From an uncultured bacterium (GTDB taxonomy: Bacteria; Pseudomonadota; Alphaproteobacteria; Rs-D84): a stretch of 64,000 bases of DNA. The notes under the pieces are model-generated. The model had not been told where the DNA came from. It saw only the letters and a program-made list of their open reading frames with translations, and ran no database searches. A program made the position numbers and the translations under genes. This document shows positions 1 to 64,000 of this stretch, one piece after another (the first letter of the stretch is position 1; every line of letters starts with the position of its first letter). The stretch is from positions 25,086-89,085 of the forward strand of contig CATNBF010000002.1 of the NCBI GenBank assembly GCA_950096895.1, written 5' to 3'.

Positions 1-1047
1 GACGCGGTTAAAACAGATTTTATGAATATTAATGATTATCTGTACTTGGTCGCGTTTTATTCGGCGCACGGGATGTCAGATGCCGCAGATAGTCTGCGCG
101 CGGATTTTACGTCGCGCCCAGGCAGCCTGTATTTACAAAATTATATCCCCACCACATCATGGGAAAATTATGCTGGTACGGATAATCAGCTGGTGTTTAG
201 TTTAATTCAGAATGTATCCCATACGACCATATTGATGTATTCGGATTTGTCGCTGATGATGCTGCGGATGGCAGAAATTATTCGGGGCGGGGCGGATGAC
301 ACGATTAATTATTATTTGGGTCAGTATTTTTATAATAATGATGGGAATTATGCCCGATTTTTCGAAGGGATTTCGCCATCGTGTCCCTTGCGTCCATTTG
401 CAGATTTGCGTCTGACCGATGGGGGCAAAGATATAACGCGTCTGGCCAAAACAGTGTCGGCCAATCCGTTATTTGTGCCTGGGGTTTCCCGGTTAATTGC
501 GCATTATGTGCAATTGGGGGATTATTCACGCGCGATGCGTGTGGTCAATGCGGCATTGGCGAACGCGGAATTGCCAGATACGGGTCGGGCGTTTTTCTTG
601 AAAACACGTGCCCAGATCAATTTGACGTTTCATAAACTTGACGCGGCCCAGTCAGACATTCGCGCGGCATCGGATCTGGTTGATATGGATCCAGATATTT
701 GGTCGATCCAGGCCAGGATTTGGGCGGCGCAAAAACGCGAACTGGACAATGCCTATGACTATGCAATGACATTGGTGCGCAAAAATGCCACAGATGTTAA
801 TGCGTGGGATACATTGGGGCGTGTGGTGGCGGTGCGTGATGGGATTGACGTGGCCTTGGATTTATTAACACGTGTGGGCGAAGTGTCTTCGACATGTTCG
901 TCTTTGTTTGAACAGTTGGGGGATTTGCATGCGGCCCAGGGGGATTGGGATGCGGCCCGCGATGCGTATGCACGTGCGATTGATTTATCATCAGATGGAT
1001 TATCCGTGCGCCCCGTGTTGGAAAAAAAGTTAAGGAAATTGAAATGA
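1..1047 (+). CDS. TPR-repeat protein, 5' end probably outside the window
   Basis: Frame 1 is open from base 1, with no stop before the first ATG at 22. The C-terminal half has TPR-like helical pairs (LGDLHAAQGDWDAARDAYARAIDL). The stop overlaps the gpsA start (ATGA at 1044-1047). Confidence 0.6.
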   Translation, partial: DAVKTDFMNINDYLYLVAFYSAHGMSDAADSLRADFTSRPGSLYLQNYIPTTSWENYAGTDNQLVFSLIQNVSHTTILMYSDLSLMMLRMAEIIRGGADDTINYYLGQYFYNNDGNYARFFEGISPSCPLRPFADLRLTDGGKDITRLAKTVSANPLFVPGVSRLIAHYVQLGDYSRAMRVVNAALANAELPDTGRAFFLKTRAQINLTFHKLDAAQSDIRAASDLVDMDPDIWSIQARIWAAQKRELDNAYDYAMTLVRKNATDVNAWDTLGRVVAVRDGIDVALDLLTRVGEVSSTCSSLFEQLGDLHAAQGDWDAARDAYARAIDLSSDGLSVRPVLEKKLRKLK

Positions 1048-1910
1048 AAGTTGCAGTGTTGGGGGCAGGGGCCTGGGGGACGGCGTTGGCATTATTGGCC
1101 GCCCGTGCGGGTCATGATGTGTGGTTGTGGTCTTATAATGGGGAATTTCATCAGCTTGATGGGGTTCAAATTCCTGAAAACATTCGTTTAACATCACGGT
1201 TCATAGATGTTGGCGCAACAGATGTATGGATTATGGTAACACCATCGGCCTTTTTTCGTGAAACCGTGCAAAAGGCCGCGTCGTATTATCAAAATCAACC
1301 GGTTTTAATTTGTACCAAGGGGCTAGAGGCGCAAACATACCGCTTTATGGCCGAGGTCTTGCGTGCAGAAATCCCACAATGCGTCGATATTGGGGTCGTA
1401 TCCGGGCCCCAATTCGCCGCAGAGGTGACACGTGGTGTTCCCACAGGTTCAACCTTGGCCGGTACAGACCGCGCACGTTCCGCAGGACGCAGCGTGTTAT
1501 CAGAAATGTATCTAGAAGAGACAGATGATATCGTCGGGACAGAGATTTGCGGTGTTGGTAAAAACGCGGTGGCCTTGATCTGTGGTTATATCGATGTGGT
1601 TGCACGTGGGGAAAACGAACGGGCGATGATTTTAACCCGCGCCTGGGGCGAAGTGGTGGATTTCGGTCTGGCGTGTGGCGGTCAAATACGGACGTTTTTG
1701 GGGTTGGCGGGGATTGGTGATTTGTTTTTATCGGCCACATCCACGACCAGTCGTAATTTTTCGGGCGGGCGGGCGATTGCATCGGGGGCACCGGTTACCG
1801 GTACCGTCGAAGGGATTTTTGCCTTGCGCGGGATTATTTCACGCGGCACCCAGTTGGGGGTTGATATGCCAACCTTGATGGAAATGGCCCGGTGCATGGA
1901 ATTAATTTAA
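1044..1910 (+). CDS. gpsA: NAD(P)H-dependent glycerol-3-phosphate dehydrogenase
   Basis: N-terminal Rossmann motif MKVAVLGAGAWGTALA. Internal GpsA-like GTEICGVGKNAVAL and GLAGIGDLFLSATSTTSRNF. Confidence 0.9.
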   Translation: MKVAVLGAGAWGTALALLAARAGHDVWLWSYNGEFHQLDGVQIPENIRLTSRFIDVGATDVWIMVTPSAFFRETVQKAASYYQNQPVLICTKGLEAQTYRFMAEVLRAEIPQCVDIGVVSGPQFAAEVTRGVPTGSTLAGTDRARSAGRSVLSEMYLEETDDIVGTEICGVGKNAVALICGYIDVVARGENERAMILTRAWGEVVDFGLACGGQIRTFLGLAGIGDLFLSATSTTSRNFSGGRAIASGAPVTGTVEGIFALRGIISRGTQLGVDMPTLMEMARCMELI

Positions 1911-1911
1911 G

Positions 1912-1947
1912 GTTAAAAAAAAGCCGGCATTTGCCGGTATTTTTTTA
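1912..1947. terminator. Bidirectional intrinsic terminator between gpsA and sspB
   Basis: A-run, GC hairpin gccggca..tgccgg, then a T-run (aaaaaaaagccggcatttgccggtattttttt). It lies between convergent genes. Confidence 0.6.
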
Positions 1948-2409
1948 TTGTTTTCTGGATTTTCGAAATTCATCCAATGAAACAACGCGTTTGGTATCTG
2001 GGATTGATCCCGGACGTTCATCCAATGGCAATTCCATATCATTGTCGGGCGCATCCGAGACCCGCGGATGAAACGATAACATAAAGTCCACCGATGGATC
2101 CTTGAATTCCACCAGGGCCGAAAACGGAACACGAATAAAGAACGGCCGCCCATCAAAGGTTAATTGAACCCCAAATTCCCGATCAGACACGTTCAGGTTG
2201 TTATATGAATATTGCAAGACGATCGTCATGATATCAGGATAACGCATCCGCAAGAAATCGGGTAAAACCACACCCGGATCACGGGTTTTGAATGTGATAA
2301 AGAAATGTGTCCCGTCCCCCAGACCATTGAATTGCGCATGGATCAGTGCGTCTTTGACAACGGATTTCAGGGCATTATCCAGTAACTGTTGATAATCAAT
2401 TGTTTTCAT
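1945..2409 (-). CDS. sspB: ClpXP adaptor SspB, alphaproteobacterial type
   Basis: HFFITFKTRDPGVVLPDFLRMRYPDIMTIVLQYSYNNLNV...FKDPSVDFMLSF matches the alpha-type SspB pattern as I recall it (HFYITF...YPxEMTIVLQ...FxDPSV). Confidence 0.8.
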   Translation of the reverse strand: MKTIDYQQLLDNALKSVVKDALIHAQFNGLGDGTHFFITFKTRDPGVVLPDFLRMRYPDIMTIVLQYSYNNLNVSDREFGVQLTFDGRPFFIRVPFSALVEFKDPSVDFMLSFHPRVSDAPDNDMELPLDERPGSIPDTKRVVSLDEFRKSRKQ

Positions 2410-2412
2410 TTT

Positions 2413-3504
2413 TTATTCCACCGGGATTAGTATATTATGAATATCACCATTCATGCAAGTAACAAATGCAGCGTTTGGAATATCTGAAAATGCCGCCGGA
2501 TCCAGGCCGGTGGCCCAAACCTGGGCGTGGGATGTGCCCAGTGTTTGAAACAAGTGGCGTCGGGCATCGGAATCCAGGTGCGCCGCCGCTTCGTCCAGCA
2601 AGATAATCGGATTGGCACCTGTTTTGGTGTGAATAAGTTTGGCGTGTGCCAGAATCAGATCCAGCAAGGCCCGTTTTTGCTGGCCAGTGCTGGTTAAATT
2701 TGCCGGTAAACCCAATGATGCGTTAAATACCCCAAAGTCTGATTTATGGGGCCCATCGATAACCATCTTGTCCCCGGTCAGGCATCGGTTCGTTCGCAGA
2801 TAATCCAGATACAATTTTTCGGCCGCCGATGCCGTGTCTGATATTATTTTTTCTTCGATAAAGCCGGTAACGGATACGGCAATGTGTTCCAAGAAATAAT
2901 TCAGCTCTGCCCCATAACGAATTCGGGCGGCGGCGACCGCCACGGCGATCGATGCGATTTGTATATCCAGTGCATCCAGCCAATGTCCATCGGCCCCACG
3001 GCGCAGGGCAAAGGCCCGTTCAGATATCAATTTGCCCAATCGGGCCACGCGTCCGGGGTGCGTGGCATCAAATCCCGCGACCAGTCGGTCAAAAAACGCC
3101 CGACGGTCGGCGGCACTATCGACAAAAATTCTGTCTTCACGGGGGGTGATCCAAACGACGCGCAATCGGGCGGCCAAATCGGCCAATCCGGCGGTATCCC
3201 CATCAATATGGGCATGACGATTGGCGTCGCCCGCGGCAAATGTTACCGCCACATCAGAATCATCACGCAACCGGGCATGGACGGCAAAGCCCCCCGATGC
3301 CCCGAAACGGGCCACATCGGTATAGGGGGCACCGCGCATTCCCCGATCCCCGCCCAGCATCGATATCGCTTCGAGAATGGCGGTCTTGCCCGCACCATTG
3401 GGACCTGTGATAATAATATTGGGTCGACCATGTGTTGTAATACGGCTGCATGCGTGGTTCCTAAAATCAGTCAGGGTTAGATTTTCTATCATATGGGGCA
3501 TCAT
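2413..3504 (-). CDS. recF: DNA replication and repair protein RecF
   Basis: LTLTDFRNH followed by the Walker A GPNGAGKTAILEAI. C-terminal ABC signature-like GQQKRALLDLILA and Walker B ILLDEAAAHLD. The exact start among three nearby Met codons is uncertain. Confidence 0.9.
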   Translation of the reverse strand: MMPHMIENLTLTDFRNHACSRITTHGRPNIIITGPNGAGKTAILEAISMLGGDRGMRGAPYTDVARFGASGGFAVHARLRDDSDVAVTFAAGDANRHAHIDGDTAGLADLAARLRVVWITPREDRIFVDSAADRRAFFDRLVAGFDATHPGRVARLGKLISERAFALRRGADGHWLDALDIQIASIAVAVAAARIRYGAELNYFLEHIAVSVTGFIEEKIISDTASAAEKLYLDYLRTNRCLTGDKMVIDGPHKSDFGVFNASLGLPANLTSTGQQKRALLDLILAHAKLIHTKTGANPIILLDEAAAHLDSDARRHLFQTLGTSHAQVWATGLDPAAFSDIPNAAFVTCMNGDIHNILIPVE

Positions 3505-3596
3505 ACACCTATAAAATCAAAAGCGCAAGGCCCGCCGCCAGCCAAAAATCAATAAATTAAGAATTAAAAAAACGTCCCATTCGGAACGTTTAATTG

Positions 3597-3670
3597 TGGA
3601 GGCCTGGGTCGGAATCGAACCGGCATCCAAGGATTTGCAGTCCTCTGCATAACCACTCTGCCACCAGGCC
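3597..3670 (-). tRNA. tRNA-Cys (GCA)
   Basis: The reverse complement GGCCTGGTGGCAGAGTGGTTATGCAGAGGACTGCAAATCCTTGGATGCCGGTTCGATTCCGACCCAGGCCTCCA folds as a cloverleaf. It has anticodon loop CT-GCA-AA, a T-loop GGTTCGATTCC and an encoded CCA. Confidence 0.95.
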
Positions 3671-3759
3671 ATCGGACATACCATAGGCAAAAAAAAATCT
3701 TAATTCAATAGAAAAATTTTAATTTTATGATATAATTGCGACCAGAGAGAGTGTAATCA

Positions 3760-5097
3760 ATGAAAAAAATCGTACTGACACTGTGTTTCGTGCCATTGGC
3801 CTGTTTTGGCATGGACGATTGTATGTCGTTAAAGACAGCCCCGGCGGGTGAATTAACATTAAAACAAGTTATCGATCTGGGGTTATGTCGCAATCCGCAA
3901 ACAGCAGCGGCGTATTTGGCATCTGAATCCGCCCGGTTTAGCAAGAATGCCGGTTATGCCAATTATTTACCAAATGTGTCTGGATCTGCATCCGGCAGCT
4001 TGCCGTACAGAAACGAAGAATGGGGTGATTGGTCATGGGGGGCGTCTTTGTCGGCGTCATATTTGCTGTTTGATTTCGGTAAAAGATTGGCCGATTTGAA
4101 TACATTGGCGGCGACATGGCGGGCGGCCGGGTTCGATTATGACGAAAGTGTCCAGAATTATATCTATGGGATTATTGGGGCATACTATGCGTTATTAAAT
4201 GCCGATGCCGATGTTCGTTCTGCGACCAGTTTACAGGCGGTTGCCAAAACGGCCCGCGATACGGCGCAAAAGAAGTTCAAGGCCGGGGTTGTGGCCCGGG
4301 CCGACGTGTTAAAGGCGGAAACCACATTGGCCAGTCGTGATTTGGATTTGGAACGGGCCAAGAATAATCGTGAAATTGCCAAGGGAACATTGCTGGCGAA
4401 ACTGTCTTTTTCGGCCGCCGATGATATTCAGATTGCAGATATGGCATCTGAATTCGGATCCGCCGCCGAGAACGAGAGTATTGATGAATTATTGGCCACG
4501 GCCCGGTCACGGCGGCCTGATTTATTGCGGGCAACGGCCAATACGGACGCCGCGTGGCATCGCCGAAACAGTTCGTTTTTGAAAAACTTGCCGTCAATTT
4601 CGGCGTCTGGGACATTATCATGGAATGATACCCCATCCGAATCATTTAATGCCGGCAATAATCATATCAGCGGCAGCATTGGCATCCGGGCATCTATGCC
4701 GATTTTTGCGGGCTTTGCCAATATGTATGGGGTGCGGGCGGCAACGGCTAATTATGATCGCGCCCTAGAGACGCAGCGTAATACCGAAGACAATGCCACC
4801 TTGGATGTATTTAGTGCATACCAAAATTATAAAACAGCGCAAAAGGTGTTGAATCAGACCAAGGCCTTGCTGGCATCGGCAACCGAAAGCGAAAAGGTAA
4901 CCGCCGGCATGTACAAAGTAGGGCGGGCGACAATGCTGGATTGGCAAACGGCGCAATCGGAATTGGTTGATGCAGAAAAGCAAAACAATGCCGCCAAATA
5001 TGATTTGTTTATCAAACGCGCGGCGGTGGCCCTGGCGATTGGGGATATTCACGCGGGTTTAATTACCACACAAGACATGGGGAAAGAAAATGAATAA
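3760..5097 (+). CDS. TolC-family outer membrane efflux protein
   Basis: Signal peptide, then two tandem coiled-coil/beta repeats typical of TolC/OprM-family proteins (YLPNVSGSAS..., ARRPDLLRA...). It is the first gene of an efflux operon with an adaptor and an ABC pump. Confidence 0.85.
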   Translation: MKKIVLTLCFVPLACFGMDDCMSLKTAPAGELTLKQVIDLGLCRNPQTAAAYLASESARFSKNAGYANYLPNVSGSASGSLPYRNEEWGDWSWGASLSASYLLFDFGKRLADLNTLAATWRAAGFDYDESVQNYIYGIIGAYYALLNADADVRSATSLQAVAKTARDTAQKKFKAGVVARADVLKAETTLASRDLDLERAKNNREIAKGTLLAKLSFSAADDIQIADMASEFGSAAENESIDELLATARSRRPDLLRATANTDAAWHRRNSSFLKNLPSISASGTLSWNDTPSESFNAGNNHISGSIGIRASMPIFAGFANMYGVRAATANYDRALETQRNTEDNATLDVFSAYQNYKTAQKVLNQTKALLASATESEKVTAGMYKVGRATMLDWQTAQSELVDAEKQNNAAKYDLFIKRAAVALAIGDIHAGLITTQDMGKENE

Positions 5098-6283
5098 AAA
5101 TTCACGGGTTAAACGATTGATGCGCTGGATTTGGCGTAAAAAATGGTGGATTCTTGTTTTGACGGCGGCGATTGTCGCAGGGGGCATGATTTGGGGGGGC
5201 AAGTCGTCGGATCAGACCCAATTTTCAACATTACCGATTAGTCGGGGCGAACTGCGCCAGGTGGTAACGGCGACCGGTGAAATTATGCCGGTAAACACCG
5301 TCAATGTTGGATCCCAGGTTTCAGGTACCATCGAAGATATCTTTGTTGATTATAATTCCAAGGTAAAGCAAGGGGATATCTTGTTAAAAATCGAACCATC
5401 GGTTTTACAGGCATCTGTGGATGAAGCCAAGGCATCCCTGGTTTCTGCCCAGTCGCAGCGTAATTACGCGAAAAACGAATATGAACGCAATCGCACCCTG
5501 TATGCCGATGGGTATATTGCCCGGGCAGAAATGGAACAATCCCAGACCAATTACGAACAGGCCGAACAATCTGTCTTGCGGGCCCAGTCGCAATATGATC
5601 GGGCAGAAACCAATCTGGGGTATGCGACGATTGTTTCCCCGGTCAATGGGACGGTTATCTCGCGCAAGGTGGACAAAGGCCAGACGGTTGCGGCATCGTT
5701 CCAGACGCCTGATTTGTTTGAAATTGCCGAAGATTTATCCAAAATGCAGATTGAAACATCTGTATCAGAGGCTGATATTGGCATGATCAAAGATGGCCAA
5801 GGCGTGACATTTACGGTTGATGCGTATCCGACCCAGACCTTTGACGGGGTGGTGCGCCAGGTTCGTTTATCCCCAACAACAACATCGAACGTGGTTGTGT
5901 ATACTGTGGTCATTGATGTGGATAATTCAGATTTACGCCTGATGCCGGGGATGACCGCGTTTGTGACCATTGTTATTGATGACAAGGCCAGCGTATGGAA
6001 GGCCCCCAACGCCGCATTCTTGGTTCGAACATATGTCAATATCAAGGAAGATTTATCCGAAGATATTACACCCAAAACCCACCTGGCGATAGAGCGGATT
6101 GGCGCAGACGATGTTATCTTTATCCCCTATGCAAAGGGATTGACCACGGCCACAGAAACAGAAATTATTGCCGATGATATCCGGGCCGGCGACAGAATTA
6201 TTGTGGGACGCACCGGGGCCACATCTGGGGGCGCATCAACATCTGGGCGCATGGGCATGGGGCCGGGCGGCCCACGGCAATAA
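5090..6283 (+). CDS. Efflux periplasmic adaptor (HlyD/MacA family)
   Basis: N-terminal TM anchor. Biotinyl-lipoyl-like VNVGSQVSGTIEDIFVDYNSKVKQGDILLKIEP, a coiled-coil hairpin, then YATIVSPVNGTVISRKVDKGQTV. Overlaps the tolC-like stop by 8 nt. Confidence 0.85.
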   Translation: MNKNSRVKRLMRWIWRKKWWILVLTAAIVAGGMIWGGKSSDQTQFSTLPISRGELRQVVTATGEIMPVNTVNVGSQVSGTIEDIFVDYNSKVKQGDILLKIEPSVLQASVDEAKASLVSAQSQRNYAKNEYERNRTLYADGYIARAEMEQSQTNYEQAEQSVLRAQSQYDRAETNLGYATIVSPVNGTVISRKVDKGQTVAASFQTPDLFEIAEDLSKMQIETSVSEADIGMIKDGQGVTFTVDAYPTQTFDGVVRQVRLSPTTTSNVVVYTVVIDVDNSDLRLMPGMTAFVTIVIDDKASVWKAPNAAFLVRTYVNIKEDLSEDITPKTHLAIERIGADDVIFIPYAKGLTTATETEIIADDIRAGDRIIVGRTGATSGGASTSGRMGMGPGGPRQ

Positions 6284-6299
6284 TCCGGGGGGGGCAATT

Positions 6300-7067
6300 A
6301 TGACACGTAAACCCAAACAACGCCCACAAGACATTATTATTTCCATGGCGGGGGTGGATAAATCATTCCCGTTGGAAATGGGCGGCCAGCAACAGGTCTT
6401 GTTTGATGTCACCTTTGATGTGCATGCCGGGGAATTTGTTGCCATTATGGGGCCGTCGGGATCCGGGAAATCAACATGTATGAATATTATCGGTGCGCTG
6501 GATACGGCAACAGGGGGCACCTATAAACTCTATGGAACCGATATTACCCATATGACGGCCGATGAATTGGCAGTTGTCCGGAACGAGCATATTGGTTTCG
6601 TCTTTCAAAATTTTAACCTGTTGGCCAAGCGCACGGTTTTAGATAATGTGATGTTGCCGCTGATGTATCGGGGGATGTCGATGGGTGAACGCGTGACGCG
6701 GGCGCGTGAAATGTTAAAACGCGTGGGGTTGGAACGATTTGAAACCTATTTGCCGACGCAGTTGTCGGGCGGGATGAAGCAACGTGTGGCGATTGCCCGC
6801 GCACTGGCGGGGGATCCAAAATTAATTCTGGCCGACGAACCAACCGGGGCCCTGGATAGCAAGATGGGCAATGAAATCTTGCGCTTTTTTAAGCAATTAA
6901 ATCATGATATGGGCATTACGATCGTGATGATTACGCATGAATTTGATATTGCGCGTTATGCCGATCGGGTTATTCATATCTATGACGGACGTATTACGTA
7001 TGATGGCCCCATTCCGGCCAATGAATCGGTCTTGGTGAAATCCGAACAAAAGGCACGTAAAAAATGA
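6300..7067 (+). CDS. ABC transporter ATP-binding protein (MacB/LolD-like)
   Basis: Walker [11 protein letters not shown]-loop, signature [15 protein letters not shown] and Walker [13 protein letters not shown] prefer the ATG at 6300 (MTRKPKQ) to the 6168 start, which would overlap the adaptor gene by 116 nt. Confidence 0.9.
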
Positions 7068-8281
7068 CATTTAATGATATATTCAAGGAATCTTGGCTGT
7101 CGGTGGGCGGGAATAAGTTACGGTCGTTTTTAACGGTCTTGGGGATCGTTATTGGGGTTATGGCGGTGGTGATTATGGTGGCGGTTGGTGAAACAGTCCA
7201 GCATCAAATCACAGACCAGTTTTCATCGCTGGGGACAAATACGATCATGATTCGTGCCGGTGCGGCCCAAACAGGTGGCGTTCGAAGCGGTAATCGCCAG
7301 ACATTGACCACAGATGACGCCGAATTTATTGCCAAATTACCTGATGTGATGGCGGTAACGCCCGTTCAAAACAGCGCAGCCCAGGCTATCTATGGAAATA
7401 AAAACTGGGCAACGTCAATGGTCGGGGCATGGCCGGCATACACCACCGTCCAGAATATCGAGATGCAGCAAGGAACTTTTTTTGATCAATCGGCGGTGCG
7501 TAATGCATCGACATATGCGGTTATTGGACCAACTACGGCCACCGAACTGGGGTTACCCGATAACCCCGTGGGCCAGGTTATTCGTATTCAAAATACCCCC
7601 TTTGTTATTGTGGGGGTAACCAAGGCCAAGGGTGATTCGGCCATGGGATCCCAAGATGATATGATTATTATTCCGTTGTCGACATTGAAAAAACGTCTGC
7701 AAGGCAGTCGCTTTCCCAATTCGGTCAGTATGTTGGCCTTGAAACTTTATCCGGATGCAGACAATAATCTGGTGATAGAGCAAATTACGGCCCTGTTGCG
7801 GCAACGACACAAGTTAAAAGATACCGATGCCGATGACTTTCAGATCATGGATATGAAACAGGTGATGGAAACCATGAATACAGTGACCGGATATTTGAAG
7901 CTGCTGCTGATTGCGATTGCGGGGGTATCCTTGCTGGTGGGGGCGATTGGGATTATGAACATGATGTTGGTGTCGGTGGCCGAACGCACACGTGAAATCG
8001 GTATACGCAAGGCCATTGGGGCCCGGGAACGGCATATTATTACCCAGTTTTTGTCAGAATCCATATTGATCTCTTTTATTGGATCAATGGCGGGGCTGGC
8101 CCTGGGGGTGGGATTATCCCAAGGAATTGGGCGGTTTATCATGGGATACGATGTACCGTTTTCGGCATGGCCGGTCTTGTTATCGGTCAGTGTGGCGGTC
8201 ATTGTTGGATTGGCATCTGGGGTTATGCCGGCCTATAAAGCGGCCAAATTAAACCCGATTGATAGTTTAAGATATGAATAA
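7064..8281 (+). CDS. ABC transporter permease, MacB/FtsX family
   Basis: N-terminal TM helix, a large periplasmic domain, and a C-terminal FtsX-type 3-TM bundle (ERTREIGIRKAIGARERHIITQFL...). ATGA overlap with the ATPase gene. Confidence 0.9.
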   Translation: MTFNDIFKESWLSVGGNKLRSFLTVLGIVIGVMAVVIMVAVGETVQHQITDQFSSLGTNTIMIRAGAAQTGGVRSGNRQTLTTDDAEFIAKLPDVMAVTPVQNSAAQAIYGNKNWATSMVGAWPAYTTVQNIEMQQGTFFDQSAVRNASTYAVIGPTTATELGLPDNPVGQVIRIQNTPFVIVGVTKAKGDSAMGSQDDMIIIPLSTLKKRLQGSRFPNSVSMLALKLYPDADNNLVIEQITALLRQRHKLKDTDADDFQIMDMKQVMETMNTVTGYLKLLLIAIAGVSLLVGAIGIMNMMLVSVAERTREIGIRKAIGARERHIITQFLSESILISFIGSMAGLALGVGLSQGIGRFIMGYDVPFSAWPVLLSVSVAVIVGLASGVMPAYKAAKLNPIDSLRYE

Positions 8282-8334
8282 ATGTGTGACAGACTTGACA
8301 AGACGCGCCAAGTATTATAAGATGGCGTTGCTTT

Positions 8335-8411
8335 GGGTGTTTAGCTCAGTTGATTAGAGCATCTCGTTTACACCGAGAGGGTCGGGGGTTTGAGTCCCTC
8401 AACACCCACCA
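8335..8411 (+). tRNA. tRNA-Val (TAC)
   Basis: GGGTGTTTAGCTCAGTTGATTAGAGCATCTCGTTTACACCGAGAGGGTCGGGGGTTTGAGTCCCTCAACACCCACCA. The acceptor stem GGGTGTT/AACACCC pairs, and the anticodon loop is TT-TAC-AC. Confidence 0.95.
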
Positions 8412-8416
8412 AGATT

Positions 8417-8440
8417 AAAACCGCCATCGGCGGTTTTTTT
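8417..8440 (+). terminator. Intrinsic terminator after tRNA-Val
   Basis: aaaaccgcc-atc-ggcggttttttt: a GC stem followed by a T7 run. Confidence 0.7.
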
Positions 8441-8492
8441 ATTTCTTTAGATGGTTATGGGAATAAAAAATCCCGGTTGCCCGGGATATTTG

Positions 8493-9089
8493 TTACAACA
8501 GACAGGCCAATGTTGCCCCGGTATTTTTGATCATAAACCATCCGATGCGATAGTCTGTGGCATAAACCGTTGCCATAAACAGGGCAATAATTGCAATAAC
8601 GGCGATAACATTATTGCGTTTACCCCGCATGCAATACAAGCTGATGTTATAAAACAGAAACAACAGATAGATATCGATCGCCAGACTGATGATCCACATG
8701 GATGTACAGTTAAACGCCAGCGCGTTTAGCACCAATATCACCGGATAGATAAAGAAGATCGAGGCCAAGCCCTTGATCGCAATTTCCCAATCGCGTTCGC
8801 CACCTGTAATTTCCGAGACCAGCATCATCAGCCCCCCCATCACAAACAACAGCGTCACCGCCAAGACAGGAACAATGACAATGGCGGTAAAAATACTGCC
8901 CACGGTGATGGTTGCCCCGCCAACCAGACGCAGCCCCAGCACCAGTATCCCCCCCAGCAACCCATACAGGAATGCTCGCAGCATAGATTCTTCGAGATTG
9001 CCATCCGCCACGATTTTTGTAAAGAACCGTTTGGGTTGGGTTAATACGCCCGTGATGTGGGACAGCCAAGTTTTAATTTTTTTACGCAT
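8493..9089 (-). CDS. Yip1-family integral membrane protein
   Basis: N-terminal cytoplasmic segment (VLTQPKRFFTKI) followed by five hydrophobic helices, the Yip1/DUF1282-like architecture. No catalytic motif seen. Confidence 0.55.
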   Translation of the reverse strand: MRKKIKTWLSHITGVLTQPKRFFTKIVADGNLEESMLRAFLYGLLGGILVLGLRLVGGATITVGSIFTAIVIVPVLAVTLLFVMGGLMMLVSEITGGERDWEIAIKGLASIFFIYPVILVLNALAFNCTSMWIISLAIDIYLLFLFYNISLYCMRGKRNNVIAVIAIIALFMATVYATDYRIGWFMIKNTGATLACLL

Positions 9090-9154
9090 GGGTTAACTCC
9101 GGTTTGATTATTTCTATTTTTGCTTTATAATTACAAAAAATCAATGGAAAAATC

Positions 9155-10486
9155 ATGAAAAAATTGACAATTGTGGGCCGGCCTAATACCGGTAAATCGA
9201 CACTGTTTAATGCATTGACCGGAACGCGGGACGCGTTGGTCCATGATCGGCCGGGTGTAACCCGTGATGTGATCCAAGGAACGGTCAAGATGCGGGATTG
9301 GACGGTCTTTGATACGGCGGGGCTGGAACGTGCGAAAAGCGGGCTGGCCGCGGATTCAACAGATATGGCGTTAACCGCAATTGCCGATGCGGATGCCATC
9401 TTGTTTGTGGTTGATGGTCGTGCCGGCTTGATGAGCGAGGATATGGACTGGGCCCGGACGGTGCGGCGGGCGGCGGGGAAAACACCCGTGCTGCTGGTGG
9501 CGAACAAGACCGAATCAGGGCGACGGGTGGCCGATCTGGATGATTTTTATAAGTTGGGTTTTGGCGCACCCCGTTCGATTTCGGCCGAACATAAACAGGG
9601 ATTCGACGTTATTTATGATTTCCTTGACGGTATTGCCCCATCGGACAATGGGGAAATGTCAAGCCCGGCCATGCCGGTTCATATCGCCATTATGGGGCAA
9701 CCAAATGTGGGTAAATCAACCTTTGTTAATCGGGTCTTGGGTGAAAATCGTCAGATTGTACGTGATATGCCGGGCGTAACCCGTGATACGGTCAAGATAC
9801 CGACGCGTTTTTACGGCCGTGATATTGTGTTAATGGATACCGCCGGGCTGCGCCGCAAGGCGGGTGTTACGGACGATGTTGAAACACTGTCGGCGTTAAA
9901 GTCGCTGGACGCGATTGCCAAGGCCGATGTGGTTGTTTTAATTGTTGATGCCACCCGTAATATTGAAAACCAGGCCTTGGGCATTGCCGGGCGGGTGTAT
10001 GATGCCGGCAAGATTTTGTGTGTGGCGTTAAATAAATGGGATTTGGTCCCAGAGATAGAGCGGGACGAAAAACTGTTAAAATTAAAGCATCAATTTGGCA
10101 ATTCGTTTCACCAGATTATCAAGCCAATGATTCTGGCTATATCGGCGGAAAAGGGAACCGGTGTCCAGAATTTATTCAAGCGCATCTATCAGCAATGGGA
10201 TTTGTCAAATACCAATGTCCCAACCAGTTTGATTAATCGTATCATTGAAAAATTGGTCGCTGATCGCCAGCCGCCGATGTCGCGGCTAAAACGGCCCATG
10301 AAGATTAAATTTGCCCGCCAGACGGGACGTCATCCGATGCGCGTGACCATTAATGTGGGGGGGGCATCGGATATTCCAGAATCATATACGCGGTATTTAC
10401 GGCGTGGATTGGCCACGGCGTTGGGGTGGGAACATCTACCTGTTGTAATAGAATATCAAAAGGCTGATAATCCATATGACCAATGA
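9155..10486 (+). CDS. der: Ribosome-associated GTPase Der (EngA)
   Basis: Two tandem GTPase domains (GRPNTGKSTLFNAL...DTAG...NKTE and GQPNVGKSTFVNRV...DTAGLR...NKWD) plus a C-terminal KH-like domain. Confidence 0.95.
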   Translation: MKKLTIVGRPNTGKSTLFNALTGTRDALVHDRPGVTRDVIQGTVKMRDWTVFDTAGLERAKSGLAADSTDMALTAIADADAILFVVDGRAGLMSEDMDWARTVRRAAGKTPVLLVANKTESGRRVADLDDFYKLGFGAPRSISAEHKQGFDVIYDFLDGIAPSDNGEMSSPAMPVHIAIMGQPNVGKSTFVNRVLGENRQIVRDMPGVTRDTVKIPTRFYGRDIVLMDTAGLRRKAGVTDDVETLSALKSLDAIAKADVVVLIVDATRNIENQALGIAGRVYDAGKILCVALNKWDLVPEIERDEKLLKLKHQFGNSFHQIIKPMILAISAEKGTGVQNLFKRIYQQWDLSNTNVPTSLINRIIEKLVADRQPPMSRLKRPMKIKFARQTGRHPMRVTINVGGASDIPESYTRYLRRGLATALGWEHLPVVIEYQKADNPYDQ

Positions 10487-10526
10487 CCCCACACTGTTGG
10501 TCGCTTTGGGCCGATCTATCGGTCAT

Positions 10527-10562
10527 AAAAACAGCGTTGAAAATTCCAACGCTGTTTTTTTA
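10527..10562. terminator. Bidirectional intrinsic terminator between der and the T4CP gene
   Basis: aaaacagcgttg-gaaaattc-caacgctgttttttt: a 10-bp stem flanked by A- and T-runs, between convergent genes. Confidence 0.7.
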
Positions 10563-12824
10563 TTTTAACGGGGCCAATTCTTTGATTTCTTTGGTCTTGG
10601 GGTCATAGATGCGCGGTACCCCCGGATAGGCCAGGGCCGCATGATGACTGGGGACCAAAAATTCCGGTAATGGTGGGGCTTCGCCCATCATGACCTTGGC
10701 ATAGAGCTTTTTTTGAATCTCTGTTTTATTTAGAAACCAACGTTCCTGGCTTGCCTCTATCGGGCGGTTATAGTGACCCTGGATGATGACCAAGTGCTTT
10801 TCATCGGGTAATTTCATAATATCCATTTCGCTATACAAGGGGGCGGATTCGGTTGTCTCGCTCTCCTTGCCATCGGGGCCTTTGACCATTTTTTTCTTCA
10901 TCTTCATGCCGATCATTTCGGAAAAGCGTTTCGCACTATCGGGATCATTTTGACGCAGTACGATTTTGGCCGCCGTCGTTGAAATAATTGTCGCCGCGGC
11001 GTCGTTGCCATATTTTTCCGCAATCTGATGCAAGTCCTGGCCGATAATCAGGTATGAAATCTTTTGCCCACGCCCCAGGTCTGGTCCCTGGATCACGGCG
11101 TCCAGTTTTTGCATCTTGGGCATTTCATCCAACACGAACAGTACCGGATATGGCCCCATTTTTTTCCCATCCATGCCAACTTGTTCTGGGGGATTGGCCA
11201 ACAAGAAATTCGACATCAATTCGATAAAGATCCCGGTGATTGGGTTTAATGCCTGGGCATCGACCATGTTGATGGATAAATAGACCGATACAGGCTTGAT
11301 CTTGCCGTCACGTGGATCACGCAGCCCGCGCAGGTCTGAAAAGTGAAAGTCCGAATGACTGGTCCGGTTACGTACAGCCGCGTTACGGAATATCCCCAAT
11401 CCCGATAAAATCGTTGATAAAATAGATCCACGTTCCTTGTCCGGGGTATTGGCCAATTGGGTTAATTCCAGAATTGCACGGTGGGCGTATGCGTACTGGC
11501 GCGCTTCTTCGACGGCATCGGTCAACAGATCTTTCATTGGGTCGGCCATCATAACCATTTGGTCGCCTTGGCGGCGGCGTGCCTCTAACTCTTGGGCAAT
11601 GCGAATTTGGTTGGCGTTTAACCAGTCCAGAATCATGGACAATGATGCTTCTTTCCCGTGCCATGCATCTGGGATCCCGGCCCAGGTTCCAATATGGACA
11701 TAGTTTTGTGGTGTTAATTCCCCACGTGACAAGATGGCATATGCCGCATAGGCATTGGGATCATTGGTCATCGCCAGGTAATAGTCCCCCAGCACCGCCG
11801 CATCTTCGGCGTCAAACGTTCCTGCATTTAACCGGGAATAGAAATAATCATCGGCCTTGGCCCGTTCGATTTTAGAAATAATAAATTGGATTAATCCCGA
11901 CAGGCCCGCGCGTCCCGTCAATTGCCAGTGGGGATCGGCCGATGACGATGCCTGGTCAGGAATCAGGATCTTGCACATGGAATCCACGTACAAATCACGC
12001 ATTTCCGGATTAAACGGTACATGTTCCGGCGATAGCGGATTCCACGACGGATAATAAATGCCCCGCGCCGGGTCGTCTTGGCCCGCCCAGTTCATGATAA
12101 ACACCGGTCCGACCGATGCCCGATACCCGGATGTCTGTTGTTTTAATTCCGGTTTTGGGTCATTGATAATCATGGATACGCCATCACAGTCCAAAATTGT
12201 TGGGACGCATATACCTGCGGTTTTACCGGTCCCGGGGGGGGCAACGCACAATGCCGACAGGGTTTCGTCAAACATAATGGGGGCCATCTTGCCCTTGTTC
12301 TTGAAATAGCCCAAGACCATCATAAATCCCTTGAACAAATTGCCCCCGTTTTTGCCCATTTTGGAAATATCAGCCGCGGTCGCCTTGTTCGATGATTTTT
12401 CGTCGAATTTATCCTTGGCGTTGGGATTGAATTCATCAACCAATGTGGCGTCGGCCAAGAAATAATATGCGATAATGGGTAAAAACGGCACCAGGCACAT
12501 GATATCGGTACGAAATACCGTGCGCATGACCCATGCCGGAATTTGCGCCAGAACGGATAGCCCCCCACTGGTTAACATGTGGGTTAAATAAATTTTTATC
12601 CATTCAATTGTTGCCGGTGACCATCCATATCGCCAAAGATGTTCCACCATAAAAGATAGTCCAAACGCCACCGCACACATAATCCAGATATAGCATCCCC
12701 ACCGAATACGCCAAAACATGCGGGCCATGGGGGTGCGTTCATGTTCTTTGTATGCGGCGGATGAAAATATCCGCAGACCCTTGCCGCTATCACTGGTTGA
12801 TAAAATGTTGAACTTGCGTGCCAT
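10560..12824 (-). CDS. Type IV secretion coupling protein (VirD4/TraG family)
   Basis: N-terminal TM helices, Walker A APPGTGKTAG, the TraG/VirD4-type ERGSILST motif, Walker B PVLFVLDEMP and GQDLHQI. 754 aa. Confidence 0.85.
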   Translation of the reverse strand: MARKFNILSTSDSGKGLRIFSSAAYKEHERTPMARMFWRIRWGCYIWIMCAVAFGLSFMVEHLWRYGWSPATIEWIKIYLTHMLTSGGLSVLAQIPAWVMRTVFRTDIMCLVPFLPIIAYYFLADATLVDEFNPNAKDKFDEKSSNKATAADISKMGKNGGNLFKGFMMVLGYFKNKGKMAPIMFDETLSALCVAPPGTGKTAGICVPTILDCDGVSMIINDPKPELKQQTSGYRASVGPVFIMNWAGQDDPARGIYYPSWNPLSPEHVPFNPEMRDLYVDSMCKILIPDQASSSADPHWQLTGRAGLSGLIQFIISKIERAKADDYFYSRLNAGTFDAEDAAVLGDYYLAMTNDPNAYAAYAILSRGELTPQNYVHIGTWAGIPDAWHGKEASLSMILDWLNANQIRIAQELEARRRQGDQMVMMADPMKDLLTDAVEEARQYAYAHRAILELTQLANTPDKERGSILSTILSGLGIFRNAAVRNRTSHSDFHFSDLRGLRDPRDGKIKPVSVYLSINMVDAQALNPITGIFIELMSNFLLANPPEQVGMDGKKMGPYPVLFVLDEMPKMQKLDAVIQGPDLGRGQKISYLIIGQDLHQIAEKYGNDAAATIISTTAAKIVLRQNDPDSAKRFSEMIGMKMKKKMVKGPDGKESETTESAPLYSEMDIMKLPDEKHLVIIQGHYNRPIEASQERWFLNKTEIQKKLYAKVMMGEAPPLPEFLVPSHHAALAYPGVPRIYDPKTKEIKELAPLK

Positions 12825-12882
12825 TGTGCTATGATTATATCAGAAAAAAAGTCATTATTAAAGCCATGAATTGGAAGACAAG

Positions 12883-13545
12883 ATGAAAAATATTCCAAGA
12901 ATTTTTATTGATGCGCCACTGGGGGGCGGGGCAACGGTTGCCGCGTCACGGGATGTGGTTCATTATTTAACACGTGTGATGCGGACCGATCAATGCCTGG
13001 TCTTTAATGGGGGGGCAGAATACACGGCGCATCTGGATGATAACGGGATGTTAATCGTGGGGGATAAAACAGATCATGATGATCCATCAAGTCAGATTGT
13101 CATGTTCTTTGCCCCTATTAAAAAGACCGATGATTTGTTAAATATGGCGACCCAAATGGGGGTTCGGACATTTGTTCCGGTGATTACCGATCGAACCGTT
13201 GCCCATCATATTAATTGGGCCCGTATGCATAAGATTGTTATCGAAGCAGCCGAGCAATCCGGCCGCAACAGCGTGCCCGACATCTGTCCCCCGATTAAAT
13301 TTTCTGATTTAGATATGCGTGGGTTGGCCTATGGCGATGAACGGGCGGCGGCCGGGGTCGATATTGGCGCGTGGGATGATGTGCCAACGCGGGTTTTAAT
13401 CGGGCCCGAAGGCGGATTTTCCGATGCCGAATTTGATGCCTTGCGTGATGGCGGGGCGGTGGCGGTATCGCTGGGGAAAACCATCCTGCGGGCAGAGGTG
13501 GCCGCCGTCGCCATCTTGGCCAAGATTATTTTGGGGGCCGCATGA
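12883..13545 (+). CDS. rsmE: 16S rRNA (uracil1498-N3)-methyltransferase
   Basis: IPRIFIDAPL... PUA-like N-terminus and a SPOUT C-terminus (RVLIGPEGGFSDAEF...LGKTILRAEVAAVAIL). The ATG at 12883 has a GGAAG Shine-Dalgarno; the TTG at 12871 is an alternative start. Confidence 0.85.
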   Translation: MKNIPRIFIDAPLGGGATVAASRDVVHYLTRVMRTDQCLVFNGGAEYTAHLDDNGMLIVGDKTDHDDPSSQIVMFFAPIKKTDDLLNMATQMGVRTFVPVITDRTVAHHINWARMHKIVIEAAEQSGRNSVPDICPPIKFSDLDMRGLAYGDERAAAGVDIGAWDDVPTRVLIGPEGGFSDAEFDALRDGGAVAVSLGKTILRAEVAAVAILAKIILGAA

Positions 13546-14252
13546 CATCAATGCGTTTGGGCAAGTTTTTGGCGCAATCAGGGGTGGCATCACGTCGTGA
13601 TGCCGAACGATTGATTGCATCTGGGGTGGTGGCGGTTAACGGGGTGGTGGTGACAACACCGGTATACTTTGTTAATGATGGGGATCGGGTAACGGTCAAT
13701 GCAAAGGATATTAAACCAGACCAAAAAATTCGGATCTTTGCGTTTCATAAGCCCATTAATACCATGACAACCACACGGGATCCTGATGGACGGCGGACGA
13801 TTTATGATGTCTTGGGGGCGGAATATAAAAATTTGCGCTATGTCGGGCGATTGGATTTTAAGACGACGGGGCTGCTGCTGCTGACGAATAATGGGGATGT
13901 GGCGCGACAATTAACATTACCTGGCAATGAAATCCCCCGTTGTTATCTTGCGCGGGTGGCTAATGTTCGGGCGGCCAATTTGGATGCGGCGCGTCGGGGA
14001 ATGACGGTTGATGGAATTAAATATCGACCCATGCAGATTGATGTGGTTGATAACCACACATTGCGTGTCATTGTTACCGAAGGTAAAAAGAACGAAGTTC
14101 GTCATGTCTTGGCTGCGATTGGGGCACCGGTATTAAAGCTGCATCGGGTGTCATATGGGAATATTGATTTAGGGGATTTGAAACCCGGAAAAATTTACGA
14201 ATTGGATCAGAAAAGCATTGACGCGATTATGAAATCTCTTTACAATCGTTGA
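13542..14252 (+). CDS. Pseudouridine synthase, RsuA/RluB family
   Basis: S4 domain (RLGKFLAQSGVASRRDAERLI) and the catalytic GRLDFKTTGLLLLTN motif. ATGA overlap with rsmE. Confidence 0.85.
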   Translation: MTSMRLGKFLAQSGVASRRDAERLIASGVVAVNGVVVTTPVYFVNDGDRVTVNAKDIKPDQKIRIFAFHKPINTMTTTRDPDGRRTIYDVLGAEYKNLRYVGRLDFKTTGLLLLTNNGDVARQLTLPGNEIPRCYLARVANVRAANLDAARRGMTVDGIKYRPMQIDVVDNHTLRVIVTEGKKNEVRHVLAAIGAPVLKLHRVSYGNIDLGDLKPGKIYELDQKSIDAIMKSLYNR

Positions 14253-14279
14253 TAAGAAAGTAGGGCAAGGGAGATTTCC

Positions 14280-15275
14280 ATGAAGCAGAAAAAAACACCA
14301 GCAAAGAAAACACAGACCACGCGCCGCGCCGCGCCGGTCAAGGCAACGCCGAAAAACACTGCGCGGTCAGATGCACGGTTTAATCCGTGGTCGTTGTCGA
14401 TTTATCTGTATTGGTTTATTATTTTATTCTTTATTGCGGCGACGTTTTATATCTTGGGGCGCAGTCATTCGATCTTGCATCCGGTGGCCAATAATGTGAC
14501 CGTTACCGAAGAAGCATTGTTGAAAACAAACGATTATTTTGATTCGGGGCGTGAAAAATTAATTGCAGGGGATGTTAATGGGGCGATTGCGGATTTATCT
14601 GTGGTTATTGATGATGACAATGCGCCGGTCGATGCCTATATCTTGCGTGGCGAAGGATATATGCAAATGTCTGATTACCAGGCCGCATTGGCAGATTTTA
14701 ACCGTGCCATTGAAATGGATCCGTCCAATGCCGTGGCATATTATGATCGGGCGTTGTTAAATACCCGTCTGGAAGATTATAACGCGGCATTAAATGACAT
14801 TAACAATGCCTTGGCGGCGCGGGCGTCGGCCCCTAATGAAATACTGCGGTTGCGTGATTTGTATGCGCGTCGTGGGCAATTGAATTTGTGGTTAAAGAAT
14901 TGGAATGGGGCGATTGCGGATTATACCAATTCGTTGGCCCGTCCCGATGGGAATGTAACGCCGACGGTTTATGCCGAACGGGCCGAGGCGTATACGGCAT
15001 TGGGTCAATATGGTGATGCGATTAACGATTATGCGTCGGCCATTCGCGTTATTTCTGAACAAATCCAAGGCGCAACAGCGGCATCAGATCGTGAAGATTT
15101 ATCCAGCCGGGCCATGATGTATTTCGAAAAGTCGGCGGCGTTAAATCTGAAACTGGGCAATGTGGCATCGGCTCGAAATGATCTGGATTCGGCATACACC
15201 ATTGCGGCGGCGTTAAATGACGAAGATAGTATGATGCGATTAAAACAATTAATTGCCGAATTACAGGCCCAATAA
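14280..15275 (+). CDS. Membrane-anchored TPR-repeat protein
   Basis: Basic N-terminus, one TM helix (LSIYLYWFIILFFIAATFYILG), then several TPR-like repeats (AYILRGEGYMQMSDYQAALADFNRAIEMDPSNAVAYYDRA...). Confidence 0.7.
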   Translation: MKQKKTPAKKTQTTRRAAPVKATPKNTARSDARFNPWSLSIYLYWFIILFFIAATFYILGRSHSILHPVANNVTVTEEALLKTNDYFDSGREKLIAGDVNGAIADLSVVIDDDNAPVDAYILRGEGYMQMSDYQAALADFNRAIEMDPSNAVAYYDRALLNTRLEDYNAALNDINNALAARASAPNEILRLRDLYARRGQLNLWLKNWNGAIADYTNSLARPDGNVTPTVYAERAEAYTALGQYGDAINDYASAIRVISEQIQGATAASDREDLSSRAMMYFEKSAALNLKLGNVASARNDLDSAYTIAAALNDEDSMMRLKQLIAELQAQ

Positions 15276-15277
15276 TA

Positions 15278-15306
15278 ATCCCGCCATTTGGCGGGAATTT
15301 TTTTAT
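15278..15306. terminator. Bidirectional intrinsic terminator
   Basis: atcccgcc-attt-ggcgggaattttttt, between convergent genes. Confidence 0.7.
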
Positions 15307-15315
15307 CGTTTTTTA

Positions 15316-16335
15316 TCAAAAGTTAACACGGATACCGGCAGCCAAAAATGGGGTTTCGGTTGACAGACCCAATGACACCCAACCGTCGACGTTCTTGCTA
15401 TACTTATACCGTAATGACGCGATGGCCGTATGGTCAATATAATGATGGGCATTGCCCCAGATACCTGTATCTGAAAACAGATAGGTTGCCGATACCGTGT
15501 ATTTTAATAAATCATAGCTAAGCCCGGCACCCGCCGCCACACCATCGGATGGCCGCCCCAGCGCATTTTTATCATAGACGATCCGTCCGCCGGCCCCAAA
15601 AATCCATCCTTTGTATTGAATGTTTATGCCTGCCGAACCCTGGGCCCGCCAATCGGCATCCAGATTTTGTGTCCCCGATCCCACACGCAGGTTATGGGGA
15701 TTATCAATGAAAGATGCCCCCAACGTGAATGCGGTTTTAATTCGGCCATAGGGTTGGCGAATTTTTATGGCAGCATCGGCCGAGAAATCAAAATGTTCGG
15801 ATGTGGCCAGTGACGTTCCAAACTGGATCCCGTTGCGCGGCATACTGGCCAAATTAAGGCGTGGGCTATATCGGCCATCATTGATGGTTAAATCTGAAAT
15901 AATCGGTCCATCTGGGCGAATTTTTTTGAAGATCAATGATTGATCATTAATGCGCAATCCCCCCACGTCGGGTAATCCCACCCCCAGCTTTTTCGCAATA
16001 GAATCTGTTAATCCCAATTCAATTCGACCATATCGCGCCATTTCAAAAAACATAAATGCGTCACGGGCCCAATAACCTTCGTCGGTGGCCAAGGCATCAA
16101 TGGCATAGATGGCCCCCAGGCTTTGTCCCTGGGCGACGGCATAATTAAACTGGGCCCGGGCGCGCCAATCGGCAATAAATTTTCCATCGGAAAAGTCGGG
16201 CTGGATTAATCCCGGGGTTGCATATCCCGTCAGTTTTACCGCCGCCCGGCCCCGATCATACGTGAACGCATTTGCATTTCCGACGGTCAATATGACGCCC
16301 ATCGCGCCCATCCATTGTATCGTTTTGTTTGTCAT
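15316..16335 (-). CDS. Outer-membrane beta-barrel protein (porin-like)
   Basis: Signal peptide (MGAMGVILTVGNANA), alternating-hydrophobic beta-strand pattern throughout, and a C-terminal aromatic residue (..GIRVNF). Confidence 0.55.
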   Translation of the reverse strand: MTNKTIQWMGAMGVILTVGNANAFTYDRGRAAVKLTGYATPGLIQPDFSDGKFIADWRARAQFNYAVAQGQSLGAIYAIDALATDEGYWARDAFMFFEMARYGRIELGLTDSIAKKLGVGLPDVGGLRINDQSLIFKKIRPDGPIISDLTINDGRYSPRLNLASMPRNGIQFGTSLATSEHFDFSADAAIKIRQPYGRIKTAFTLGASFIDNPHNLRVGSGTQNLDADWRAQGSAGINIQYKGWIFGAGGRIVYDKNALGRPSDGVAAGAGLSYDLLKYTVSATYLFSDTGIWGNAHHYIDHTAIASLRYKYSKNVDGWVSLGLSTETPFLAAGIRVNF

Positions 16336-16358
16336 TGGGGTCCTTGTTATTCTGGGGG

Positions 16359-17279
16359 TTATTCATTAATTGGGGCGGCTGTATCGGTCAAGATGGCGGT
16401 GCGCAACTTGTCAAAGGCGCGTTCTTCGATTTGCCGGACCCGTTCGCGAGAGATGTTGTATTTCTGGGACAACGCCTCAAGCGTTAAGGCTGGTTCTGTC
16501 AGACGGCGGGCCACCAAAATTTCCCGATCGCGTGTGCCCAGATTTCCCAAATGTTTTTGCAACAGATCCATGGCGGTGCGCTGGAAATGATATTGTTCGG
16601 TAATTTCATCTGGACGCGGTCCCGTATCGGCCAGATTGGTTAACATTTCATCCCCGTCATTATCATGCCCGATCGGTGTATTCAAAGAGATATCCCGTGC
16701 CGTCATACGGGTTGACATGCGACGGACATCTGATTCTGGTACTTCTAAATACTTGGCAATTTGTTGGGTTTGATCATCGGATAGGTGATTATCCATTATC
16801 CCCAGGGCACGTTTGGCCCGTGCCAGGTTAAAGAACACCCGCTTTTGATTGGCAGATGTGCCAATTTTAACAATTGACCAATTGTTTAATATTGTTTCAT
16901 AGATTTCGGCCCGAACCCAAAACATGGCATAGGTTGAAAAGCGAAATCCCCGTTCTGGATCAAATTTTTGGATGGCCTGCATCAGACCCATATTCCCACT
17001 GGCGATTAAATCACCCATCGCAATGCCATAGTTTTTGAAATCATAGGCAACCGATACCACCATCCGCAGGTGGGATAGCACCAGCTGCTCTGCTGCGGCA
17101 TGATTGTGGTTTTGGATCCAATCAACGGCGTATTCATATTCTTGCTGGGCCGTTAGTATGGGAATTTCTTGGACCATTTTTATATATTGGGCCAAAGAGG
17201 CGTCATCACTAACCCCGCGGGCCGCGACCAGCGATGTGTTTTGTACAGTTGGCAAAGCGTTCTTGATTTGCTTTTTCAT
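16359..17279 (-). CDS. rpoH: RNA polymerase sigma-32 factor
   Basis: Region 2 (LVLSHLRMVVSVAYDFKNYGIAMGDLIASGNMGLMQAIQKFDPERGFRFSTYAMFWVRAEI), an RpoH-box-like segment (KRVFFNLARAK) and a region 4 HTH (LEALSQKYNISRERVRQIEERA). Start taken at MKKQIKN. Confidence 0.9.
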   Translation of the reverse strand: MKKQIKNALPTVQNTSLVAARGVSDDASLAQYIKMVQEIPILTAQQEYEYAVDWIQNHNHAAAEQLVLSHLRMVVSVAYDFKNYGIAMGDLIASGNMGLMQAIQKFDPERGFRFSTYAMFWVRAEIYETILNNWSIVKIGTSANQKRVFFNLARAKRALGIMDNHLSDDQTQQIAKYLEVPESDVRRMSTRMTARDISLNTPIGHDNDGDEMLTNLADTGPRPDEITEQYHFQRTAMDLLQKHLGNLGTRDREILVARRLTEPALTLEALSQKYNISRERVRQIEERAFDKLRTAILTDTAAPINE

Positions 17280-17332
17280 AACATTTATAGTATAGCAATA
17301 AAATACCAATTATCAAGACAGGAGAATTTTCC

Positions 17333-17983
17333 ATGGCAACAATTTTGGAAAGAAATAAAAATGTAAAACCCCCAAAGAAAACCCGCGAAGATTACGCCGA
17401 AGATGCTCTTTATCGCGAAGTGTGGGAAGAAGTTAACAACGAAAAGACCCAGCGGTTTATTAAAAAATATGCCCGTGTGATGATTGCTGCTGCGGTGGCA
17501 TTGGTGGTTGTGGTTGTTGGCATCCAGATCGGGGTAACATCATATCGGGCCCGTCGGATTGCGGCCGCCCAGAATTATGAAACGGCCATTATAAACCGGG
17601 ATGCATCTGCATTGGCGGCAATTGGCCAATTGTCACGGGGGGCATCGGCGGATTTGGCCTTGTTCCAGGCATATTTAATCAGTGGCGATGCCGACAAGTT
17701 ACAGCATTTGGCCGATCATGGTCATAGTCGCGATTTGCGTGATCTGGCCCGAATTCATGTGGTGCAATTGCGCGGTGATCAAATGTCTGCATCGGATGTT
17801 GAACAATATTTGGCCGATTTGGATACGAAAAAGTCGCCGTATTATTACACATCACGTCTGATTGTGGCGCAAAAGTATCTGGCCGATGGCGATGCGGCGC
17901 GGGGACGGGGAATATTAGATAAAATTATTTCTGACAAAGATGCACCCGCCATTGTGGCGGCCAATGCAGCGGCGTTGCGATAA
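17333..17983 (+). CDS. YfgM-like membrane-anchored TPR-like protein
   Basis: Charged N-terminus, a single TM helix (VMIAAAVALVVVVVGIQIGV) and a helical periplasmic domain. Sits immediately upstream of a BamB-like lipoprotein, as yfgM-bamB does in many Proteobacteria. Confidence 0.5.
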   Translation: MATILERNKNVKPPKKTREDYAEDALYREVWEEVNNEKTQRFIKKYARVMIAAAVALVVVVVGIQIGVTSYRARRIAAAQNYETAIINRDASALAAIGQLSRGASADLALFQAYLISGDADKLQHLADHGHSRDLRDLARIHVVQLRGDQMSASDVEQYLADLDTKKSPYYYTSRLIVAQKYLADGDAARGRGILDKIISDKDAPAIVAANAAALR

Positions 17984-18003
17984 AGGTACAGGGGGGCAAA
18001 TCG

Positions 18004-18738
18004 ATGCGTAAAACAACATTGGCGTTGATGATGGCAACTTTCATGGCCGGATGTGGGTCCCATGACCCTATTTTGCCGGGGGATCGTACCGCCATTTTTA
18101 AGAGCGAGAGTATCACCATCTTAAACGAAAAAATTGAAAATTTACCAGATGCGGCAGTGTCTGGGGATGCGGGGGCGTGTCCTTATACCCAAGATGCACA
18201 AAACATTATCTGGGATGGGGACAAAAAGGTCTTTACAGGGTTTCCGACATCGAATTGTGTCGGGGCAACGCGGCGGCCGGTTTGTCATGGCCCGCATATT
18301 TATGCAGGCCTAACCACGGGAGAGGTTGTTAAACTAAACCCAAAAACGCGCCAAGTGGCATGGGTTGCCGATGTTTATCGCCCCAGTAATATGACCGGCG
18401 GGGCATCGGTCTTGGATATTGTGGCCCCCATTGTGGTTGATGGGGCATCGGTTTATGCTGGTGGATTGGGGGATGCGTTTTGTCGGTTGCGTGGGGACAG
18501 CGGGACATCCCGCTGGTGCGTGCCGATTGCGACCGCCCATCCGTTTGTGATTGCAGGGCCGGCGGCGTTTGTGATGTCGACCGATGGGAACTTGTATGCG
18601 GTGCGTACCCGTGACGGGGCGGTTTATTGGCGCACCGGTGTTAAACGCGGGGGGGCACCCACGTATGCGGCGGGTAAAATTCGTATTGATGCCCAATGTT
18701 TTAATGCCACCGACGGCGGTGCCATATCGTGTGATTAA
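18004..18738 (+). CDS. PQQ-like beta-propeller lipoprotein (short BamB-like)
   Basis: Lipobox LMMATFMAGCGS. Repeated propeller-like segments (IYAGLTTGEVVKLNPKTRQVAW, VYAGGLGDAFCRLRGDSGTSRW, NLYAVRTRDGAVYW). Only 244 aa, and I recall typical BamB as considerably longer. Confidence 0.55.
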   Translation: MRKTTLALMMATFMAGCGSHDPILPGDRTAIFKSESITILNEKIENLPDAAVSGDAGACPYTQDAQNIIWDGDKKVFTGFPTSNCVGATRRPVCHGPHIYAGLTTGEVVKLNPKTRQVAWVADVYRPSNMTGGASVLDIVAPIVVDGASVYAGGLGDAFCRLRGDSGTSRWCVPIATAHPFVIAGPAAFVMSTDGNLYAVRTRDGAVYWRTGVKRGGAPTYAAGKIRIDAQCFNATDGGAISCD

Positions 18739-18794
18739 TCATTGCAAATTGCGAAAAGTATGATAACATTCGGCCCGAATTCAAGGGATAAGAT

Positions 18795-19331
18795 ATGACA
18801 ATAGAAGAAATAAAACCAGGTAAATTACCGCCCAAGAAGATGACGGCGATTATAGAAGTGCCAGAAAATGGCTTTGTTAAATATGAAATTGACAAGGCGA
18901 CAGGTCTGTTGCGGGTGGATCGTATTTTGCATACGCCGGTGGCGTATCCGGCGAACTATGGCTATTTCCCGGGGACATTGGGCGATGATGGGGATCCGCT
19001 GGATTGTGTGGTGGTTTGTGCCGCCCCGTTACAGCCGGGGGTGTTGATCGATGTTCACCCAATTGGGGTTTTGTTAATGGAAGATCAGGCTGGCGGTGAT
19101 GAAAAGATTATTTGTGTGCCCCGCGATCGGATTGATCCTTATTATGAAAATATTTCCCATGTCGAAGATTTGCCGGCGATTTTACGGGCAAAAATCGAAT
19201 ACTTTTTCCATCATTACAAGGATTTGGAACCAGGATCTTGGTCCAAGATTTTGGGATGGGGTGACCGTGAAACGGCCGATAAAATCATCATGGACAGTAT
19301 CGATAGATACCGCACCACAAAGAAACAATAA
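18795..19331 (+). CDS. ppa: Inorganic pyrophosphatase
   Basis: Family I PPase motifs: IEVPENGFVKYEIDK, YPANYGYFPGTLGDDGDPLDCVV, DEKIICV. Confidence 0.95.
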   Translation: MTIEEIKPGKLPPKKMTAIIEVPENGFVKYEIDKATGLLRVDRILHTPVAYPANYGYFPGTLGDDGDPLDCVVVCAAPLQPGVLIDVHPIGVLLMEDQAGGDEKIICVPRDRIDPYYENISHVEDLPAILRAKIEYFFHHYKDLEPGSWSKILGWGDRETADKIIMDSIDRYRTTKKQ

Positions 19332-19348
19332 AACCAAGGGGTAGTGAT

Positions 19349-19918
19349 ATGGCATCATATATTGCAAATGATATGCGTGTTGGTTGGGTTATTTCCCACA
19401 ACGGGCGGCGTTATTCTGTGACATCAATTACAAAGGTAAAACCGGGCAAGGGCGGCGCATTTGTTCAAGCAGACTTGCGCGATATTGATTCTGGGAACAA
19501 GGGTGGCGATCGCTGGCGTGCCGAAGACAAGGTCGAAAAATTAATGGTCGAAGATATTGAATGCCAATATCTGTATTCGGACGGGTCAGATGCTTTTTTC
19601 ATGAATCTGAACGATTATGAACAATTTACGATGCCGGTTGATTCTTTGGGGGAACAGATGAAATTCTTGGAACCGGAAATGACGGTCAAGGCGAACTTTG
19701 TCGAAGGGATGCCGGTATCGATCACATTGCCCAAGACAGTTGTGGCAACAATCGAAGAAACAGAACCTGCATTAAAGGGCCAAACCGCCACGTCCAGTGG
19801 GGGCAAACCCGCCATCTTGGATAATGGTGTCCGGGTTCAGGTTCCGGTCTTTATTGAACAGGGTGAACGTATTGTGGTTAATACCGAAACACTGGAATAT
19901 GTGGAACGTGCAAAATAA
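19349..19918 (+). CDS. efp: Elongation factor P
   Basis: KVKPGKGGAFVQADLRDIDSGNK (the loop with the modifiable residue) and a three-domain length of 189 aa. Confidence 0.95.
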   Translation: MASYIANDMRVGWVISHNGRRYSVTSITKVKPGKGGAFVQADLRDIDSGNKGGDRWRAEDKVEKLMVEDIECQYLYSDGSDAFFMNLNDYEQFTMPVDSLGEQMKFLEPEMTVKANFVEGMPVSITLPKTVVATIEETEPALKGQTATSSGGKPAILDNGVRVQVPVFIEQGERIVVNTETLEYVERAK

Positions 19919-19944
19919 AAAAATCCCGGTAACGGGATTTTTTT
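19914..19944 (+). terminator. Intrinsic terminator after efp
   Basis: atcccg-gtaa-cgggat followed by T7. A second hairpin (cgtccc-ggat-gggacg, about 19965-19980) could serve the convergent minus-strand gene. Confidence 0.7.
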
Positions 19945-19990
19945 ATATGATCATTATTAAAAAAACGTCCCGGATGGGACGCTTTTGTTT

Positions 19991-20314
19991 TTACCAACCA
20001 CTTAACGGGCATCCAGAAATACCCGGCAAGAATTGCAAAACCATCCCAATACCAAATAATAACGAAAAGCCAACCAACAGTCCGATCCCTTTTTTCTGGA
20101 TCTCTTCCATTTTGGCGTCGCCTTTTTTGATGAATTCCCATGCCCATCCGGCAATAAAGATCGCCGCGCCGGCAAATGCCAATGTCCGCAGGGTGTGGAA
20201 TATGCCCTGCATCCCGGCGATTAATGCGCACGGATCGGCCGCGCCGGTCGCACTGGCCATGGCGACGCCGGTTGATGCGACAATGGCCGATAATGCAAAT
20301 AATGTTTTTTTCAT
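19991..20314 (-). CDS. VirB2/TrbC-like type IV secretion pilin candidate (small two-helix membrane protein)
   Basis: Start taken at MKKTLFALSAIVASTGVAMASA (signal peptide), with an AAGGGGA Shine-Dalgarno upstream. The mature part has two hydrophobic helices (LRTLAFAGAAIFIAGWAW and GIGLLVGFSLLFGIGMVL) split by a charged loop (EFIKKGDAKMEEIQKK). This is VirB2/TrbC-like topology and size (107 aa). Confidence 0.5.
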   Translation of the reverse strand: MKKTLFALSAIVASTGVAMASATGAADPCALIAGMQGIFHTLRTLAFAGAAIFIAGWAWEFIKKGDAKMEEIQKKGIGLLVGFSLLFGIGMVLQFLPGISGCPLSGW

Positions 20315-20481
20315 CTTGTTCCCCTTTGTTGGATACGTTACCCAGATTCTATCATAAAAATCCATGGGATTCAAGTAACACAAACGCGCCCCAAGTGGGG
20401 CGCGCGAATTGTGTCGTCTTTGCCAGACCTTTAGATATTGGGTGTGATAATATAACGACGTTTTAACACCCATGGGCATGG

Positions 20482-20871
20482 TTACCCGGATCTAACCAGT
20501 GTCACAGGTTGATATTGTGGGATAACAACCGGTGTGGGCGCGGTTGGTACCGCCGCCGGTTCTGGTTCGGAAACCGGTTCTGCATCTTTTTCTGCCACAA
20601 TGCGCAGCAGCGCGCTGCGATCACTGCGCGGGGCGGCATTAACATGGTCACGTTCATACAGATCGTGGCACATCGTGTTCCGATAGACGATCCGTTTGTG
20701 TGTATCCAGACCGCGGATTTCTTGGTTATAATGATTGGCGTGTTCGGTCATGTAATAAATACAATCGGTGCCGTCTTGGACATATTGAATATCGCCACGG
20801 AAATAGTCATAATGATTGGCACATGCCCCCAGCCCCAACGCACATAAAACAGAAATCAGAACTTTTTTCAT
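20482..20871 (-). CDS. Lipoprotein of unknown function with Pro-rich C-terminus
   Basis: Lipobox LCALGLGAC at the MKKVLISV start. C-terminal AEPVSEPEPAAVPTAPTPVVIPQYQP. Confidence 0.6.
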   Translation of the reverse strand: MKKVLISVLCALGLGACANHYDYFRGDIQYVQDGTDCIYYMTEHANHYNQEIRGLDTHKRIVYRNTMCHDLYERDHVNAAPRSDRSALLRIVAEKDAEPVSEPEPAAVPTAPTPVVIPQYQPVTLVRSG

Positions 20872-21012
20872 AAATCGGTCCTTTGTTGAATAATTATTTC
20901 GATTCGGAAAACATTCTTGCACAAATCCAGTGATTGTCAAGCCGTATTGCCATACGTGACATTTTTATGGGGATATGATACAATGGGGCGTATGTTAGAA
21001 AAAGGAAATAAA

Positions 21013-21957
21013 ATGGCATATAAAGATTTTGGTGTGGTCAATACCCGTGATATGTTTGCACGGGCCATGGCGGGGGGATACGCAGTGCCGGCATTTAATT
21101 TCTATAATCTGGAAACGATCCAGGCGATTATCCAGGCAGCTCGTACCTGTCACAGTCCGGTTATTTTGGCGGTATCTGAATCGGCCTTGGCCTATATGGG
21201 GGACGCAATGTTGATGGCCATGGTGTCGGGACTGGGACTGGATGGGTCAGAACCGGTGGCATTACATCTGGATCATGGGTCATCGTTTGATGCATGCCGG
21301 CATGCGATTGATCTGGGCTTTTCATCTGTGATGATTGATGCCAGCAAGTTGGATATAAACGCAAATATTGATTTATCCCGGCGCGTGGTTGACTATGCCC
21401 ATGCCCATGATGTCACGGTAGAGGCAGAGCTGGGCGTCCTGAGCGGTATCGAAGATGAAAATACAGCCAGCGCGTACGGCCATTACACAAATCCCGCCGA
21501 CGTGGTTCATTTTGTTCATGAATCCGGGGTTGATTCATTGGCCATTGCCATTGGGACCAGTCATGGGGCCTATAAACGCCAACGTGATGACGAAGAATTG
21601 CGTTTTGACATTTTGCGTGACATTGCGGATGCGTTGCCGAATTTCCCCTTGGTTTTGCACGGGGCATCGTGTATTCCATCCCATTTGGTTGATATTATTA
21701 ATGAATATGGGGGATGCATAGGGGGCGCACGCGGCATCGCCCCAGATCAATTACGGCGTGCGACATCGATGAACGTGTGTAAAATCAATGTCGACAGTGA
21801 TTCGCGTTTGGCCTTTACAGCGGCGGTGCGGCGGACATTGGGGCAAAAGCCAGATGTCTTTGATCCGCGTCAATATCTGGGGGCGGCGCGCGATATGATC
21901 ACAGAAAACTGTATCGATGAAATACGACATATTATGAATTCAGAAAATAAATATTAA
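21013..21957 (+). CDS. fba: Class II fructose-bisphosphate aldolase
   Basis: AVPAFNFYNLETIQAIIQAA, ALHLDHG and HGAS motifs of class II FBA/tagatose-BP aldolases. The ATG at 21013 is preceded by AAAGGAAA. Confidence 0.9.
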   Translation: MAYKDFGVVNTRDMFARAMAGGYAVPAFNFYNLETIQAIIQAARTCHSPVILAVSESALAYMGDAMLMAMVSGLGLDGSEPVALHLDHGSSFDACRHAIDLGFSSVMIDASKLDINANIDLSRRVVDYAHAHDVTVEAELGVLSGIEDENTASAYGHYTNPADVVHFVHESGVDSLAIAIGTSHGAYKRQRDDEELRFDILRDIADALPNFPLVLHGASCIPSHLVDIINEYGGCIGGARGIAPDQLRRATSMNVCKINVDSDSRLAFTAAVRRTLGQKPDVFDPRQYLGAARDMITENCIDEIRHIMNSENKY

Positions 21958-21961
21958 TTCC

Positions 21962-21988
21962 AGACCGCCAAATTGGCGGTTTTATTTT
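21962..21988 (+). terminator. Intrinsic terminator after fba
   Basis: accgcc-aaatt-ggcggt followed by ttttatttt. Confidence 0.7.
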
Positions 21989-22013
21989 GGCAAAATACCT
22001 GATATAATACCCC

Positions 22014-22238
22014 CTGAATCCAAGAGTTGGGTTCGGGGTCGTTAGAAAGCCCATATCTGTTCGGTGCAATTGCGCCGTTAATTCGATGTATCGGTGCGGT
22101 TGCGCCGTTATCATCCCTGATCTTTATATGGTCGGGGGGCCGTTGGTTATACAAGACGTTTATGCGGAAAACCACGGGGTCATCTAACAGATATGATTTC
22201 TAAACTCCCCGACCGTCATTTCTTGGCGGTCTGTTTTT
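22014..22238 (+). ncRNA. Candidate structured RNA of unassigned family (6S-like long hairpin or terminator-bearing cis-leader)
   Basis: Extended -10 element TGaTATAAT at 22000-22008.
Long-range helix of 21 bp: gggg 22035-38 with cccc 22207-10, ttagaaa 22042-48 with tttctaa 22197-203, catatctgtt 22052-61 with aacagatatg 22186-95.
Two near-identical internal hairpins at 22061-80 and 22091-110.
Terminator gaccgtca-tttct-tggcggtc plus tgttttt at 22211-22238. Confidence 0.4.
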
Positions 22239-22268
22239 ATATAATGGGATTGGGGCCTGGTTTGGCGA

Positions 22269-23003
22269 TTGGTGTTTTTTATTGTAATCGGGATGATCGT
22301 TGGCGATGCATCTGGGGAACCAATTGGACTTTCCCGGTTTATCATGGGGGAATGTGGGCTGTTGGGCTATGAAGATACTGATTTGTACAAGGAATGTTGT
22401 ATCTTGGGGGCTAAAAACCCAGGCTATTCCATGCGTGAGATAAAAGAAATGGTTCGATTAAAACAGCAAGATATCCAAGATTGTTTGGACTTTCCGACGG
22501 GATCGCCCCGTTTGTCTGCGTCGGGTAAACTGTGTATTATATGGAATCCAAATGATGACAAGGGAAAATCCAGATCCCCATCTGTGGATAAATATGCCCG
22601 TGCCCATGGGGGTATTCCATATGTCTCGTTTTGTGACAAGGATACTTGCGATGCCCAAAATGAATCAGATCTTGTGGGAAAGATCGTGGTGGGGTCAATG
22701 CATATGTATGTGATGCGTTTCGCCTATGAAGAAGCAAAACGGGAATGCAGTCGGCGTGGCGGAACATTAACCTTGAAATCAGGGCAAGTGCATGAAAATT
22801 CATATATCTTGTGCAAGATCGAAGCAACAACATCCACCATGACCCAAGAAGAATGTGATGCCATGCAAACGTCTTGGCCACTGGGCTATTCAGATGGAAA
22901 TATTGGCACATTTCGCATCACTGGCAATAAGGTCAAATGTTCATATTTACCCACAGGATTAATATTATATGGCGGCAGATATGCCGGGCCAATGCACAGA
23001 TAA
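22269..23003 (+). CDS. Cysteine-rich hypothetical protein
   Basis: Long ORF with a TTG start and no clear Shine-Dalgarno, so the start is uncertain. Hydrophobic N-terminus (VFFIVIGMIVG) and about 12 Cys in 244 aa. I recognise no family. Confidence 0.45.
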   Translation: MVFFIVIGMIVGDASGEPIGLSRFIMGECGLLGYEDTDLYKECCILGAKNPGYSMREIKEMVRLKQQDIQDCLDFPTGSPRLSASGKLCIIWNPNDDKGKSRSPSVDKYARAHGGIPYVSFCDKDTCDAQNESDLVGKIVVGSMHMYVMRFAYEEAKRECSRRGGTLTLKSGQVHENSYILCKIEATTSTMTQEECDAMQTSWPLGYSDGNIGTFRITGNKVKCSYLPTGLILYGGRYAGPMHR

Positions 23004-23166
23004 TATGGAAGAACATCCGGTGACGGGCGATTGTTTGTGTAAATATGGGTATAAAGGTGAAATAGGAAACAGTTTATGCAATCCGCCCCCAGAATAAAAA
23101 ACATCGGTTGAAACCCAAAATTTTTTCGATAAAATACATTCGAATAATCAACCAAGGGGGGAAATA

Positions 23167-23817
23167 ATGAAGACATTTGTAACGGTTTTGGCATTGACGG
23201 CAATTGCGCTGGGGGGATGTACAACAACCAATCCATATACGGGCCAGACCCAGACGTCCAAGGCTGTATGGGGCACCGCCATTGGCGCGGCAACCGGGGC
23301 GGCAACGGGGGCCTTGGTCGCGAAAAAAAGTGGCGCGGGCGCAATTGTTGGCGGTCTGGCCGGGGCGGCCATTGGTGGGGGTACGGGATATTATCTGGAC
23401 GTACAAGAGGCGGAATTACGTCAACAACTGGCATCGACCGGTGTTGGTGTCGAACGCACCGACGACAGCATTCGTTTAATCATGCCGGGCAATATTACGT
23501 TCAAAACAGATTCGGCCGATATCAATTCTAATTTTTATGCGGTTCTGAATTCCGTGGCCAAGGTTTTGAATAAATACAACAATTCAACCATTATGGTTCT
23601 TGGGTTTACCGATAACACGGGATCGGCGGATTATAACCAGACCCTGTCACGTCAACGGGCGAATGCGGTGGCGTCTTACCTGCAGGGCCAAGGGGTGAAA
23701 TCGTCACGCTTTGAAATTATGGCAATGGGGCCATCAAATCCGATTGCATCAAATGCAACTGCGGCGGGTCGGGCCCAAAATCGACGTGTCGAAATTAAAA
23801 TTATTCCCAATAAATAA
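23167..23817 (+). CDS. OmpA-family lipoprotein with glycine-zipper region
   Basis: Lipobox LALTAIALGGC. Gly-zipper GTAIGAATGAATGALVAKKSGAGAIVGGLAGAAIGGGTG. C-terminal OmpA-like peptidoglycan-binding domain (GFTDNTGSADYNQTLSRQRANAVASYL...NRRVEIKI). Confidence 0.85.
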   Translation: MKTFVTVLALTAIALGGCTTTNPYTGQTQTSKAVWGTAIGAATGAATGALVAKKSGAGAIVGGLAGAAIGGGTGYYLDVQEAELRQQLASTGVGVERTDDSIRLIMPGNITFKTDSADINSNFYAVLNSVAKVLNKYNNSTIMVLGFTDNTGSADYNQTLSRQRANAVASYLQGQGVKSSRFEIMAMGPSNPIASNATAAGRAQNRRVEIKIIPNK

Positions 23818-23846
23818 CAAAATCCCCCATTTGGGGGATTTTGTTA
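23817..23846. terminator. Bidirectional intrinsic terminator
   Basis: aaaatccccc-attt-gggggatttt, between convergent genes. Confidence 0.7.
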
Positions 23847-23854
23847 TATAGGAC

Positions 23855-24601
23855 CTAGCGATTTTTTTCTTTTAACCAATTAATGGCGTTGGTGACATAT
23901 TGTTGGGCCCGGTTCAGATCAAATTTCCCGGTGACGGGATTTTTCAAGCCACCTTCGGCATCAATCCAAATGGGTTGGTTGCCAACCTTGGACGCGATTT
24001 TATCCAATCGTGCGGTCACGTTGTCGGGGGTGATCCCACCCGAATATCCCGTTGCCAACGCATAGGCAAAGGGACGACCCGTCACGCGCGGCGCGCGTCC
24101 CATCCCGCCGGACGCGTCATAAAGAACGCAAAAACGTGCGCCTGTATTCGCCAGTCGGCGCATGCGCATGGCCTGGGGGGTGGTGTATTGGAATATAAAT
24201 TCGTGATTGGGGAATGCGCTTATGATCTGGTTGACGGGGGTGGGGCGGAACATGGGACTGTGGCTGCCGGACAAATTAATCTGAACCCGCTGCACCAACA
24301 GGGTGCCATTTTGGTGTATCCGCATTAACCAATCTTGTAAATCTGGTGCCAATTCACCCTGGCAAAACATATCGCACCATTGCATATTGACATGCACCGC
24401 CAGATTGGGGGCAACGCGCGTCGCGGCCGCCGTGGATAACAATGATTCAAACCACACGCGCCGATCCATGCCCACAGACATCCGGGACGGGTGCGCCTGG
24501 ACGGCCAATTCCGCGTGTGGATATTGCCGCAGAAACGCCAGGATATCTGAAACAGACGTATTTTCGCGCGGATCAGAACAGGTGATATAGCGTAGGTTCA
24601 T
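23855..24601 (-). CDS. TrpF-fold (phosphoribosylanthranilate isomerase-like) protein, function unknown
   Basis: The C-terminal half (VLYDASGGMG...GYSGGITPDNV...IWIDAEGGLK...KFDLNRAQQYV) resembles the TrpF TIM-barrel C-terminus. The N-terminal half lacks the usual TrpF motifs, and no other trp genes are nearby. Confidence 0.45.
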   Translation of the reverse strand: MNLRYITCSDPRENTSVSDILAFLRQYPHAELAVQAHPSRMSVGMDRRVWFESLLSTAAATRVAPNLAVHVNMQWCDMFCQGELAPDLQDWLMRIHQNGTLLVQRVQINLSGSHSPMFRPTPVNQIISAFPNHEFIFQYTTPQAMRMRRLANTGARFCVLYDASGGMGRAPRVTGRPFAYALATGYSGGITPDNVTARLDKIASKVGNQPIWIDAEGGLKNPVTGKFDLNRAQQYVTNAINWLKEKNR

Positions 24602-24604
24602 TTT

Positions 24605-25699
24605 TTAATTCCCTTGGTGATTATTTAGGCGCAACTGGCCACATGCCGACCCGATGTCTGTGCCGCGTTCGCGGCGGATACGGGTATGGATCCCCCGTTT
24701 GATTAAAATGTCTTGAAACCGATGTACGGCGTTACCCGATGGCGCGGCAAAATCCCGTTCATCAACCGCGTTCCACGGGATCAGGTTTACCATACAATTT
24801 TTACCCGTCAATTTGTCGGCCAAACATTCTGCCATTTCTGGGGTCGCGTTATAGAGTTCGGTTTCCCCCATCTCATTACGCCGCCCCAGCAAGATGTATT
24901 CAATCATCAGTTGCCGGTTATGCGCGGCGGTAAAGGCATCGGCCGCGGTCAAGACATCGTCCAATTTGTATTTATTATTAATTGGCATAATCTGGGATCG
25001 CATTTCATCGGTTGGCGCATGCATGGATATGGCCAAATTAATCGGCCGACCCCATTTGATCAGATCGTAAATTCCTGGTACAATACCGCATGTCGACAAC
25101 GTTATGCGCCGCCATCCGATGCCCAGATCTTGGTTTAACCGTTCCATAAATCCGATAACATTTTCTGTATTTTGCAAGGGTTCACCCGTCCCCATAATCA
25201 CCACATGGGATACATCCCCATTGTTGGGATCGCCATTGGGTCGTGATGTGCCCCGGTCGCCACGCAATTCCCATTGCGCCGTCAGCACCTGGGCCAGGAT
25301 TTCATTTGTTGTTAAATTTCGTTGTAGCCCCAGCAACGTTGACGCACAGAACCGACAGCCCATGGCGCATCCAGCCTGAGAGCTGACACAAACACTGTTG
25401 CCATAGGTGGTGCGCATTAAAACGCATTCGATTTTATTACCGTCGGCCAGTTCTAACAAGAACTTGGTCGTTTCCCCATCGGCAGATTCCAGTTTAGTAA
25501 TAATCTTGACCGGTAATGTGACCGCCATTTGATCCAGTTGGTTGCGCAAATCCATTGGTAAATTCTTCATCACAGAAAAATCAGGGGCCCCACGGTTTAA
25601 CCATTGGCGTATTTGCGCCGCCCGAAAACGGGGTTGGCCCATATCGGTCACAAAGGCATTTAATTCGGCATCAGAAAAATTGAATAAAATGGGTTTCAT
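24605..25699 (-). CDS. rlmN: 23S rRNA/tRNA (adenine-C2)-methyltransferase, radical SAM
   Basis: GQPRFRAAQIRQWL N-terminus, radical SAM cluster motif CAMGCRFCAS, and C-terminal GSACGQL. Confidence 0.95.
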   Translation of the reverse strand: MKPILFNFSDAELNAFVTDMGQPRFRAAQIRQWLNRGAPDFSVMKNLPMDLRNQLDQMAVTLPVKIITKLESADGETTKFLLELADGNKIECVLMRTTYGNSVCVSSQAGCAMGCRFCASTLLGLQRNLTTNEILAQVLTAQWELRGDRGTSRPNGDPNNGDVSHVVIMGTGEPLQNTENVIGFMERLNQDLGIGWRRITLSTCGIVPGIYDLIKWGRPINLAISMHAPTDEMRSQIMPINNKYKLDDVLTAADAFTAAHNRQLMIEYILLGRRNEMGETELYNATPEMAECLADKLTGKNCMVNLIPWNAVDERDFAAPSGNAVHRFQDILIKRGIHTRIRRERGTDIGSACGQLRLNNHQGN

Positions 25700-26517
25700 A
25701 TTTTATACCTATCATCATGAATGACAATAATGGCTTTGCGCCGTAATTGCTTTAATTGTTGATCCGCGATAAACAATGCCTTTTGAAAGGTCGCATTTTG
25801 TTTAATGATCTTGTCCAGGTCGCCATATTCTTTGGTCTTTTTCGTATCACAGACCAAAAAGACCGTATTATCACGATGGCCCGACCATGTTAATTTCGGT
25901 AAATCGGTCACGCGACTGCGAATTTCTGGGGCCAATTCGTATTGAACGGCGGTAAATTTGTGGGGCACGCCGCCTAAATTTTCGGCCATTTTTATGGCGT
26001 CGTCGCATGATTTTGGCTTGGTCAACCGGGCGGCAATATCGGCCGGAATATCTGTTAACCGGATCAATGTCATTTCAATTGGTAATCCGTGTTCACGTGC
26101 CAGATCGCGCCGCTGGGCCAGAATATCATCATTGGAAATATCAACTGATGGTAAGATGGTTCGGCCCACCACCATTTGCCATGCAATGTCGGCGCGGATG
26201 GCGGATTTGGCCATGGCCGCCTCTGTCGCGGTTAATTCCCCCAGGGATAATTTCTTGAATTCTTTGGTCACATCATCGTCTGATGGGACCGCGTTAAAGC
26301 CGGCGGCATACGCCACCTTGACATTATCATCAATAATACTGTTCAAGGCAACCCGCCGATTATCGGTTGATGTGCGGCCTTGCTTGTTCATCAATGACAC
26401 CCGCGCCGTAATATCGGCGTCGGTGATGGGTGTTGTCCCCACGGTGGCGACAACCGATGCCGCCATGGCCGATGTCCCCATAAATACCCCCAACCCTGCG
26501 ATCAATAATGCTTTCAT
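25696..26517 (-). CDS. SurA-like periplasmic chaperone (short form)
   Basis: Signal peptide, a SurA-N-like helical domain, and a degenerate parvulin-like C-terminus. Lies directly downstream of lptD, as in the conserved lptD-surA arrangement. Confidence 0.6.
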   Translation of the reverse strand: MKALLIAGLGVFMGTSAMAASVVATVGTTPITDADITARVSLMNKQGRTSTDNRRVALNSIIDDNVKVAYAAGFNAVPSDDDVTKEFKKLSLGELTATEAAMAKSAIRADIAWQMVVGRTILPSVDISNDDILAQRRDLAREHGLPIEMTLIRLTDIPADIAARLTKPKSCDDAIKMAENLGGVPHKFTAVQYELAPEIRSRVTDLPKLTWSGHRDNTVFLVCDTKKTKEYGDLDKIIKQNATFQKALFIADQQLKQLRRKAIIVIHDDRYKI

Positions 26518-26547
26518 TGTATGCCCCCCTTTTTTGGGTATTTGTGT

Positions 26548-28563
26548 TTATTTGTATTGTTTGCCATCAATGCTCATCCCAAAACGGAATTGAAACGTTG
26601 TTGTCCCGACATAGTCGTATTTACTGGAATTATCACGCCGATATTCCAACGACAGGTAATAGCACGGATGATTATAGAAAATCCCCCCACTGTTGCGTTG
26701 GAATTGATTTTCTGTCAGATTATAGGTAGCGGCGAAACGCAGACTCCACCGGTCGGACAGTTGCAATCCCGCCCCGGCAATAATTTCATGGGTATCATCA
26801 GATGCGTTTTGAACATCGATGAACTTTGCACTCCATAAATGCCCGATATTAATAAAGTTGCGTGATGTGCCGATGTGTGCCGACGTTTCTGTATGACGCA
26901 GCGACAGGTTTTCTTCGCTGATGCGAAAGCGGCTGGCCAAATTAATCCAACTGGCGCGATTATAGCTGATGCGGCCCACATAGTCCGATAGCCCATCGTG
27001 AAATCCGCTATTGGGATCGGACACCACCCGATCAGAAAAGTCATATGATTGCCCCAAAAAGATTTCAAAGCTTTGATCTGTGCCTTGGTACGCGGCATAG
27101 CGGACACCATAATCGGCAAACGTGCCATTTTCCCATAAATCCATACCGGCAAATCGATTGGATGAAAACAAGGACGTGTCTGATAAAAATGTTCCGGCAG
27201 AATCAGTGTTTAACGAAAACTGGGCATCTTGAATTTCCCGCATGACGGTCAATCGGGCCCGGGGTTCGATAATATGAATCCAGTCTTTATTGGCCCGATA
27301 CAGCGGCAGACCCCATTCGGCATACGCACTGGGCAAAAAGCGGGTCTTGACCCCAGAATAAATATCCCCATCCACCATTTCAGTGTTGTGGAAATTATAA
27401 ATGTCATAGCGGCCCGATACATTTAATGTCAACCGATTACCCCCCCACAGTGTCCACGGGGACGTAATGGCGGCCATACCAATCATACGCTGGTTTGATG
27501 TCCCATCGCCCGAGATACCCAACACGTCCGTGCCAAACGTTGCGTATGTTTCATAGAAAAAAGGTTCTGTTTGATGGACCGCGCGGATGTTGGGTAAAAT
27601 ATCGCCCGACGGGATAGAGTGATTAAGACTCGTACTGCGTAATTCTTGAAAGATGTGCATGTCGGCGACTGCATAACTGGATATACCGAATAATTCCAAC
27701 TTGGCCCCGGAATCCAAATACGGCTGGGCGTCATAAAATCCATATTTTTGCAGGTATGTTTTATCTGATGCGCGTTCCAAGAATACAGACGCGCGGGCAT
27801 AATCCCCCAATTCAATGACATCATCATTAAAGATATGCCAGCGGTTTTCCCCGGCCTTGTTGTGGGTAAATGAACCGCGGGTTCGAAATTGCCCATGGGT
27901 TGTGTTTAACCGATGCTCGCCATGAAACAGGGGATTTTCCTGGGTTAAATATGAAAAGCGCAGGGTTAAGTCATGCGTGTCAGATATCGAGATATAGACC
28001 GGTAAATTAAACTGGGTTCCCATTTTGTTGGTGGATTCAAAACTGGGCATTAACAGACCAGATTTGTACTTAACCGATGGGTCAGGCATTTCAAAGTACG
28101 GCCACCAAAACGCTGGAATGCCATAAATCCAAAATACGGAATTGTGAAACGCCATTGTTTTATCGGCCGCATCGTGAACAAATGTTGATGCCGATATTTC
28201 CCACGCATTACCAAATGGATCACATCCTTCACATGCGGTGAACATGGCATGATGCGCAACAGTATCTGCGCCATCGCGGGTAAAGTTGCGGGCCGACACA
28301 TACACATGGTTCCCCAGCCATAATTCAATATCTTGACCCTGGATGCTTTCGGCAGTGGGGGCCAAATAAGAATCATTTAATGTCAATCTTTGGCCGGATT
28401 GGTTAACAATTTCTGTCTGGCCAGTGGTGCGAATTTCATCAGATTTAACATTGTATTCGATTTTGGGGGCGATAATGGTTTTGGGTTCATCAATGTTAAT
28501 CGATGCCGCCCACGCTGGCGTGCCCATGCACAGAAAAAACAAGATATGCGTCCGTTTTATCAT
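26548..28563 (-). CDS. lptD: LPS-assembly outer membrane protein LptD
   Basis: Signal peptide, an OstA-like N-terminal beta-jellyroll, a long beta-barrel with alternating pattern, and an aromatic-rich C-terminus. Overlaps an lptF/G-family gene by 4 nt. Confidence 0.85.
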   Translation of the reverse strand: MIKRTHILFFLCMGTPAWAASINIDEPKTIIAPKIEYNVKSDEIRTTGQTEIVNQSGQRLTLNDSYLAPTAESIQGQDIELWLGNHVYVSARNFTRDGADTVAHHAMFTACEGCDPFGNAWEISASTFVHDAADKTMAFHNSVFWIYGIPAFWWPYFEMPDPSVKYKSGLLMPSFESTNKMGTQFNLPVYISISDTHDLTLRFSYLTQENPLFHGEHRLNTTHGQFRTRGSFTHNKAGENRWHIFNDDVIELGDYARASVFLERASDKTYLQKYGFYDAQPYLDSGAKLELFGISSYAVADMHIFQELRSTSLNHSIPSGDILPNIRAVHQTEPFFYETYATFGTDVLGISGDGTSNQRMIGMAAITSPWTLWGGNRLTLNVSGRYDIYNFHNTEMVDGDIYSGVKTRFLPSAYAEWGLPLYRANKDWIHIIEPRARLTVMREIQDAQFSLNTDSAGTFLSDTSLFSSNRFAGMDLWENGTFADYGVRYAAYQGTDQSFEIFLGQSYDFSDRVVSDPNSGFHDGLSDYVGRISYNRASWINLASRFRISEENLSLRHTETSAHIGTSRNFINIGHLWSAKFIDVQNASDDTHEIIAGAGLQLSDRWSLRFAATYNLTENQFQRNSGGIFYNHPCYYLSLEYRRDNSSKYDYVGTTTFQFRFGMSIDGKQYK

Positions 28564-29618
28564 TTCTTGAATAATGCCGATAAAATCGCCCCCAGTATAA
28601 TCATTTGGGTTACCGCCAATACCCCAAGTCCCGTCAGACTGGTCACCATATTGGATGCAGACATAAATCCGGCCATGGCGGCGGCCATGGTTGCCACTGC
28701 GGCGGCGGGGGCAAAGCTGGCCCGGCGGCGCAACAAGGATGTCCGCAACATAATCAAAGCTGCAATGGCCGCCAAGATAATATTCATCACCGGCCCCAAG
28801 AGACGCGTCGCCAGCTCGCTTAACACGCTTTTGTGCTGCTTGGCGGTGTCATTACCGGTCACGGTTGTGATTAATTGCCATGTCGGAATGCTGCGCACGC
28901 GAAAGCCCGACCCACCTGCGCGGTCTGCCACATTTAGATCCATGTCAAATGTATCAAATGTGCCAACAGTTACGATATTTCCAAACATCTGCAGGGATCC
29001 ATTGGACATCACAATTGACAAGCCACGCCCGGTGGTGACCAGCTTGCCTTTCTCGGCAAAAATGGTCATTTCGGATGTGGAATCACGCATGTCTGATAAC
29101 ATAACTTGGGATAAATCGTGGCCGGCGACGCGATCAACATATACAACCAATCCCGGGGCCATTTCGGTAAAGGCCGATTCTTGCAATTTCATATGGGCCA
29201 AGCCATAGCGCAAGTTCCATTGTGTATCATAAAAATGCGCCTGGGTTGCGGGAACAATCCAGATATTTAAGACAAAATGAATGGCCGCCACCACACATGC
29301 AAATCGTAACGCCGGCCGCGCCAGCTGTCCCGGCGACAGGGTTGATGCCGCCATCACCGTTATTTCATTATCTGCGATCATTTTGTTATAAACGAAAATG
29401 ACCGCGATAAAGGTTACAAATGGCATAATAATCGATACAATAAATGGCACCATTAACACGGTTAGACCCAAAAAGGTGCCGAATTCGATACCATAATTTA
29501 ACAGGAATTTCATCATCGACATAATCTGAACCATCCACGCCAGCCCAGTCAGCACCAGCATCAGCATGACAAAAATCGTCACAAATTGGCGGGAAAAGTA
29601 ATGCGCAATAATTCTCAT
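28560..29618 (-). CDS. LPS export ABC permease, LptF/LptG (YjgP/YjgQ) family
   Basis: Start taken at MRIIAHYFSRQF. Three TM helices, a periplasmic beta-jellyroll segment, then three TM helices, as in LptF/LptG. I cannot tell F from G by eye. Confidence 0.8.
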   Translation of the reverse strand: MRIIAHYFSRQFVTIFVMLMLVLTGLAWMVQIMSMMKFLLNYGIEFGTFLGLTVLMVPFIVSIIMPFVTFIAVIFVYNKMIADNEITVMAASTLSPGQLARPALRFACVVAAIHFVLNIWIVPATQAHFYDTQWNLRYGLAHMKLQESAFTEMAPGLVVYVDRVAGHDLSQVMLSDMRDSTSEMTIFAEKGKLVTTGRGLSIVMSNGSLQMFGNIVTVGTFDTFDMDLNVADRAGGSGFRVRSIPTWQLITTVTGNDTAKQHKSVLSELATRLLGPVMNIILAAIAALIMLRTSLLRRRASFAPAAAVATMAAAMAGFMSASNMVTSLTGLGVLAVTQMIILGAILSALFKK

Positions 29619-29699
29619 ACCTTGCAGTATAAAGCCCAAAAGCCAAGGCGTCAAATTTTAATTTTATGATCCCCTGTATTGGGGAACGCGCTTTTTTTC

Positions 29700-29728
29700 T
29701 TGCAATTGGGCGATTCGGGGGTCATAAT
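29700..29728 (+). promoter_or_regulatory. Candidate sigma-70 promoter of nusA-infB
   Basis: TTGCAA (29700-05), a 17-nt spacer, then CATAAT (29723-28), about 90 nt upstream of nusA. Confidence 0.35.
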
Positions 29729-29814
29729 TAAGGCGTTCTTAAAAAAATTTTTAAGGGCGGGGTTGCAAAACCCCGCTCTTTCCATAAAAAGGCAGCAAAG
29801 TAAGGAGAAAGCAA

Positions 29815-31350
29815 ATGTCTTTTGTTTCTATGCCCCGGCAAGATCTGTTGTTGGCGATCGATTCATTGGCCCAAGAAAAGCAGATTGATCGTGAAATCGT
29901 TATTGAATCGTTAGAGGCGGCAATTGCCAAAATCGCCAAGCATAAGTATGGTGAAGAATTTAATATTGTTGCCACGATTGATCGCAAGAATGGGGCAATT
30001 TATGTAAAGCGTTTGTTCGAAGTGATTGCATCGCCAGAATCGGTCGAAGAATATGATCCGAATACAATGCTGACCGTGGATGCGGCCAAAAAGTATGCCA
30101 AGAACCCATCTGTTGGGGACGTGGTCGAAGATCCGTTGCCGGAACCAGAATTTGGGCGTATGGCATTCCAGACCGCCCGTCAAATTATGACAGGTCGTGT
30201 CCGTGACGCTGAAAAAGGACGTCAGTACGAAGAATTCAAAGACAATATCGGGGACATTGTGTCCGGTGTGGTTAAACGTATTGAATTCGGCAATGTCTTT
30301 GTTGATATCAATGGCAAGGCCGAAGGTTATATCAAAGGAACAGAATTAATTCCAGGTGAACGCTTGGCCGTGGGGGATCGTGTGCGGGCACTGATTATGG
30401 ATGTCGCACGCAGCAATTCGGGCCCCCAGATTTTTTTAACCCGCACACATCCGATGTTCATGGAAAAGTTATTTGTCCAAGAAGTACCGGAAATTTACGA
30501 AGGGGTGATCAAGATCAAGTCTGTATCACGTGCGCCGGGGTCCCATGCGAAAATTGCCGTTGAAACATCCGACCCATCGATTGATGCGGTTGGGATGACC
30601 GTAGGGATCAAGGGAACCCGGATTCAACCGGTGATCAATGAATGCCACGGTGAAAAAATTGACGTTATTTTGTATTCTGATGATCCGGCGGTCTTTATCG
30701 TTAACGCAATGCAACCGGCCAAGGTTGCCAAAATCATCGTTGACGAAGACACACGCACGGCGGCGGTTGTTGTTACCGAAGATCAGCAATCATTGGCCAT
30801 TGGGCGTCGCGGTCAGAATGTGCGTTTGGCATCGCAACTGACGGGATGGAATATTGACGTTATGAATGAAACCGAAGAACAGGAACGTCGTGCCAAAGAA
30901 TTCAAGGAAAAGACCGAACTGTTTATCAAAGGGCTGGATGTGGATGAAATGATTGCCCATCTGTTGATTACCGAAGGTTTCCGGACAATCGAAGAAATTG
31001 CCTTTGTCGATAGCGCGGAATTAGAATCAATCGAAGGATTTAATCCGGAATTGGCATCAGAGCTGCAAATGCGGGCAAAAACATATTTGGAAAAAATCGA
31101 ACAAGATTATTTAGATGCCGGTCATCGTTTGGGCATGACAGATGATCTGTTGATGTTTGATTTTATCAAACGGCCCATTATTATGAAACTGGGCGAAAAT
31201 GGTGTGAAATCGTTGGGTGATCTGGCGGATTTGGCATCGGATGAATTGGTGGAAATCCTGGGCGAAGACACAATGTCGGCCCGGTTGGCGGCACGTGTCG
31301 TGATGAAGGCGCGTGAACTGGCCTATGGGATTAGCCAAGACGAAGAATAA
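29815..31350 (+). CDS. nusA: Transcription termination/antitermination factor NusA
   Basis: N-terminal domain (LLLAIDSLAQEKQIDREIVIESLEAAI), S1, two KH domains (LAIGRRGQNVRLASQLTGWNIDV) and C-terminal acidic repeats. Shine-Dalgarno TAAGGAGA. Confidence 0.95.
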   Translation: MSFVSMPRQDLLLAIDSLAQEKQIDREIVIESLEAAIAKIAKHKYGEEFNIVATIDRKNGAIYVKRLFEVIASPESVEEYDPNTMLTVDAAKKYAKNPSVGDVVEDPLPEPEFGRMAFQTARQIMTGRVRDAEKGRQYEEFKDNIGDIVSGVVKRIEFGNVFVDINGKAEGYIKGTELIPGERLAVGDRVRALIMDVARSNSGPQIFLTRTHPMFMEKLFVQEVPEIYEGVIKIKSVSRAPGSHAKIAVETSDPSIDAVGMTVGIKGTRIQPVINECHGEKIDVILYSDDPAVFIVNAMQPAKVAKIIVDEDTRTAAVVVTEDQQSLAIGRRGQNVRLASQLTGWNIDVMNETEEQERRAKEFKEKTELFIKGLDVDEMIAHLLITEGFRTIEEIAFVDSAELESIEGFNPELASELQMRAKTYLEKIEQDYLDAGHRLGMTDDLLMFDFIKRPIIMKLGENGVKSLGDLADLASDELVEILGEDTMSARLAARVVMKARELAYGISQDEE

Positions 31351-31458
31351 TTTGTAGTGTCCCAGGTACCGTATGACCGGATTTGGATGTTTTATCTGGA
31401 TCACGGGTACGGTACGTTATGACGGGGCACTACTTGCGACCAAAGGGAGCAAGAATAC

Positions 31459-33840
31459 ATGGCAACATTAACACTGGGGAAATCTGTGACACTGGACAAG
31501 GTGGCAAGCAAGAAAGGCGATGCCGTCTTTGTTGAACGGCGTCGGCGGGTGGTGGCACCCGGCACGCGTGAGCTGCGGGATGAACCAACATCACCGGCAC
31601 CGGCCCGAAACGCGGCGGATGAAAAGCTGCGGGCGGTTTTGGCGGCAGCCAAGGCGCGTGAAGAAGAACGCAAACAACGTGAAGCAAACGAAGCTGCTGC
31701 TGCTGCTGCCCGTGCAGCGGAGATAGAACGCGAAACGCGTGAATATGAACAGGTAAAAGAACAACTGGCCGCCCGTGATGCGGTTACCACCGAAGACGCG
31801 CCGGCGGATAAACCCAAGGCCAAAGAAGCCCCGCAAAAAGTTTATAGCAATAACGTTGCACCGCGCGGCAAGGCATCAGATGACGAAGATCTGCGTCCGG
31901 GCAATAAATTTGCCAATGGCAAGCGGGACTTTAAGAAATCGGGTAAAATTTCCCTGCATGATATTGTGATGGGGGATGGCGAAGATGATGACGAAATTGG
32001 TCTGCGTGGGGCAAACCGTCGACGGTCAGAGGCATCGTTAAAACGCTTTCGCGAAAAGGCCCGTGCCATCTTTACCGCCCCGGCCAAGGTGGAACGCACG
32101 GTAACACTGGGTGATACCATCACGGTTAAAGATTTGGCGGCGGCCATGGCCGAAAAGGTGGGTAACGTTATTAAAAAGTTAATGGAAATGGGCATGATGG
32201 CGTCCCAGAACCAGTCGATTGATGCCGATACAGCAGAATTGATTGCGACAGAATTTGGCGCAACGGTTAAACGTGTCGATGCCAAGCCTTATGCGGATCA
32301 GATGGAACGTATGCCGGATCCGGCAAAATTGCAACCCCGTGCGCCGGTGGTAACTGTTGTGGGGCACGTTGATCATGGCAAGACATCTTTGCTGGACGCG
32401 TTTCGTAATGCCAATGTTGTCGCCGGCGAAGCGGGTGGTATTACCCAGCATGTTTCTTCGTACGAAGTAAAAACAAAGTCTGGGCCAATGATCACATTTT
32501 TGGATACGCCGGGACATGAAACATTTACTGCCATGCGTGCCCGTGGGGCCCAGATGGCAGACATTGTTGTCTTGGTGGTGGCGGCCAATGATTCTATTAT
32601 GCCGCAAACCGTCGAAGCGATTAATCACATTCGTGCGGCGAACGTACCGTTTATCGTGGCGATTAATAAAATCGATTTACCAGAGGCCAATGCCCAAAAA
32701 GTAAAATTAGACCTGTTACAACAAGAGGTTCAGGTTGAAGAAATGGGTGGCGATGTTCAGGCAGTAGAAATATCTGCAACGAAAAAAATCAATTTAGATA
32801 AACTGGAAGATGCCATTTTACTACAGGCAGAAATGATGGAATTAACCGCAGACCCAGAAATGCCGGCGGTGGCCCACGTGGTCGAAGCCAAGATGGAAAA
32901 AGGTCTGGGGGCGGTTGCCACTATTTTGGTCCGCCAAGGCACTTTAAAGATTGGTGATGTATTCGTTGTAGGTGAAACATTCGGCCGCGTTCGTGGATTG
33001 ATTAATTCGGCCGGTATGCGGGTTAAATCGGTAAAACCAGGCCAGCCTGTGATGGTTCTGGGGCTGGATGCGGTTCCCAATGCCGGGGATGAATTGCGCG
33101 TTATGGAAACAGAAAGCCAAACACGCGAAGTGGCCCAATATCGCATGCAAAAGGCCCGGGATAAGGCTAATGCGGTTAAACGGTCATCGCTGGAAGAACT
33201 GTTTGCGCGCCGTGACGACAGCAAGAAATTAACCTTGCCGATTATTTTGCGGGCCGATGTCCAAGGCAGTGTCGAAGCGATTACAGACATGCTGGGCGAG
33301 ATTAATTCGGACAAGGCCGGCGTAGAGATTCTGTCGGCGGGCGTTGGTCAGATTACCGAAGGTGATATTCGTCTGGCGGCGGCATCGCACGCGGTAATTA
33401 TTGCCTTTAACGTGCGCGCGGATGCGGCGGTGCGTGATATGGCCCGTGGATCGAATGTTGATATTCGGTATCACAGTGTGGTTTATCGCATTACCGATGA
33501 AATCAAAGAAATCCTGTCGGGTAAATTGGCCCCCGAACGGCGCGAGAACTTTATTGGCTATGCCGATGTGATCCAATTGTTCACAGTGGGCAAAGGAACA
33601 CGGGTGGCCGGTTGTCGTATGACCGAAGGAACAATCAAAAAGGATGCCTTTGTTCGTTTATTGCGTAATAACGTGGTGATTTACGATGGAAAGATCGGCG
33701 AGCTGCGTCGTGAAAAGAACGAAGTGAAAGAAGTTTCAGGTGGTGTTGAATTCGGGATGAGTTTTGATAAGTATAACGACCTGAAGGAAGGGGATCGCGT
33801 TGAATGTTACGAAGTTGAAGAAATCAAGGCGAAACTGTAA
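31459..33840 (+). CDS. infB: Translation initiation factor IF-2
   Basis: Charged A/E/K-rich N-terminus and a GTPase domain ([26 protein letters not shown]). The C-terminal domains end in ..[12 protein letters not shown]. Confidence 0.95.
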
Positions 33841-33869
33841 AACAATCCCGGCATTGCCGGGATTTTTTG
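33841..33869. terminator. Intrinsic terminator after infB
   Basis: atcccggc-att-gccgggat followed by tttttt. Confidence 0.75.
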
Positions 33870-33986
33870 TATCTGGTTAACGATAACCTGGGGATCTGTA
33901 ATATTGTGCCCATGGGGGTGATATTTTTTATCTTTTGTGCAGTGAAATCCAAAAGCGCAGCACAATGGTGCCTTGGATCTAATAGA

Positions 33987-34631
33987 TTATTTCTTGATAA
34001 CGTCAATGCGGCCCCGGTTATATTGTGCGATAAAAACATCATCTGGATCTTTGATGCGTTTTTCCCGCAGCTTTTTCATCAACCATTTTTCTGTATGTTT
34101 AATCAATGCCAGATTTTCAATGACAATATTGCCATTATCAATCAAGATAATGGGATAGTCTTGGGTACGGCGGCGCGTAATGCTTAATGTGCCATTGGGT
34201 TCAATCTGGGCCAGTTTAACATCTTTGATAGAATGAATATTTTGATGGCGCATTGCGGCGGCGACATCGCGGGCATTAATGCGCATTTTCTTCATCATGG
34301 ACGCGTTAAATTCGCCGTTTTCAATAATGGTTTTTGGTGTGCCGACAAAAATGCGCCGGCCAATATTCGTTCGAAATGTTAATCGATTCAGAATATAAAG
34401 TAATGTCCCATAAATCACTACAATAATCAGATAGTCGATAACGGTTATCTTGTCATCCAAAATCATGTCAGACAAAATCGCCCCCAACAGAAAGTTCAAT
34501 ATGATATCCAACGGGGTCATTTGCTTTAATTGACTGGTGGCATTAAAGAATTGCAGAAAAAATGCCACAACCCCGATGGCCAAAATCAGCTTTATTGTCA
34601 CCAATCCATAAAGAAATAAAAAATTAAGCAT
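33987..34631 (-). CDS. DUF421 (YetF-like) membrane protein
   Basis: Three N-terminal TM helices and a YetF-type C-terminal domain (IIENGEFNASMMKKMRINARDVAAAMRHQNIHSIKDVKLAQIEPNGTLSI). Confidence 0.7.
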   Translation of the reverse strand: MLNFLFLYGLVTIKLILAIGVVAFFLQFFNATSQLKQMTPLDIILNFLLGAILSDMILDDKITVIDYLIIVVIYGTLLYILNRLTFRTNIGRRIFVGTPKTIIENGEFNASMMKKMRINARDVAAAMRHQNIHSIKDVKLAQIEPNGTLSITRRRTQDYPIILIDNGNIVIENLALIKHTEKWLMKKLREKRIKDPDDVFIAQYNRGRIDVIKK

Positions 34632-34741
34632 AGCAATAGCATATCATTGTTATCACGCCCCCGCCCAGCGGATACAATTCCCAAATCTTGGAAAATAATG
34701 CTGGTAATTTTCAAAAACATATATTATGATAGGGGCCGTTG

Positions 34742-34817
34742 GCCGGTGTAGCTCAGCTGGTAGAGCATCTCATTCGTAATGAGGGGGTCGTAGGTTCAAG
34801 TCCTATCACCGGCACCA
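34742..34817 (+). tRNA. tRNA-Thr (CGT)
   Basis: GCCGGTGTAGCTCAGCTGGTAGAGCATCTCATTCGTAATGAGGGGGTCGTAGGTTCAAGTCCTATCACCGGCACCA. The acceptor stem GCCGGTG/CACCGGC pairs, and the anticodon loop is TT-CGT-AA. Confidence 0.95.
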
Positions 34818-34827
34818 GAAATAGATA

Positions 34828-34856
34828 AAGGGGATTGTTCCCCTTGTTTTTTTATT
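34828..34856 (+). terminator. Intrinsic terminator after tRNA-Thr
   Basis: aagggga-ttgt-tcccctt followed by gttttttttattt. Confidence 0.7.
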
Positions 34857-34932
34857 TATTAAAAAATATTTGACATTTTATATTTTTTGTCTATTATATA
34901 TTGGAATTAAGTTCAATAAGAGGATTTTACAA

Positions 34933-35634
34933 ATGATCAAATTATCGGAATTGGTTCGGATAAATCATGGTGGAAAAATTATTCAGCATCAATTGGATGA
35001 GAATGGTTTTATTGTTCTCTATCGCATGATAGCAGAGCATATGCACACACCTGTTTATTATCCGGATGGACGTTTGGTTCCGAATACAGATTGTGATCCA
35101 TTTATTGATGACAAATTGAATCGCACCCGTGTGGGTGTGGTTGTTGATTCTGTATCTGGGCGGATTGTCCGTCGTGATGAATTCAGAAATGAGTTATATG
35201 ATGTCGCCTTTGGATCGGATTATATATTGGATATGCATGGCGGTATTTTGACTGATTTATCAAAACCGGCCCCAAAATATAATGATATTGCGTTGGTCCC
35301 AACGGTTCGCCGGCCAATCCCACGTCGTTTAGCAGATGTTGTGCCCAACGGATTATTGGCCAATAGAAGCGTTCAATTTGTTACGGATTATCAATTCTAT
35401 CAGGTTCCAACATCTGATATTGAAATCCGAGAACGTAACGGCGAATTAATGGAAATGGCCCAGGATAAAAATTTGGATTGTAATGATTATGAATTTTTAA
35501 CCAATTATGCCCATATAATCCAAGATGTCCATACGGCCTTGTTCCCCGAGAAAAATCTTTTTTCTCAGTATGCCCAGATTCGCAATATGTTATTAAAAAA
35601 TACATTAATGAAAAAAATGGGTTTGATGAAATGA
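34933..35634 (+). CDS. Hypothetical protein, tandem paralog 1
   Basis: ATG at 34933 preceded by AAGAGGA. Shares motifs with the next ORF (PVYYPDGRLVPNTD vs PLFYANGQMIKNTD; DMHGGILTD vs NLHGGTDAPD; FLTNYAHIIQDV vs NYLTQYVNQMRH). I recognise no family. Confidence 0.6.
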   Translation: MIKLSELVRINHGGKIIQHQLDENGFIVLYRMIAEHMHTPVYYPDGRLVPNTDCDPFIDDKLNRTRVGVVVDSVSGRIVRRDEFRNELYDVAFGSDYILDMHGGILTDLSKPAPKYNDIALVPTVRRPIPRRLADVVPNGLLANRSVQFVTDYQFYQVPTSDIEIRERNGELMEMAQDKNLDCNDYEFLTNYAHIIQDVHTALFPEKNLFSQYAQIRNMLLKNTLMKKMGLMK

Positions 35635-36317
35635 TCGACTTTGAAACATGGGTTCGATTGAATGAACGGCCAATATTTTCTATGCCGGTGATGGGAAATA
35701 CATATGGTATTTTCGGTTTGGATTATGGGGATATAAAACCGTTGTTCTATGCCAATGGTCAAATGATCAAGAATACCGATCGCCCAGAATATGCCGCGGC
35801 CGGTGTAATCCGTGTTGAAAATAATGCAATTTTGCATCGATTTGATGAAATCAATCGTCGCATGTGGCAGTTTTCAGACCTGGGGGGGATTATTCGGGGA
35901 AATTTGCATGGGGGAACAGACGCCCCGGATGGCTGGTTAAATATGCCGGTAATTCCACATATCCCAGGGCCAGAATCTGATCATGGGGATCAAGACAAGA
36001 TTGTATTTGATGACAAATCTATGCTTTATCGTGGGGTATATTGTGTGTCGGGGGCATCGGTGATGATTCATGCCTGGGATGGTGTGTTTCAGTTGCCATT
36101 GGCCCGCCATCAGATTCAATCACGGCATGCGGAATTAGAACTGTTTCTGATGGATAATCCGAAATTAAGTCTGCGCGGGTTTAATTATTTAACCCAATAC
36201 GTGAATCAAATGCGGCATTTAGAATATAGCGCAGGCCAGCGGCAAACACCCCTGGATCGATACGAGTCCCAGTTGCGTGCATTAAGTCGTTTGTTTTACG
36301 GCGGCATGGCCCGATAA
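35631..36317 (+). CDS. Hypothetical protein, tandem paralog 2
   Basis: ATGA overlap with the previous ORF and the shared motifs listed there. I recognise no family. Confidence 0.6.
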   Translation: MIDFETWVRLNERPIFSMPVMGNTYGIFGLDYGDIKPLFYANGQMIKNTDRPEYAAAGVIRVENNAILHRFDEINRRMWQFSDLGGIIRGNLHGGTDAPDGWLNMPVIPHIPGPESDHGDQDKIVFDDKSMLYRGVYCVSGASVMIHAWDGVFQLPLARHQIQSRHAELELFLMDNPKLSLRGFNYLTQYVNQMRHLEYSAGQRQTPLDRYESQLRALSRLFYGGMAR

Positions 36318-36324
36318 TCGAGAC

Positions 36325-36353
36325 TTGCAATTTAGAAAAATTCATTGTAAAAT
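36325..36353 (+). promoter_or_regulatory. Candidate sigma-70 promoter of the ileS leader
   Basis: TTGCAA (36325-30), a 17-nt spacer, then TAAAAT (36348-53). Confidence 0.4.
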
Positions 36354-36421
36354 TTTGATGAAATGAATCAGGTAACAATAATTATTCGATAAAATGGTCA
36401 CGTGCGCTTTGGCGACGGGCC

Positions 36422-36446
36422 TGGGCGCATTGCGCCCATTTTTATT
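36422..36446 (+). terminator. Intrinsic terminator/attenuator 34 nt upstream of the ileS start
   Basis: tgggcgc-att-gcgccca (7-bp GC-rich stem) followed by tttttatt. It lies between the promoter-like element and the ileS ATG. Confidence 0.6.
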
Positions 36447-36479
36447 GAAATAAATACAACATACAAAGGATGACCCACA

Positions 36480-39400
36480 ATGGCATATCCCAAGACAGAT
36501 GCAAAACCCAACTTTCCCGCATTGGAACAGGAAATATTGGCCTTTTGGCGCGCGGATGACACGTTTCATAAAAGTTTGAATCAGACGAAACAAGGTCATC
36601 CGTTTTCATTTTATGATGGTCCCCCCTTTGGTAACGGGTTACCGCACTGGGGGCATTTGGGTGTGTCGGTGGTCAAAGACATGGTTTGTCGGTACCAGAC
36701 GATGCAGGGTCGACACGTGCGCCGCGAACTGGGGTGGGATTGCCATGGGTTGCCGGCCGAAAATTCGGTCGAGAAAAAACAGGGCCGCCCCGCCAAGGAT
36801 ATTGTGGCAAATGACGGCATCGCGGCGTTTTGCGATATGTGCCGCGCGGACGTCATGACATACACCAGCGAATGGGAACGCTTTATCGAACGGATGGGCC
36901 GCTGGGTCGATGTGGGTGACGGGTATGGGTATAAAACCATGGATAAAAATTACATGGAATCCATGCTGTGGACGTTAAAAACACTCTATGACAAGGGATT
37001 ATTGTACAAGGATTATTCGGTCAACTGGTTCGATTGGGTCAACGGCACCATTGTGTCAAATTCCGAGGCGTCCCAGGATTACCGCGACGTCACCGATGAT
37101 GCCGTGACGGTCTGGTTTGAATTGGAAAACGGCGACCGGGTTTTGGCCTGGACCACGACACCGTGGACATTGCCGGCCAATTCCGCCCTGGCGGTCAATC
37201 CCAAAATGACCTATGTCCGGATGCGGGACACTGATGGTGCGGTCTATGTTATTGCCGCATCACGTTTGGGGGCATATGCGAAACAGTTTGATGGCATGGA
37301 AAAACTGGGCGAAATACATGGCACCGATTTAGTGGGGTTGCGTTATACGCCACTGTTTGATTATTATACTGGCCTGTCCGATTTGCTGTACCAGGTTATT
37401 CCAGCCGATTACGTGTCGGATGCCGACGGGACCGGTATCGTGCATATCGCGCCCGCGTATGGGGCCGAAGACTTTGGGGCGGCGAAAAATATCGACCCGA
37501 AGTTCCCGGTTTTATTGAATGTCGACAATTACGGGAACTTTGACGATACCGTGCGTGACTTTGCGGGGGAAAATATCTTTGCCGCCAACGGCAAGATTAT
37601 GGATATGCTAAAATCCCGCGGGCATTTGGTCAAAAAGGAACAGTACAAGCATAATTATCCCTATGGCGACCGGTCCAAGGAAAAGTTGATTCAACGCGCG
37701 ACGGATTCATGGTATATCGACGTGCCGAAAATCCGTGATCGATTGATGGCAAATAATGCGATGGTACACTGGACATCGGCCGGGGAACGGTTCCGCATGT
37801 GGATTGAAAACGCACGTCCCTGGGCGATTTCGCGTAACCGGTTCTGGGGAACGCCGCTGCCGATTTGGGAACGTGACGGGGAATATAAAATCTTTGGCTC
37901 TATCGCCGAAATCCAGGAATTCTTTGGCGTGGAAATCAACGATTTGCACCGGCCGACATTAGATGCGCTGGAAAAAGACGGATGGACGCGCATTCCGGAC
38001 GTGTTGGATTGCTGGGTGGAATCAGGATCGATGCCGTGGGCATCACTGCATTACCCGTTTGAAAACGCCGACCGATTTGCGGCCGAATTCCCCGCAGATT
38101 ATATTATCGAAGGTCAGGATCAAACCCGCGGGTGGTTTTATGCGCTGATGGTGTTGGCGACGGCAATGTTTGATAAACCGGCGTTTCGCACCGTGTCGGC
38201 CAACGGATTGGTGATGGACGAAAACAAGAAAAAGTTTTCGAAATCTTTGAAAAACTTTGTCGACCCATGGGACCAGATTGACCAAGTTGGGGCCGATGCC
38301 GTGCGGTTGTTTATCTTGGGGTCGAATTTTATGAAGGCCGAACCCGTCTTTGTTGATAAAGAAGGCAAGGTGTTCAACGAAACCGCCAAGACAATATTGA
38401 CACCACTGTGGAACGCGTATCACTTCTTTACGCTGTACGCGAATGCCGGGAATATCACCGCGGGTGGCACCCCGGCGTCGGAAAACGCGTTGGATAAATA
38501 CATTTTGGCCGAATTGGATGAATTAATTGCGACGACGGGCGCGGCATTGGATGCCTATGTGCCAGATGGGGCTGTGACGGCATTCGTGCGGTTCTTGGAT
38601 GTGCTAAATAATTGGTACATTCGGCGTAACCGGGCGCGTTTCTGGGATGAAGAGCAAGCGGCGTTTGACACCCTGCATTACGTGTTGGTGACACTCGCAC
38701 GGGTAATGGCCCCGTTCGCCCCGTTCATCAGTGATTATATTTATAAAAACTTGAGCGGGGGGGAATCGGTGCATTTAACCCCGTTCCCGGACGCCACGGG
38801 ACACGATAAAAAAATCGTGATGGATATGCGGCGCGTCCAATCGATTGTGTCGGTGGGTGGACGGTTGCGTGAACAATATAAGCTGCGCAACCGGTTGCCA
38901 CTGAATAAATTAACGGTTGCGGGCGTCGATTTATCGGATTATGCCGATATCATTCGTGATGAATTAAATGTCAAGACGGTTGAATTTATCGACAATGTTG
39001 ACGCGGTCGCGGATACGTTTGTGTATCTGATTACGCCGAAAATCGGGGGTAGACTCGGCGGCGCGCTCAAGGAAATCATCCCGGCGGTGAAATCTGGCAA
39101 TTATGAAATCTGTGGCGATAAATTAATCGCGGCCGGACACGAATTAAACGCGGATGAATTTGAATCCCGTCTGACGGTCAAAGATTCTGTGACGGGCGCG
39201 ACCTTGCCGGATAATACGGCGGTGGTGGTGCTGGATACCGATGTGAACGCCGAATTGGTGGCAGAAGGATTGGCCAACGACGCGCTGCGGTTTATCCAGG
39301 ATACGCGCAAGGCGTTGAATTTTGACGTATCGGATCGTGTGAATATGACCTATCATGGGGCCCCGGCAATTTTGTCGGCCATTGATGTGCACCGTGATCG

Positions 39401-39503
39401 TATTATGCGCGATGCGTTGATTTGCAACATGACCCAGGGGGATGGGGACAACACCACCCAAATCGAAGGGTACGATTTCGCCATTACGTTAATAAAGGAG
39501 TAA
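36480..39503 (+). CDS. ileS: Isoleucine--tRNA ligase, type 2 (eukaryote-like)
   Basis: FSFYDGPPFGNGLPHWGHL (type-2 HIGH region), a CP1 editing domain and KFSKSLKN (KMSKS). 1007 aa with no C-terminal Zn-finger extension of the type-1 kind. Confidence 0.95.
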   Translation: MAYPKTDAKPNFPALEQEILAFWRADDTFHKSLNQTKQGHPFSFYDGPPFGNGLPHWGHLGVSVVKDMVCRYQTMQGRHVRRELGWDCHGLPAENSVEKKQGRPAKDIVANDGIAAFCDMCRADVMTYTSEWERFIERMGRWVDVGDGYGYKTMDKNYMESMLWTLKTLYDKGLLYKDYSVNWFDWVNGTIVSNSEASQDYRDVTDDAVTVWFELENGDRVLAWTTTPWTLPANSALAVNPKMTYVRMRDTDGAVYVIAASRLGAYAKQFDGMEKLGEIHGTDLVGLRYTPLFDYYTGLSDLLYQVIPADYVSDADGTGIVHIAPAYGAEDFGAAKNIDPKFPVLLNVDNYGNFDDTVRDFAGENIFAANGKIMDMLKSRGHLVKKEQYKHNYPYGDRSKEKLIQRATDSWYIDVPKIRDRLMANNAMVHWTSAGERFRMWIENARPWAISRNRFWGTPLPIWERDGEYKIFGSIAEIQEFFGVEINDLHRPTLDALEKDGWTRIPDVLDCWVESGSMPWASLHYPFENADRFAAEFPADYIIEGQDQTRGWFYALMVLATAMFDKPAFRTVSANGLVMDENKKKFSKSLKNFVDPWDQIDQVGADAVRLFILGSNFMKAEPVFVDKEGKVFNETAKTILTPLWNAYHFFTLYANAGNITAGGTPASENALDKYILAELDELIATTGAALDAYVPDGAVTAFVRFLDVLNNWYIRRNRARFWDEEQAAFDTLHYVLVTLARVMAPFAPFISDYIYKNLSGGESVHLTPFPDATGHDKKIVMDMRRVQSIVSVGGRLREQYKLRNRLPLNKLTVAGVDLSDYADIIRDELNVKTVEFIDNVDAVADTFVYLITPKIGGRLGGALKEIIPAVKSGNYEICGDKLIAAGHELNADEFESRLTVKDSVTGATLPDNTAVVVLDTDVNAELVAEGLANDALRFIQDTRKALNFDVSDRVNMTYHGAPAILSAIDVHRDRIMRDALICNMTQGDGDNTTQIEGYDFAITLIKE

Positions 39504-39506
39504 GTG

Positions 39507-39713
39507 ATGGCAAAGTCATACTGTGTCAAAGCTGAAATAGAGTGTAAATATTTTTCAAATGGTTGCTGTATGGCCGATGGATTTTGCAAGGGCGAACGGG
39601 TTGTTCATAATCCGGAAAGTGCGCTGGCGGTTCAATTGGCCTATATGACAAAAATTATGGAAAATCAGGCAAAGATTATGAAACAATTGCGCGATTTGGG
39701 GATTCAGAAATGA
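39507..39713 (+). CDS. Small Cys-rich protein of unknown function
   Basis: Strong Shine-Dalgarno AAGGAG 8 nt upstream of the ATG at 39507. It starts right after the ileS stop (39501-03), and its stop overlaps the nth start (ATGA). MAKSYCVKAEIECKYFSNGCCMADGFCKGERV has 5 Cys within 30 aa. Confidence 0.6.
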   Translation: MAKSYCVKAEIECKYFSNGCCMADGFCKGERVVHNPESALAVQLAYMTKIMENQAKIMKQLRDLGIQK

Positions 39714-40369
39714 TTACGCCGGACGATTACTTTACATTGGTGCCGCCGACGGTGGATATGAATATCCGCAGCGAACTTTATTTCACCAACGAATTTAATT
39801 TCGCCGTGGCGGTGATTTTATCGGCCCAGGCAACAGATAAAAAAGTGAACGAGGTAACACCCGAACTCTTTCGTATTGCGCCGACGCCGGCCAAAATGAT
39901 TGCCCTTGGGATTGACGGATTAAAAGAACATATCCGTGTGATATCCTTTTTTAATAACAAGGCGAAAAGTATCATGGGTCTGGCGACGGCATTGATGGAA
40001 ACATCGGGCGCGGATGATGCCGATTATAAATTCCCAGACGCGTATCATGATCGCGAAAAACTGATGACGTTGCCCGGTGTTGGACAAAAGACGGCCAATG
40101 TTATCATGAACGTTTTGTGGGGGATGCCCAACATCGGTGTAGATACCCATGTATTTCGTAATGCGCACCGATATGGTTGGGTTGGGGCGGCGGAAAATAC
40201 GCCGGAACGTACAGAAGAAAAACTGTTACAGAAAATTCCAAAAAAATACCACCCGATTGTAAATCATGTTATGGTGCTGCATGGGCGGTATACGTGCACC
40301 GCACTGCGCCCAAAATGCGGTAATTGCCCGTTGGCGCATTTGTGTAATGCCCCTGATTGCACAGCCTAA
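39710..40369 (+). CDS. nth: Endonuclease III
   Basis: HhH-GPD motif (LPGVGQKTANVIMNVLWG) and the 4Fe-4S cluster C-x6-C-x2-C-x5-C (CTALRPKCGNCPLAHLC). Confidence 0.95.
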   Translation: MITPDDYFTLVPPTVDMNIRSELYFTNEFNFAVAVILSAQATDKKVNEVTPELFRIAPTPAKMIALGIDGLKEHIRVISFFNNKAKSIMGLATALMETSGADDADYKFPDAYHDREKLMTLPGVGQKTANVIMNVLWGMPNIGVDTHVFRNAHRYGWVGAAENTPERTEEKLLQKIPKKYHPIVNHVMVLHGRYTCTALRPKCGNCPLAHLCNAPDCTA

Positions 40370-40596
40370 GCTAGATCTATGCCGTGGGGCTTTGCGACGG
40401 GGCTTAGCTGGTGGGGGCGGCATCCAACGGGATATGTCCCCATTATGATTATGATGGGACATGGGGGCATAAAAAAACATTGTTTTTATGTTCCGCCCAG
40501 GATATAATTCCCAATAGCCATTCGTGGTTCCCCAATTGTTTTTTTAGATTTCTTCATGCGTCATCTGGGAATATCGGTTGGGGATTGACGAATGGT

Positions 40597-40630
40597 TAAA
40601 AAAAACCGGCATTGCCGGTTTTTATTTTTA
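40597..40630. terminator. Bidirectional intrinsic terminator
   Basis: aaaaaaaaccggc-att-gccggtttttattttt, at the 3' end of the minus-strand skp-like gene. Confidence 0.7.
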
Positions 40631-41299
40631 GAAACCCATGGGTTTATCCATCTTTACCTTGGATACTTTTTTATTCAAGGCCGAAATTACTTCGTCTGTG
40701 ATATCCAGGTTTTCCGCCCCTGCACCCATCCGGGCAAAGCGGCCATCAATCACCAGCGACAGGTTCTTTTTCGCAATGATACCTTCGATTAACGGATCCA
40801 AATGTTTGGTCTGGATTTCATTCAAGGCTTTTTGAAAGGCCATTTCAATGCTCTGCGCACGTTCGGTTAAATCACGTTGTAATTTTGCAACGCGCCCCTG
40901 GTAATCGGCGACGCGACGTTGCAAGGCTTCACGTGATAAAACATCTTGGGACTTTTCAATTTCGGTCTTTTCTTTTTCCAGAACTTTTTGTTCCCGGGTC
41001 AATTCATCACGCAGTTTTTCTTCGTACCCTTCTTTTTGTTTACGCAGGTCGGTTAACGCATTTGCCGTCCCTTGGATGGCATCCATGCGAATAACCGCGA
41101 TACGCAGGTTGGCCCCATTGGCGGCATCAACCGTCACTGTATCTAATGATTCTTGGACCGATGCCCCGCCACCATTATGCATGCGCGATACAGTCATCAC
41201 CCCCAATGCCGCGATCGCAATTACAATCGCCGCAATAATGCCGGATTTTACATACTTTTTTGTGGCCGGTGTTTGGGCCGCGTTTGTTTTGTTTGCCAT
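40628..41299 (-). CDS. OmpH/Skp-family periplasmic chaperone
   Basis: N-terminal anchor/signal (IIAAIVIAIAALGVMTV), a long coiled-coil (KQKEGYEEKLRDELTREQKVLEKEKTEIEK...) and a Skp-like C-terminus (IAKKNLSLVIDGR). Start taken at MANKTN. Confidence 0.75.
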   Translation of the reverse strand: MANKTNAAQTPATKKYVKSGIIAAIVIAIAALGVMTVSRMHNGGGASVQESLDTVTVDAANGANLRIAVIRMDAIQGTANALTDLRKQKEGYEEKLRDELTREQKVLEKEKTEIEKSQDVLSREALQRRVADYQGRVAKLQRDLTERAQSIEMAFQKALNEIQTKHLDPLIEGIIAKKNLSLVIDGRFARMGAGAENLDITDEVISALNKKVSKVKMDKPMGF

Positions 41300-41382
41300 G
41301 ATATCCTTCCTTTGGTTTATTATGCTTGGTAAAGAGTATAACAATAAAAATTTGAAATGCAAAGATGAAACTTTTTCATCTG

Positions 41383-42057
41383 TTATCGGGCCGGGGCCAG
41401 GCGGATTTCCACCCGTCTGTTCATCAAACGGCCAATATCATCTTGGGCCGCGATGGGCCGGGCCGATCCCCGGCCTGTGATAAACATGCGGGCCGTATTA
41501 ATCCGATGTTGGGCCAAGTATACCGCCACCCGTTCGGCCATATCCAGTGACATGCGTCGCGCCGCATCCCCGTCACGCATCGCATCGGTATAGCCGGCGA
41601 TTTCAATAAACGTTGCATTATATTGGCGCAAGATCTTGGCAATGATATTTAGTGTGTCGTCCCCTGTTGCCGAAATATCTGGGGCATTTAATTCCATAAT
41701 GGCGTCACGTACCAAGATGACAACCACATCTGTTCCGGCCCGTTGGACAGAAATTCCCGGCTTGCGTAATGCATCATACAGGGTAAATTCCAAACGTGTC
41801 ATATATTGCAGTGCGGCCATGTTATCATTGGCAGTTTTATCCCCATAATCTGCGGTGGGATTTTTCTCTGAATTGCTGGTGATCAATTGGCCGCCCGCCC
41901 CCAAATAGACCGGCCGCTTGGCAATACGGGCGGTGTCGGTCATGTCCGACATGCTGGCCCCACGCAGGTGGGTTGCCCATGTGGCGCGATCCGGGCTGTG
42001 GTACTTGATACAGGATGCCAATACCAACGTTGTTAAGATCAGGGCAAATTGACGCAT
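41383..42057 (-). CDS. OmpA/MotB-domain lipoprotein
   Basis: Lipobox LTTLVLASC. C-terminal OmpA-like domain (IAGYTDAMRDGDAARRMSLDMAERVAVYL...NRRVEIRL). Confidence 0.8.
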   Translation of the reverse strand: MRQFALILTTLVLASCIKYHSPDRATWATHLRGASMSDMTDTARIAKRPVYLGAGGQLITSNSEKNPTADYGDKTANDNMAALQYMTRLEFTLYDALRKPGISVQRAGTDVVVILVRDAIMELNAPDISATGDDTLNIIAKILRQYNATFIEIAGYTDAMRDGDAARRMSLDMAERVAVYLAQHRINTARMFITGRGSARPIAAQDDIGRLMNRRVEIRLAPAR

Positions 42058-42065
42058 TTTGAATT

Positions 42066-42530
42066 TTATTCCACCATAAATGAAATCATGTTATCACCCG
42101 ATGACATACAGAAATCAGGCATGCCGTCAGCATTACTGTATCCGTTAACGCGTAACCCTGATGCCCATGTGGGAATGGCGGTGGTAAAGTATGCACAATC
42201 GCCATAGGACAGTCCGGTTAAATTAATTGAAAACATCGTGCCATCATCAGATGCCGTAATGGACCAATCGTCCCCGCCGATGGGGGCGCGATCGTTGCGT
42301 AACGCCCCGGCCTTGACCAAATAATCAACCGATACGCCCGAATAATCCCCGCGCGGGGCCATCATCAGGCGGACATTTTTTGCCACCTGGTCCAGTTCGG
42401 CTGTCGCGATGGTACGCATGCTGCGGTCGCGCATGGTTTTATACATGCCAATGGCCCCAGCCGTCATAATGGCGGCAACGGCCAAGACACCAATAATCTC
42501 GATCAATGAACGTCCAGATTCTGTGCGCAT
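42066..42530 (-). CDS. Type IV pilin-like protein (prepilin-type N-terminus)
   Basis: MRTESG|RSLIEIIGVLAVAAIMTAGAIGMY: a 6-aa leader ending in Gly, Glu at +5 and a hydrophobic alpha-1 helix. 154 aa with a C-terminal Cys pair (..YGDCAYF...DFCMSS), like a pilin D-region. Confidence 0.65.
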   Translation of the reverse strand: MRTESGRSLIEIIGVLAVAAIMTAGAIGMYKTMRDRSMRTIATAELDQVAKNVRLMMAPRGDYSGVSVDYLVKAGALRNDRAPIGGDDWSITASDDGTMFSINLTGLSYGDCAYFTTAIPTWASGLRVNGYSNADGMPDFCMSSGDNMISFMVE

Positions 42531-42555
42531 GATGATTTTCCTTTGGTTATGTCTG

Positions 42556-44193
42556 TTATTTCGTCACGCTGATGATTTCGGCATCTCCAAACAGATTCAT
42601 GGCATTGGCCACCAATGGATCAGATTCCAGTTCTGCACGCTTTTGCTCTGCCACGGTTTGGGTGTGATGTGATTCCATTTCACGTTCCAGCATCCATGTC
42701 CGGCCCGTCTTGTCAAATAACCATGCCGCCAATTTCTGGGCGAAATCACCATCGCCTTTGCGATCGTAATAGCTGATTTTTCCATCGGCAAAGGCGGTAA
42801 TTTCAATATTATTACTAAAATAGGAATAAAGTAATATTTCCCGTGCCCCTTGCAAGGCCGCGCCCAATTCTGTGGCCGATGTAATTGATATCTTTTCTTC
42901 ATCTGGCGATGGTGCCACTACGGATTGGGGTATGGGATCTGGTATTGGATCTGCGGGGGTCGGCATTGGGGTGGGGGCCACCGGTTGTGATGCGGTCACC
43001 GTTTGGGCGGCGGCCGGTGCCGGCGTTGTTGGTCGCGGCGTTGGGGCGGGGGCATTTTGCTTTAGTATTTCGGGGATCGATGGCATATCAGCAATATGCA
43101 TCAATCGAATAATTAACATGTCAAAGCATTGCTTTTGATTACCAGCCGCCGCCATTTCTGGGACAGACGCCACCATAACCTGCCATATACGTGACAGCGT
43201 ATTTAACGAGACGGATTTATTCAAATCTTGGATTTGTTCGCGCATATCGGCGGTATAGGGCAATGCCACCGCGTCGCCTGCGTGTAATGCCGGATGCATT
43301 CGGGTGGCCCAATGTGTCCATTCCATCATATCGGTCAGCAGCATTGCCAAATCTGCGCCATTGTTATATATATTATCCACCATGGTCAATGCGTCGGCCG
43401 TCGTTCCAGTTAACATGGTTCGCATTAAATCCATCACCACGCCACGATCAGCACGTTTTAGCATGTCCAGCACCGCAGATTCTGTAACAACGCCGCCGGT
43501 TTGGGCAATCGCCTGGTCCAACAGGGACAATCCATCGCGCACCGATCCATCGGCTGCGCGGGCCAATAATTCACAGGCCGCGTCATCCAGTTCGACTTTT
43601 TCCTGGGATGCGATCCACATAAAATGTTTTTTTAATGTTTCTACCGGTACCCGAACCAGGTCAAATCTTTGACACCGGGATAAAATAGTGACCGGTACCT
43701 TGCGGATTTCAGTTGTGGCCAAAATAAAGATAACGTGGGCCGGTGGTTCTTCAAGTGTTTTAAGCAAGGCGTTAAACGCCGATGTTGATAACATGTGCAC
43801 TTCGTCGATAATATAAACCTTGTACCGGCCATTGGTTGGACGGTATTGGGCCGCGTCCAAGATATCACGCATATTATCGACACCGGTATGTGATGCGGCG
43901 TCAATTTCCATAACATCAATATGTTGCCCGGCCGCAATTGCACGACAATTTTCACATGTGCCACATGGGGTTGCCGTGGCGTGATCCGCCGACAGACAAT
44001 TTAACGCCTTGGCCAGAATGCGGGCCGTACTGGTTTTCCCAGTTCCGCGAATTCCAGTGAATATATAGGCGTGCGCAATACGTGATGTATTGATGGCCGT
44101 GGTCAATGTTTTGACCAAAACATCTTGGCCGATTAAAGATTGAAAATCCTGGCTGCGATACTTACGCGCCAAAACGGTGTAATTGTTATCCAT
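42556..44193 (-). CDS. dnaX: DNA polymerase III subunit gamma/tau
   Basis: ARKYRSQDFQSLIGQ, Walker A GIRGTGKTS, Zn module C-x8-C-x2-C-x2-C (CLSADHATATPCGTCENC), DEVHMLS and SRC. Followed by a Pro-rich linker and a C-terminal domain. Start taken at MDNNYTV. Confidence 0.9.
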   Translation of the reverse strand: MDNNYTVLARKYRSQDFQSLIGQDVLVKTLTTAINTSRIAHAYIFTGIRGTGKTSTARILAKALNCLSADHATATPCGTCENCRAIAAGQHIDVMEIDAASHTGVDNMRDILDAAQYRPTNGRYKVYIIDEVHMLSTSAFNALLKTLEEPPAHVIFILATTEIRKVPVTILSRCQRFDLVRVPVETLKKHFMWIASQEKVELDDAACELLARAADGSVRDGLSLLDQAIAQTGGVVTESAVLDMLKRADRGVVMDLMRTMLTGTTADALTMVDNIYNNGADLAMLLTDMMEWTHWATRMHPALHAGDAVALPYTADMREQIQDLNKSVSLNTLSRIWQVMVASVPEMAAAGNQKQCFDMLIIRLMHIADMPSIPEILKQNAPAPTPRPTTPAPAAAQTVTASQPVAPTPMPTPADPIPDPIPQSVVAPSPDEEKISITSATELGAALQGAREILLYSYFSNNIEITAFADGKISYYDRKGDGDFAQKLAAWLFDKTGRTWMLEREMESHHTQTVAEQKRAELESDPLVANAMNLFGDAEIISVTK

Positions 44194-44261
44194 GCTTAAA
44201 CTTTCCTTTGCACACCAAGGATAACAAATCAAACCCGGATTTCAAGAATTAAAAAACGTGA

Positions 44262-44567
44262 TTATTTCAGGTTGGTGACAAAGTCAGAAAAACTGTCGTC
44301 ATCGTCCATGGCGTCGTCCGACGTGATGTCTGGATTGGCAATCGCCGTTGTTGGTGTTTTGTCATTGGGGCCGCGGGTGGAATCAATTTTTCCCTGTTCG
44401 GCGGCGACAATACGACCATAGTGTTCGGCCGCCTGCATCAGACGTTCGCGTTCGATTTCGTCGGCGGTCTGACGGGCCTGGTCCATGTATTGTTTACGTT
44501 TCTGACGCCATTTATGACACCGTTGAATCATCATGCCGACAGACGATTGGTTTTTTTTATTTTGCAT
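44262..44567 (-). CDS. DUF4167-like small basic/acidic protein
   Basis: YMDQARQTADEIERERLMQAAEHYGRIV resembles the alphaproteobacterial DUF4167 core (..AEHY.R) as I recall it. Acidic tail. Confidence 0.5.
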   Translation of the reverse strand: MQNKKNQSSVGMMIQRCHKWRQKRKQYMDQARQTADEIERERLMQAAEHYGRIVAAEQGKIDSTRGPNDKTPTTAIANPDITSDDAMDDDDSFSDFVTNLK

Positions 44568-44724
44568 ATATTTTTTCTTTTATTGGAAGTAATTGTTCCC
44601 GATGGCTTTGTTCCATCATTTATGTTCAACGGGGAAATCATAATGTATCTGAAAACCGATTGCAATATTTTTTTTCAAATGCTATCTTTCCAAGTAACCA
44701 AGAGAGAAAAGAGAGAATAATCCC

Positions 44725-46080
44725 GTGGCCCGGCAATCCGGAAATTTTTTATTACAAGCCTTGCTGGCGATATCTTTGATATTCGCGTTTATGCCCTTTG
44801 TTGCCCGCCAGGTGGCATCCCGTGACCAGGCATCGCAAATGTATGCTGTGACGCGCCAGATGGAAACGGCGGCGACTGCGGCCCGGATTTATATTCGGGA
44901 AAATGCGGGAAATTTACCATATGGTCAGACGGTGTTGGCGGGCAATGATTTTGCCGATACGTTGGAACCCTATGGCTTGCCATTGGGGTTTGTGGCGCGC
45001 ACTGCCCTGGGCCAGGATTTAATCCTGGTGATCAACAAGAATGCGACCGATGTCGGGGGGTATATTGATGCCATTGGCGGCGGGTTAAGTGGATTTCGCC
45101 GCGCAGAATTGGCCCGGCGGTTGGGCTTTTACGCGGCGGTTGTGGATGGGGGCGTCCGTTTGGGGATTGCGCTGGATGATGCCTATTCAGATATTGTTCG
45201 TCGCGATGATCAAGATCTGGACAATAATGCCTTTTTGATTGATTTGAATATGGCGGATTTTTCGGTGGCCAATGTGGGGGCGGTGTATGCCCATAATGGG
45301 GAATTTGAATCGTTCCAAGGGTCGACATTAAGTTTGAACGGTATTGAAAATGGCCGCAAGATTCGTCATAACATCACAACCATGACCGCCGACAAAACCG
45401 TGTTCCAGGCGGGTGATGGGGGGGCGGCACTGGCGGTGACGCGTGGGGGACTGGTGGCAGATTCACTATCGGTGCGTACAATTGCCAAGTTTGGTGATGC
45501 CGGGTCAATTACAACAGGGGCGGCGTCTGTGTATGATTTCTTTATGACGGCGGGCCGAACCAGTTTTACCGGTCCCAAAAAATGGGCGATTAATGGCAAT
45601 GTGGTTGCCGAAAATATGAATTTTACGGTCGATACGTTGGAAATATCTTCGTATCTAAATGCGTCCCGTGGTCAAGATGTTTACATTAATCCTGATAGCT
45701 TGGAATACAACACCCGCAGCGGGATCGAAGCAGATATTATTGCCGCGTCAAATATTACATTGCGTGATCAAACGTCTGATGAATTGATCAACGGCGGGGC
45801 GGGCGCGATTGTTTTGGATATTCGGCCGGCTGGGACATCGTTTTTGCCAGATGTCTTGGTTGATACGATTGACAACGGGGCCTTTCGCATTATTTCCCGC
45901 GCCGATGATAATGATGGGGCCACTGTTGATTGTCGGTCTATTATAACGGCACTGGATGGGGTTTATAATGCCAAGTCTTTGGCCCAATATATTGTGTGCC
46001 AATATGTTTATTGGTCACGTTTGGAAAAAAGAATTGATTTGAAACAATGTATGCTGGACGGAAAAAGTGATTGCAAGTAA
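44725..46080 (+). CDS. Large pilin-like protein 1 (prepilin-like N-terminus, Gln at +5)
   Basis: GTG start. MARQSG|NFLLQALLAISLIFAFMPF, then an amphipathic helix (TRQMETAATAARIYIRENAG). G/T/S/N-rich beta-strand-like C-terminal half with a C-terminal Cys cluster. Confidence 0.6.
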   Translation: MARQSGNFLLQALLAISLIFAFMPFVARQVASRDQASQMYAVTRQMETAATAARIYIRENAGNLPYGQTVLAGNDFADTLEPYGLPLGFVARTALGQDLILVINKNATDVGGYIDAIGGGLSGFRRAELARRLGFYAAVVDGGVRLGIALDDAYSDIVRRDDQDLDNNAFLIDLNMADFSVANVGAVYAHNGEFESFQGSTLSLNGIENGRKIRHNITTMTADKTVFQAGDGGAALAVTRGGLVADSLSVRTIAKFGDAGSITTGAASVYDFFMTAGRTSFTGPKKWAINGNVVAENMNFTVDTLEISSYLNASRGQDVYINPDSLEYNTRSGIEADIIAASNITLRDQTSDELINGGAGAIVLDIRPAGTSFLPDVLVDTIDNGAFRIISRADDNDGATVDCRSIITALDGVYNAKSLAQYIVCQYVYWSRLEKRIDLKQCMLDGKSDCK

Positions 46081-47281
46081 ACAGATCTTGGATGCCCAAC
46101 GCGGGGCGTCGATGATAGAAGTGCTGATGGTGATGGCAATTATTGCCATGATGACCCCGTTTGTTTATTCCCAAGTATCTGCCGCCGCCCAAGAGATTCA
46201 GGATATCGCCATGGCCCGTCGAATTGTGGCAACGCGTGATGGGGTGTTGAATTTTGTGCGTCGTAATCAAGATAATTGGGTCGGGGTTGATCAAATTAGG
46301 TTGGGGGATCAAGAGCTGGGCGAGCTGTCTGATTTGGCATCGGTTGGGTTTGTTGACAAGTATGACATGGGTGGGGTGGTAATGACCGATGTTTATTTGG
46401 GAATTGATCCAGATCGTGATGGATTGCGCGCGGCGCGCATTGCCCGTCATATTGGCGATGCGGCGGCGGTTGTGGCCGATGATGGGGTGGCCTATGGCGA
46501 TATGTGGGCGGTAACGGCCCCAGAATTTCGCCCAGGAATGGTTATTTATCGGGTTTCACGCAATGCGTCGGGTGATGATAAAACGCGCTATTTACATCGG
46601 GTATCGTCGGGTAACGATGATCTGAATACAATGATGCGTGATCTGAATATGGGCGGCCATGATTTATTTGATGTGGGAACCGTGATGGCGTCATCGGGAC
46701 GGATTGGGGATACGGCCGCCATGTTTATTGAATCTGATCTGGTGACGGCGTCAAATGCGTACTTTGTATCGGGGGCGAACATGGATGGGAACGCGGTATC
46801 GGTTGGTAATATGCGTGTGACCGGGGATGTGACCGGATTTCGCAGCATTACGGCCCAGAAACTAAACGGGGATAAATTCGGTACCGTTGGCCGGGTGATC
46901 ACAGATCGTGCGTCGATTACATCATCGGTTAATGTGTCACGTGATCTGACACTAAAAGCGGATACATCCCGCACCATCAGTGGGTTTTCCGGCATCCAGG
47001 CCGGTGTTGTTATGACGCCTTTTTTGGCGGTTGATGAAATGGTATTTTACGAGAATTTTGGATTAACTGTATCTGGGGAATTGTTAATGTCGACAAATCC
47101 GCCGATACGATTGGGGGCATGGTCATTTCCATCGGTGACGCCGCCCCGGTTTGTCGATTTGGCGGTGGCCCGCGCGCCCATGCCTGATATGCCTGATGCC
47201 GATGAATTTGGCGTGATTATGTCAGGGGGCTGGAAAGATGTTGCGGCGCAACCAATAACACCGGGGGGAAATTATGAATAA
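46067..47281 (+). CDS. Large pilin-like protein 2 (prepilin-type N-terminus)
   Basis: GTG start overlapping the previous gene by 14 nt. QRG|ASMIEVLMVMAIIAMMTPF has Glu at +5. Paralogy motif RYLHRVSSGNDDLNTMMRDLNMGGHDLFDVG. Confidence 0.6.
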   Translation: MIASKQILDAQRGASMIEVLMVMAIIAMMTPFVYSQVSAAAQEIQDIAMARRIVATRDGVLNFVRRNQDNWVGVDQIRLGDQELGELSDLASVGFVDKYDMGGVVMTDVYLGIDPDRDGLRAARIARHIGDAAAVVADDGVAYGDMWAVTAPEFRPGMVIYRVSRNASGDDKTRYLHRVSSGNDDLNTMMRDLNMGGHDLFDVGTVMASSGRIGDTAAMFIESDLVTASNAYFVSGANMDGNAVSVGNMRVTGDVTGFRSITAQKLNGDKFGTVGRVITDRASITSSVNVSRDLTLKADTSRTISGFSGIQAGVVMTPFLAVDEMVFYENFGLTVSGELLMSTNPPIRLGAWSFPSVTPPRFVDLAVARAPMPDMPDADEFGVIMSGGWKDVAAQPITPGGNYE

Positions 47282-48587
47282 AGATCTTTTGACCCGGGAC
47301 CACGCCCAACGTGGGGGGATGCTGGTTGAATTGATGATGAGTGTGGCCTTGGCAGCCTTGGTCATTCCGTTTATCTTTCGTTATCAACAGACAGCGGTTC
47401 GGCGCGCTGAAAATGTTGCCTTGGCCCGCCAGATTGAAACAATCCAAGGGGCACTGGAACGCTATATCATTGATAACCAGGCGGCATTATTGGCACCGGT
47501 CGGGAAAAACATTACGCGGGTTAAAATGGCGGATTTGGGGCCCTATGGCGTTTCGGATAATATACTGGCCCAATATGGGGATAAATATCAATTACGCGTC
47601 TTAAAGACCGCCGATCGGGGGGCGGATGCCACGCTGCAAGGGGTTATTGTCTATGATGCCCCGAACATATCCCCCGCCCGAACACGGGAAATTATTAACC
47701 TGGGGGGCGATAGCATGGGCTTTATCGACGACGCGCGGGCGTTCGGGGCATTTGGAACATGGCGTGTTGATGCAGTTGATTTGGGGGTTGGGTCATTAAA
47801 TGGGATTATTGAAACAACCATGCCGACCCGCGGTATGCCGCGATACCTGTGGCGGGTTCCGTCGGATACCAGTGATGATGCCACCATGATGTCGGGATTA
47901 AATCTGGGGGGGCATAATATATCTGATGCGCGATTTTTTGATGCGTCTGTGGGTCGATTTGATGCGTATTTACGGGCCGGGGTTATTTCGGCAAATAATG
48001 TGATGTTTCAAAATCGTACCACATTGGATCGGCATTATCAGACGCGCACCGCCACTGTGTCGGGGACATTATCATCTGATTCACGCAGTATGGATGTAAC
48101 GGGGACGTTGACACTGAATGATATGGGTAAATTTTCAAGCTTTGTAACCGAAGATCTGTGGGTGACGAATTTGACCTTAGGTGGGATTTCAATTGCCACG
48201 GATGCAGATCCGGCGGTGTTAAAGATTAATCAAAATCTGGATATGACCGGTGGACGCATTAATGCCTTGTATGCCAGTGTGGCATTCACCGGATCAATTA
48301 CCCCCCGTCTGGTGGTCAAGACACGTATCGAAGATTCCATTAACCCATCTTATTATTGGGATGTGGCATCGCGGACGGCGTTTTTATCAGATCTAACATT
48401 GGCCGAATTGACCCAGCGAATGGGGCCATTGGTTGCGGTTCGGGAAAAGCGCGGCGGCCCAGACGCGACATCAATCTTTGGGGCGGTGGCAACGAACAAG
48501 AATGCGACGGTATCAGATTATATGAATGCGATCAATGAAATTGCCCAACGGGTTCGGATCAAATATCGCCGGTTGAATTTACAATAA
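47274..48587 (+). CDS. Large pilin-like protein 3 (prepilin-type N-terminus)
   Basis: ATG preceded by GGGGGA, overlapping the previous gene by 8 nt. QRG|GMLVELMMSVALAALVIPF has Glu at +5. Paralogy motif RYLWRVPSDTSDDATMMSGLNLGGHNISD. Confidence 0.6.
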   Translation: MNKDLLTRDHAQRGGMLVELMMSVALAALVIPFIFRYQQTAVRRAENVALARQIETIQGALERYIIDNQAALLAPVGKNITRVKMADLGPYGVSDNILAQYGDKYQLRVLKTADRGADATLQGVIVYDAPNISPARTREIINLGGDSMGFIDDARAFGAFGTWRVDAVDLGVGSLNGIIETTMPTRGMPRYLWRVPSDTSDDATMMSGLNLGGHNISDARFFDASVGRFDAYLRAGVISANNVMFQNRTTLDRHYQTRTATVSGTLSSDSRSMDVTGTLTLNDMGKFSSFVTEDLWVTNLTLGGISIATDADPAVLKINQNLDMTGGRINALYASVAFTGSITPRLVVKTRIEDSINPSYYWDVASRTAFLSDLTLAELTQRMGPLVAVREKRGGPDATSIFGAVATNKNATVSDYMNAINEIAQRVRIKYRRLNLQ

Positions 48588-48610
48588 TATGTGGTATAAC
48601 AGGGTAAGAG

Positions 48611-49111
48611 ATGAAAATAAAATGCGATTTTTGCCAGACAGAATACACGGTTCCCCGAACCGCGCATGGGGCGGTACGATGCGCCTTGTGCGGGCATACA
48701 TGGAATGTGGTTAATATGGGACGGGTGAATGCATGGCTGGTGATGATATCGGCGATATGCGCGTTGTTGGCCGCAGGTATTTTTGTGGCGGCGGTTATTG
48801 CACGGTCACGGATTGATGCCGCCACAGTTGGGCCATTAACGCCAAAGGTATCGGAAATTGCATGGCAGAATGGGGACGATGCCGCGCCCCAGATGGTGGT
48901 TCGTGGGTCGATAACCAATAACACATCTGATATTTATGGGGTGCCGGATTTAATTATTACGTTGCGTGATGCGCATGATCATGTCTTGGGACGTCAAAAA
49001 TTTATGCCAACCGCCACATTAATCGAAGGCGGGGCAACCATTCAATTTGATTATCGTTTGGCCCCGGTTATGGGGGTAAAGCGGATTAGTGTGGAATTGG
49101 CGGGGGAATAA
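48611..49111 (+). CDS. Zinc-ribbon (MJ0042-type) membrane protein with DUF3426-like C-terminal domain
   Basis: MKIKCDFCQTEYTV...VRCALCGHTW (CxxC..CxxC), one TM helix (AWLVMISAICALLAAGIFVAAVI) and a beta-rich extracytoplasmic domain. Confidence 0.65.
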   Translation: MKIKCDFCQTEYTVPRTAHGAVRCALCGHTWNVVNMGRVNAWLVMISAICALLAAGIFVAAVIARSRIDAATVGPLTPKVSEIAWQNGDDAAPQMVVRGSITNNTSDIYGVPDLIITLRDAHDHVLGRQKFMPTATLIEGGATIQFDYRLAPVMGVKRISVELAGE

Positions 49112-49112
49112 C

Positions 49113-49577
49113 ATGGTGATACGGCAATTATTAATCGCGGTGTTCATGTGCCTGGCGGGGGCGGCGTGGGGGGCAGATGCCACCCCGGTTGTTCGGCGGG
49201 TTAGTCTGTTTTCCACCAGCACGGATTGGGCGGCGGTCACCGGATTACCGTGGGGGCAATATAGTGGCAAAATTATTGGGGATAAAAAGTTGACCACGCC
49301 AAACGGATTGATTCTTTATTATTTGGATGGCTTTCCCTGTTATGGCGAAGCCGATAGTGTTCGTTTATGGATTTCGCCCACCGGCAAGGTGGATGGCAAA
49401 TTGCGTTTGGTGTGCGTGCATGCCCCCACGGTGATTCAGTTTGCGTGGCGTAATGCCCCGGCCGATGCCGTGCAAAAGGCAACCACCGGGATCTTGGTTT
49501 GTCCGGTGACAGGTAACCGTGAATTGACGGTGGATCTGGGTAAATGCAGCCGGGGTAAAAATTGGGATAGTTATTAA
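49113..49577 (+). CDS. Secreted hypothetical protein
   Basis: Signal peptide MVIRQLLIAVFMCLAGAAWGADA. The start abuts the previous gene's stop. 4 Cys in the mature part. I recognise no family. Confidence 0.55.
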   Translation: MVIRQLLIAVFMCLAGAAWGADATPVVRRVSLFSTSTDWAAVTGLPWGQYSGKIIGDKKLTTPNGLILYYLDGFPCYGEADSVRLWISPTGKVDGKLRLVCVHAPTVIQFAWRNAPADAVQKATTGILVCPVTGNRELTVDLGKCSRGKNWDSY

Positions 49578-49578
49578 T

Positions 49579-50547
49579 ATGGCAACACAAGACACACGGA
49601 CATTTATCGTTGAACAATCAGATGCCGGGACGCGGCTGGATAAGTTTTTAGCCGGCCAAATGCCCGATTTTTCGCGCAGCGAGATTCAACGTTTCCACAT
49701 TACCCGTGATGGGATGCCGGTCAAGATGTCGGAACGTTTGCGCACGGGGGATGTATTAGTGGTGGATGTCCCGGATGTTGGCCCGGCCCAGCCGACGGCC
49801 ACGGCATCATATGATTTTGATCTGGATATTTTATACGAAGACGATGACATTATTGTTATTAACAAGCCGCGGGGGGTGGTGATGTATCCATCGGCGGGCA
49901 ATACGGATGGCACATTGGTTCAAAATATATTGGCCCATTGTTCGTTATCGACACTGGGGGGGGCAACCCGTCCGGGTGTGGTGCATCGTCTGGATAAAGA
50001 TACCAGCGGGGCGATGGTATTTGCAAAGTCTGATGCGGCCTATCGCGCGTTGGTGAAAACATTTATGGCGCATGATTTAACGCGAAAATATGTGGCCTTT
50101 GTGTGGGGAATTCCCACCTGGGCAGAGGCGGATATCACCGGCAACATTGCCCGTTCATCCCGTAATCGTCAGAAAATGAGCATGGTTAAATCCGGGGGCA
50201 AGCCGGCCCATACATCTGTGGCGGTGTCCGATGTTTGGACCCGGGCCGGTGTGTCATTGATGCGGTGCACGTTAATGACCGGTCGCACGCACCAGATTCG
50301 CGTTCATTTATCGGCACACGGTTTTCCGGTTTTGTGTGATCCGGTCTATGGCCGGGGGGCGACCCGTTTGGGATCGGTGCGCAATGCCGATTTGTTGGAA
50401 TTTCTGAAAACCCATGATGGTCAGATGTTACACGCCGAAGTGTTAGATTTCGTGCATCCTGTTACCGGTGTGCCATTGCATTTCAAGGTGCGCATGCCCG
50501 ACGATATGCAAGAGTTAAAAGCGATCTTGGACGATATGGATTCCTAA
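49579..50547 (+). CDS. rluD: 23S rRNA pseudouridine synthase, RluA/RluD family
   Basis: S4-like N-terminus (GTRLDKFLA), the catalytic HRLDKDTSGAMVFAKS motif and HQIRVHL. Confidence 0.9.
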   Translation: MATQDTRTFIVEQSDAGTRLDKFLAGQMPDFSRSEIQRFHITRDGMPVKMSERLRTGDVLVVDVPDVGPAQPTATASYDFDLDILYEDDDIIVINKPRGVVMYPSAGNTDGTLVQNILAHCSLSTLGGATRPGVVHRLDKDTSGAMVFAKSDAAYRALVKTFMAHDLTRKYVAFVWGIPTWAEADITGNIARSSRNRQKMSMVKSGGKPAHTSVAVSDVWTRAGVSLMRCTLMTGRTHQIRVHLSAHGFPVLCDPVYGRGATRLGSVRNADLLEFLKTHDGQMLHAEVLDFVHPVTGVPLHFKVRMPDDMQELKAILDDMDS

Positions 50548-50671
50548 GGGCCTAATAGTCAAATGGGATTTTGGGAAAATCCGACCGATCAATTAGCCGC
50601 GATTACAATTATTTCCTTTATCAATCCGCTGCTTTGTGTTATAATAAAGCAATAAATCATGGAGTGAGTCG

Positions 50672-53600
50672 ATGTTTTTCATGCAAAAAGCAATTGGATT
50701 TATGGCGGTTATGACGGTTATCTCTGGGGGATATGCGGTGACCAGTGCGCGTCCCAGCGTGATGAAAAGTGCATCATCGCGGATGCCATCGCTGACCACG
50801 TCTGTGACCCGTGGGTCAACTATTACTGTGACGCCATCAATGCCGACAACAACCGACACGGAATGCATCGATGATTATTTATCTTGTTTGAATGACGGGG
50901 ATGTCTGTGGGTCTTCTTTTGAAGAATGCACAACGCGTGTTTTATTCCATGCCCAAATGCCTAAGTGTCTGAATGTGTTGAACCAATGTTCTGCCAATGC
51001 GATTAATCGGTTATATGGAACATCGGCCACAACCAGTCTGGGGGCAATTGCATCCAAGAATGAACATGGCGAAGTGGTTGATTACACCTATCCGACAGAT
51101 GGCAGTATGTTGGGCCAAATGATCACAGGCGCGGCCATTGCCAATATGTATAACACGCCTGATTGTGTCAAACGGTATACCGCCTGTGTGCGTAAAGAAA
51201 ATGTTTGTGGGACGGATTTCGAATTATGCACCACCACCAAGGAATTCAAAAAACAACGTGTTTATTGTGACAATGTGTTGGCCCGCTGCCAATCTGAGGG
51301 GGTTAAAGAACTGTTTGGATCAACGTCCAAGACCGCGACCCCCACAAGTGATAGTCGCATTGGTGAATTAATTGCCGATGGGGCGTCATTGGCCGCGATT
51401 AATGCGGTTTCGACATGTTACAAGGTGATTGATCAATGTATCTTGAATACATGCCGCAACAATCCGTTCAAATGTATTGCGGGTACATCACGTGTCGCGG
51501 TGGATGCCGCCACGGATTCTGCCAATGGGACCAATACAGTATTGGGCCAAGATGCTCTGGCGGTGTTGTCGCAATCAGATGTTGATCGTTTTATCAAAGA
51601 TGCCTGTTATGAAACGGTAGCGACAAACAAATATTGTCATATGACGTTCTTGACCGATGGCCAGGCCCCCAGCAATGCGCAATTAAAAGATGAAATGAAC
51701 CAAGAAGATGTTTATAACGATGCGTATTCGACACGGATGTCTTCGGCTATTAAGACTAAACTGGATGTCATGGCCCAGGATTTCGACACCAATGCCAAGG
51801 ATATGTGTTCACAAACCATCCAAAACTGTGCCATGCAGTATTGTGCCGGCGGCAGTGGGGTTGCCTGTTATTCAAAGGTGTTCGGCCAGAACAGTGCCAG
51901 CAAGACAGTCAATAGCTCATCAACCTATGAAGAAATTAAAAGGGGATGTGAAGCGGTTGTAAATACAGATGCAAATTGTATCTATGCGGCAAACAGCCCC
52001 CGGACAGTTTGGAACAATAATTCTTATACCTATATCCAAGATGGGGTATTTAGCACGTTGTTCCCCAAGGCAACCAACGGGACATCTGGTGCCGGAACCG
52101 AAGGGGATCCCATCGGGGCCGTGGCGTCATTAAATGCCAGATTGACATCAACATACAATGCCGCAGGTATAGAGAGATTGCGCCGTTCATGTCTGAGTGT
52201 GGCGGACAGTTGCGTGCGGACCTTGTGTGGGGCCGATTTTGAGAACTGTTATCGTAACCGCACAGATGTATATTCTGATTTGACCAGTTCGGGAGATGAG
52301 ACCTTTAATAAATCTATGAACAAAGTTGGTGGTGTTTTAGATTACACGGTTGTTTTGGGATTGTGCCTGAATACGGTCAAAAATACATCTTCGTGTGAAG
52401 AACATTTGAAAATCACGACAGAGCAGTTAAAAGATAATGAAACAAATGCTTCCTGGGGGACGGCAGGTTCGGTGCGTGATGGTTGGATCGATGCCGGTGC
52501 AGCGTCCAAGATGGCGGTAAATAAAGAAACAGTTAATGCCGTTGATGAATATGGCAATGACTTGTGTACGAACAAGGCCGGCGAACAAGGTGTGTGTAAT
52601 ACAATGTCGCCAGATGGTTCTGTCTATGACACCAATGTCCAGATCTCTTATACGAATTATCTTCAGAGCAAGGCAGCGTCTGAGTTATTCAAGGAATTGA
52701 TCTTTGATTTAGAAAAAGAAGCCCAGGCAAAATATAATTCCAAATTAACCAAAGAACAAAATGCCTGTTTGGCGGCGAACCAAGGGGGCTTGATGGGCAA
52801 CCGCGATAACGGCAGTACGTATTTGTGGGCAAAATTAAAGAGCAATAAAACACCCAAAGATTATTCGATCAAGGGTCTGACGGAAAAGCAGTTTACCACC
52901 AGTAACGATCTTTATGGATCATTCTGTCGGGTGCGGGTCAATCTGGTATCTGATGATAAACAGATCCAAGATGCGATCTTAAAGGGTAAAGATTGGGCAA
53001 CCGCATACTTTGCTGTGGGTGATACCTTTGCCTGTGGCAGCTGGATCCCCGCCGATGATCTGGAAGAAATTGCCAACAACGTCGCGGCCAGTGCGACCGA
53101 AGACATGGCAGATCGTCAAAAACGTGCACGCACATGGGCGACGGTTTTGGGATCGCTGGGCGGTGGTGTCGGTGGTGCGTTCTTGGGTGATGGAATCCAA
53201 AAAGGCAATATCTTGGGGGGCTTAACCGGTAACAAGGGTCAAAAGACCACAGATGTTGAAATGGTAAAAAATCGCTGTGAATTATATGTAAATAATGCAG
53301 TAGACCAATTGGACGCCATTGTGATAGAGACCGGCCAAGATATGTCTGGTAATGAACAAAATGCAAAGTTGGTCAAAGAGTTTGCAGAAAGTGCCATTAA
53401 AGCGGCCAAGGAACTGGGGCTGGATGCAGATGCGAAAGTAGTTTCAAATAACTTAAACGTACTTGCTGATGCCGTCAAAGTAAAGGAAGGCAACAGTGAA
53501 GGCAATGGGTTGCAATCTAACAATGGTGATAACCGTTTGGCTGCTGTGAAAACGAGTGTTCGTGGATCGTTAGAGAAATTAGGGGAAGGATGTAAAGCAG

Positions 53601-53860
53601 CAGATAGCTTTAAGAATGGCGAACAGGCAAAAAATAAAAATGGTTGGATTGGGCCGGTTGTTGGATCGACGGTGACAGCTGTGGTGGGCGGACTGGCGAT
53701 TAACAAGGCGACCAAGGCCATTCAGGATAGTAAGCTGAGCAAGGAACAACAGCAAGCCTATGACCAGTTTATGGAATCTGTGGGTAAGCATATCCATTGT
53801 TATATCGGCCCAGACGAGGCAGGTGACTATGGCGACGTGGTCAGCGTAACCTTGGATTAA
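50672..53860 (+). CDS. Large secreted cysteine-rich protein (1062 aa) with repeated Cys modules and C-terminal Gly-zipper segments
   Basis: GGAG Shine-Dalgarno 7 nt upstream. Signal peptide (AIGFMAVMTVISGGYAVTSA). Two 52-aa modules exactly 100 aa apart with identical Cys spacing, plus further C-x6-C-x4-C modules. Gly-rich hydrophobic segments near the C-terminus (WATVLGSLGGGVGGAFLGDG; GWIGPVVGSTVTAVVGGLAI). Confidence 0.7.
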   Translation: MFFMQKAIGFMAVMTVISGGYAVTSARPSVMKSASSRMPSLTTSVTRGSTITVTPSMPTTTDTECIDDYLSCLNDGDVCGSSFEECTTRVLFHAQMPKCLNVLNQCSANAINRLYGTSATTSLGAIASKNEHGEVVDYTYPTDGSMLGQMITGAAIANMYNTPDCVKRYTACVRKENVCGTDFELCTTTKEFKKQRVYCDNVLARCQSEGVKELFGSTSKTATPTSDSRIGELIADGASLAAINAVSTCYKVIDQCILNTCRNNPFKCIAGTSRVAVDAATDSANGTNTVLGQDALAVLSQSDVDRFIKDACYETVATNKYCHMTFLTDGQAPSNAQLKDEMNQEDVYNDAYSTRMSSAIKTKLDVMAQDFDTNAKDMCSQTIQNCAMQYCAGGSGVACYSKVFGQNSASKTVNSSSTYEEIKRGCEAVVNTDANCIYAANSPRTVWNNNSYTYIQDGVFSTLFPKATNGTSGAGTEGDPIGAVASLNARLTSTYNAAGIERLRRSCLSVADSCVRTLCGADFENCYRNRTDVYSDLTSSGDETFNKSMNKVGGVLDYTVVLGLCLNTVKNTSSCEEHLKITTEQLKDNETNASWGTAGSVRDGWIDAGAASKMAVNKETVNAVDEYGNDLCTNKAGEQGVCNTMSPDGSVYDTNVQISYTNYLQSKAASELFKELIFDLEKEAQAKYNSKLTKEQNACLAANQGGLMGNRDNGSTYLWAKLKSNKTPKDYSIKGLTEKQFTTSNDLYGSFCRVRVNLVSDDKQIQDAILKGKDWATAYFAVGDTFACGSWIPADDLEEIANNVAASATEDMADRQKRARTWATVLGSLGGGVGGAFLGDGIQKGNILGGLTGNKGQKTTDVEMVKNRCELYVNNAVDQLDAIVIETGQDMSGNEQNAKLVKEFAESAIKAAKELGLDADAKVVSNNLNVLADAVKVKEGNSEGNGLQSNNGDNRLAAVKTSVRGSLEKLGEGCKAADSFKNGEQAKNKNGWIGPVVGSTVTAVVGGLAINKATKAIQDSKLSKEQQQAYDQFMESVGKHIHCYIGPDEAGDYGDVVSVTLD

Positions 53861-53865
53861 TCCAT

Positions 53866-53895
53866 TAAAATCCCGCCCCGGCGGGATTTTAATTT
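53866..53895 (+). terminator. Intrinsic terminator after the 1062-aa gene
   Basis: atcccgc-cccg-gcgggat followed by tttaattt. Confidence 0.65.
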
Positions 53896-54300
53896 GTTCA
53901 TTGAATCGGGGGCGATTTGTAACATATATCCGCGTCTGGTGTATGGCGTGGGGAATAAAAACGCATGGGGAAAAATGGCGGAAAAAACATTTGAAGATTG
54001 GGGTTAAGAAGCTATTTTTCAGGAAATAGTGTATCATATTGGCATAATGCGTATTTTGACACGCCCCAATCACAGATTGGGATCGATGTTTTTACATGAC
54101 GCCATGGTCCGGGTGTGTCCAACCTGAAAAAAGGCCCTTCTTAAAAGCCATGCCGCGTTTGCCGGGCACGGAATAAATTCTATCATTTTATGTGGAATAT
54201 TTTCAATGAGTATTTTTTTATCGCGCTATCTTTAGGATGGGGGTTATTTTTATCTTTGCCCTGGGTAAAAATTATGATAAAATTAATCACAAGAGAGAAT

Positions 54301-55959
54301 ATGAAACATCTAACAAGATTTTTGGTTTTTGCGTTATTCCTGGTTCCGGGGGTGGATGTGCATGCCACGGTGGCAACCACATCAGGGTCTAATTTAACGG
54401 CATATAACCCGAATATGGGGGCCATTAATAATAACAATTGGAATAATGCGTTGAATCCGCGAACGCCGGGCGGGGCGACGGGAAATGCATCGGCGAATTT
54501 TGGAAATTGTAATTCGGTGATCTTGCGCTGTGCCCAGCCAAAGTGTGCCACCGGCGGATGTGTATCGATGGATGTGGCAACCCCGATTGTGGCGGGGTGT
54601 GTTCAATCTAATGATGCGTGCAAGCAATATGGGGATGATCTGATTCAATCGATTGCGGCCCAATTGGTGGCCAGTTCGACGGCCAAGGCAAACCAGGCGG
54701 CAATGAACGCCCAGGCATCCGCGGCCCAGGCCGCCGCCGCCCAGTCGCAGCAGCAGTTACAACAGATGCAGGCCCAGATGCAGCAGATGCAATCCCAGAT
54801 GGCCCAACAGAATGCGGCCGCCACCCAACAATTACAGGCGGCAATCGAAGAACAGAAAAAAATTACGGCCCAGGCGGTTGCAGACGCCACCGCGGCCCAG
54901 GCCGCCGCAAATAATAGCGGGTTAAGCAATGCGCAGCTGGATGCGGCATCGAATGGGATATCGGCCGATGTCTTGGCCCGGCAACAAATTTCTGGGCAAA
55001 TCATGGACAAGGTTGATGGGGCCATGGTGGCCATGAAATCGTTAAAGGCGACGATGGAAAATGCGTTTGCCTATGCCGGATGTGATCGCAATGGGGACAA
55101 TTGTACGGGCCCCAAACGGGTCAAGATGTTCAAGGACAAGGCGGCAGATTTCTTTGATCCATATGAAAATGTCCTGGACGAGATTTATGATGCCTTGGTG
55201 ATGGCGCAATCACTGGGGGTGGATATTACCGATATTTACATGATGTTAAACGGGACATGTAATGCATGGGCCCAGTATTTATGTGCCGACGGCCAGGTGA
55301 TGCATTATACCAATCTGAATTGCGTTAACGGTCAATCGGAACCGGTCGGTGGCGTTACCAAAGCGGGTGTTTCATGTACCGTTGGCCAGGTGGTGCCCAT
55401 GTCGAATGGGGGATGCCAGCTGATTAAAATGTTGGCCAATGATGCAGAGGTGCAGCAGAACTGGCTTTATCCCGAAAGCGGGGATAACGGGGCCCAGGTA
55501 CGTGTTGGTTGTGCATCCGAAGCGTTAGAGAATTCGGTTCTGTTTCGTAACCGTAGCAAGCAGGCATCCATTGATATCGATGTCTTGCGCCGCATCATAG
55601 AGCAAGATGCCCCCAACATCGGGGTCAGTGCGTTTGGCAACAATACGCGGTCGGTTATTCCTGATGCGGTTAAATACTGTGCGGTTAATGCCGATACATA
55701 TGAAACATTGCAACAGGCGGCGTTGATGAAAAAGCTGCCAGAAAAAGTATGTGTGTCTGGAAATGCGTTAACACGTGATTTTGTGTCCAGTGCGCCGGTC
55801 GCCACGCAAGATTATGGGGCCCAGCTGGCGGCGGTGTTTGAATGTGAAGATTGGGCCAAGGGCCGCTATGTCAATGGGCGATGCATGTGCGGGGATCAGG
55901 TGATGGATCCTGATAAATCATACTGTGACGTGAATGGGTTTAACTATACGATAAAATGA
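54301..55959 (+). CDS. Secreted cysteine-rich protein with central Gln/Ala-rich coiled-coil (552 aa)
   Basis: Start taken at MKHLTRFLVFALFLVPGVDVHA (signal peptide). Contains a C-x6-C-x4-C-x4-C module (CNSVILRCAQPKCATGGC), a Q/A-rich repeat (QQLQQMQAQMQQMQSQMAQQ) and a Cys-rich C-terminal half. Confidence 0.65.
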   Translation: MKHLTRFLVFALFLVPGVDVHATVATTSGSNLTAYNPNMGAINNNNWNNALNPRTPGGATGNASANFGNCNSVILRCAQPKCATGGCVSMDVATPIVAGCVQSNDACKQYGDDLIQSIAAQLVASSTAKANQAAMNAQASAAQAAAAQSQQQLQQMQAQMQQMQSQMAQQNAAATQQLQAAIEEQKKITAQAVADATAAQAAANNSGLSNAQLDAASNGISADVLARQQISGQIMDKVDGAMVAMKSLKATMENAFAYAGCDRNGDNCTGPKRVKMFKDKAADFFDPYENVLDEIYDALVMAQSLGVDITDIYMMLNGTCNAWAQYLCADGQVMHYTNLNCVNGQSEPVGGVTKAGVSCTVGQVVPMSNGGCQLIKMLANDAEVQQNWLYPESGDNGAQVRVGCASEALENSVLFRNRSKQASIDIDVLRRIIEQDAPNIGVSAFGNNTRSVIPDAVKYCAVNADTYETLQQAALMKKLPEKVCVSGNALTRDFVSSAPVATQDYGAQLAAVFECEDWAKGRYVNGRCMCGDQVMDPDKSYCDVNGFNYTIK

Positions 55960-56705
55960 AACAGACAAAACGCGTTTTTATTGGTTTAATTGCTGCATTG
56001 GGGATGACGCCGATGTTGGGTTATGCGGCCGTTGATAATGGATGCGGGGTTGATGCCAACGATCATATTGCGGCGGAATTGGCCCTGTGTACAACGCATG
56101 CGTATAATATTGGTTTTGACATGAATCCTGGTACAGAATCAGAACGGCAATTAATGCGCGAAGTCATTGCCGCCAAGACCACAGTTATCACGCAACAGAT
56201 GTATAAACAGTATGAATATCTGGATGCAACGATTCGGCGTTTGAAAACCCAATTGGAAAAAGCGATTTTGACCACATCATTACAGGCGGCCGGTGCATCA
56301 GAAAGTCCCACAGGAACCATCGGGGCCGGTGTACGGGGCAATGACCGCAATGTTATTTTATCGGGGGCGGAAAACTGTTTGTTGAAATCGACGCCGTCTG
56401 ATGGATTAACATGTATCCAGAATAATATACGTATTGTTTTGAATGCGGTTGCGGCCGGTAATATTGGTGATGCCAAGCGGCAATTGGGCAAAGATCTGGA
56501 ATTTTCGCGCCAGTATGGGGTTATCGGGGGCAATACGGGCAAATATACCCTGGGGGCAACCGGGGCGACGTTTGATGATTGTAATCGGATGACGAACAGC
56601 CGTAATTCTGTTAATGATTGTGCCTATTCTTTGAATGTTCAGGTGATGAACAAAATCGATGAACGCAACCGGGAAAATCAGATGCAAAATAATCGATTTA
56701 TGTAA
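55956..56705 (+). CDS. Secreted hypothetical protein (249 aa), co-operonic with the Cys-rich proteins
   Basis: ATGA overlap with the previous gene. Signal peptide (VFIGLIAALGMTPMLGYA). 6 Cys arranged in pairs. Confidence 0.6.
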   Translation: MKQTKRVFIGLIAALGMTPMLGYAAVDNGCGVDANDHIAAELALCTTHAYNIGFDMNPGTESERQLMREVIAAKTTVITQQMYKQYEYLDATIRRLKTQLEKAILTTSLQAAGASESPTGTIGAGVRGNDRNVILSGAENCLLKSTPSDGLTCIQNNIRIVLNAVAAGNIGDAKRQLGKDLEFSRQYGVIGGNTGKYTLGATGATFDDCNRMTNSRNSVNDCAYSLNVQVMNKIDERNRENQMQNNRFM

Positions 56706-57706
56706 TCTGATTGGGATTTTATCTTGCTATATTTCTTTTTGTAAAAAATCATGGAATTCCGTGGGGCATGGATGGGTAGCGGCAATGTCCAAATTCATCA
56801 TCGAATTTTGATATTGGGGGTAATGTTTGACGGATCAATCGTGGGGGGGAATGGACACCGCCGATGGATCTGGAAATATGATGGCCGAAATCATAAACCC
56901 GGGGCGCAGAATTTTGAATGGATGATCTGGGCCCGATTCGCATCTGACCCAAACGGCAAGCGTGAATAATCCATGTATCTAAATCGGTTCTATTATTCGA
57001 TCCATGCGTCATAGTGCGACATTTTTTTGGATGCGGTGCCTGGGGGGGATAACACAACATGTCTGGGCCAGGCGAAATTAACACATACGAATTATTTGAC
57101 CCATCGAATGGGGAATTTTAGTTTATGATGGTGGCCCCGGTATCAATTATATTATTGTAAATATCATGGATCTGGTTTCGCCGCATCTTTTTTTTTAGGA
57201 GCAGAAAAAGCAAATAGATGTTCATGGCGCGCGGCCCCAGGGGCGGAAACATTCTATGGCCTGTGTTCTTTCCAGAACCATCAATGAAAACATAAATAAT
57301 GATGATGCGGCAAATATTGCATTGGGTGTATCTGGGGGGCTGGGCGGTATTCTATACATATCAATAGTGATAATGTGATGATTTAATATATTTGATGGGT
57401 ATTGTTGGGGATGTCTGATGGAAAATACCGGGGAATGTGAAAAGATCGGATATATCCCCATGGGAATGATGGGTCGGGCATAGGTACTTGGACCGTACCG
57501 GGGGACTTTTGTGATCATCAAGCACTTATTTATTGTTTGGGGTCGATAAAACCCAATCTTGTATGATTACAACATATGCCTTAGCCGATGATATTTGGAA
57601 AATTCGCCCCGCGGGGCGTCATGGGGTTTTTATGTCGGCGTTATTATTTATGGTCGTGGGGGGGAATGTGCCTTTGGGCCCGATCCGAATCGTTTTACGA
57701 TAACAA

Positions 57707-57733
57707 GAAACCGCCCATTTGGGCGGTTATTTG
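57707..57733 (-). terminator. Intrinsic terminator of the 57736-59022 gene
   Basis: aaccgccc-attt-gggcggtt. On the minus strand it is followed by tttcttgtt. Confidence 0.6.
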
Positions 57734-57735
57734 AT

Positions 57736-59022
57736 TTAAGGGCACAGGGCCAATTGATTTAACACATTTTGGATGTCCGTATTCACTGAAACAGTGATTT
57801 CTCGCTGTAGCCCATCGGTATAGGTGTACCAAAAGCGTGCCTGCTTAAATTCTGGGGCCGCGTCATAGGCCGCCTGGAACGGGGCCAGCATAGCATAAAA
57901 CCATTCACGATTTCGACACAGACACCCATTGCGGACGTCTGCGGCCACGGCCGCCGTGGCCGTATTGGGGTATTTTTCATCAAATTCTTTGTCTGTGGTC
58001 ATCAAGCACCGTGCCCCCAGATTATAGAAATTTGCATCATCGGCCATAAATTTATAGATCAGGCCGTTCGATGCCCCTGCCTGGCGCAGGGCATGGACCA
58101 TCCCATCGGTACAGCATGCGCGCGCATTATCCATTAACATTCGATAGCGGGATATTAATGGGGCCGCCAAGGGGTCATTACCTTTGATCTTGGGATCACA
58201 CAGGGCCGCATCAATAAACGCACCCATTTTATCATCGCGGATACGCGGACTGCGTGGGGAAACGCTTTCGCGGATCATGGGTTTACGCCGCCAAATGGCA
58301 CATTCGGCGTCTGTATCAAATGGGCATCCATCGTCAAACAGAACCGGTACCGGTTGAATAACCGTGGCAACCGCCGGACGCGGGGCCTTGGGTTGTGGAA
58401 CTGGCTTTTTTGCACATGGGTCACATGGGGCCGGTTGCGGGGCGGGCGTCGGCGATTCGCAATCGTTGCTTGTCGTTGTGTCCGTATCATCATCCCCCAG
58501 CCACAGGTTTTCCGACGGCCGATTGGGGGTCAACAGATTTTCAACCGCGTCGCGTGTGACAAAATCAGCCTGGTCAGAATAATAATAGATATCCATTGGG
58601 GAATACCAATCACTAAAATCCCGATCACGATAATGCGCCACCCCTTCATCCCAGATGGGTGCGCCATCGCGCCAATCAACGGTCTTGTCAAACTTTCGCG
58701 GGATGAAAGTCGCCTGGGTTCCATCCCAGGGCGCAGCCGCCACATTATTATGGTCAACCGGAACCAATGCGATTGGCCGTGGCATAACCGGCATCTGTAT
58801 CGCATAGGGTACAGCGTTAGTTATGACGGCATCATACTGATCAAACGATAGATCATTATAAGACGGTTCGCCCAAGGGTGTCGGTTCACCGATCATAACC
58901 TTGGGTTCATATTCAAATACGCATCCGTCACCAATGCATTCAGATGCGTGCCCACCAAACGCCCCGCATATACATACCAAGGCGGAAAATATAGCTGTTC
59001 TTGATTTCATAATACGAATCAT
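57736..59022 (-). CDS. Secreted Cys- and Pro-rich hypothetical protein (428 aa)
   Basis: Signal peptide (AIFSALVCICGAFGGHA), a Pro-rich linker (PTPAPQPAPCDPCAKKPVPQPKAPRPA) and about 20 Cys. I recognise no family. Confidence 0.65.
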   Translation of the reverse strand: MIRIMKSRTAIFSALVCICGAFGGHASECIGDGCVFEYEPKVMIGEPTPLGEPSYNDLSFDQYDAVITNAVPYAIQMPVMPRPIALVPVDHNNVAAAPWDGTQATFIPRKFDKTVDWRDGAPIWDEGVAHYRDRDFSDWYSPMDIYYYSDQADFVTRDAVENLLTPNRPSENLWLGDDDTDTTTSNDCESPTPAPQPAPCDPCAKKPVPQPKAPRPAVATVIQPVPVLFDDGCPFDTDAECAIWRRKPMIRESVSPRSPRIRDDKMGAFIDAALCDPKIKGNDPLAAPLISRYRMLMDNARACCTDGMVHALRQAGASNGLIYKFMADDANFYNLGARCLMTTDKEFDEKYPNTATAAVAADVRNGCLCRNREWFYAMLAPFQAAYDAAPEFKQARFWYTYTDGLQREITVSVNTDIQNVLNQLALCP

Positions 59023-59065
59023 ATCATAAAATCATTCAACATAAAAACAGAAATTTGTGATTTTT

Positions 59066-59202
59066 GGGGCTGGGATCGTCTTTTTTGTCGATAAAATCCG
59101 ATTCGATTCGGGTAAATTTGGTTTTTTATGGGGGAATTTTAGAAAACAGAATCGGTTTTTATGGCCTTTCGAATCGGATTTTAGATATTTTTGCCCAGCC
59201 CC
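59066..59202. repeat. Nested long inverted repeat in the divergent region upstream of the rRNA operon
   Basis: ggggctggg (59066-74) pairs with cccagcccc (59194-202). aaaatccgattcga (59093-106) pairs with tcgaatcggatttt (59169-82). A third gaatcgg+T-run copy lies at about 59149-59160. Confidence 0.6.
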
Positions 59203-59312
59203 AGGAAATAATGTTAAAAAAAATTTTAGACGAAAAATCCCAGAAATCCGGGATTTTTCCTGTTGACTTTTGGGAAAATGAAATTTTTTTGAAATTATTT
59301 TTGAAAAACCGC

Positions 59313-59341
59313 TTGACTTTTTGCGAAATAAAACACATACT
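59313..59341 (+). promoter_or_regulatory. Candidate rRNA operon promoter
   Basis: TTGACT (59313-18), a 17-nt spacer, then CATACT (59336-41), preceded by an A/T-rich UP-like stretch. A second TTGACTTTT copy lies 50 bp upstream at 59263. Confidence 0.4.
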
Positions 59342-59697
59342 GTGCGAGCTTTCAAGTTGGGAACGAAAAAAGAAAAAGAACTCAACCCCTGAAATTCTGC
59401 GGTTTACGGGATGACCAGAATAGGGTACCTGATAAATACGCAAACATTGTGAATAAAAGCAGCTCATCAAGATTTTTGATGCAAATCAAGAATCTGTTCA
59501 AGAAGGGATGTGCAGACAGTTGAATTTGGAACAATCCAAACTTTGACTAAGTCAAATGTGCATATCCTAGACAGGTAGTAGGTTTACATATTAAACCTCG
59601 TTAAAAACTTGTCTTGCGAATAAATATATGTAAAGACGAACTGATTATTATGTCAGTGTTGTTTTATGCACAGGGCTTAAACACCAAGTTTTTTTAG

Positions 59698-61198
<1,501 letters not shown>

Positions 61199-61282
61199 AT
61201 AGAGAATACCGTTTCCACGAAAACGGTCAAATCCGAATGCGACTGTCTGAATATCTCTTTTTGAACGCGCGTTTTTTCTGCT

Positions 61283-61359
61283 GGGTCAGTAGTTCAGTTG
61301 GTTAGAATGCCGCTCTGATACAGCGGAGGTCGAAGATTCGAGTTCTTCCTGACCCACCA
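61283..61359 (+). tRNA. tRNA-Ile (GAT) in the 16S-23S spacer
   Basis: GGGTCAGTAGTTCAGTTGGTTAGAATGCCGCTCTGATACAGCGGAGGTCGAAGATTCGAGTTCTTCCTGACCCACCA. The anticodon loop is CT-GAT-AC. Confidence 0.95.
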
Positions 61360-61647
61360 TTATTAAGATGAGGTTAGAATCAAAAACACAAAAATGTTTT
61401 TGATTCCAAATATTCCAATGAATATTCTCTGGAATCTGCTTTTATAGCAATATATTGTGAATCGGTTTTTATGTCGCAAATCAAGAAATTGATTTGTTGA
61501 ACATCGTAATAATCTCAAAAATCTTTCTAAATTAGAGTAATCACATATGTGATAATTCAATTAAGAAGCAAGAATCAACTTAAATGCTTAAAAAACTCAT
61601 TAAGTTCTTTTTAATGTTTGAAGACTTTCTCTTCAAGCATAAGATAA

Positions 61648-64000
<2,353 letters not shown>

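Follow-up and report, generated by a model that had tools for sequence, protein, structure and literature searches.

Three overlapping genes encode large prepilin-like proteins

Three tandem genes, all on the + strand, were confirmed at this locus: ORF1 (44725–46080, +; 451 aa, GTG start), whose product is a probable PilV-like type IVb minor pilin paralog, and ORF2 (46067–47281, +; 404 aa, GTG start) and ORF3 (47274–48587, +; 437 aa, ATG start), whose products are likewise probable PilV-like minor pilin paralogs. The stop and start codons overlap by 14 nt between ORF1 and ORF2 and by 8 nt between ORF2 and ORF3, and the coordinates and overlaps, when re-derived, agreed with the original prediction made on this DNA. 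As had also been predicted, class III (prepilin-type) N-termini can be read directly from the sequence. In ORF1 (signal at 44725–44805, +), the 6-residue leader is followed by a 21-residue hydrophobic α1N segment with Pro at +18 (MARQSG/NFLLQ, the slash marking the putative cleavage site). ORF2 (46067–46168, +) and ORF3 (47274–47378, +) carry leaders of 13 and 14 residues that end in RG (...AQRG/ASMIE and ...AQRG/GMLVE, respectively); in both, a hydrophobic stretch of 21 residues comes next, with Glu at +5 and Pro at +18.

The conservation of these residues was counted in about 460 family members, using only those with an intact N-terminus. Gly-1 and Pro+18 were retained in 162/162 members of the ORF3 family, 157/158 of the ORF2 family and 143/143 of the ORF1 family. 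The predicted difference at +5 holds family-wide, with Glu in 162/162 and 157/158 members of the ORF3 and ORF2 families and Gln in its place in 141/143 of the ORF1 family. These alignments indicate that the N-terminal prepilin motif is under selection, and a conserved Gly-1 together with Glu or Gln at +5 within a membrane helix, in about 460 sequences and in the small pilin described below, is difficult to account for unless a peptidase recognises the signal and the helix packs in a filament. The N-termini also have unusual features: the +1 residues (N, A and G/S in the three families, R in the small pilin) are atypical for pilins, and the Pro lies at +18 versus the usual +22. ORF2 scored 16.2 bits against TIGR02532 (cut-off 16.3) and 18.1 bits against N_methyl (PF07963; cut-off 21.2). 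ORF1 and ORF3 reached no Pfam or NCBIfam threshold, and neither itself matched TIGR02532 or Shufflon_N; other matches to N_methyl, TIGR02532 and geopilin were likewise sub-threshold.

A fourth, small pilin gene lies upstream of ORF1

Every ORF of 90 aa or more in the six frames of the 64-kb window, that is, the whole stretch of DNA analysed, was scanned for the pattern G-x4-[EQ] accompanied, in the first 30 residues, by a hydrophobic 21-mer. Only four ORFs matched, namely ORF1–ORF3 and a 154-aa ORF on the opposite strand (42066–42530, −), 2.2 kb upstream of ORF1, that had been missed before. This small pilin has a 6-residue leader, the N-terminus G/RSLIE with Arg at +1, and two invariant cysteines (112 and 141) in a C-terminal disulfide-loop pattern. 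It matched a plasmid-encoded "type 4 pilus major pilin" (E 1e-5, 94 % coverage), whose gene belongs to a type IVb cluster, and also BfpA (E 2e-3). Its profile matched TcpA (E 0.013) as well as geopilin (E 0.0016); the similarity to type IVb major pilins is full-length, at E 1e-5 to 1e-2 and coverage of 83–97 %. Against Pfam, PilS_N was matched by 6/17 family members and N_methyl by 13/17, and TcpA was matched as well, all below threshold. The small pilin is a homolog of type IVb major pilins and a candidate major pilin, sharing with BfpA, TcpA and the plasmid type 4 major pilins its full-length similarity and C-terminal Cys pair, but differing from them in its short leader (6 residues) and +1 Arg.

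ORF1–ORF3 are paralogs and divergent homologs of PilV

Comparison of the family profiles confirmed that ORF1–ORF3 are paralogs, as had been proposed: ORF2 versus ORF3 scored 98.5 % (E 2e-15, 275 columns), ORF1 versus ORF3 96 % (E 3e-9) and ORF1 versus ORF2 92 % (E 8e-7), and the RYLHR... and RYLWR... segments on which the proposal had relied were found in place. These segments belong to a signature, YL(Y/H/W)R...LN.M...NMGG(N/H)(N/D), that follows the pilin domain in ORF2 (46586–46678, +; RYLHR...LNTMMRDLNMGGHD) and ORF3 (47841–47936, +; RYLWR...ATMMSGLNLGGHN), is degenerate in ORF1 (45187–45279, +; SDIVRR...AFLIDLNMADFS), and is common to PilV. PilV, of approximately 430 aa, serves the thin (type IVb) pilus of IncI-type conjugative plasmids as minor pilin and adhesin, and in an alignment of plasmid PilV proteins the consensus DYLYR..VPGHPELNRM.TAINMGGNN corresponds to the ORF1–ORF3 family motif.

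When 7.3 Gb of plasmids were searched by tblastn, ORF3 matched CDSs annotated "pilus tip adhesin PilV" over residues 24–225 (E 1e-6, 31 % identity), and the motif region of ORF2 gave weak matches to the same plasmid pilV genes. Supporting this, hhalign against an alignment of eight plasmid PilV proteins (413–437 aa) matched the ORF3 family at 98.8 % (E 1.2e-16, over 196 columns beginning after the hydrophobic helix), the ORF2 family at 96.5 % (E 7e-10) and the ORF1 family at 94.9 % (E 4.7e-8). The matches span the globular pilin domain, beyond the helix, and ORF3 is the closest of the three to plasmid PilV. The sizes of ORF1–ORF3 also correspond to that of PilV (about 410–450 aa). P0508, a distant family member that also matches pilV genes, passes Pfam Shufflon_N (31.7 bits versus a cut-off of 27.5). 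The Shufflon_N (PF04917) gathering score was reached by none of ORF1–ORF3, the sole Pfam match of ORF2 being the sub-threshold one to N_methyl; in the family scans, Shufflon_N matched 3/41 ORF2-family members (best E 4e-4), 0/52 of the ORF3 family and 0/41 of the ORF1 family.

These comparisons show, at the level of sequence, that ORF1–ORF3 are divergent PilV homologs, namely clade-specific PilV-type type IVb minor pilins, with identity to PilV of about 25–31 % over the first 200–240 residues only. They support the original prediction that these are type IV pilin-like proteins of unusually large size, in all likelihood minor or tip pilins, but the tblastn, hhalign, motif and P0508 Shufflon_N results contradict its view that the family is uncharacterised or forms a surface-fibre system not described before. 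A confident profile assignment to a known family such as PilV, which it had named as counting against that view, was largely obtained with the family profiles, although none of ORF1–ORF3 reaches a Pfam or NCBIfam threshold by itself. Given this assignment, ORF1–ORF3 have known relatives and are not a new kind of protein, the PilV-like part being confined to the N-terminal 200–240 residues.

Other pilin-like families were compared as well. The NCBIfam equivalogs of the T2SS minor pseudopilins GspH/I/J/K scored 10–15 bits versus cut-offs of 80–150, with only the N-terminal helix aligned, and the Tad pseudopilins TadE/TadF/TadG were rejected on finding no PF07811 or vWA match at E ≤ 1 nor in the family-wide scans.

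The C-terminal halves are divergent, with no support for a β-solenoid

The C-terminal halves of ORF1–ORF3 are unlike that of PilV and unlike one another, and had no detectable relatives in Pfam, NCBIfam, PDB or Foldseek searches; that of ORF1 carries four invariant cysteines (residues 403, 425, 442 and 450). In the AlphaFold model of ORF2, a pilin module (residues 16–166, pLDDT 84–95) is followed by a linker containing the motif and by a β-rich module at about 200–290, predicted to have few, long strands of 8–12 residues each. In the ORF3 model, residues 10–185 were predicted at pLDDT 76–89 and the C-terminal region is a low-confidence coil. The α1 plus β-sheet secondary structure in both models fits the type IV pilin lollipop fold; Foldseek returned no significant structural neighbour for either, and no PilV structure exists for comparison. 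The C-terminal bodies had been described as β-solenoid-like. This description, and with it a β-solenoid or β-helix adhesin, was not supported: no internal repeat emerged from profile self-comparison, the ORF2 model has a few strands of 8–12 residues, ORF1–ORF3 matched no β-helix Pfam domain, the ORF3 model is coil in this region and the enrichment in G/S/T/N/V is modest (0.37–0.44 versus 0.32–0.33).

The locus is a conserved chromosomal feature without adjacent pilus machinery

The same gene order recurs at 106 loci, which come from about 80 metagenome-assembled genomes (MAGs). ORF1–ORF3 and the small pilin gene hold one fixed chromosomal position throughout the related genomes sampled (Candidatus Enterousia, Rs-D84 order), among housekeeping neighbours such as dnaX, rluD, a skp-like and an OmpA-like gene. 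The four pilin genes are chromosomal and belong to the vertically kept core genome of these tiny-genome gut Alphaproteobacteria. Scans of the approximately 50 ORFs of the window, and of ±10 kb around the 106 related loci, revealed no prepilin peptidase, assembly ATPase, platform protein or secretin, and queries with PilN, O2, P, Q, R, U, M and TcpQ gave no match at E < 0.08 in the window or these loci. This agrees with the expectation that any assembly machinery has its genes elsewhere. The claim that no assembly genes lie nearby stands for these four machinery classes in the window, but it had overlooked the small pilin gene, at a distance of 2.2 kb upstream. A lone VirD4-like gene is present at 10560–12824, and no other conjugative transfer gene was found in the window. 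Shufflon exchange of C-terminal segments is not universal among the PilV family; here, a search for sfx-like shufflon repeats in 44000–49600 found chance-level short repeats only, and no recombinase or integrase was present among the scanned window ORFs.

Discussion

The closest known relative of ORF1–ORF3 (404–451 aa) is PilV (PF04917; 413–437 aa), encoded by the IncI1/IncI2 plasmids R64 and TP114, PAPI-1-like ICEs and Salmonella Typhi. The two share a prepilin-type N-terminus, a homologous globular pilin domain, the YL(Y/H/W)R...NMGG signature and a variable C-terminal part, although the C-terminal halves themselves are unrelated. PilV is a single shufflon-switchable gene linked to the pilL–U biogenesis genes and a conjugative transfer region, whereas ORF1–ORF3 are three fixed paralogs, chromosomal and core, with no shufflon found and no such linkage. 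CofB, TcpB and LngB of ETEC and Vibrio cholerae resemble them as large (>400 aa) pilins with β-rich C-terminal modules and a type IVb major pilin partner, but gave no sequence or Foldseek match. The trimeric tip/initiator role of CofB-type large minor pilins (PMC6048534, PMC5207764) is proposed here as a model for ORF1–ORF3; CofB homotrimers are built from a single gene product, while the three paralogs suggest a putative heterotrimer. The GspI–GspJ–GspK and PilH–I–J–K tip complexes are likewise tandem minor pilins of which exactly one, the cap subunit, lacks Glu5, and assembly starts there (PMC10191384); ORF1–ORF3 differ in being two to three times larger, in matching no NCBIfam equivalog and in lacking a gsp/pil operon context. 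As in the modular type IV pilins PilB and PilC of Streptococcus sanguinis, a bulky extra module on the pilin module would be presented by the filament (PMC8179133), but that of ORF1–ORF3 matches no known domain.

We propose that the locus probably encodes the pilins of a type IVb-class filament. All four would be cleaved after the invariant Gly by a prepilin peptidase whose gene lies elsewhere, and the overlapping genes would yield matched amounts of the three large pilins, which may prime assembly and, possibly as a 1:1:1 trimer, occupy the tip of the filament. Owing to its Gln instead of Glu at +5, ORF1 is the candidate cap subunit, and the small pilin would polymerise below the three. The tip would be triplicated and possibly heterotrimeric; its location, its trimer formation and its role in adhesion are inferred.

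Other accounts of the same genes were weighed. It is unlikely, in our estimation, that these pilin-derived proteins no longer form filaments and instead act, with their signal as an uncleaved anchor, as bitopic inner-membrane/periplasmic envelope factors after loss of the pilus machinery in genome reduction. The missing machinery in the window and the ±10-kb flanks of the 106 loci, the housekeeping neighbours and the failure to pass the N_methyl models would fit such a history, as would the sole paper describing these genomes, in which type IV pili are reported from a different lineage and not from Rs-D84 (PMC12306168). However, the charged Glu (or Gln) at +5 and Gly-1 have been kept in the three families and the small pilin, a separate major-pilin-like gene is co-conserved, and the pattern of one in three lacking Glu5 mirrors real tip complexes (PMC10191384).

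That pattern, one small and three larger pilins with one lacking Glu5, also resembles GspG plus GspI/J/K, and the same pilins might form a short periplasm-spanning endopilus or uptake pilus for T2SS-like protein secretion or Com-like DNA/nutrient uptake. Uptake would be useful because Rs-D84 hosts are without nucleotide and amino-acid biosynthesis (PMC12306168), and weak NCBIfam matches to GspH, GspG, GspK and ComGE were seen in the N-terminal helix only. Yet the Gsp/Com equivalogs scored 10–15 bits versus cut-offs of 49–158, the four proteins are specifically homologous to PilV or to type IVb major pilins (BfpA, TcpA, plasmid type 4 major pilin), and C-terminal modules that are both large and variable typically belong to adhesins (PMC8179133, PMC9045228), which makes this account quite improbable. 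Far less probable still, and already largely refuted, is the alternative of the original prediction, an undescribed non-type-IV surface fibre or β-solenoid adhesin mimicking a prepilin N-terminus. The G/S/T/N/V-rich composition and the lack of any Pfam, NCBIfam or PDB assignment covering the C-terminal halves would accord with it, but the PilV homology runs through the globular domain, internal repeats are absent and the models contain long-stranded β structure instead of short solenoid rungs.

For the type IVb-class filament, the C-terminus of PilV offers a guide to function, as it decides which target cells are recognised and is important in the gut (PMC9045228). The divergent C-terminal modules of ORF1–ORF3 may accordingly be receptor-binding parts, three hard-wired variants that would stand in for the shufflon-switched C-termini of plasmid PilV and mediate attachment to other gut cells or surfaces. 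Such attachment would matter to hosts whose genomes are <1 Mb and which are probably partner-dependent (PMC12306168), and Candidatus Enterousia may use ORF1–ORF3 to stick to partner cells.

Three overlapping genes encode proteins with prepilin-type N-termini

The three tandem ORFs were reproduced as the original prediction had placed them on the + strand: ORF1 (44725-46080, 451 aa, GTG start), ORF2 (46067-47281, 404 aa, GTG start) and ORF3 (47274-48587, 437 aa, ATG start), with overlaps of 14 nt at the ORF1/ORF2 junction (...GTGATTGCAAGTAA...) and 8 nt at the ORF2/ORF3 junction (...ATGAATAA...). The prepilin-like N-termini that it had described were likewise seen, each consisting of a short polar leader with Gly as its last residue and then a 21-residue hydrophobic stretch. 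A six-frame scan of the window for ORFs of ≥90 aa whose first 30 residues contain a Gly, four residues, a Glu or Gln and a hydrophobic 21-mer detected this pattern only in ORF1-3 and in a 154-aa ORF at 42066-42530 on the - strand. The tandem three-ORF arrangement is real and non-random.

Among 509 family proteins, Gly -1 and Pro +18, numbered from the predicted cleavage site after Gly, were found in all intact N-termini bar one. Glu at +5 was present in 162 of 162 ORF3-type and 157 of 158 ORF2-type proteins, and ORF1-type proteins carried Gln at this position (141/143) in an invariant G/NFLLQ, the slash denoting the cleavage site. Pfam and NCBIfam scans of ORF1-3 and their families returned nothing above threshold; ORF2 scored just short of TIGR02532 (16.2 bits, cut-off 16.3) and below the threshold of PF07963 (18.1 bits, cut-off 21.2), and sub-threshold N_methyl matches occurred in 18 of 41 ORF2-family members. 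GspK, TadG and Com assignments were ruled out by the same scans.

ORF1-3 are related to the PilV minor pilins of plasmids

The predicted paralogy of ORF1-3 was upheld by profile-profile comparison of the three families, in which ORF2 matched ORF3 at 98.5 % (E 2e-15, 275 columns), ORF1 matched ORF3 at 96 % (E 3e-9) and ORF1 matched ORF2 at 92 % (E 8e-7). Each protein had ~900-1000 relatives in a large protein database, none of them named and none with Pfam domains. An exhaustive HMMER search with the merged profile retrieved 1187 representatives at E ≤ 1e-3, of which the best 149 all fell within the ORF1-3 orthogroups, so that this search gave no outside context. The most distant of the HMMER relatives, P0508, scored 31.7 bits (E 1.5e-7) with the Pfam model Shufflon_N (PF04917), above its cut-off of 27.5, and matched plasmid genes bearing the annotation 'shufflon system plasmid conjugative transfer pilus tip adhesin PilV'; the genome carrying P0508 was not found among the genome and metagenome contigs searched.

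In a search of 7.3 Gb of plasmids, residues 24-225 of ORF3 itself matched pilV genes with 31 % identity (E 1e-6), and the motif region of ORF2 gave weak matches to the PilV-annotated genes that ORF3 matches. An alignment of eight plasmid PilV proteins (413-437 aa) had as its most conserved stretch DYLYR..VPGHPELNRM.TAINMGGNN, the equivalent of which reads RYLHR...LNTMMRDLNMGGHD in ORF2 and RYLWR...ATMMSGLNLGGHN in ORF3. Supportively, hhalign aligned the ORF3, ORF2 and ORF1 families to the PilV alignment at 98.8 % (E 1.2e-16), 96.5 % (E 7e-10) and 94.9 % (E 4.7e-8), respectively. The ORF2-family alignment takes in the helix, beginning at the signal-peptide Gly; those of the ORF1 and ORF3 families begin past the hydrophobic helix, and their signal is therefore not a composition artefact. 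The homology is limited to the first 200-240 residues of ORF1-3, and the C-terminal halves matched both PilV and each other poorly. Judged by sequence homology, ORF1-3 are thus distant members of a characterised family, the PilV-type type IVb minor pilins. The earlier proposal of oversized minor or tip pilins stands in outline, with any machinery encoded elsewhere; its alternative of a new fibre system does not, as the proteins belong to the PilV-type family.

A fourth, small pilin gene lies beside the trio

The fourth ORF found by the prepilin-pattern scan (42066-42530, -; 154 aa), which was absent from the original prediction, has the N-terminus MRTESG followed, after the predicted cleavage site, by RSLIEIIGVLAV... 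and bears two invariant Cys close to its C-terminus. Its match to a plasmid 'type 4 pilus major pilin' (E 1e-5) spans 94 % of the protein, and the matched gene lies in a complete type IVb cluster with TcpQ, a secretin, PilO2, two ATPases, a platform protein and an A24 peptidase. It also aligned with BfpA (E 2e-3), and its family profile matched TcpA over 112 residues (E 0.013) as well as geopilin, with Pfam PilS_N and N_methyl matches below threshold. Comparison of its profile with that of the ORF3 family by hhalign gave no match (probability 0.3 %), so the small pilin does not belong to the paralog group of ORF1-3. Given its matches to type IVb major pilins, the locus probably comprises one type IVb-style major pilin and three PilV-like minor pilins.

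Predicted structures combine a pilin-like module with a beta-rich module

The AlphaFold model of ORF3, built on a 52-sequence alignment, was confident only for residues 10-185, which form a helix of 58 residues and then a beta-sheet. A better model was obtained for ORF2 from 79 sequences (mean pLDDT 75.6), with a pilin-like module at residues 16-166 (pLDDT 84-95), a low-confidence linker at residues 170-200 bearing the most conserved motif, a beta-rich module (residues ~200-290) whose four strands are 8-12 residues long, and a C-terminus of weaker confidence. The beta-helix or beta-solenoid bodies originally proposed, and any repeat body, were rejected because they found no support in this long-stranded module or in profile self-comparison, which revealed no internal repeats. 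The suggested Foldseek search gave no match at E ≤ 1e-3 for the ORF2 and ORF3 models against the PDB or for ORF2 against BFVD; weak phage-fibre and adenovirus-knob matches were regarded as noise. When the three family alignments were run as profiles against PDB sequences, the only match was a weak one of ORF3 to the geopilin helix, and the PilV alignment found no solved relative there.

The locus is conserved in gut and rumen Alphaproteobacteria

In genome scans, relatives of ORF1-3 turned up only in uncultured Alphaproteobacteria from gut and rumen, of which many bear the label Candidatus Enterousia. The gene order was identical in 106 loci from ~80 MAGs: on one strand the skp-like gene, the OmpA-like lipoprotein, the small pilin, dnaX and a 101-aa ORF, and on the other ORF1-3, a zinc-ribbon/DUF3426 membrane protein, a 162-aa secreted protein, rluD and a 1062-aa Cys-rich protein. 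This order was kept even where relatives of ORF1-3 had drifted to ~30 % identity and lengths of 500-650 aa, and the pilin locus is therefore core and vertically inherited rather than an island. In some related lineages (proteins P0396-P0470 and loci L070, L074, L075 and L087), these long relatives carry Cys-rich or Asn/Asp/Lys-rich C-terminal extensions, with the N-terminal 200-240 residues and the gene order unchanged.

The claim that no assembly genes lie nearby holds for 44 kb upstream, 15 kb downstream and ±10 kb in relatives, because Pfam scans of ~50 window ORFs detected no A24 peptidase, T2SSE ATPase, T2SSF platform protein or secretin, and tblastn of the type IVb machinery proteins of two plasmids against the window and the 106 loci gave no match better than E 0.08. 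A VirD4/TraG-type T4SS coupling protein (10560-12824, -; T4SS-DNA_transf, TraG-D_C and TrwB_AAD_bind) stands alone among the housekeeping genes der and rsmE, with no other T4SS genes detected in the 64-kb window, which shows that this genome has its multi-component systems scattered.

Neighbouring genes and other features of the window

In all related genomes the small pilin gene is directly followed, with no change of strand, by genes for an OmpA-domain lipoprotein (41383-42057, -; lipobox LASC) and a Skp/OmpH-like chaperone (40628-41362, -); 23167-23817 encodes another OmpA-family protein, which has a glycine zipper. Beginning 23 nt past ORF3, 48611-49577 (+) encodes a 166-aa MJ0042-type zinc-ribbon/DUF3426 (FxLYD-like) membrane protein and then the 162-aa protein with a Sec signal; the two genes, which may share a transcript with the pilin genes, abut rluD, an arrangement kept in all related genomes. 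The 1062-aa secreted protein (50672-53860, +) contains repeated Cys-rich units, e.g. C..Y..C......CG..FE.C, and Gly-rich hydrophobic segments near its C-terminus; it matched no Pfam or NCBIfam family, and its position is conserved across the clade at 32-55 % identity. Together with signal-peptide proteins without family at 54190-59022 (589 aa and 249 aa, +; 428 aa, -, Cys-rich), it forms a block of family-less exported proteins adjoining the rRNA operon (59697-64000, +), in whose 16S-23S spacer tRNA-Ile (61283-61359) was the sole tRNA detected and tRNA-Ala was not found.

A region of lower GC content (34001-36317; 0.40 against ~0.49 elsewhere) directly after tRNA-Thr (34742-34817) spans two overlapping family-less ORFs (34870-35634 and 35631-36317) and could be a small insertion at this tRNA. 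A class II fructose-bisphosphate aldolase family protein (PF01116, E 5e-92) is encoded at 20917-21957 (+); a survey of Rs-D84 genomes stated fructose-bisphosphate aldolase as missing (PMC12306168).

Proposed function and alternative explanations

The proposed function builds on the homology to PilV and type IVb major pilins, the conserved class III-type signal, the lack of Glu5 in one of the three paralogs, the overlapping genes and the core-genome conservation. The large pilins would be cleaved after the Gly, start filament assembly and sit at the tip. CofB and similar type IVb minor pilins are trimeric initiators (PMC6048534), an analogy which suggests that the three co-translated paralogs may form a 1:1:1 heterotrimer. 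In plasmid PilV, the C-terminus picks the target cell, is varied by the shufflon and is required for mating-pair stabilisation in the gut (PMC9045228), whereas the present locus has no shufflon repeats and consists of three fixed genes with differing C-terminal modules; these would act as hard-wired receptor-binding variants attaching to partner cells or surfaces. The Rs-D84 order has genomes of <1 Mb without amino acid, nucleotide or lipid biosynthesis and is probably reliant on partner cells, and the 2025 paper on it mentions type IV pili for another lineage only (PMC12306168). Tentatively, and as a possibility to which we give only a modest chance, a plasmid-type thin (type IVb) pilus may have been domesticated into the core chromosome of this sub-megabase, obligately partner-dependent lineage, with the hard-wired PilV trio taking the place of shufflon switching and forming a Gln5-capped heterotrimeric tip that docks onto partner or host cells, perhaps in concert with the lineage's T4SS. 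Its most extreme version would have the pilin-like proteins working with no canonical type 4 filament machinery at all.

An invariant charged residue in the membrane helix and an invariant Gly are what a protein requires to serve as prepilin peptidase substrate and filament subunit (PMC8179133, PMC10191384); the Gly is kept in all three paralogs and Glu5 is missing from one of them, the ORF1 type. That the proteins are repurposed, uncleaved membrane anchors following loss of the machinery, of which none lies nearby, is unlikely, and it is slightly more doubtful still that the PilV-like trio and the small pilin serve a secretion or uptake endopilus instead of an adhesive pilus. A non-type-IV beta-solenoid fibre is highly improbable and essentially refuted by the homology and the ORF2 model.

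Collectively, ORF1-3 are clade-specific members of the PilV-type type IVb minor pilins; their points of note are the host biology, a triplication in which one member lacks Glu5, and C-terminal modules lacking a recognised fold. With them the PilV family reaches beyond mobile elements into a chromosomal locus that is vertically inherited; they also provide a natural example of paralog triplication instead of shufflon switching, and their ~200-residue C-terminal modules without known fold are candidate receptor-binding domains. Candidatus Enterousia and the wider Rs-D84 are abundant and uncultured in gut and rumen (PMC12306168), and the universally conserved four-gene pilin set, which takes up ~0.5 % of a <1 Mb genome, is a concrete candidate for their cell-attachment apparatus.

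Follow-up and report, generated by a model that had tools for sequence, protein, structure and literature searches.

Four adjacent genes of the gut lineage Candidatus Enterousia (order Rs-D84 of the Alphaproteobacteria) are tentatively assigned here, at slightly less than even confidence, to a set of core envelope or surface proteins specific to Rs-D84 / Enterousia, which would be Sec-exported and stabilised by disulfides, with a structural or adhesive rather than enzymatic function. The observed basis consists of their conservation, their export signals, the invariance and parity of their cysteines, the fusion of the second and third genes, and the lack of a match to known families or folds. 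The envelope role itself, in a cell depending on a partner or host, is what we infer.

Rs-D84 / Enterousia bacteria are uncultured and widespread in the guts of humans, livestock, birds and termites, and the Enterousia genome has discarded much of central metabolism. The genomes are smaller than 1 Mb, and the Enterousia lineage is reported to lack both respiratory chains and standard transporters (PMC12306168). The window, i.e., the whole 64-kb stretch of DNA that was analysed, encodes a diderm envelope with TolC-like, BamB-like, Skp and OmpA proteins.

The locus comprises genes A (50672-53860, plus strand, 1062 aa), B (54301-55959, plus strand, 552 aa), C (55956-56705, plus strand, 249 aa) and D (57736-59022, minus strand, 428 aa). 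The four open reading frames with signal-peptide-like N-termini and the ATGA overlap between B and C, both given in a preliminary description of this DNA, were all found. Signal peptides were judged by inspection of the sequences and alignments. Each protein carries one N-terminal hydrophobic 19-mer followed by a small-x-small site, which is kept in the orthologues. With a charged n-region ahead of this hydrophobic core and the small-x-small motif as cleavage site, all four N-termini fit those of Sec-dependent exported proteins. The prepilin N-terminal cleavage/methylation motif is absent from A-D, which carry ordinary signal peptides. The unusual cysteine richness noticed earlier was likewise borne out, with 38 cysteines in A (3.6%, binomial P = 4e-13), 20 in B (3.6%, P = 1e-7), 6 in C (2.4%, P = 0.02) and 16 in D (3.7%, P = 1e-6), against a baseline of 0.85% in the 48 other open reading frames of the window. 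This corresponds to an enrichment of 4.2-4.4-fold in A, B and D and of 2.8-fold in C. The motif C-x6-C-x4-C, described for both A and B, was located at three places in A, beginning at Cys249, Cys379 and Cys507, and at a single place in B, beginning at Cys70, but no homology between the two proteins is detectable behind it (hhalign probability 2.5%).

The proteins had been called orphans, which is wrong, as all four have many homologues. Relatives of A are found in 198 species genomes, and for A, B and D the number of homologue clusters lies between 500 and more than 1300 each, none of them annotated. The homologues are full length, A-D are conserved in dozens to hundreds of species, and the protein cores are highly conserved and encoded by single-copy genes. 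Column conservation reaches 0.8-0.9 across most of A and the C-terminal domain of D. These data mark the four genes as genuine and constrained. The suspected lineage specificity was upheld, since the homologues with a named source all come from uncultured gut Alphaproteobacteria or 'Rickettsiales' MAGs, or from records that are likely mis-binned. An exhaustive search with the D profile retrieved only 122 representatives among 1.84 billion proteins.

Gene A is a monocistronic unit. It is preceded by a good promoter-like site (50618..50645, plus strand; TTATCA-16 nt-TATAAT with extended TG, a consensus match only) and then a GGAG ribosome-binding site, and it is followed directly after the stop codon by a strong terminator-like hairpin with a 13-bp stem (53864..53893, plus strand). 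A weak match to RsmY was rejected, as it corresponds to this hairpin. The putative signal peptide (about aa 1-26; 50672..50749, plus strand) leads into a conserved motif, TARPSV...RMPTMT, and a Thr/Ser-rich linker up to about aa 62. All further parts of A are likewise on the plus strand. Two tandem six-cysteine modules follow (50858..51316; Cys65-106 and Cys165-206), each with the pattern C-x6-C-x6-C-x6-C-x12-C-x6-C. They represent an internal duplication (36% identity over 59 aa, pairwise E = 4e-16), and their twelve cysteines are invariant in 55 homologues. The next three helical modules (51356..52441; Cys249-322, Cys379-436 and Cys507-575) display C-x6-C-x4-C-x6/7-C and then C-x9-C, and are weakly similar to one another (pairwise E of 1e-3 to 3e-2). 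In the AlphaFold model they are followed by a beta-rich region and a long helix (aa 617-800; 52520..53071) with Cys632, 642, 699, 752 and 788. The overall confidence of this model is modest (pLDDT 64, pTM 0.39), with pLDDT below 50 at aa 1-60. Within these limits, A is a modular, mostly helical and apparently exported protein with an internal duplication.

Towards its C-terminus, A contains the Gly-rich segments that had been described as Gly-zipper-like and hydrophobic; they are present and conserved, but only moderately hydrophobic (mean Kyte-Doolittle 1.0-1.2). The first (aa 818-853; 53123..53230) has the consensus WxTxLGxLGGxVGGAYLGxGIQxGxxFGGLTG, and its Gly/Ala/Val-rich part at aa 822-853 has a mean hydropathy of about 1.0. 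The second Gly/Ala/Val-rich segment (aa 990-1012), together with a conserved 50-aa tail carrying the invariant Cys1043, spans 53639..53857. Between them lies a hypervariable helical bundle (aa 860-985; 53249..53626), with helices modelled at aa 860-976 and a column conservation of 0.11-0.44 versus about 0.8-0.9 elsewhere. Given this moderate hydropathy, and flanking charges that carry no information, membrane anchoring of A through the Gly-rich segments is no more than tentative. The segments resemble those of Gly-zipper_Omp / YMGG and SlyB-like lipoproteins in being conserved and rich in GxxxG. However, A has no lipobox and no Pfam Gly-zipper match at E ≤ 1, while the same profile search finds the family in an OmpA-family lipoprotein encoded at 23167-23817 of the window. 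The 35 ectodomain cysteines and the one tail cysteine of A are kept in 117 of 118 homologues. The stretch from Cys788 to the C-terminal tail, which holds the hypervariable bundle, has 0, 1, 2, 4 or 8 cysteines without parity, and the total count is odd in about one third of the homologues.

The open frame of B extends back to 54190, and orthologues begin at the MK of 54301. After the signal peptide (aa 1-22), B consists of a conserved head, C-x6-C-x4-C-x4-C-x12-C-x6-C (Cys70-107), a Gln/Ala-rich heptad stalk (about aa 110-250), a conserved cysteine-containing domain (about aa 255-490) and a variable Cys-rich tail. B homologues have between 16 and 30 cysteines, an even number in 117 of the 119 sequences, and 38 of 39 homologue clusters at 80% identity are all-even. 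That the number is variable yet even argues for disulfides. Gene C encodes a signal peptide and six conserved cysteines (30, 45, 141, 153, 209 and 222), six being present in 12 of 16 orthologues. In four other species (L007, L009, L027 and L029), B and C form one open reading frame. A BspA-type LRR protein is inserted at the same locus in other species.

Orthologues of D mostly start at the second methionine, MKSR. The order within D is signal peptide, SEC-x-G-x-GC motif, a conserved Trp/Asp-rich segment (aa 96-142, within a region predicted to be disordered), the Pro-rich linker reported earlier for this protein (about aa 186-227) and a compact, Cys-rich C-terminal domain (aa 228-428; 57739..58341, minus strand), predicted to be mostly alpha-helical with a small beta hairpin. 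The prediction is of high confidence from about aa 260 (pLDDT of about 80-97 at aa 261-428). Profile positions 230-429 are the part common to distant relatives and thus the conserved unit of the family. The total cysteine count is usually odd, with 11 in 57 of 114 homologues, and vicinal CC and CLC motifs are conserved. A bidirectional terminator-like hairpin (57709..57728) lies just downstream of the D stop codon.

The earlier impression that none of the four proteins belongs to a recognisable family holds for Pfam, NCBIfam, PHROGs and PDB sequence profiles, which gave no significant match for A-D. Foldseek searches with the AlphaFold models of A and D also returned no significant match. Against the PDB, the A model retrieved only generic four-helix bundles (best E = 0.024), while the C-terminal domain of D (pLDDT of about 90) gave best E values of 0.35 in the PDB and 0.05 in BFVD.

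Helical proteins with repeated cysteine patterns exist elsewhere. The Sel1-like-repeat Cys-rich proteins (Helicobacter Hcp family, Legionella EnhC) are exported and consist of repeated alpha-helical units, each pinned by disulfides; EnhC is a very large periplasmic protein. A is similar in having exported, repeated helical modules with cysteines, but its module lengths and cysteine spacings differ. No Sel1 (SLR) or TPR profile matches A-D, though the same search detected TPR proteins elsewhere in the window, and Foldseek of the A model against the PDB returned no SLR structure. In CHCH / twin-Cx9C hairpins of the mitochondrial intermembrane space, cysteine pairs of fixed spacing on one helix face pairs on an antiparallel helix. 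The two tandem modules of A may be arranged alike, since their cysteine positions obey 65+106 = 72+99 and 165+206 = 172+199, a relation that a helix-hairpin staple would produce. The spacing here is x6 instead of x9 or x3, A is a bacterial and apparently exported protein, and no CHCH profile matches A-D.

Combined, these features suggest how the proposed surface proteins might be built. A would resemble a long string of beads, each a helical module stapled by disulfides, with the two conserved Gly-rich segments at its end as a probable membrane attachment. B and C would act as one functional unit in which a coiled-coil stalk, variable in length, separates the conserved Cys-rich head from a conserved domain and a variable tail rich in cysteines. 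D would consist of a compact, Cys-rich and alpha-helical domain held by a long and flexible tether rich in proline, and its usual odd cysteine count would leave one cysteine free for an intermolecular bond. Hypervariable stretches lie within conserved frames in both A (aa 860-985) and the B tail.

The cysteines of B, A and C are conserved, and those of B are gained or lost in pairs, in line with the behaviour of disulfide partners, whereas D gives a mixed picture. The odd totals of D and of about one third of the A homologues count against the proposed reading. The dominant spacing of the conserved cysteines is i, i+7 on predicted helices. Together with the even parity in B, this local spacing points mainly to intramolecular staples. 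It bears on the improbable alternative that the proteins form a chlamydia-like lattice, in which abundant periplasmic or outer-membrane proteins are cross-linked by intermolecular disulfides into a rigid envelope, perhaps of a resistant or transmissible stage. Such a lattice would suit Cys-rich exported proteins of a bacterium with a reduced genome and a probable dependence on a host or partner, as well as the well-equipped monocistronic transcription unit of A. The usual odd count of D could leave one cysteine free for an intermolecular bond, and the 35-cysteine ectodomain of A could do the same. However, internal staples are favoured by the parity and spacing above, and a normal cell wall is likely because the window encodes peptidoglycan-binding OmpA-family proteins. 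The proteins show no homology to OmcA/OmcB, with no match for A-D at E ≤ 1 among Pfam/NCBIfam profiles and no similarity to any other Chlamydia family. The locus resembles OmcB/OmcA in comprising adjacent genes for Sec-exported, Cys-rich, lineage-restricted proteins of a reduced-genome, host-dependent bacterium, but the present proteins are mainly alpha-helical, and C lacks an OmcA-type lipobox. An obligate-intracellular setting like that of the chlamydial proteins is not supported either: for Candidatus Enterousia, a reduced-genome gut bacterium, only dependence on partner cells has been proposed (PMC12306168), and neither intracellular life nor a developmental cycle is known (PMC12306168; PMC11257099). 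The chlamydial parallel is an analogy only.

Three prepilin-like genes lie upstream of A (44725-48587), with a motif borderline for TIGR02532/PF07963, and the block to which they belong keeps its synteny with A in about 65 of 80 species loci. They, and the variable C-terminal regions of B and A, would agree with secreted effectors or toxins released through a type II or type IV-pilus-like system tied to these genes, with disulfides protecting against gut proteases. We consider this no more probable than the lattice. The synteny block also contains RluD, a housekeeping gene, and may be nothing more than a sign that gene order has changed little within one genus; no enzyme, toxin or defence-related family was matched by A-D; the conserved hydrophobic C-terminal segments of A suggest retention; and the highly conserved single-copy cores are unlike typical polymorphic effectors.

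Less probable still is a role as metal-binding or redox proteins, whose cysteines would stay reduced and either coordinate Zn, Fe or Fe-S clusters or act as a buffer against redox stress. An anoxic gut and a lineage reported without respiratory chains (PMC12306168) would suit such proteins, as would the CC and CLC motifs of D. However, no CxxC-type spacing or CxxH occurs at conserved positions of A-D, apart from Cys-x-Cys at D 367/369 and B 528/530, and profile searches matched no metal-binding family. Cysteines spaced i, i+7 along a helix lie too far apart to chelate one metal ion. The pairwise gain and loss of cysteines in B and the predicted export of all four proteins also speak against this explanation. 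Chance open reading frames or decaying pseudogenes, for which only the lack of annotation could be cited, are refuted by the conservation of the full-length proteins, with their invariant cysteines and motifs, across dozens to hundreds of species.

With structural or adhesive surface proteins as the preferred reading, the question of how their disulfides form arises. The usual route of disulfide formation is that of DsbB and quinone. As respiratory chains are reportedly absent from the lineage (PMC12306168), this route may be missing; no thioredoxin or Dsb family was found among the scanned open reading frames of the window. A more far-reaching version, which we regard as unlikely though not negligible, is that the four genes are parts of a new order-specific surface apparatus of new disulfide-stapled folds, by which an ultra-small Enterousia cell without respiration would attach to a partner cell or exchange material with it. 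If this were true, disulfides made without a respiratory chain would imply an unconventional, quinone-independent route in an anaerobe. A-D offer a test case for disulfide formation in a bacterium reported to be without respiratory chains. The four proteins are also candidate surface markers for antibodies, cell sorting and imaging, and targets for structural studies, as their folds may be new. Since 36 near-invariant cysteines have been kept in the 1062 residues of A by a genome that shed much of its central metabolism, A likely has a central part in building the cell or in its contact with a partner.

Gene A (50672-53860, plus strand) encodes 1062 amino acids (aa), B (54301-55959, plus) 552 aa, C (55956-56705, plus) 249 aa and D (57736-59022, minus) 428 aa. 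The frame of B is open from 54190, but the start seen in its orthologues is the MK of 54301; the second Met of D is the start in most orthologues. As the preliminary description had it, all four carry plausible signal peptides: each has a single hydrophobic stretch at its N-terminus with a small-x-small site after it, and this is kept in the orthologues. Their Cys richness was likewise confirmed, with 38 Cys in A (3.6%, binomial P 4e-13), 20 in B (3.6%, P 1e-7), 6 in C (2.4%, P 0.02) and 16 in D (3.7%, P 1e-6), calculated against a baseline of 0.85% for the window's remaining 48 ORFs. Other envelope proteins of the window, such as the TolC-like, OmpA-family and Skp proteins, are Cys-poor. Elsewhere, a 236-aa ORF (22293-23003) with 11 Cys (4.7%) has neither a signal peptide nor a Pfam match.

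Gene A is preceded by a promoter-like site (50618-50645) and by a GGAG ribosome-binding site seven bases 5′ of its ATG, and a hairpin with a 13-bp stem lies immediately 3′ of its stop codon. A therefore looks like its own transcription unit. This terminator hairpin was the sole Rfam match in 53850-59700. Genes B and C are joined by an ATGA overlap, and a bidirectional hairpin is located 3′ of D. The approximately 1 kb from the C stop codon to the D terminator (56706-57708) contains no conserved ORF and no Rfam match, and it is not kept in other Enterousia species; a search for a coding remnant, comparing it by tblastx and blastn with 80 related loci, brought up nothing conserved. This gap carries short direct repeats (15 nt, exact, at 56839 and 57654; 17 nt at 56928 and 57675) and may be a decayed insertion. 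Downstream of the four genes lies an rRNA operon comprising 16S (59697-61198), tRNA-Ile and 23S (from 61645). The spurious minus-strand ORFs 5′ of 16S (59030-59470) encode a 'KVKRFFKNNFKK' peptide that recurs across other species; this points to a conserved leader or promoter region of the rRNA rather than a gene.

No recognisable family had been seen for any of the four proteins, and this was upheld in Pfam, NCBIfam and PHROGs. Pfam and NCBIfam gave sub-threshold matches only, the strongest of which, TFIIA on the Gln/Ala-rich stretch of B, is a low-complexity artefact. PHROGs gave nothing above noise, apart from a weak tail-fibre match on the coiled coil of B. Sequence-profile searches of the PDB with alignments of 46-55 sequences of A, B and D returned no meaningful match. 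For A, an AlphaFold2 model from an alignment of 55 sequences (pLDDT 63.9, pTM 0.39) is mostly helical, with β-structure near residues 617-660 and 717-790 and a bundle of helices spanning 860-976; all that Foldseek retrieved for it from the PDB were generic four-helix bundles, the best at E = 0.024. In the model of D, residues 23-230 are predicted to be disordered, and residues 261-428 form a compact, mostly α-helical domain with a small β-hairpin (pLDDT ~80-97), for which Foldseek found no neighbour, the best E-values being 0.35 in the PDB and 0.05 in BFVD. D probably holds a new fold. In the literature on episymbionts, a search for similar cysteine-rich proteins found nothing relevant. A-D are new protein families inside a familiar general category.

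The term 'orphan', however, does not hold, since A, B and D have at least 750, at least 1301 and 504 homologue clusters, respectively, in homology searches, all unnamed or 'hypothetical'. A is present in identical form in two NCBI MAGs. When one genome per GTDB species was scanned, relatives of A were encoded in 198 stretches, the best 80 of which belong to MAGs named Candidatus Enterousia, Alphaproteobacteria bacterium or uncultured Rickettsiales, with samples from the guts of humans, chickens, ruminants, mice and other hosts; a few of these 80 are labelled only 'proteobacterium' or probably wrongly. Two clear Enterousia-type loci, L007 (CAVGNU010000002.1) and P0070, are labelled Bacteroides fragilis and Muribaculaceae bacterium, and these records are probably mis-binned or mislabelled MAG contigs. 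An exhaustive search of 1.84 billion representative proteins with the D profile gave 122 matches, which have the C-terminal domain of D as their common unit; the most distant carry no Pfam domain, and the named ones among them come from 'Rickettsiales bacterium' MAGs. From this distribution, the families are confined to one lineage, as had been proposed, yet are core genes in it. Enterousia belongs to the order Rs-D84, with genomes mostly below 1 Mb and without the TCA cycle, respiratory chains or standard transporters, and dependence on partner organisms has been proposed (PMC12306168). It is also found in termites, including flagellate-free higher termites (PMC11257099).

Cys numbers compared among homologues speak for disulfide pairing. 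In A, the Cys residues up to residue 788 are all invariant among 55 homologues, and the ectodomain has exactly 35 Cys in 117 of 118. The C-terminal tail has exactly one (Cys1043) in all 118, and the variable middle between Cys788 and the tail has 0, 1, 2, 4 or 8. In mature B the number ranges from 16 to 30 and is even in 117 of 119 homologues and, at 80% identity, in every member of 38 of 39 clusters, a parity which indicates that its cysteines come and go in pairs. Of 16 C orthologues, 12 have six Cys. The commonest count in D is 11, an odd number, so that one Cys may be free or intermolecular. By analogy with chlamydial OmcA/OmcB, the proteins could form a lattice cross-linked by intermolecular disulfides. 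This is possible in view of the odd counts in D and the A ectodomain, but the parity data favour mostly internal bonds and the resemblance has no homology support. The interpretation offered in the preliminary description is thus supported in part: lineage specificity, export and disulfide richness are borne out, but the proteins are neither orphan nor demonstrably chlamydia-like.

The genes upstream of A encode RluD, a small secreted protein, a Zn-ribbon/DUF3426 protein and, at 44725-48587, three large products of 400-450 aa with prepilin-like N-termini of the G|xxxxE type; these three, and one small protein of the same type (42066-42530, minus strand), match TIGR02532/PF07963 at borderline level. 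The block made up of the three large genes, the Zn-ribbon gene, the small secreted protein, RluD and A is kept in about 65 of the 80 loci. A-D could also be secreted effectors tied to the pilin-like genes, but the synteny takes in RluD as well and so may be uninformative. The small protein upstream of RluD (154 aa, 49113-49577), which is conserved in that position, has a signal peptide, four Cys in its mature part and no family match, and may be part of the exported Cys-containing set. Genes B and C are adjacent in every case, and how far downstream of A they lie varies; D is frequently close by, pointing either way, and the rRNA operon commonly follows it. In four species (L007, L009, L027 and L029) B and C form a single ORF of 722-856 aa, which, combined with the ATGA overlap of the separate genes in the window, shows that they are one functional unit. 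Several species have, between A and B-C on the opposite strand, a protein of ~590 aa that is absent from the window: the copy at L009:13147-14904 matches the BspA-type leucine-rich-repeat family, and further copies lie at L006:13144-14952 and L072:13152-14927. Further away in the window, a low-GC patch (34001-36317, 0.40 versus ~0.49) adjoins tRNA-Thr (34742-34817) and contains two ORFs without Pfam matches (34933-35634 and 35631-36317); it may be an acquired island.

The spacing of the cysteines is regular. Protein A contains two tandem six-Cys modules, M1 (Cys65-106) and M2 (Cys165-206), each reading C-x6-C-x6-C-x6-C-x12-C-x6-C; at 36% identity and a pairwise E of 4e-16, their sequences point clearly to a duplication. 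Three copies of C-x6-C-x4-C-x6/7-C follow, each with a C-x9-C after it, and there are more Cys as far as residue 788. B begins with C-x6-C-x4-C-x4-C-x12-C-x6-C, so the C-x6-C-x4-C motif is indeed present in both proteins. Profile-profile comparison does not support homology of A with B (hhalign probability 2.5%) or with C (0.4%), and the common spacing is accordingly read as a pattern, not a sign of common descent. The dominant i, i+7 spacing places two Cys on the same helix face. The residue numbers in the modules are symmetrical (65+106 = 72+99; 165+206 = 172+199), as in the two-staple antiparallel hairpin of CHCH domains, and we infer that M1 and M2 would each form two staples across an antiparallel helical hairpin. 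The alternative that the cysteines of A-D bind metal is unlikely, because both spacing and parity speak against it: conserved CxxC-type metal motifs are lacking in A-D, and the closest spacings are Cys-x-Cys pairs only (D 367/369, B 528/530). Pseudogenes are excluded. The more than 70 cysteines across A-D would have to be oxidised in a lineage that is reported to lack respiratory chains, and no Dsb-like gene appeared among the scanned ORFs of the window.

After the signal peptide of A come the conserved TARPSV...RMPTMT motif, a linker rich in Thr, five putative disulfide-stapled helical modules and a β-rich domain. Beyond A, the ARPS motif occurs in one signal-peptide protein (L038:17244-18122), two further matches looking spurious, which does not support a sorting signal of many proteins. 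The Gly-rich C-terminal segments noted before are present: a conserved Gly-zipper-like segment (818-853) precedes a hypervariable helical bundle (column conservation 0.11-0.44 versus 0.8-0.9 elsewhere), and a second Gly/Ala/Val-rich segment (990-1012) precedes a conserved 50-aa tail. Because the Cys count is 35+1 and the variable stretch from Cys788 to the tail shows no parity, we hypothesize that the two segments cross a membrane, whereby the variable bundle would be cytoplasmic and the tail would come back to pair with the odd ectodomain Cys. However, the hydropathy of both segments is only moderate (mean 1.0-1.2), and the charges on either side of them are uninformative.

B starts with a conserved head of six Cys; next comes a Gln/Ala-rich stretch in sustained heptad phase, its length differing among species, and then a conserved domain and a variable tail rich in Cys. 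C would be the partner of B. In D, a conserved Trp/Asp-rich motif within the predicted disordered region suggests a docking segment; the Pro-rich linker described previously forms a tether to the compact domain. Combined, A-D are quite likely exported, disulfide-stabilised core proteins specific to this lineage. They combine signals for export and numerous disulfides with a stalk, a tether and variable patches set in conserved frames; they show no catalytic signature, and a very small genome has retained them. As the best fit to these features we propose, tentatively, that they may be structural or adhesive proteins of the envelope and surface.
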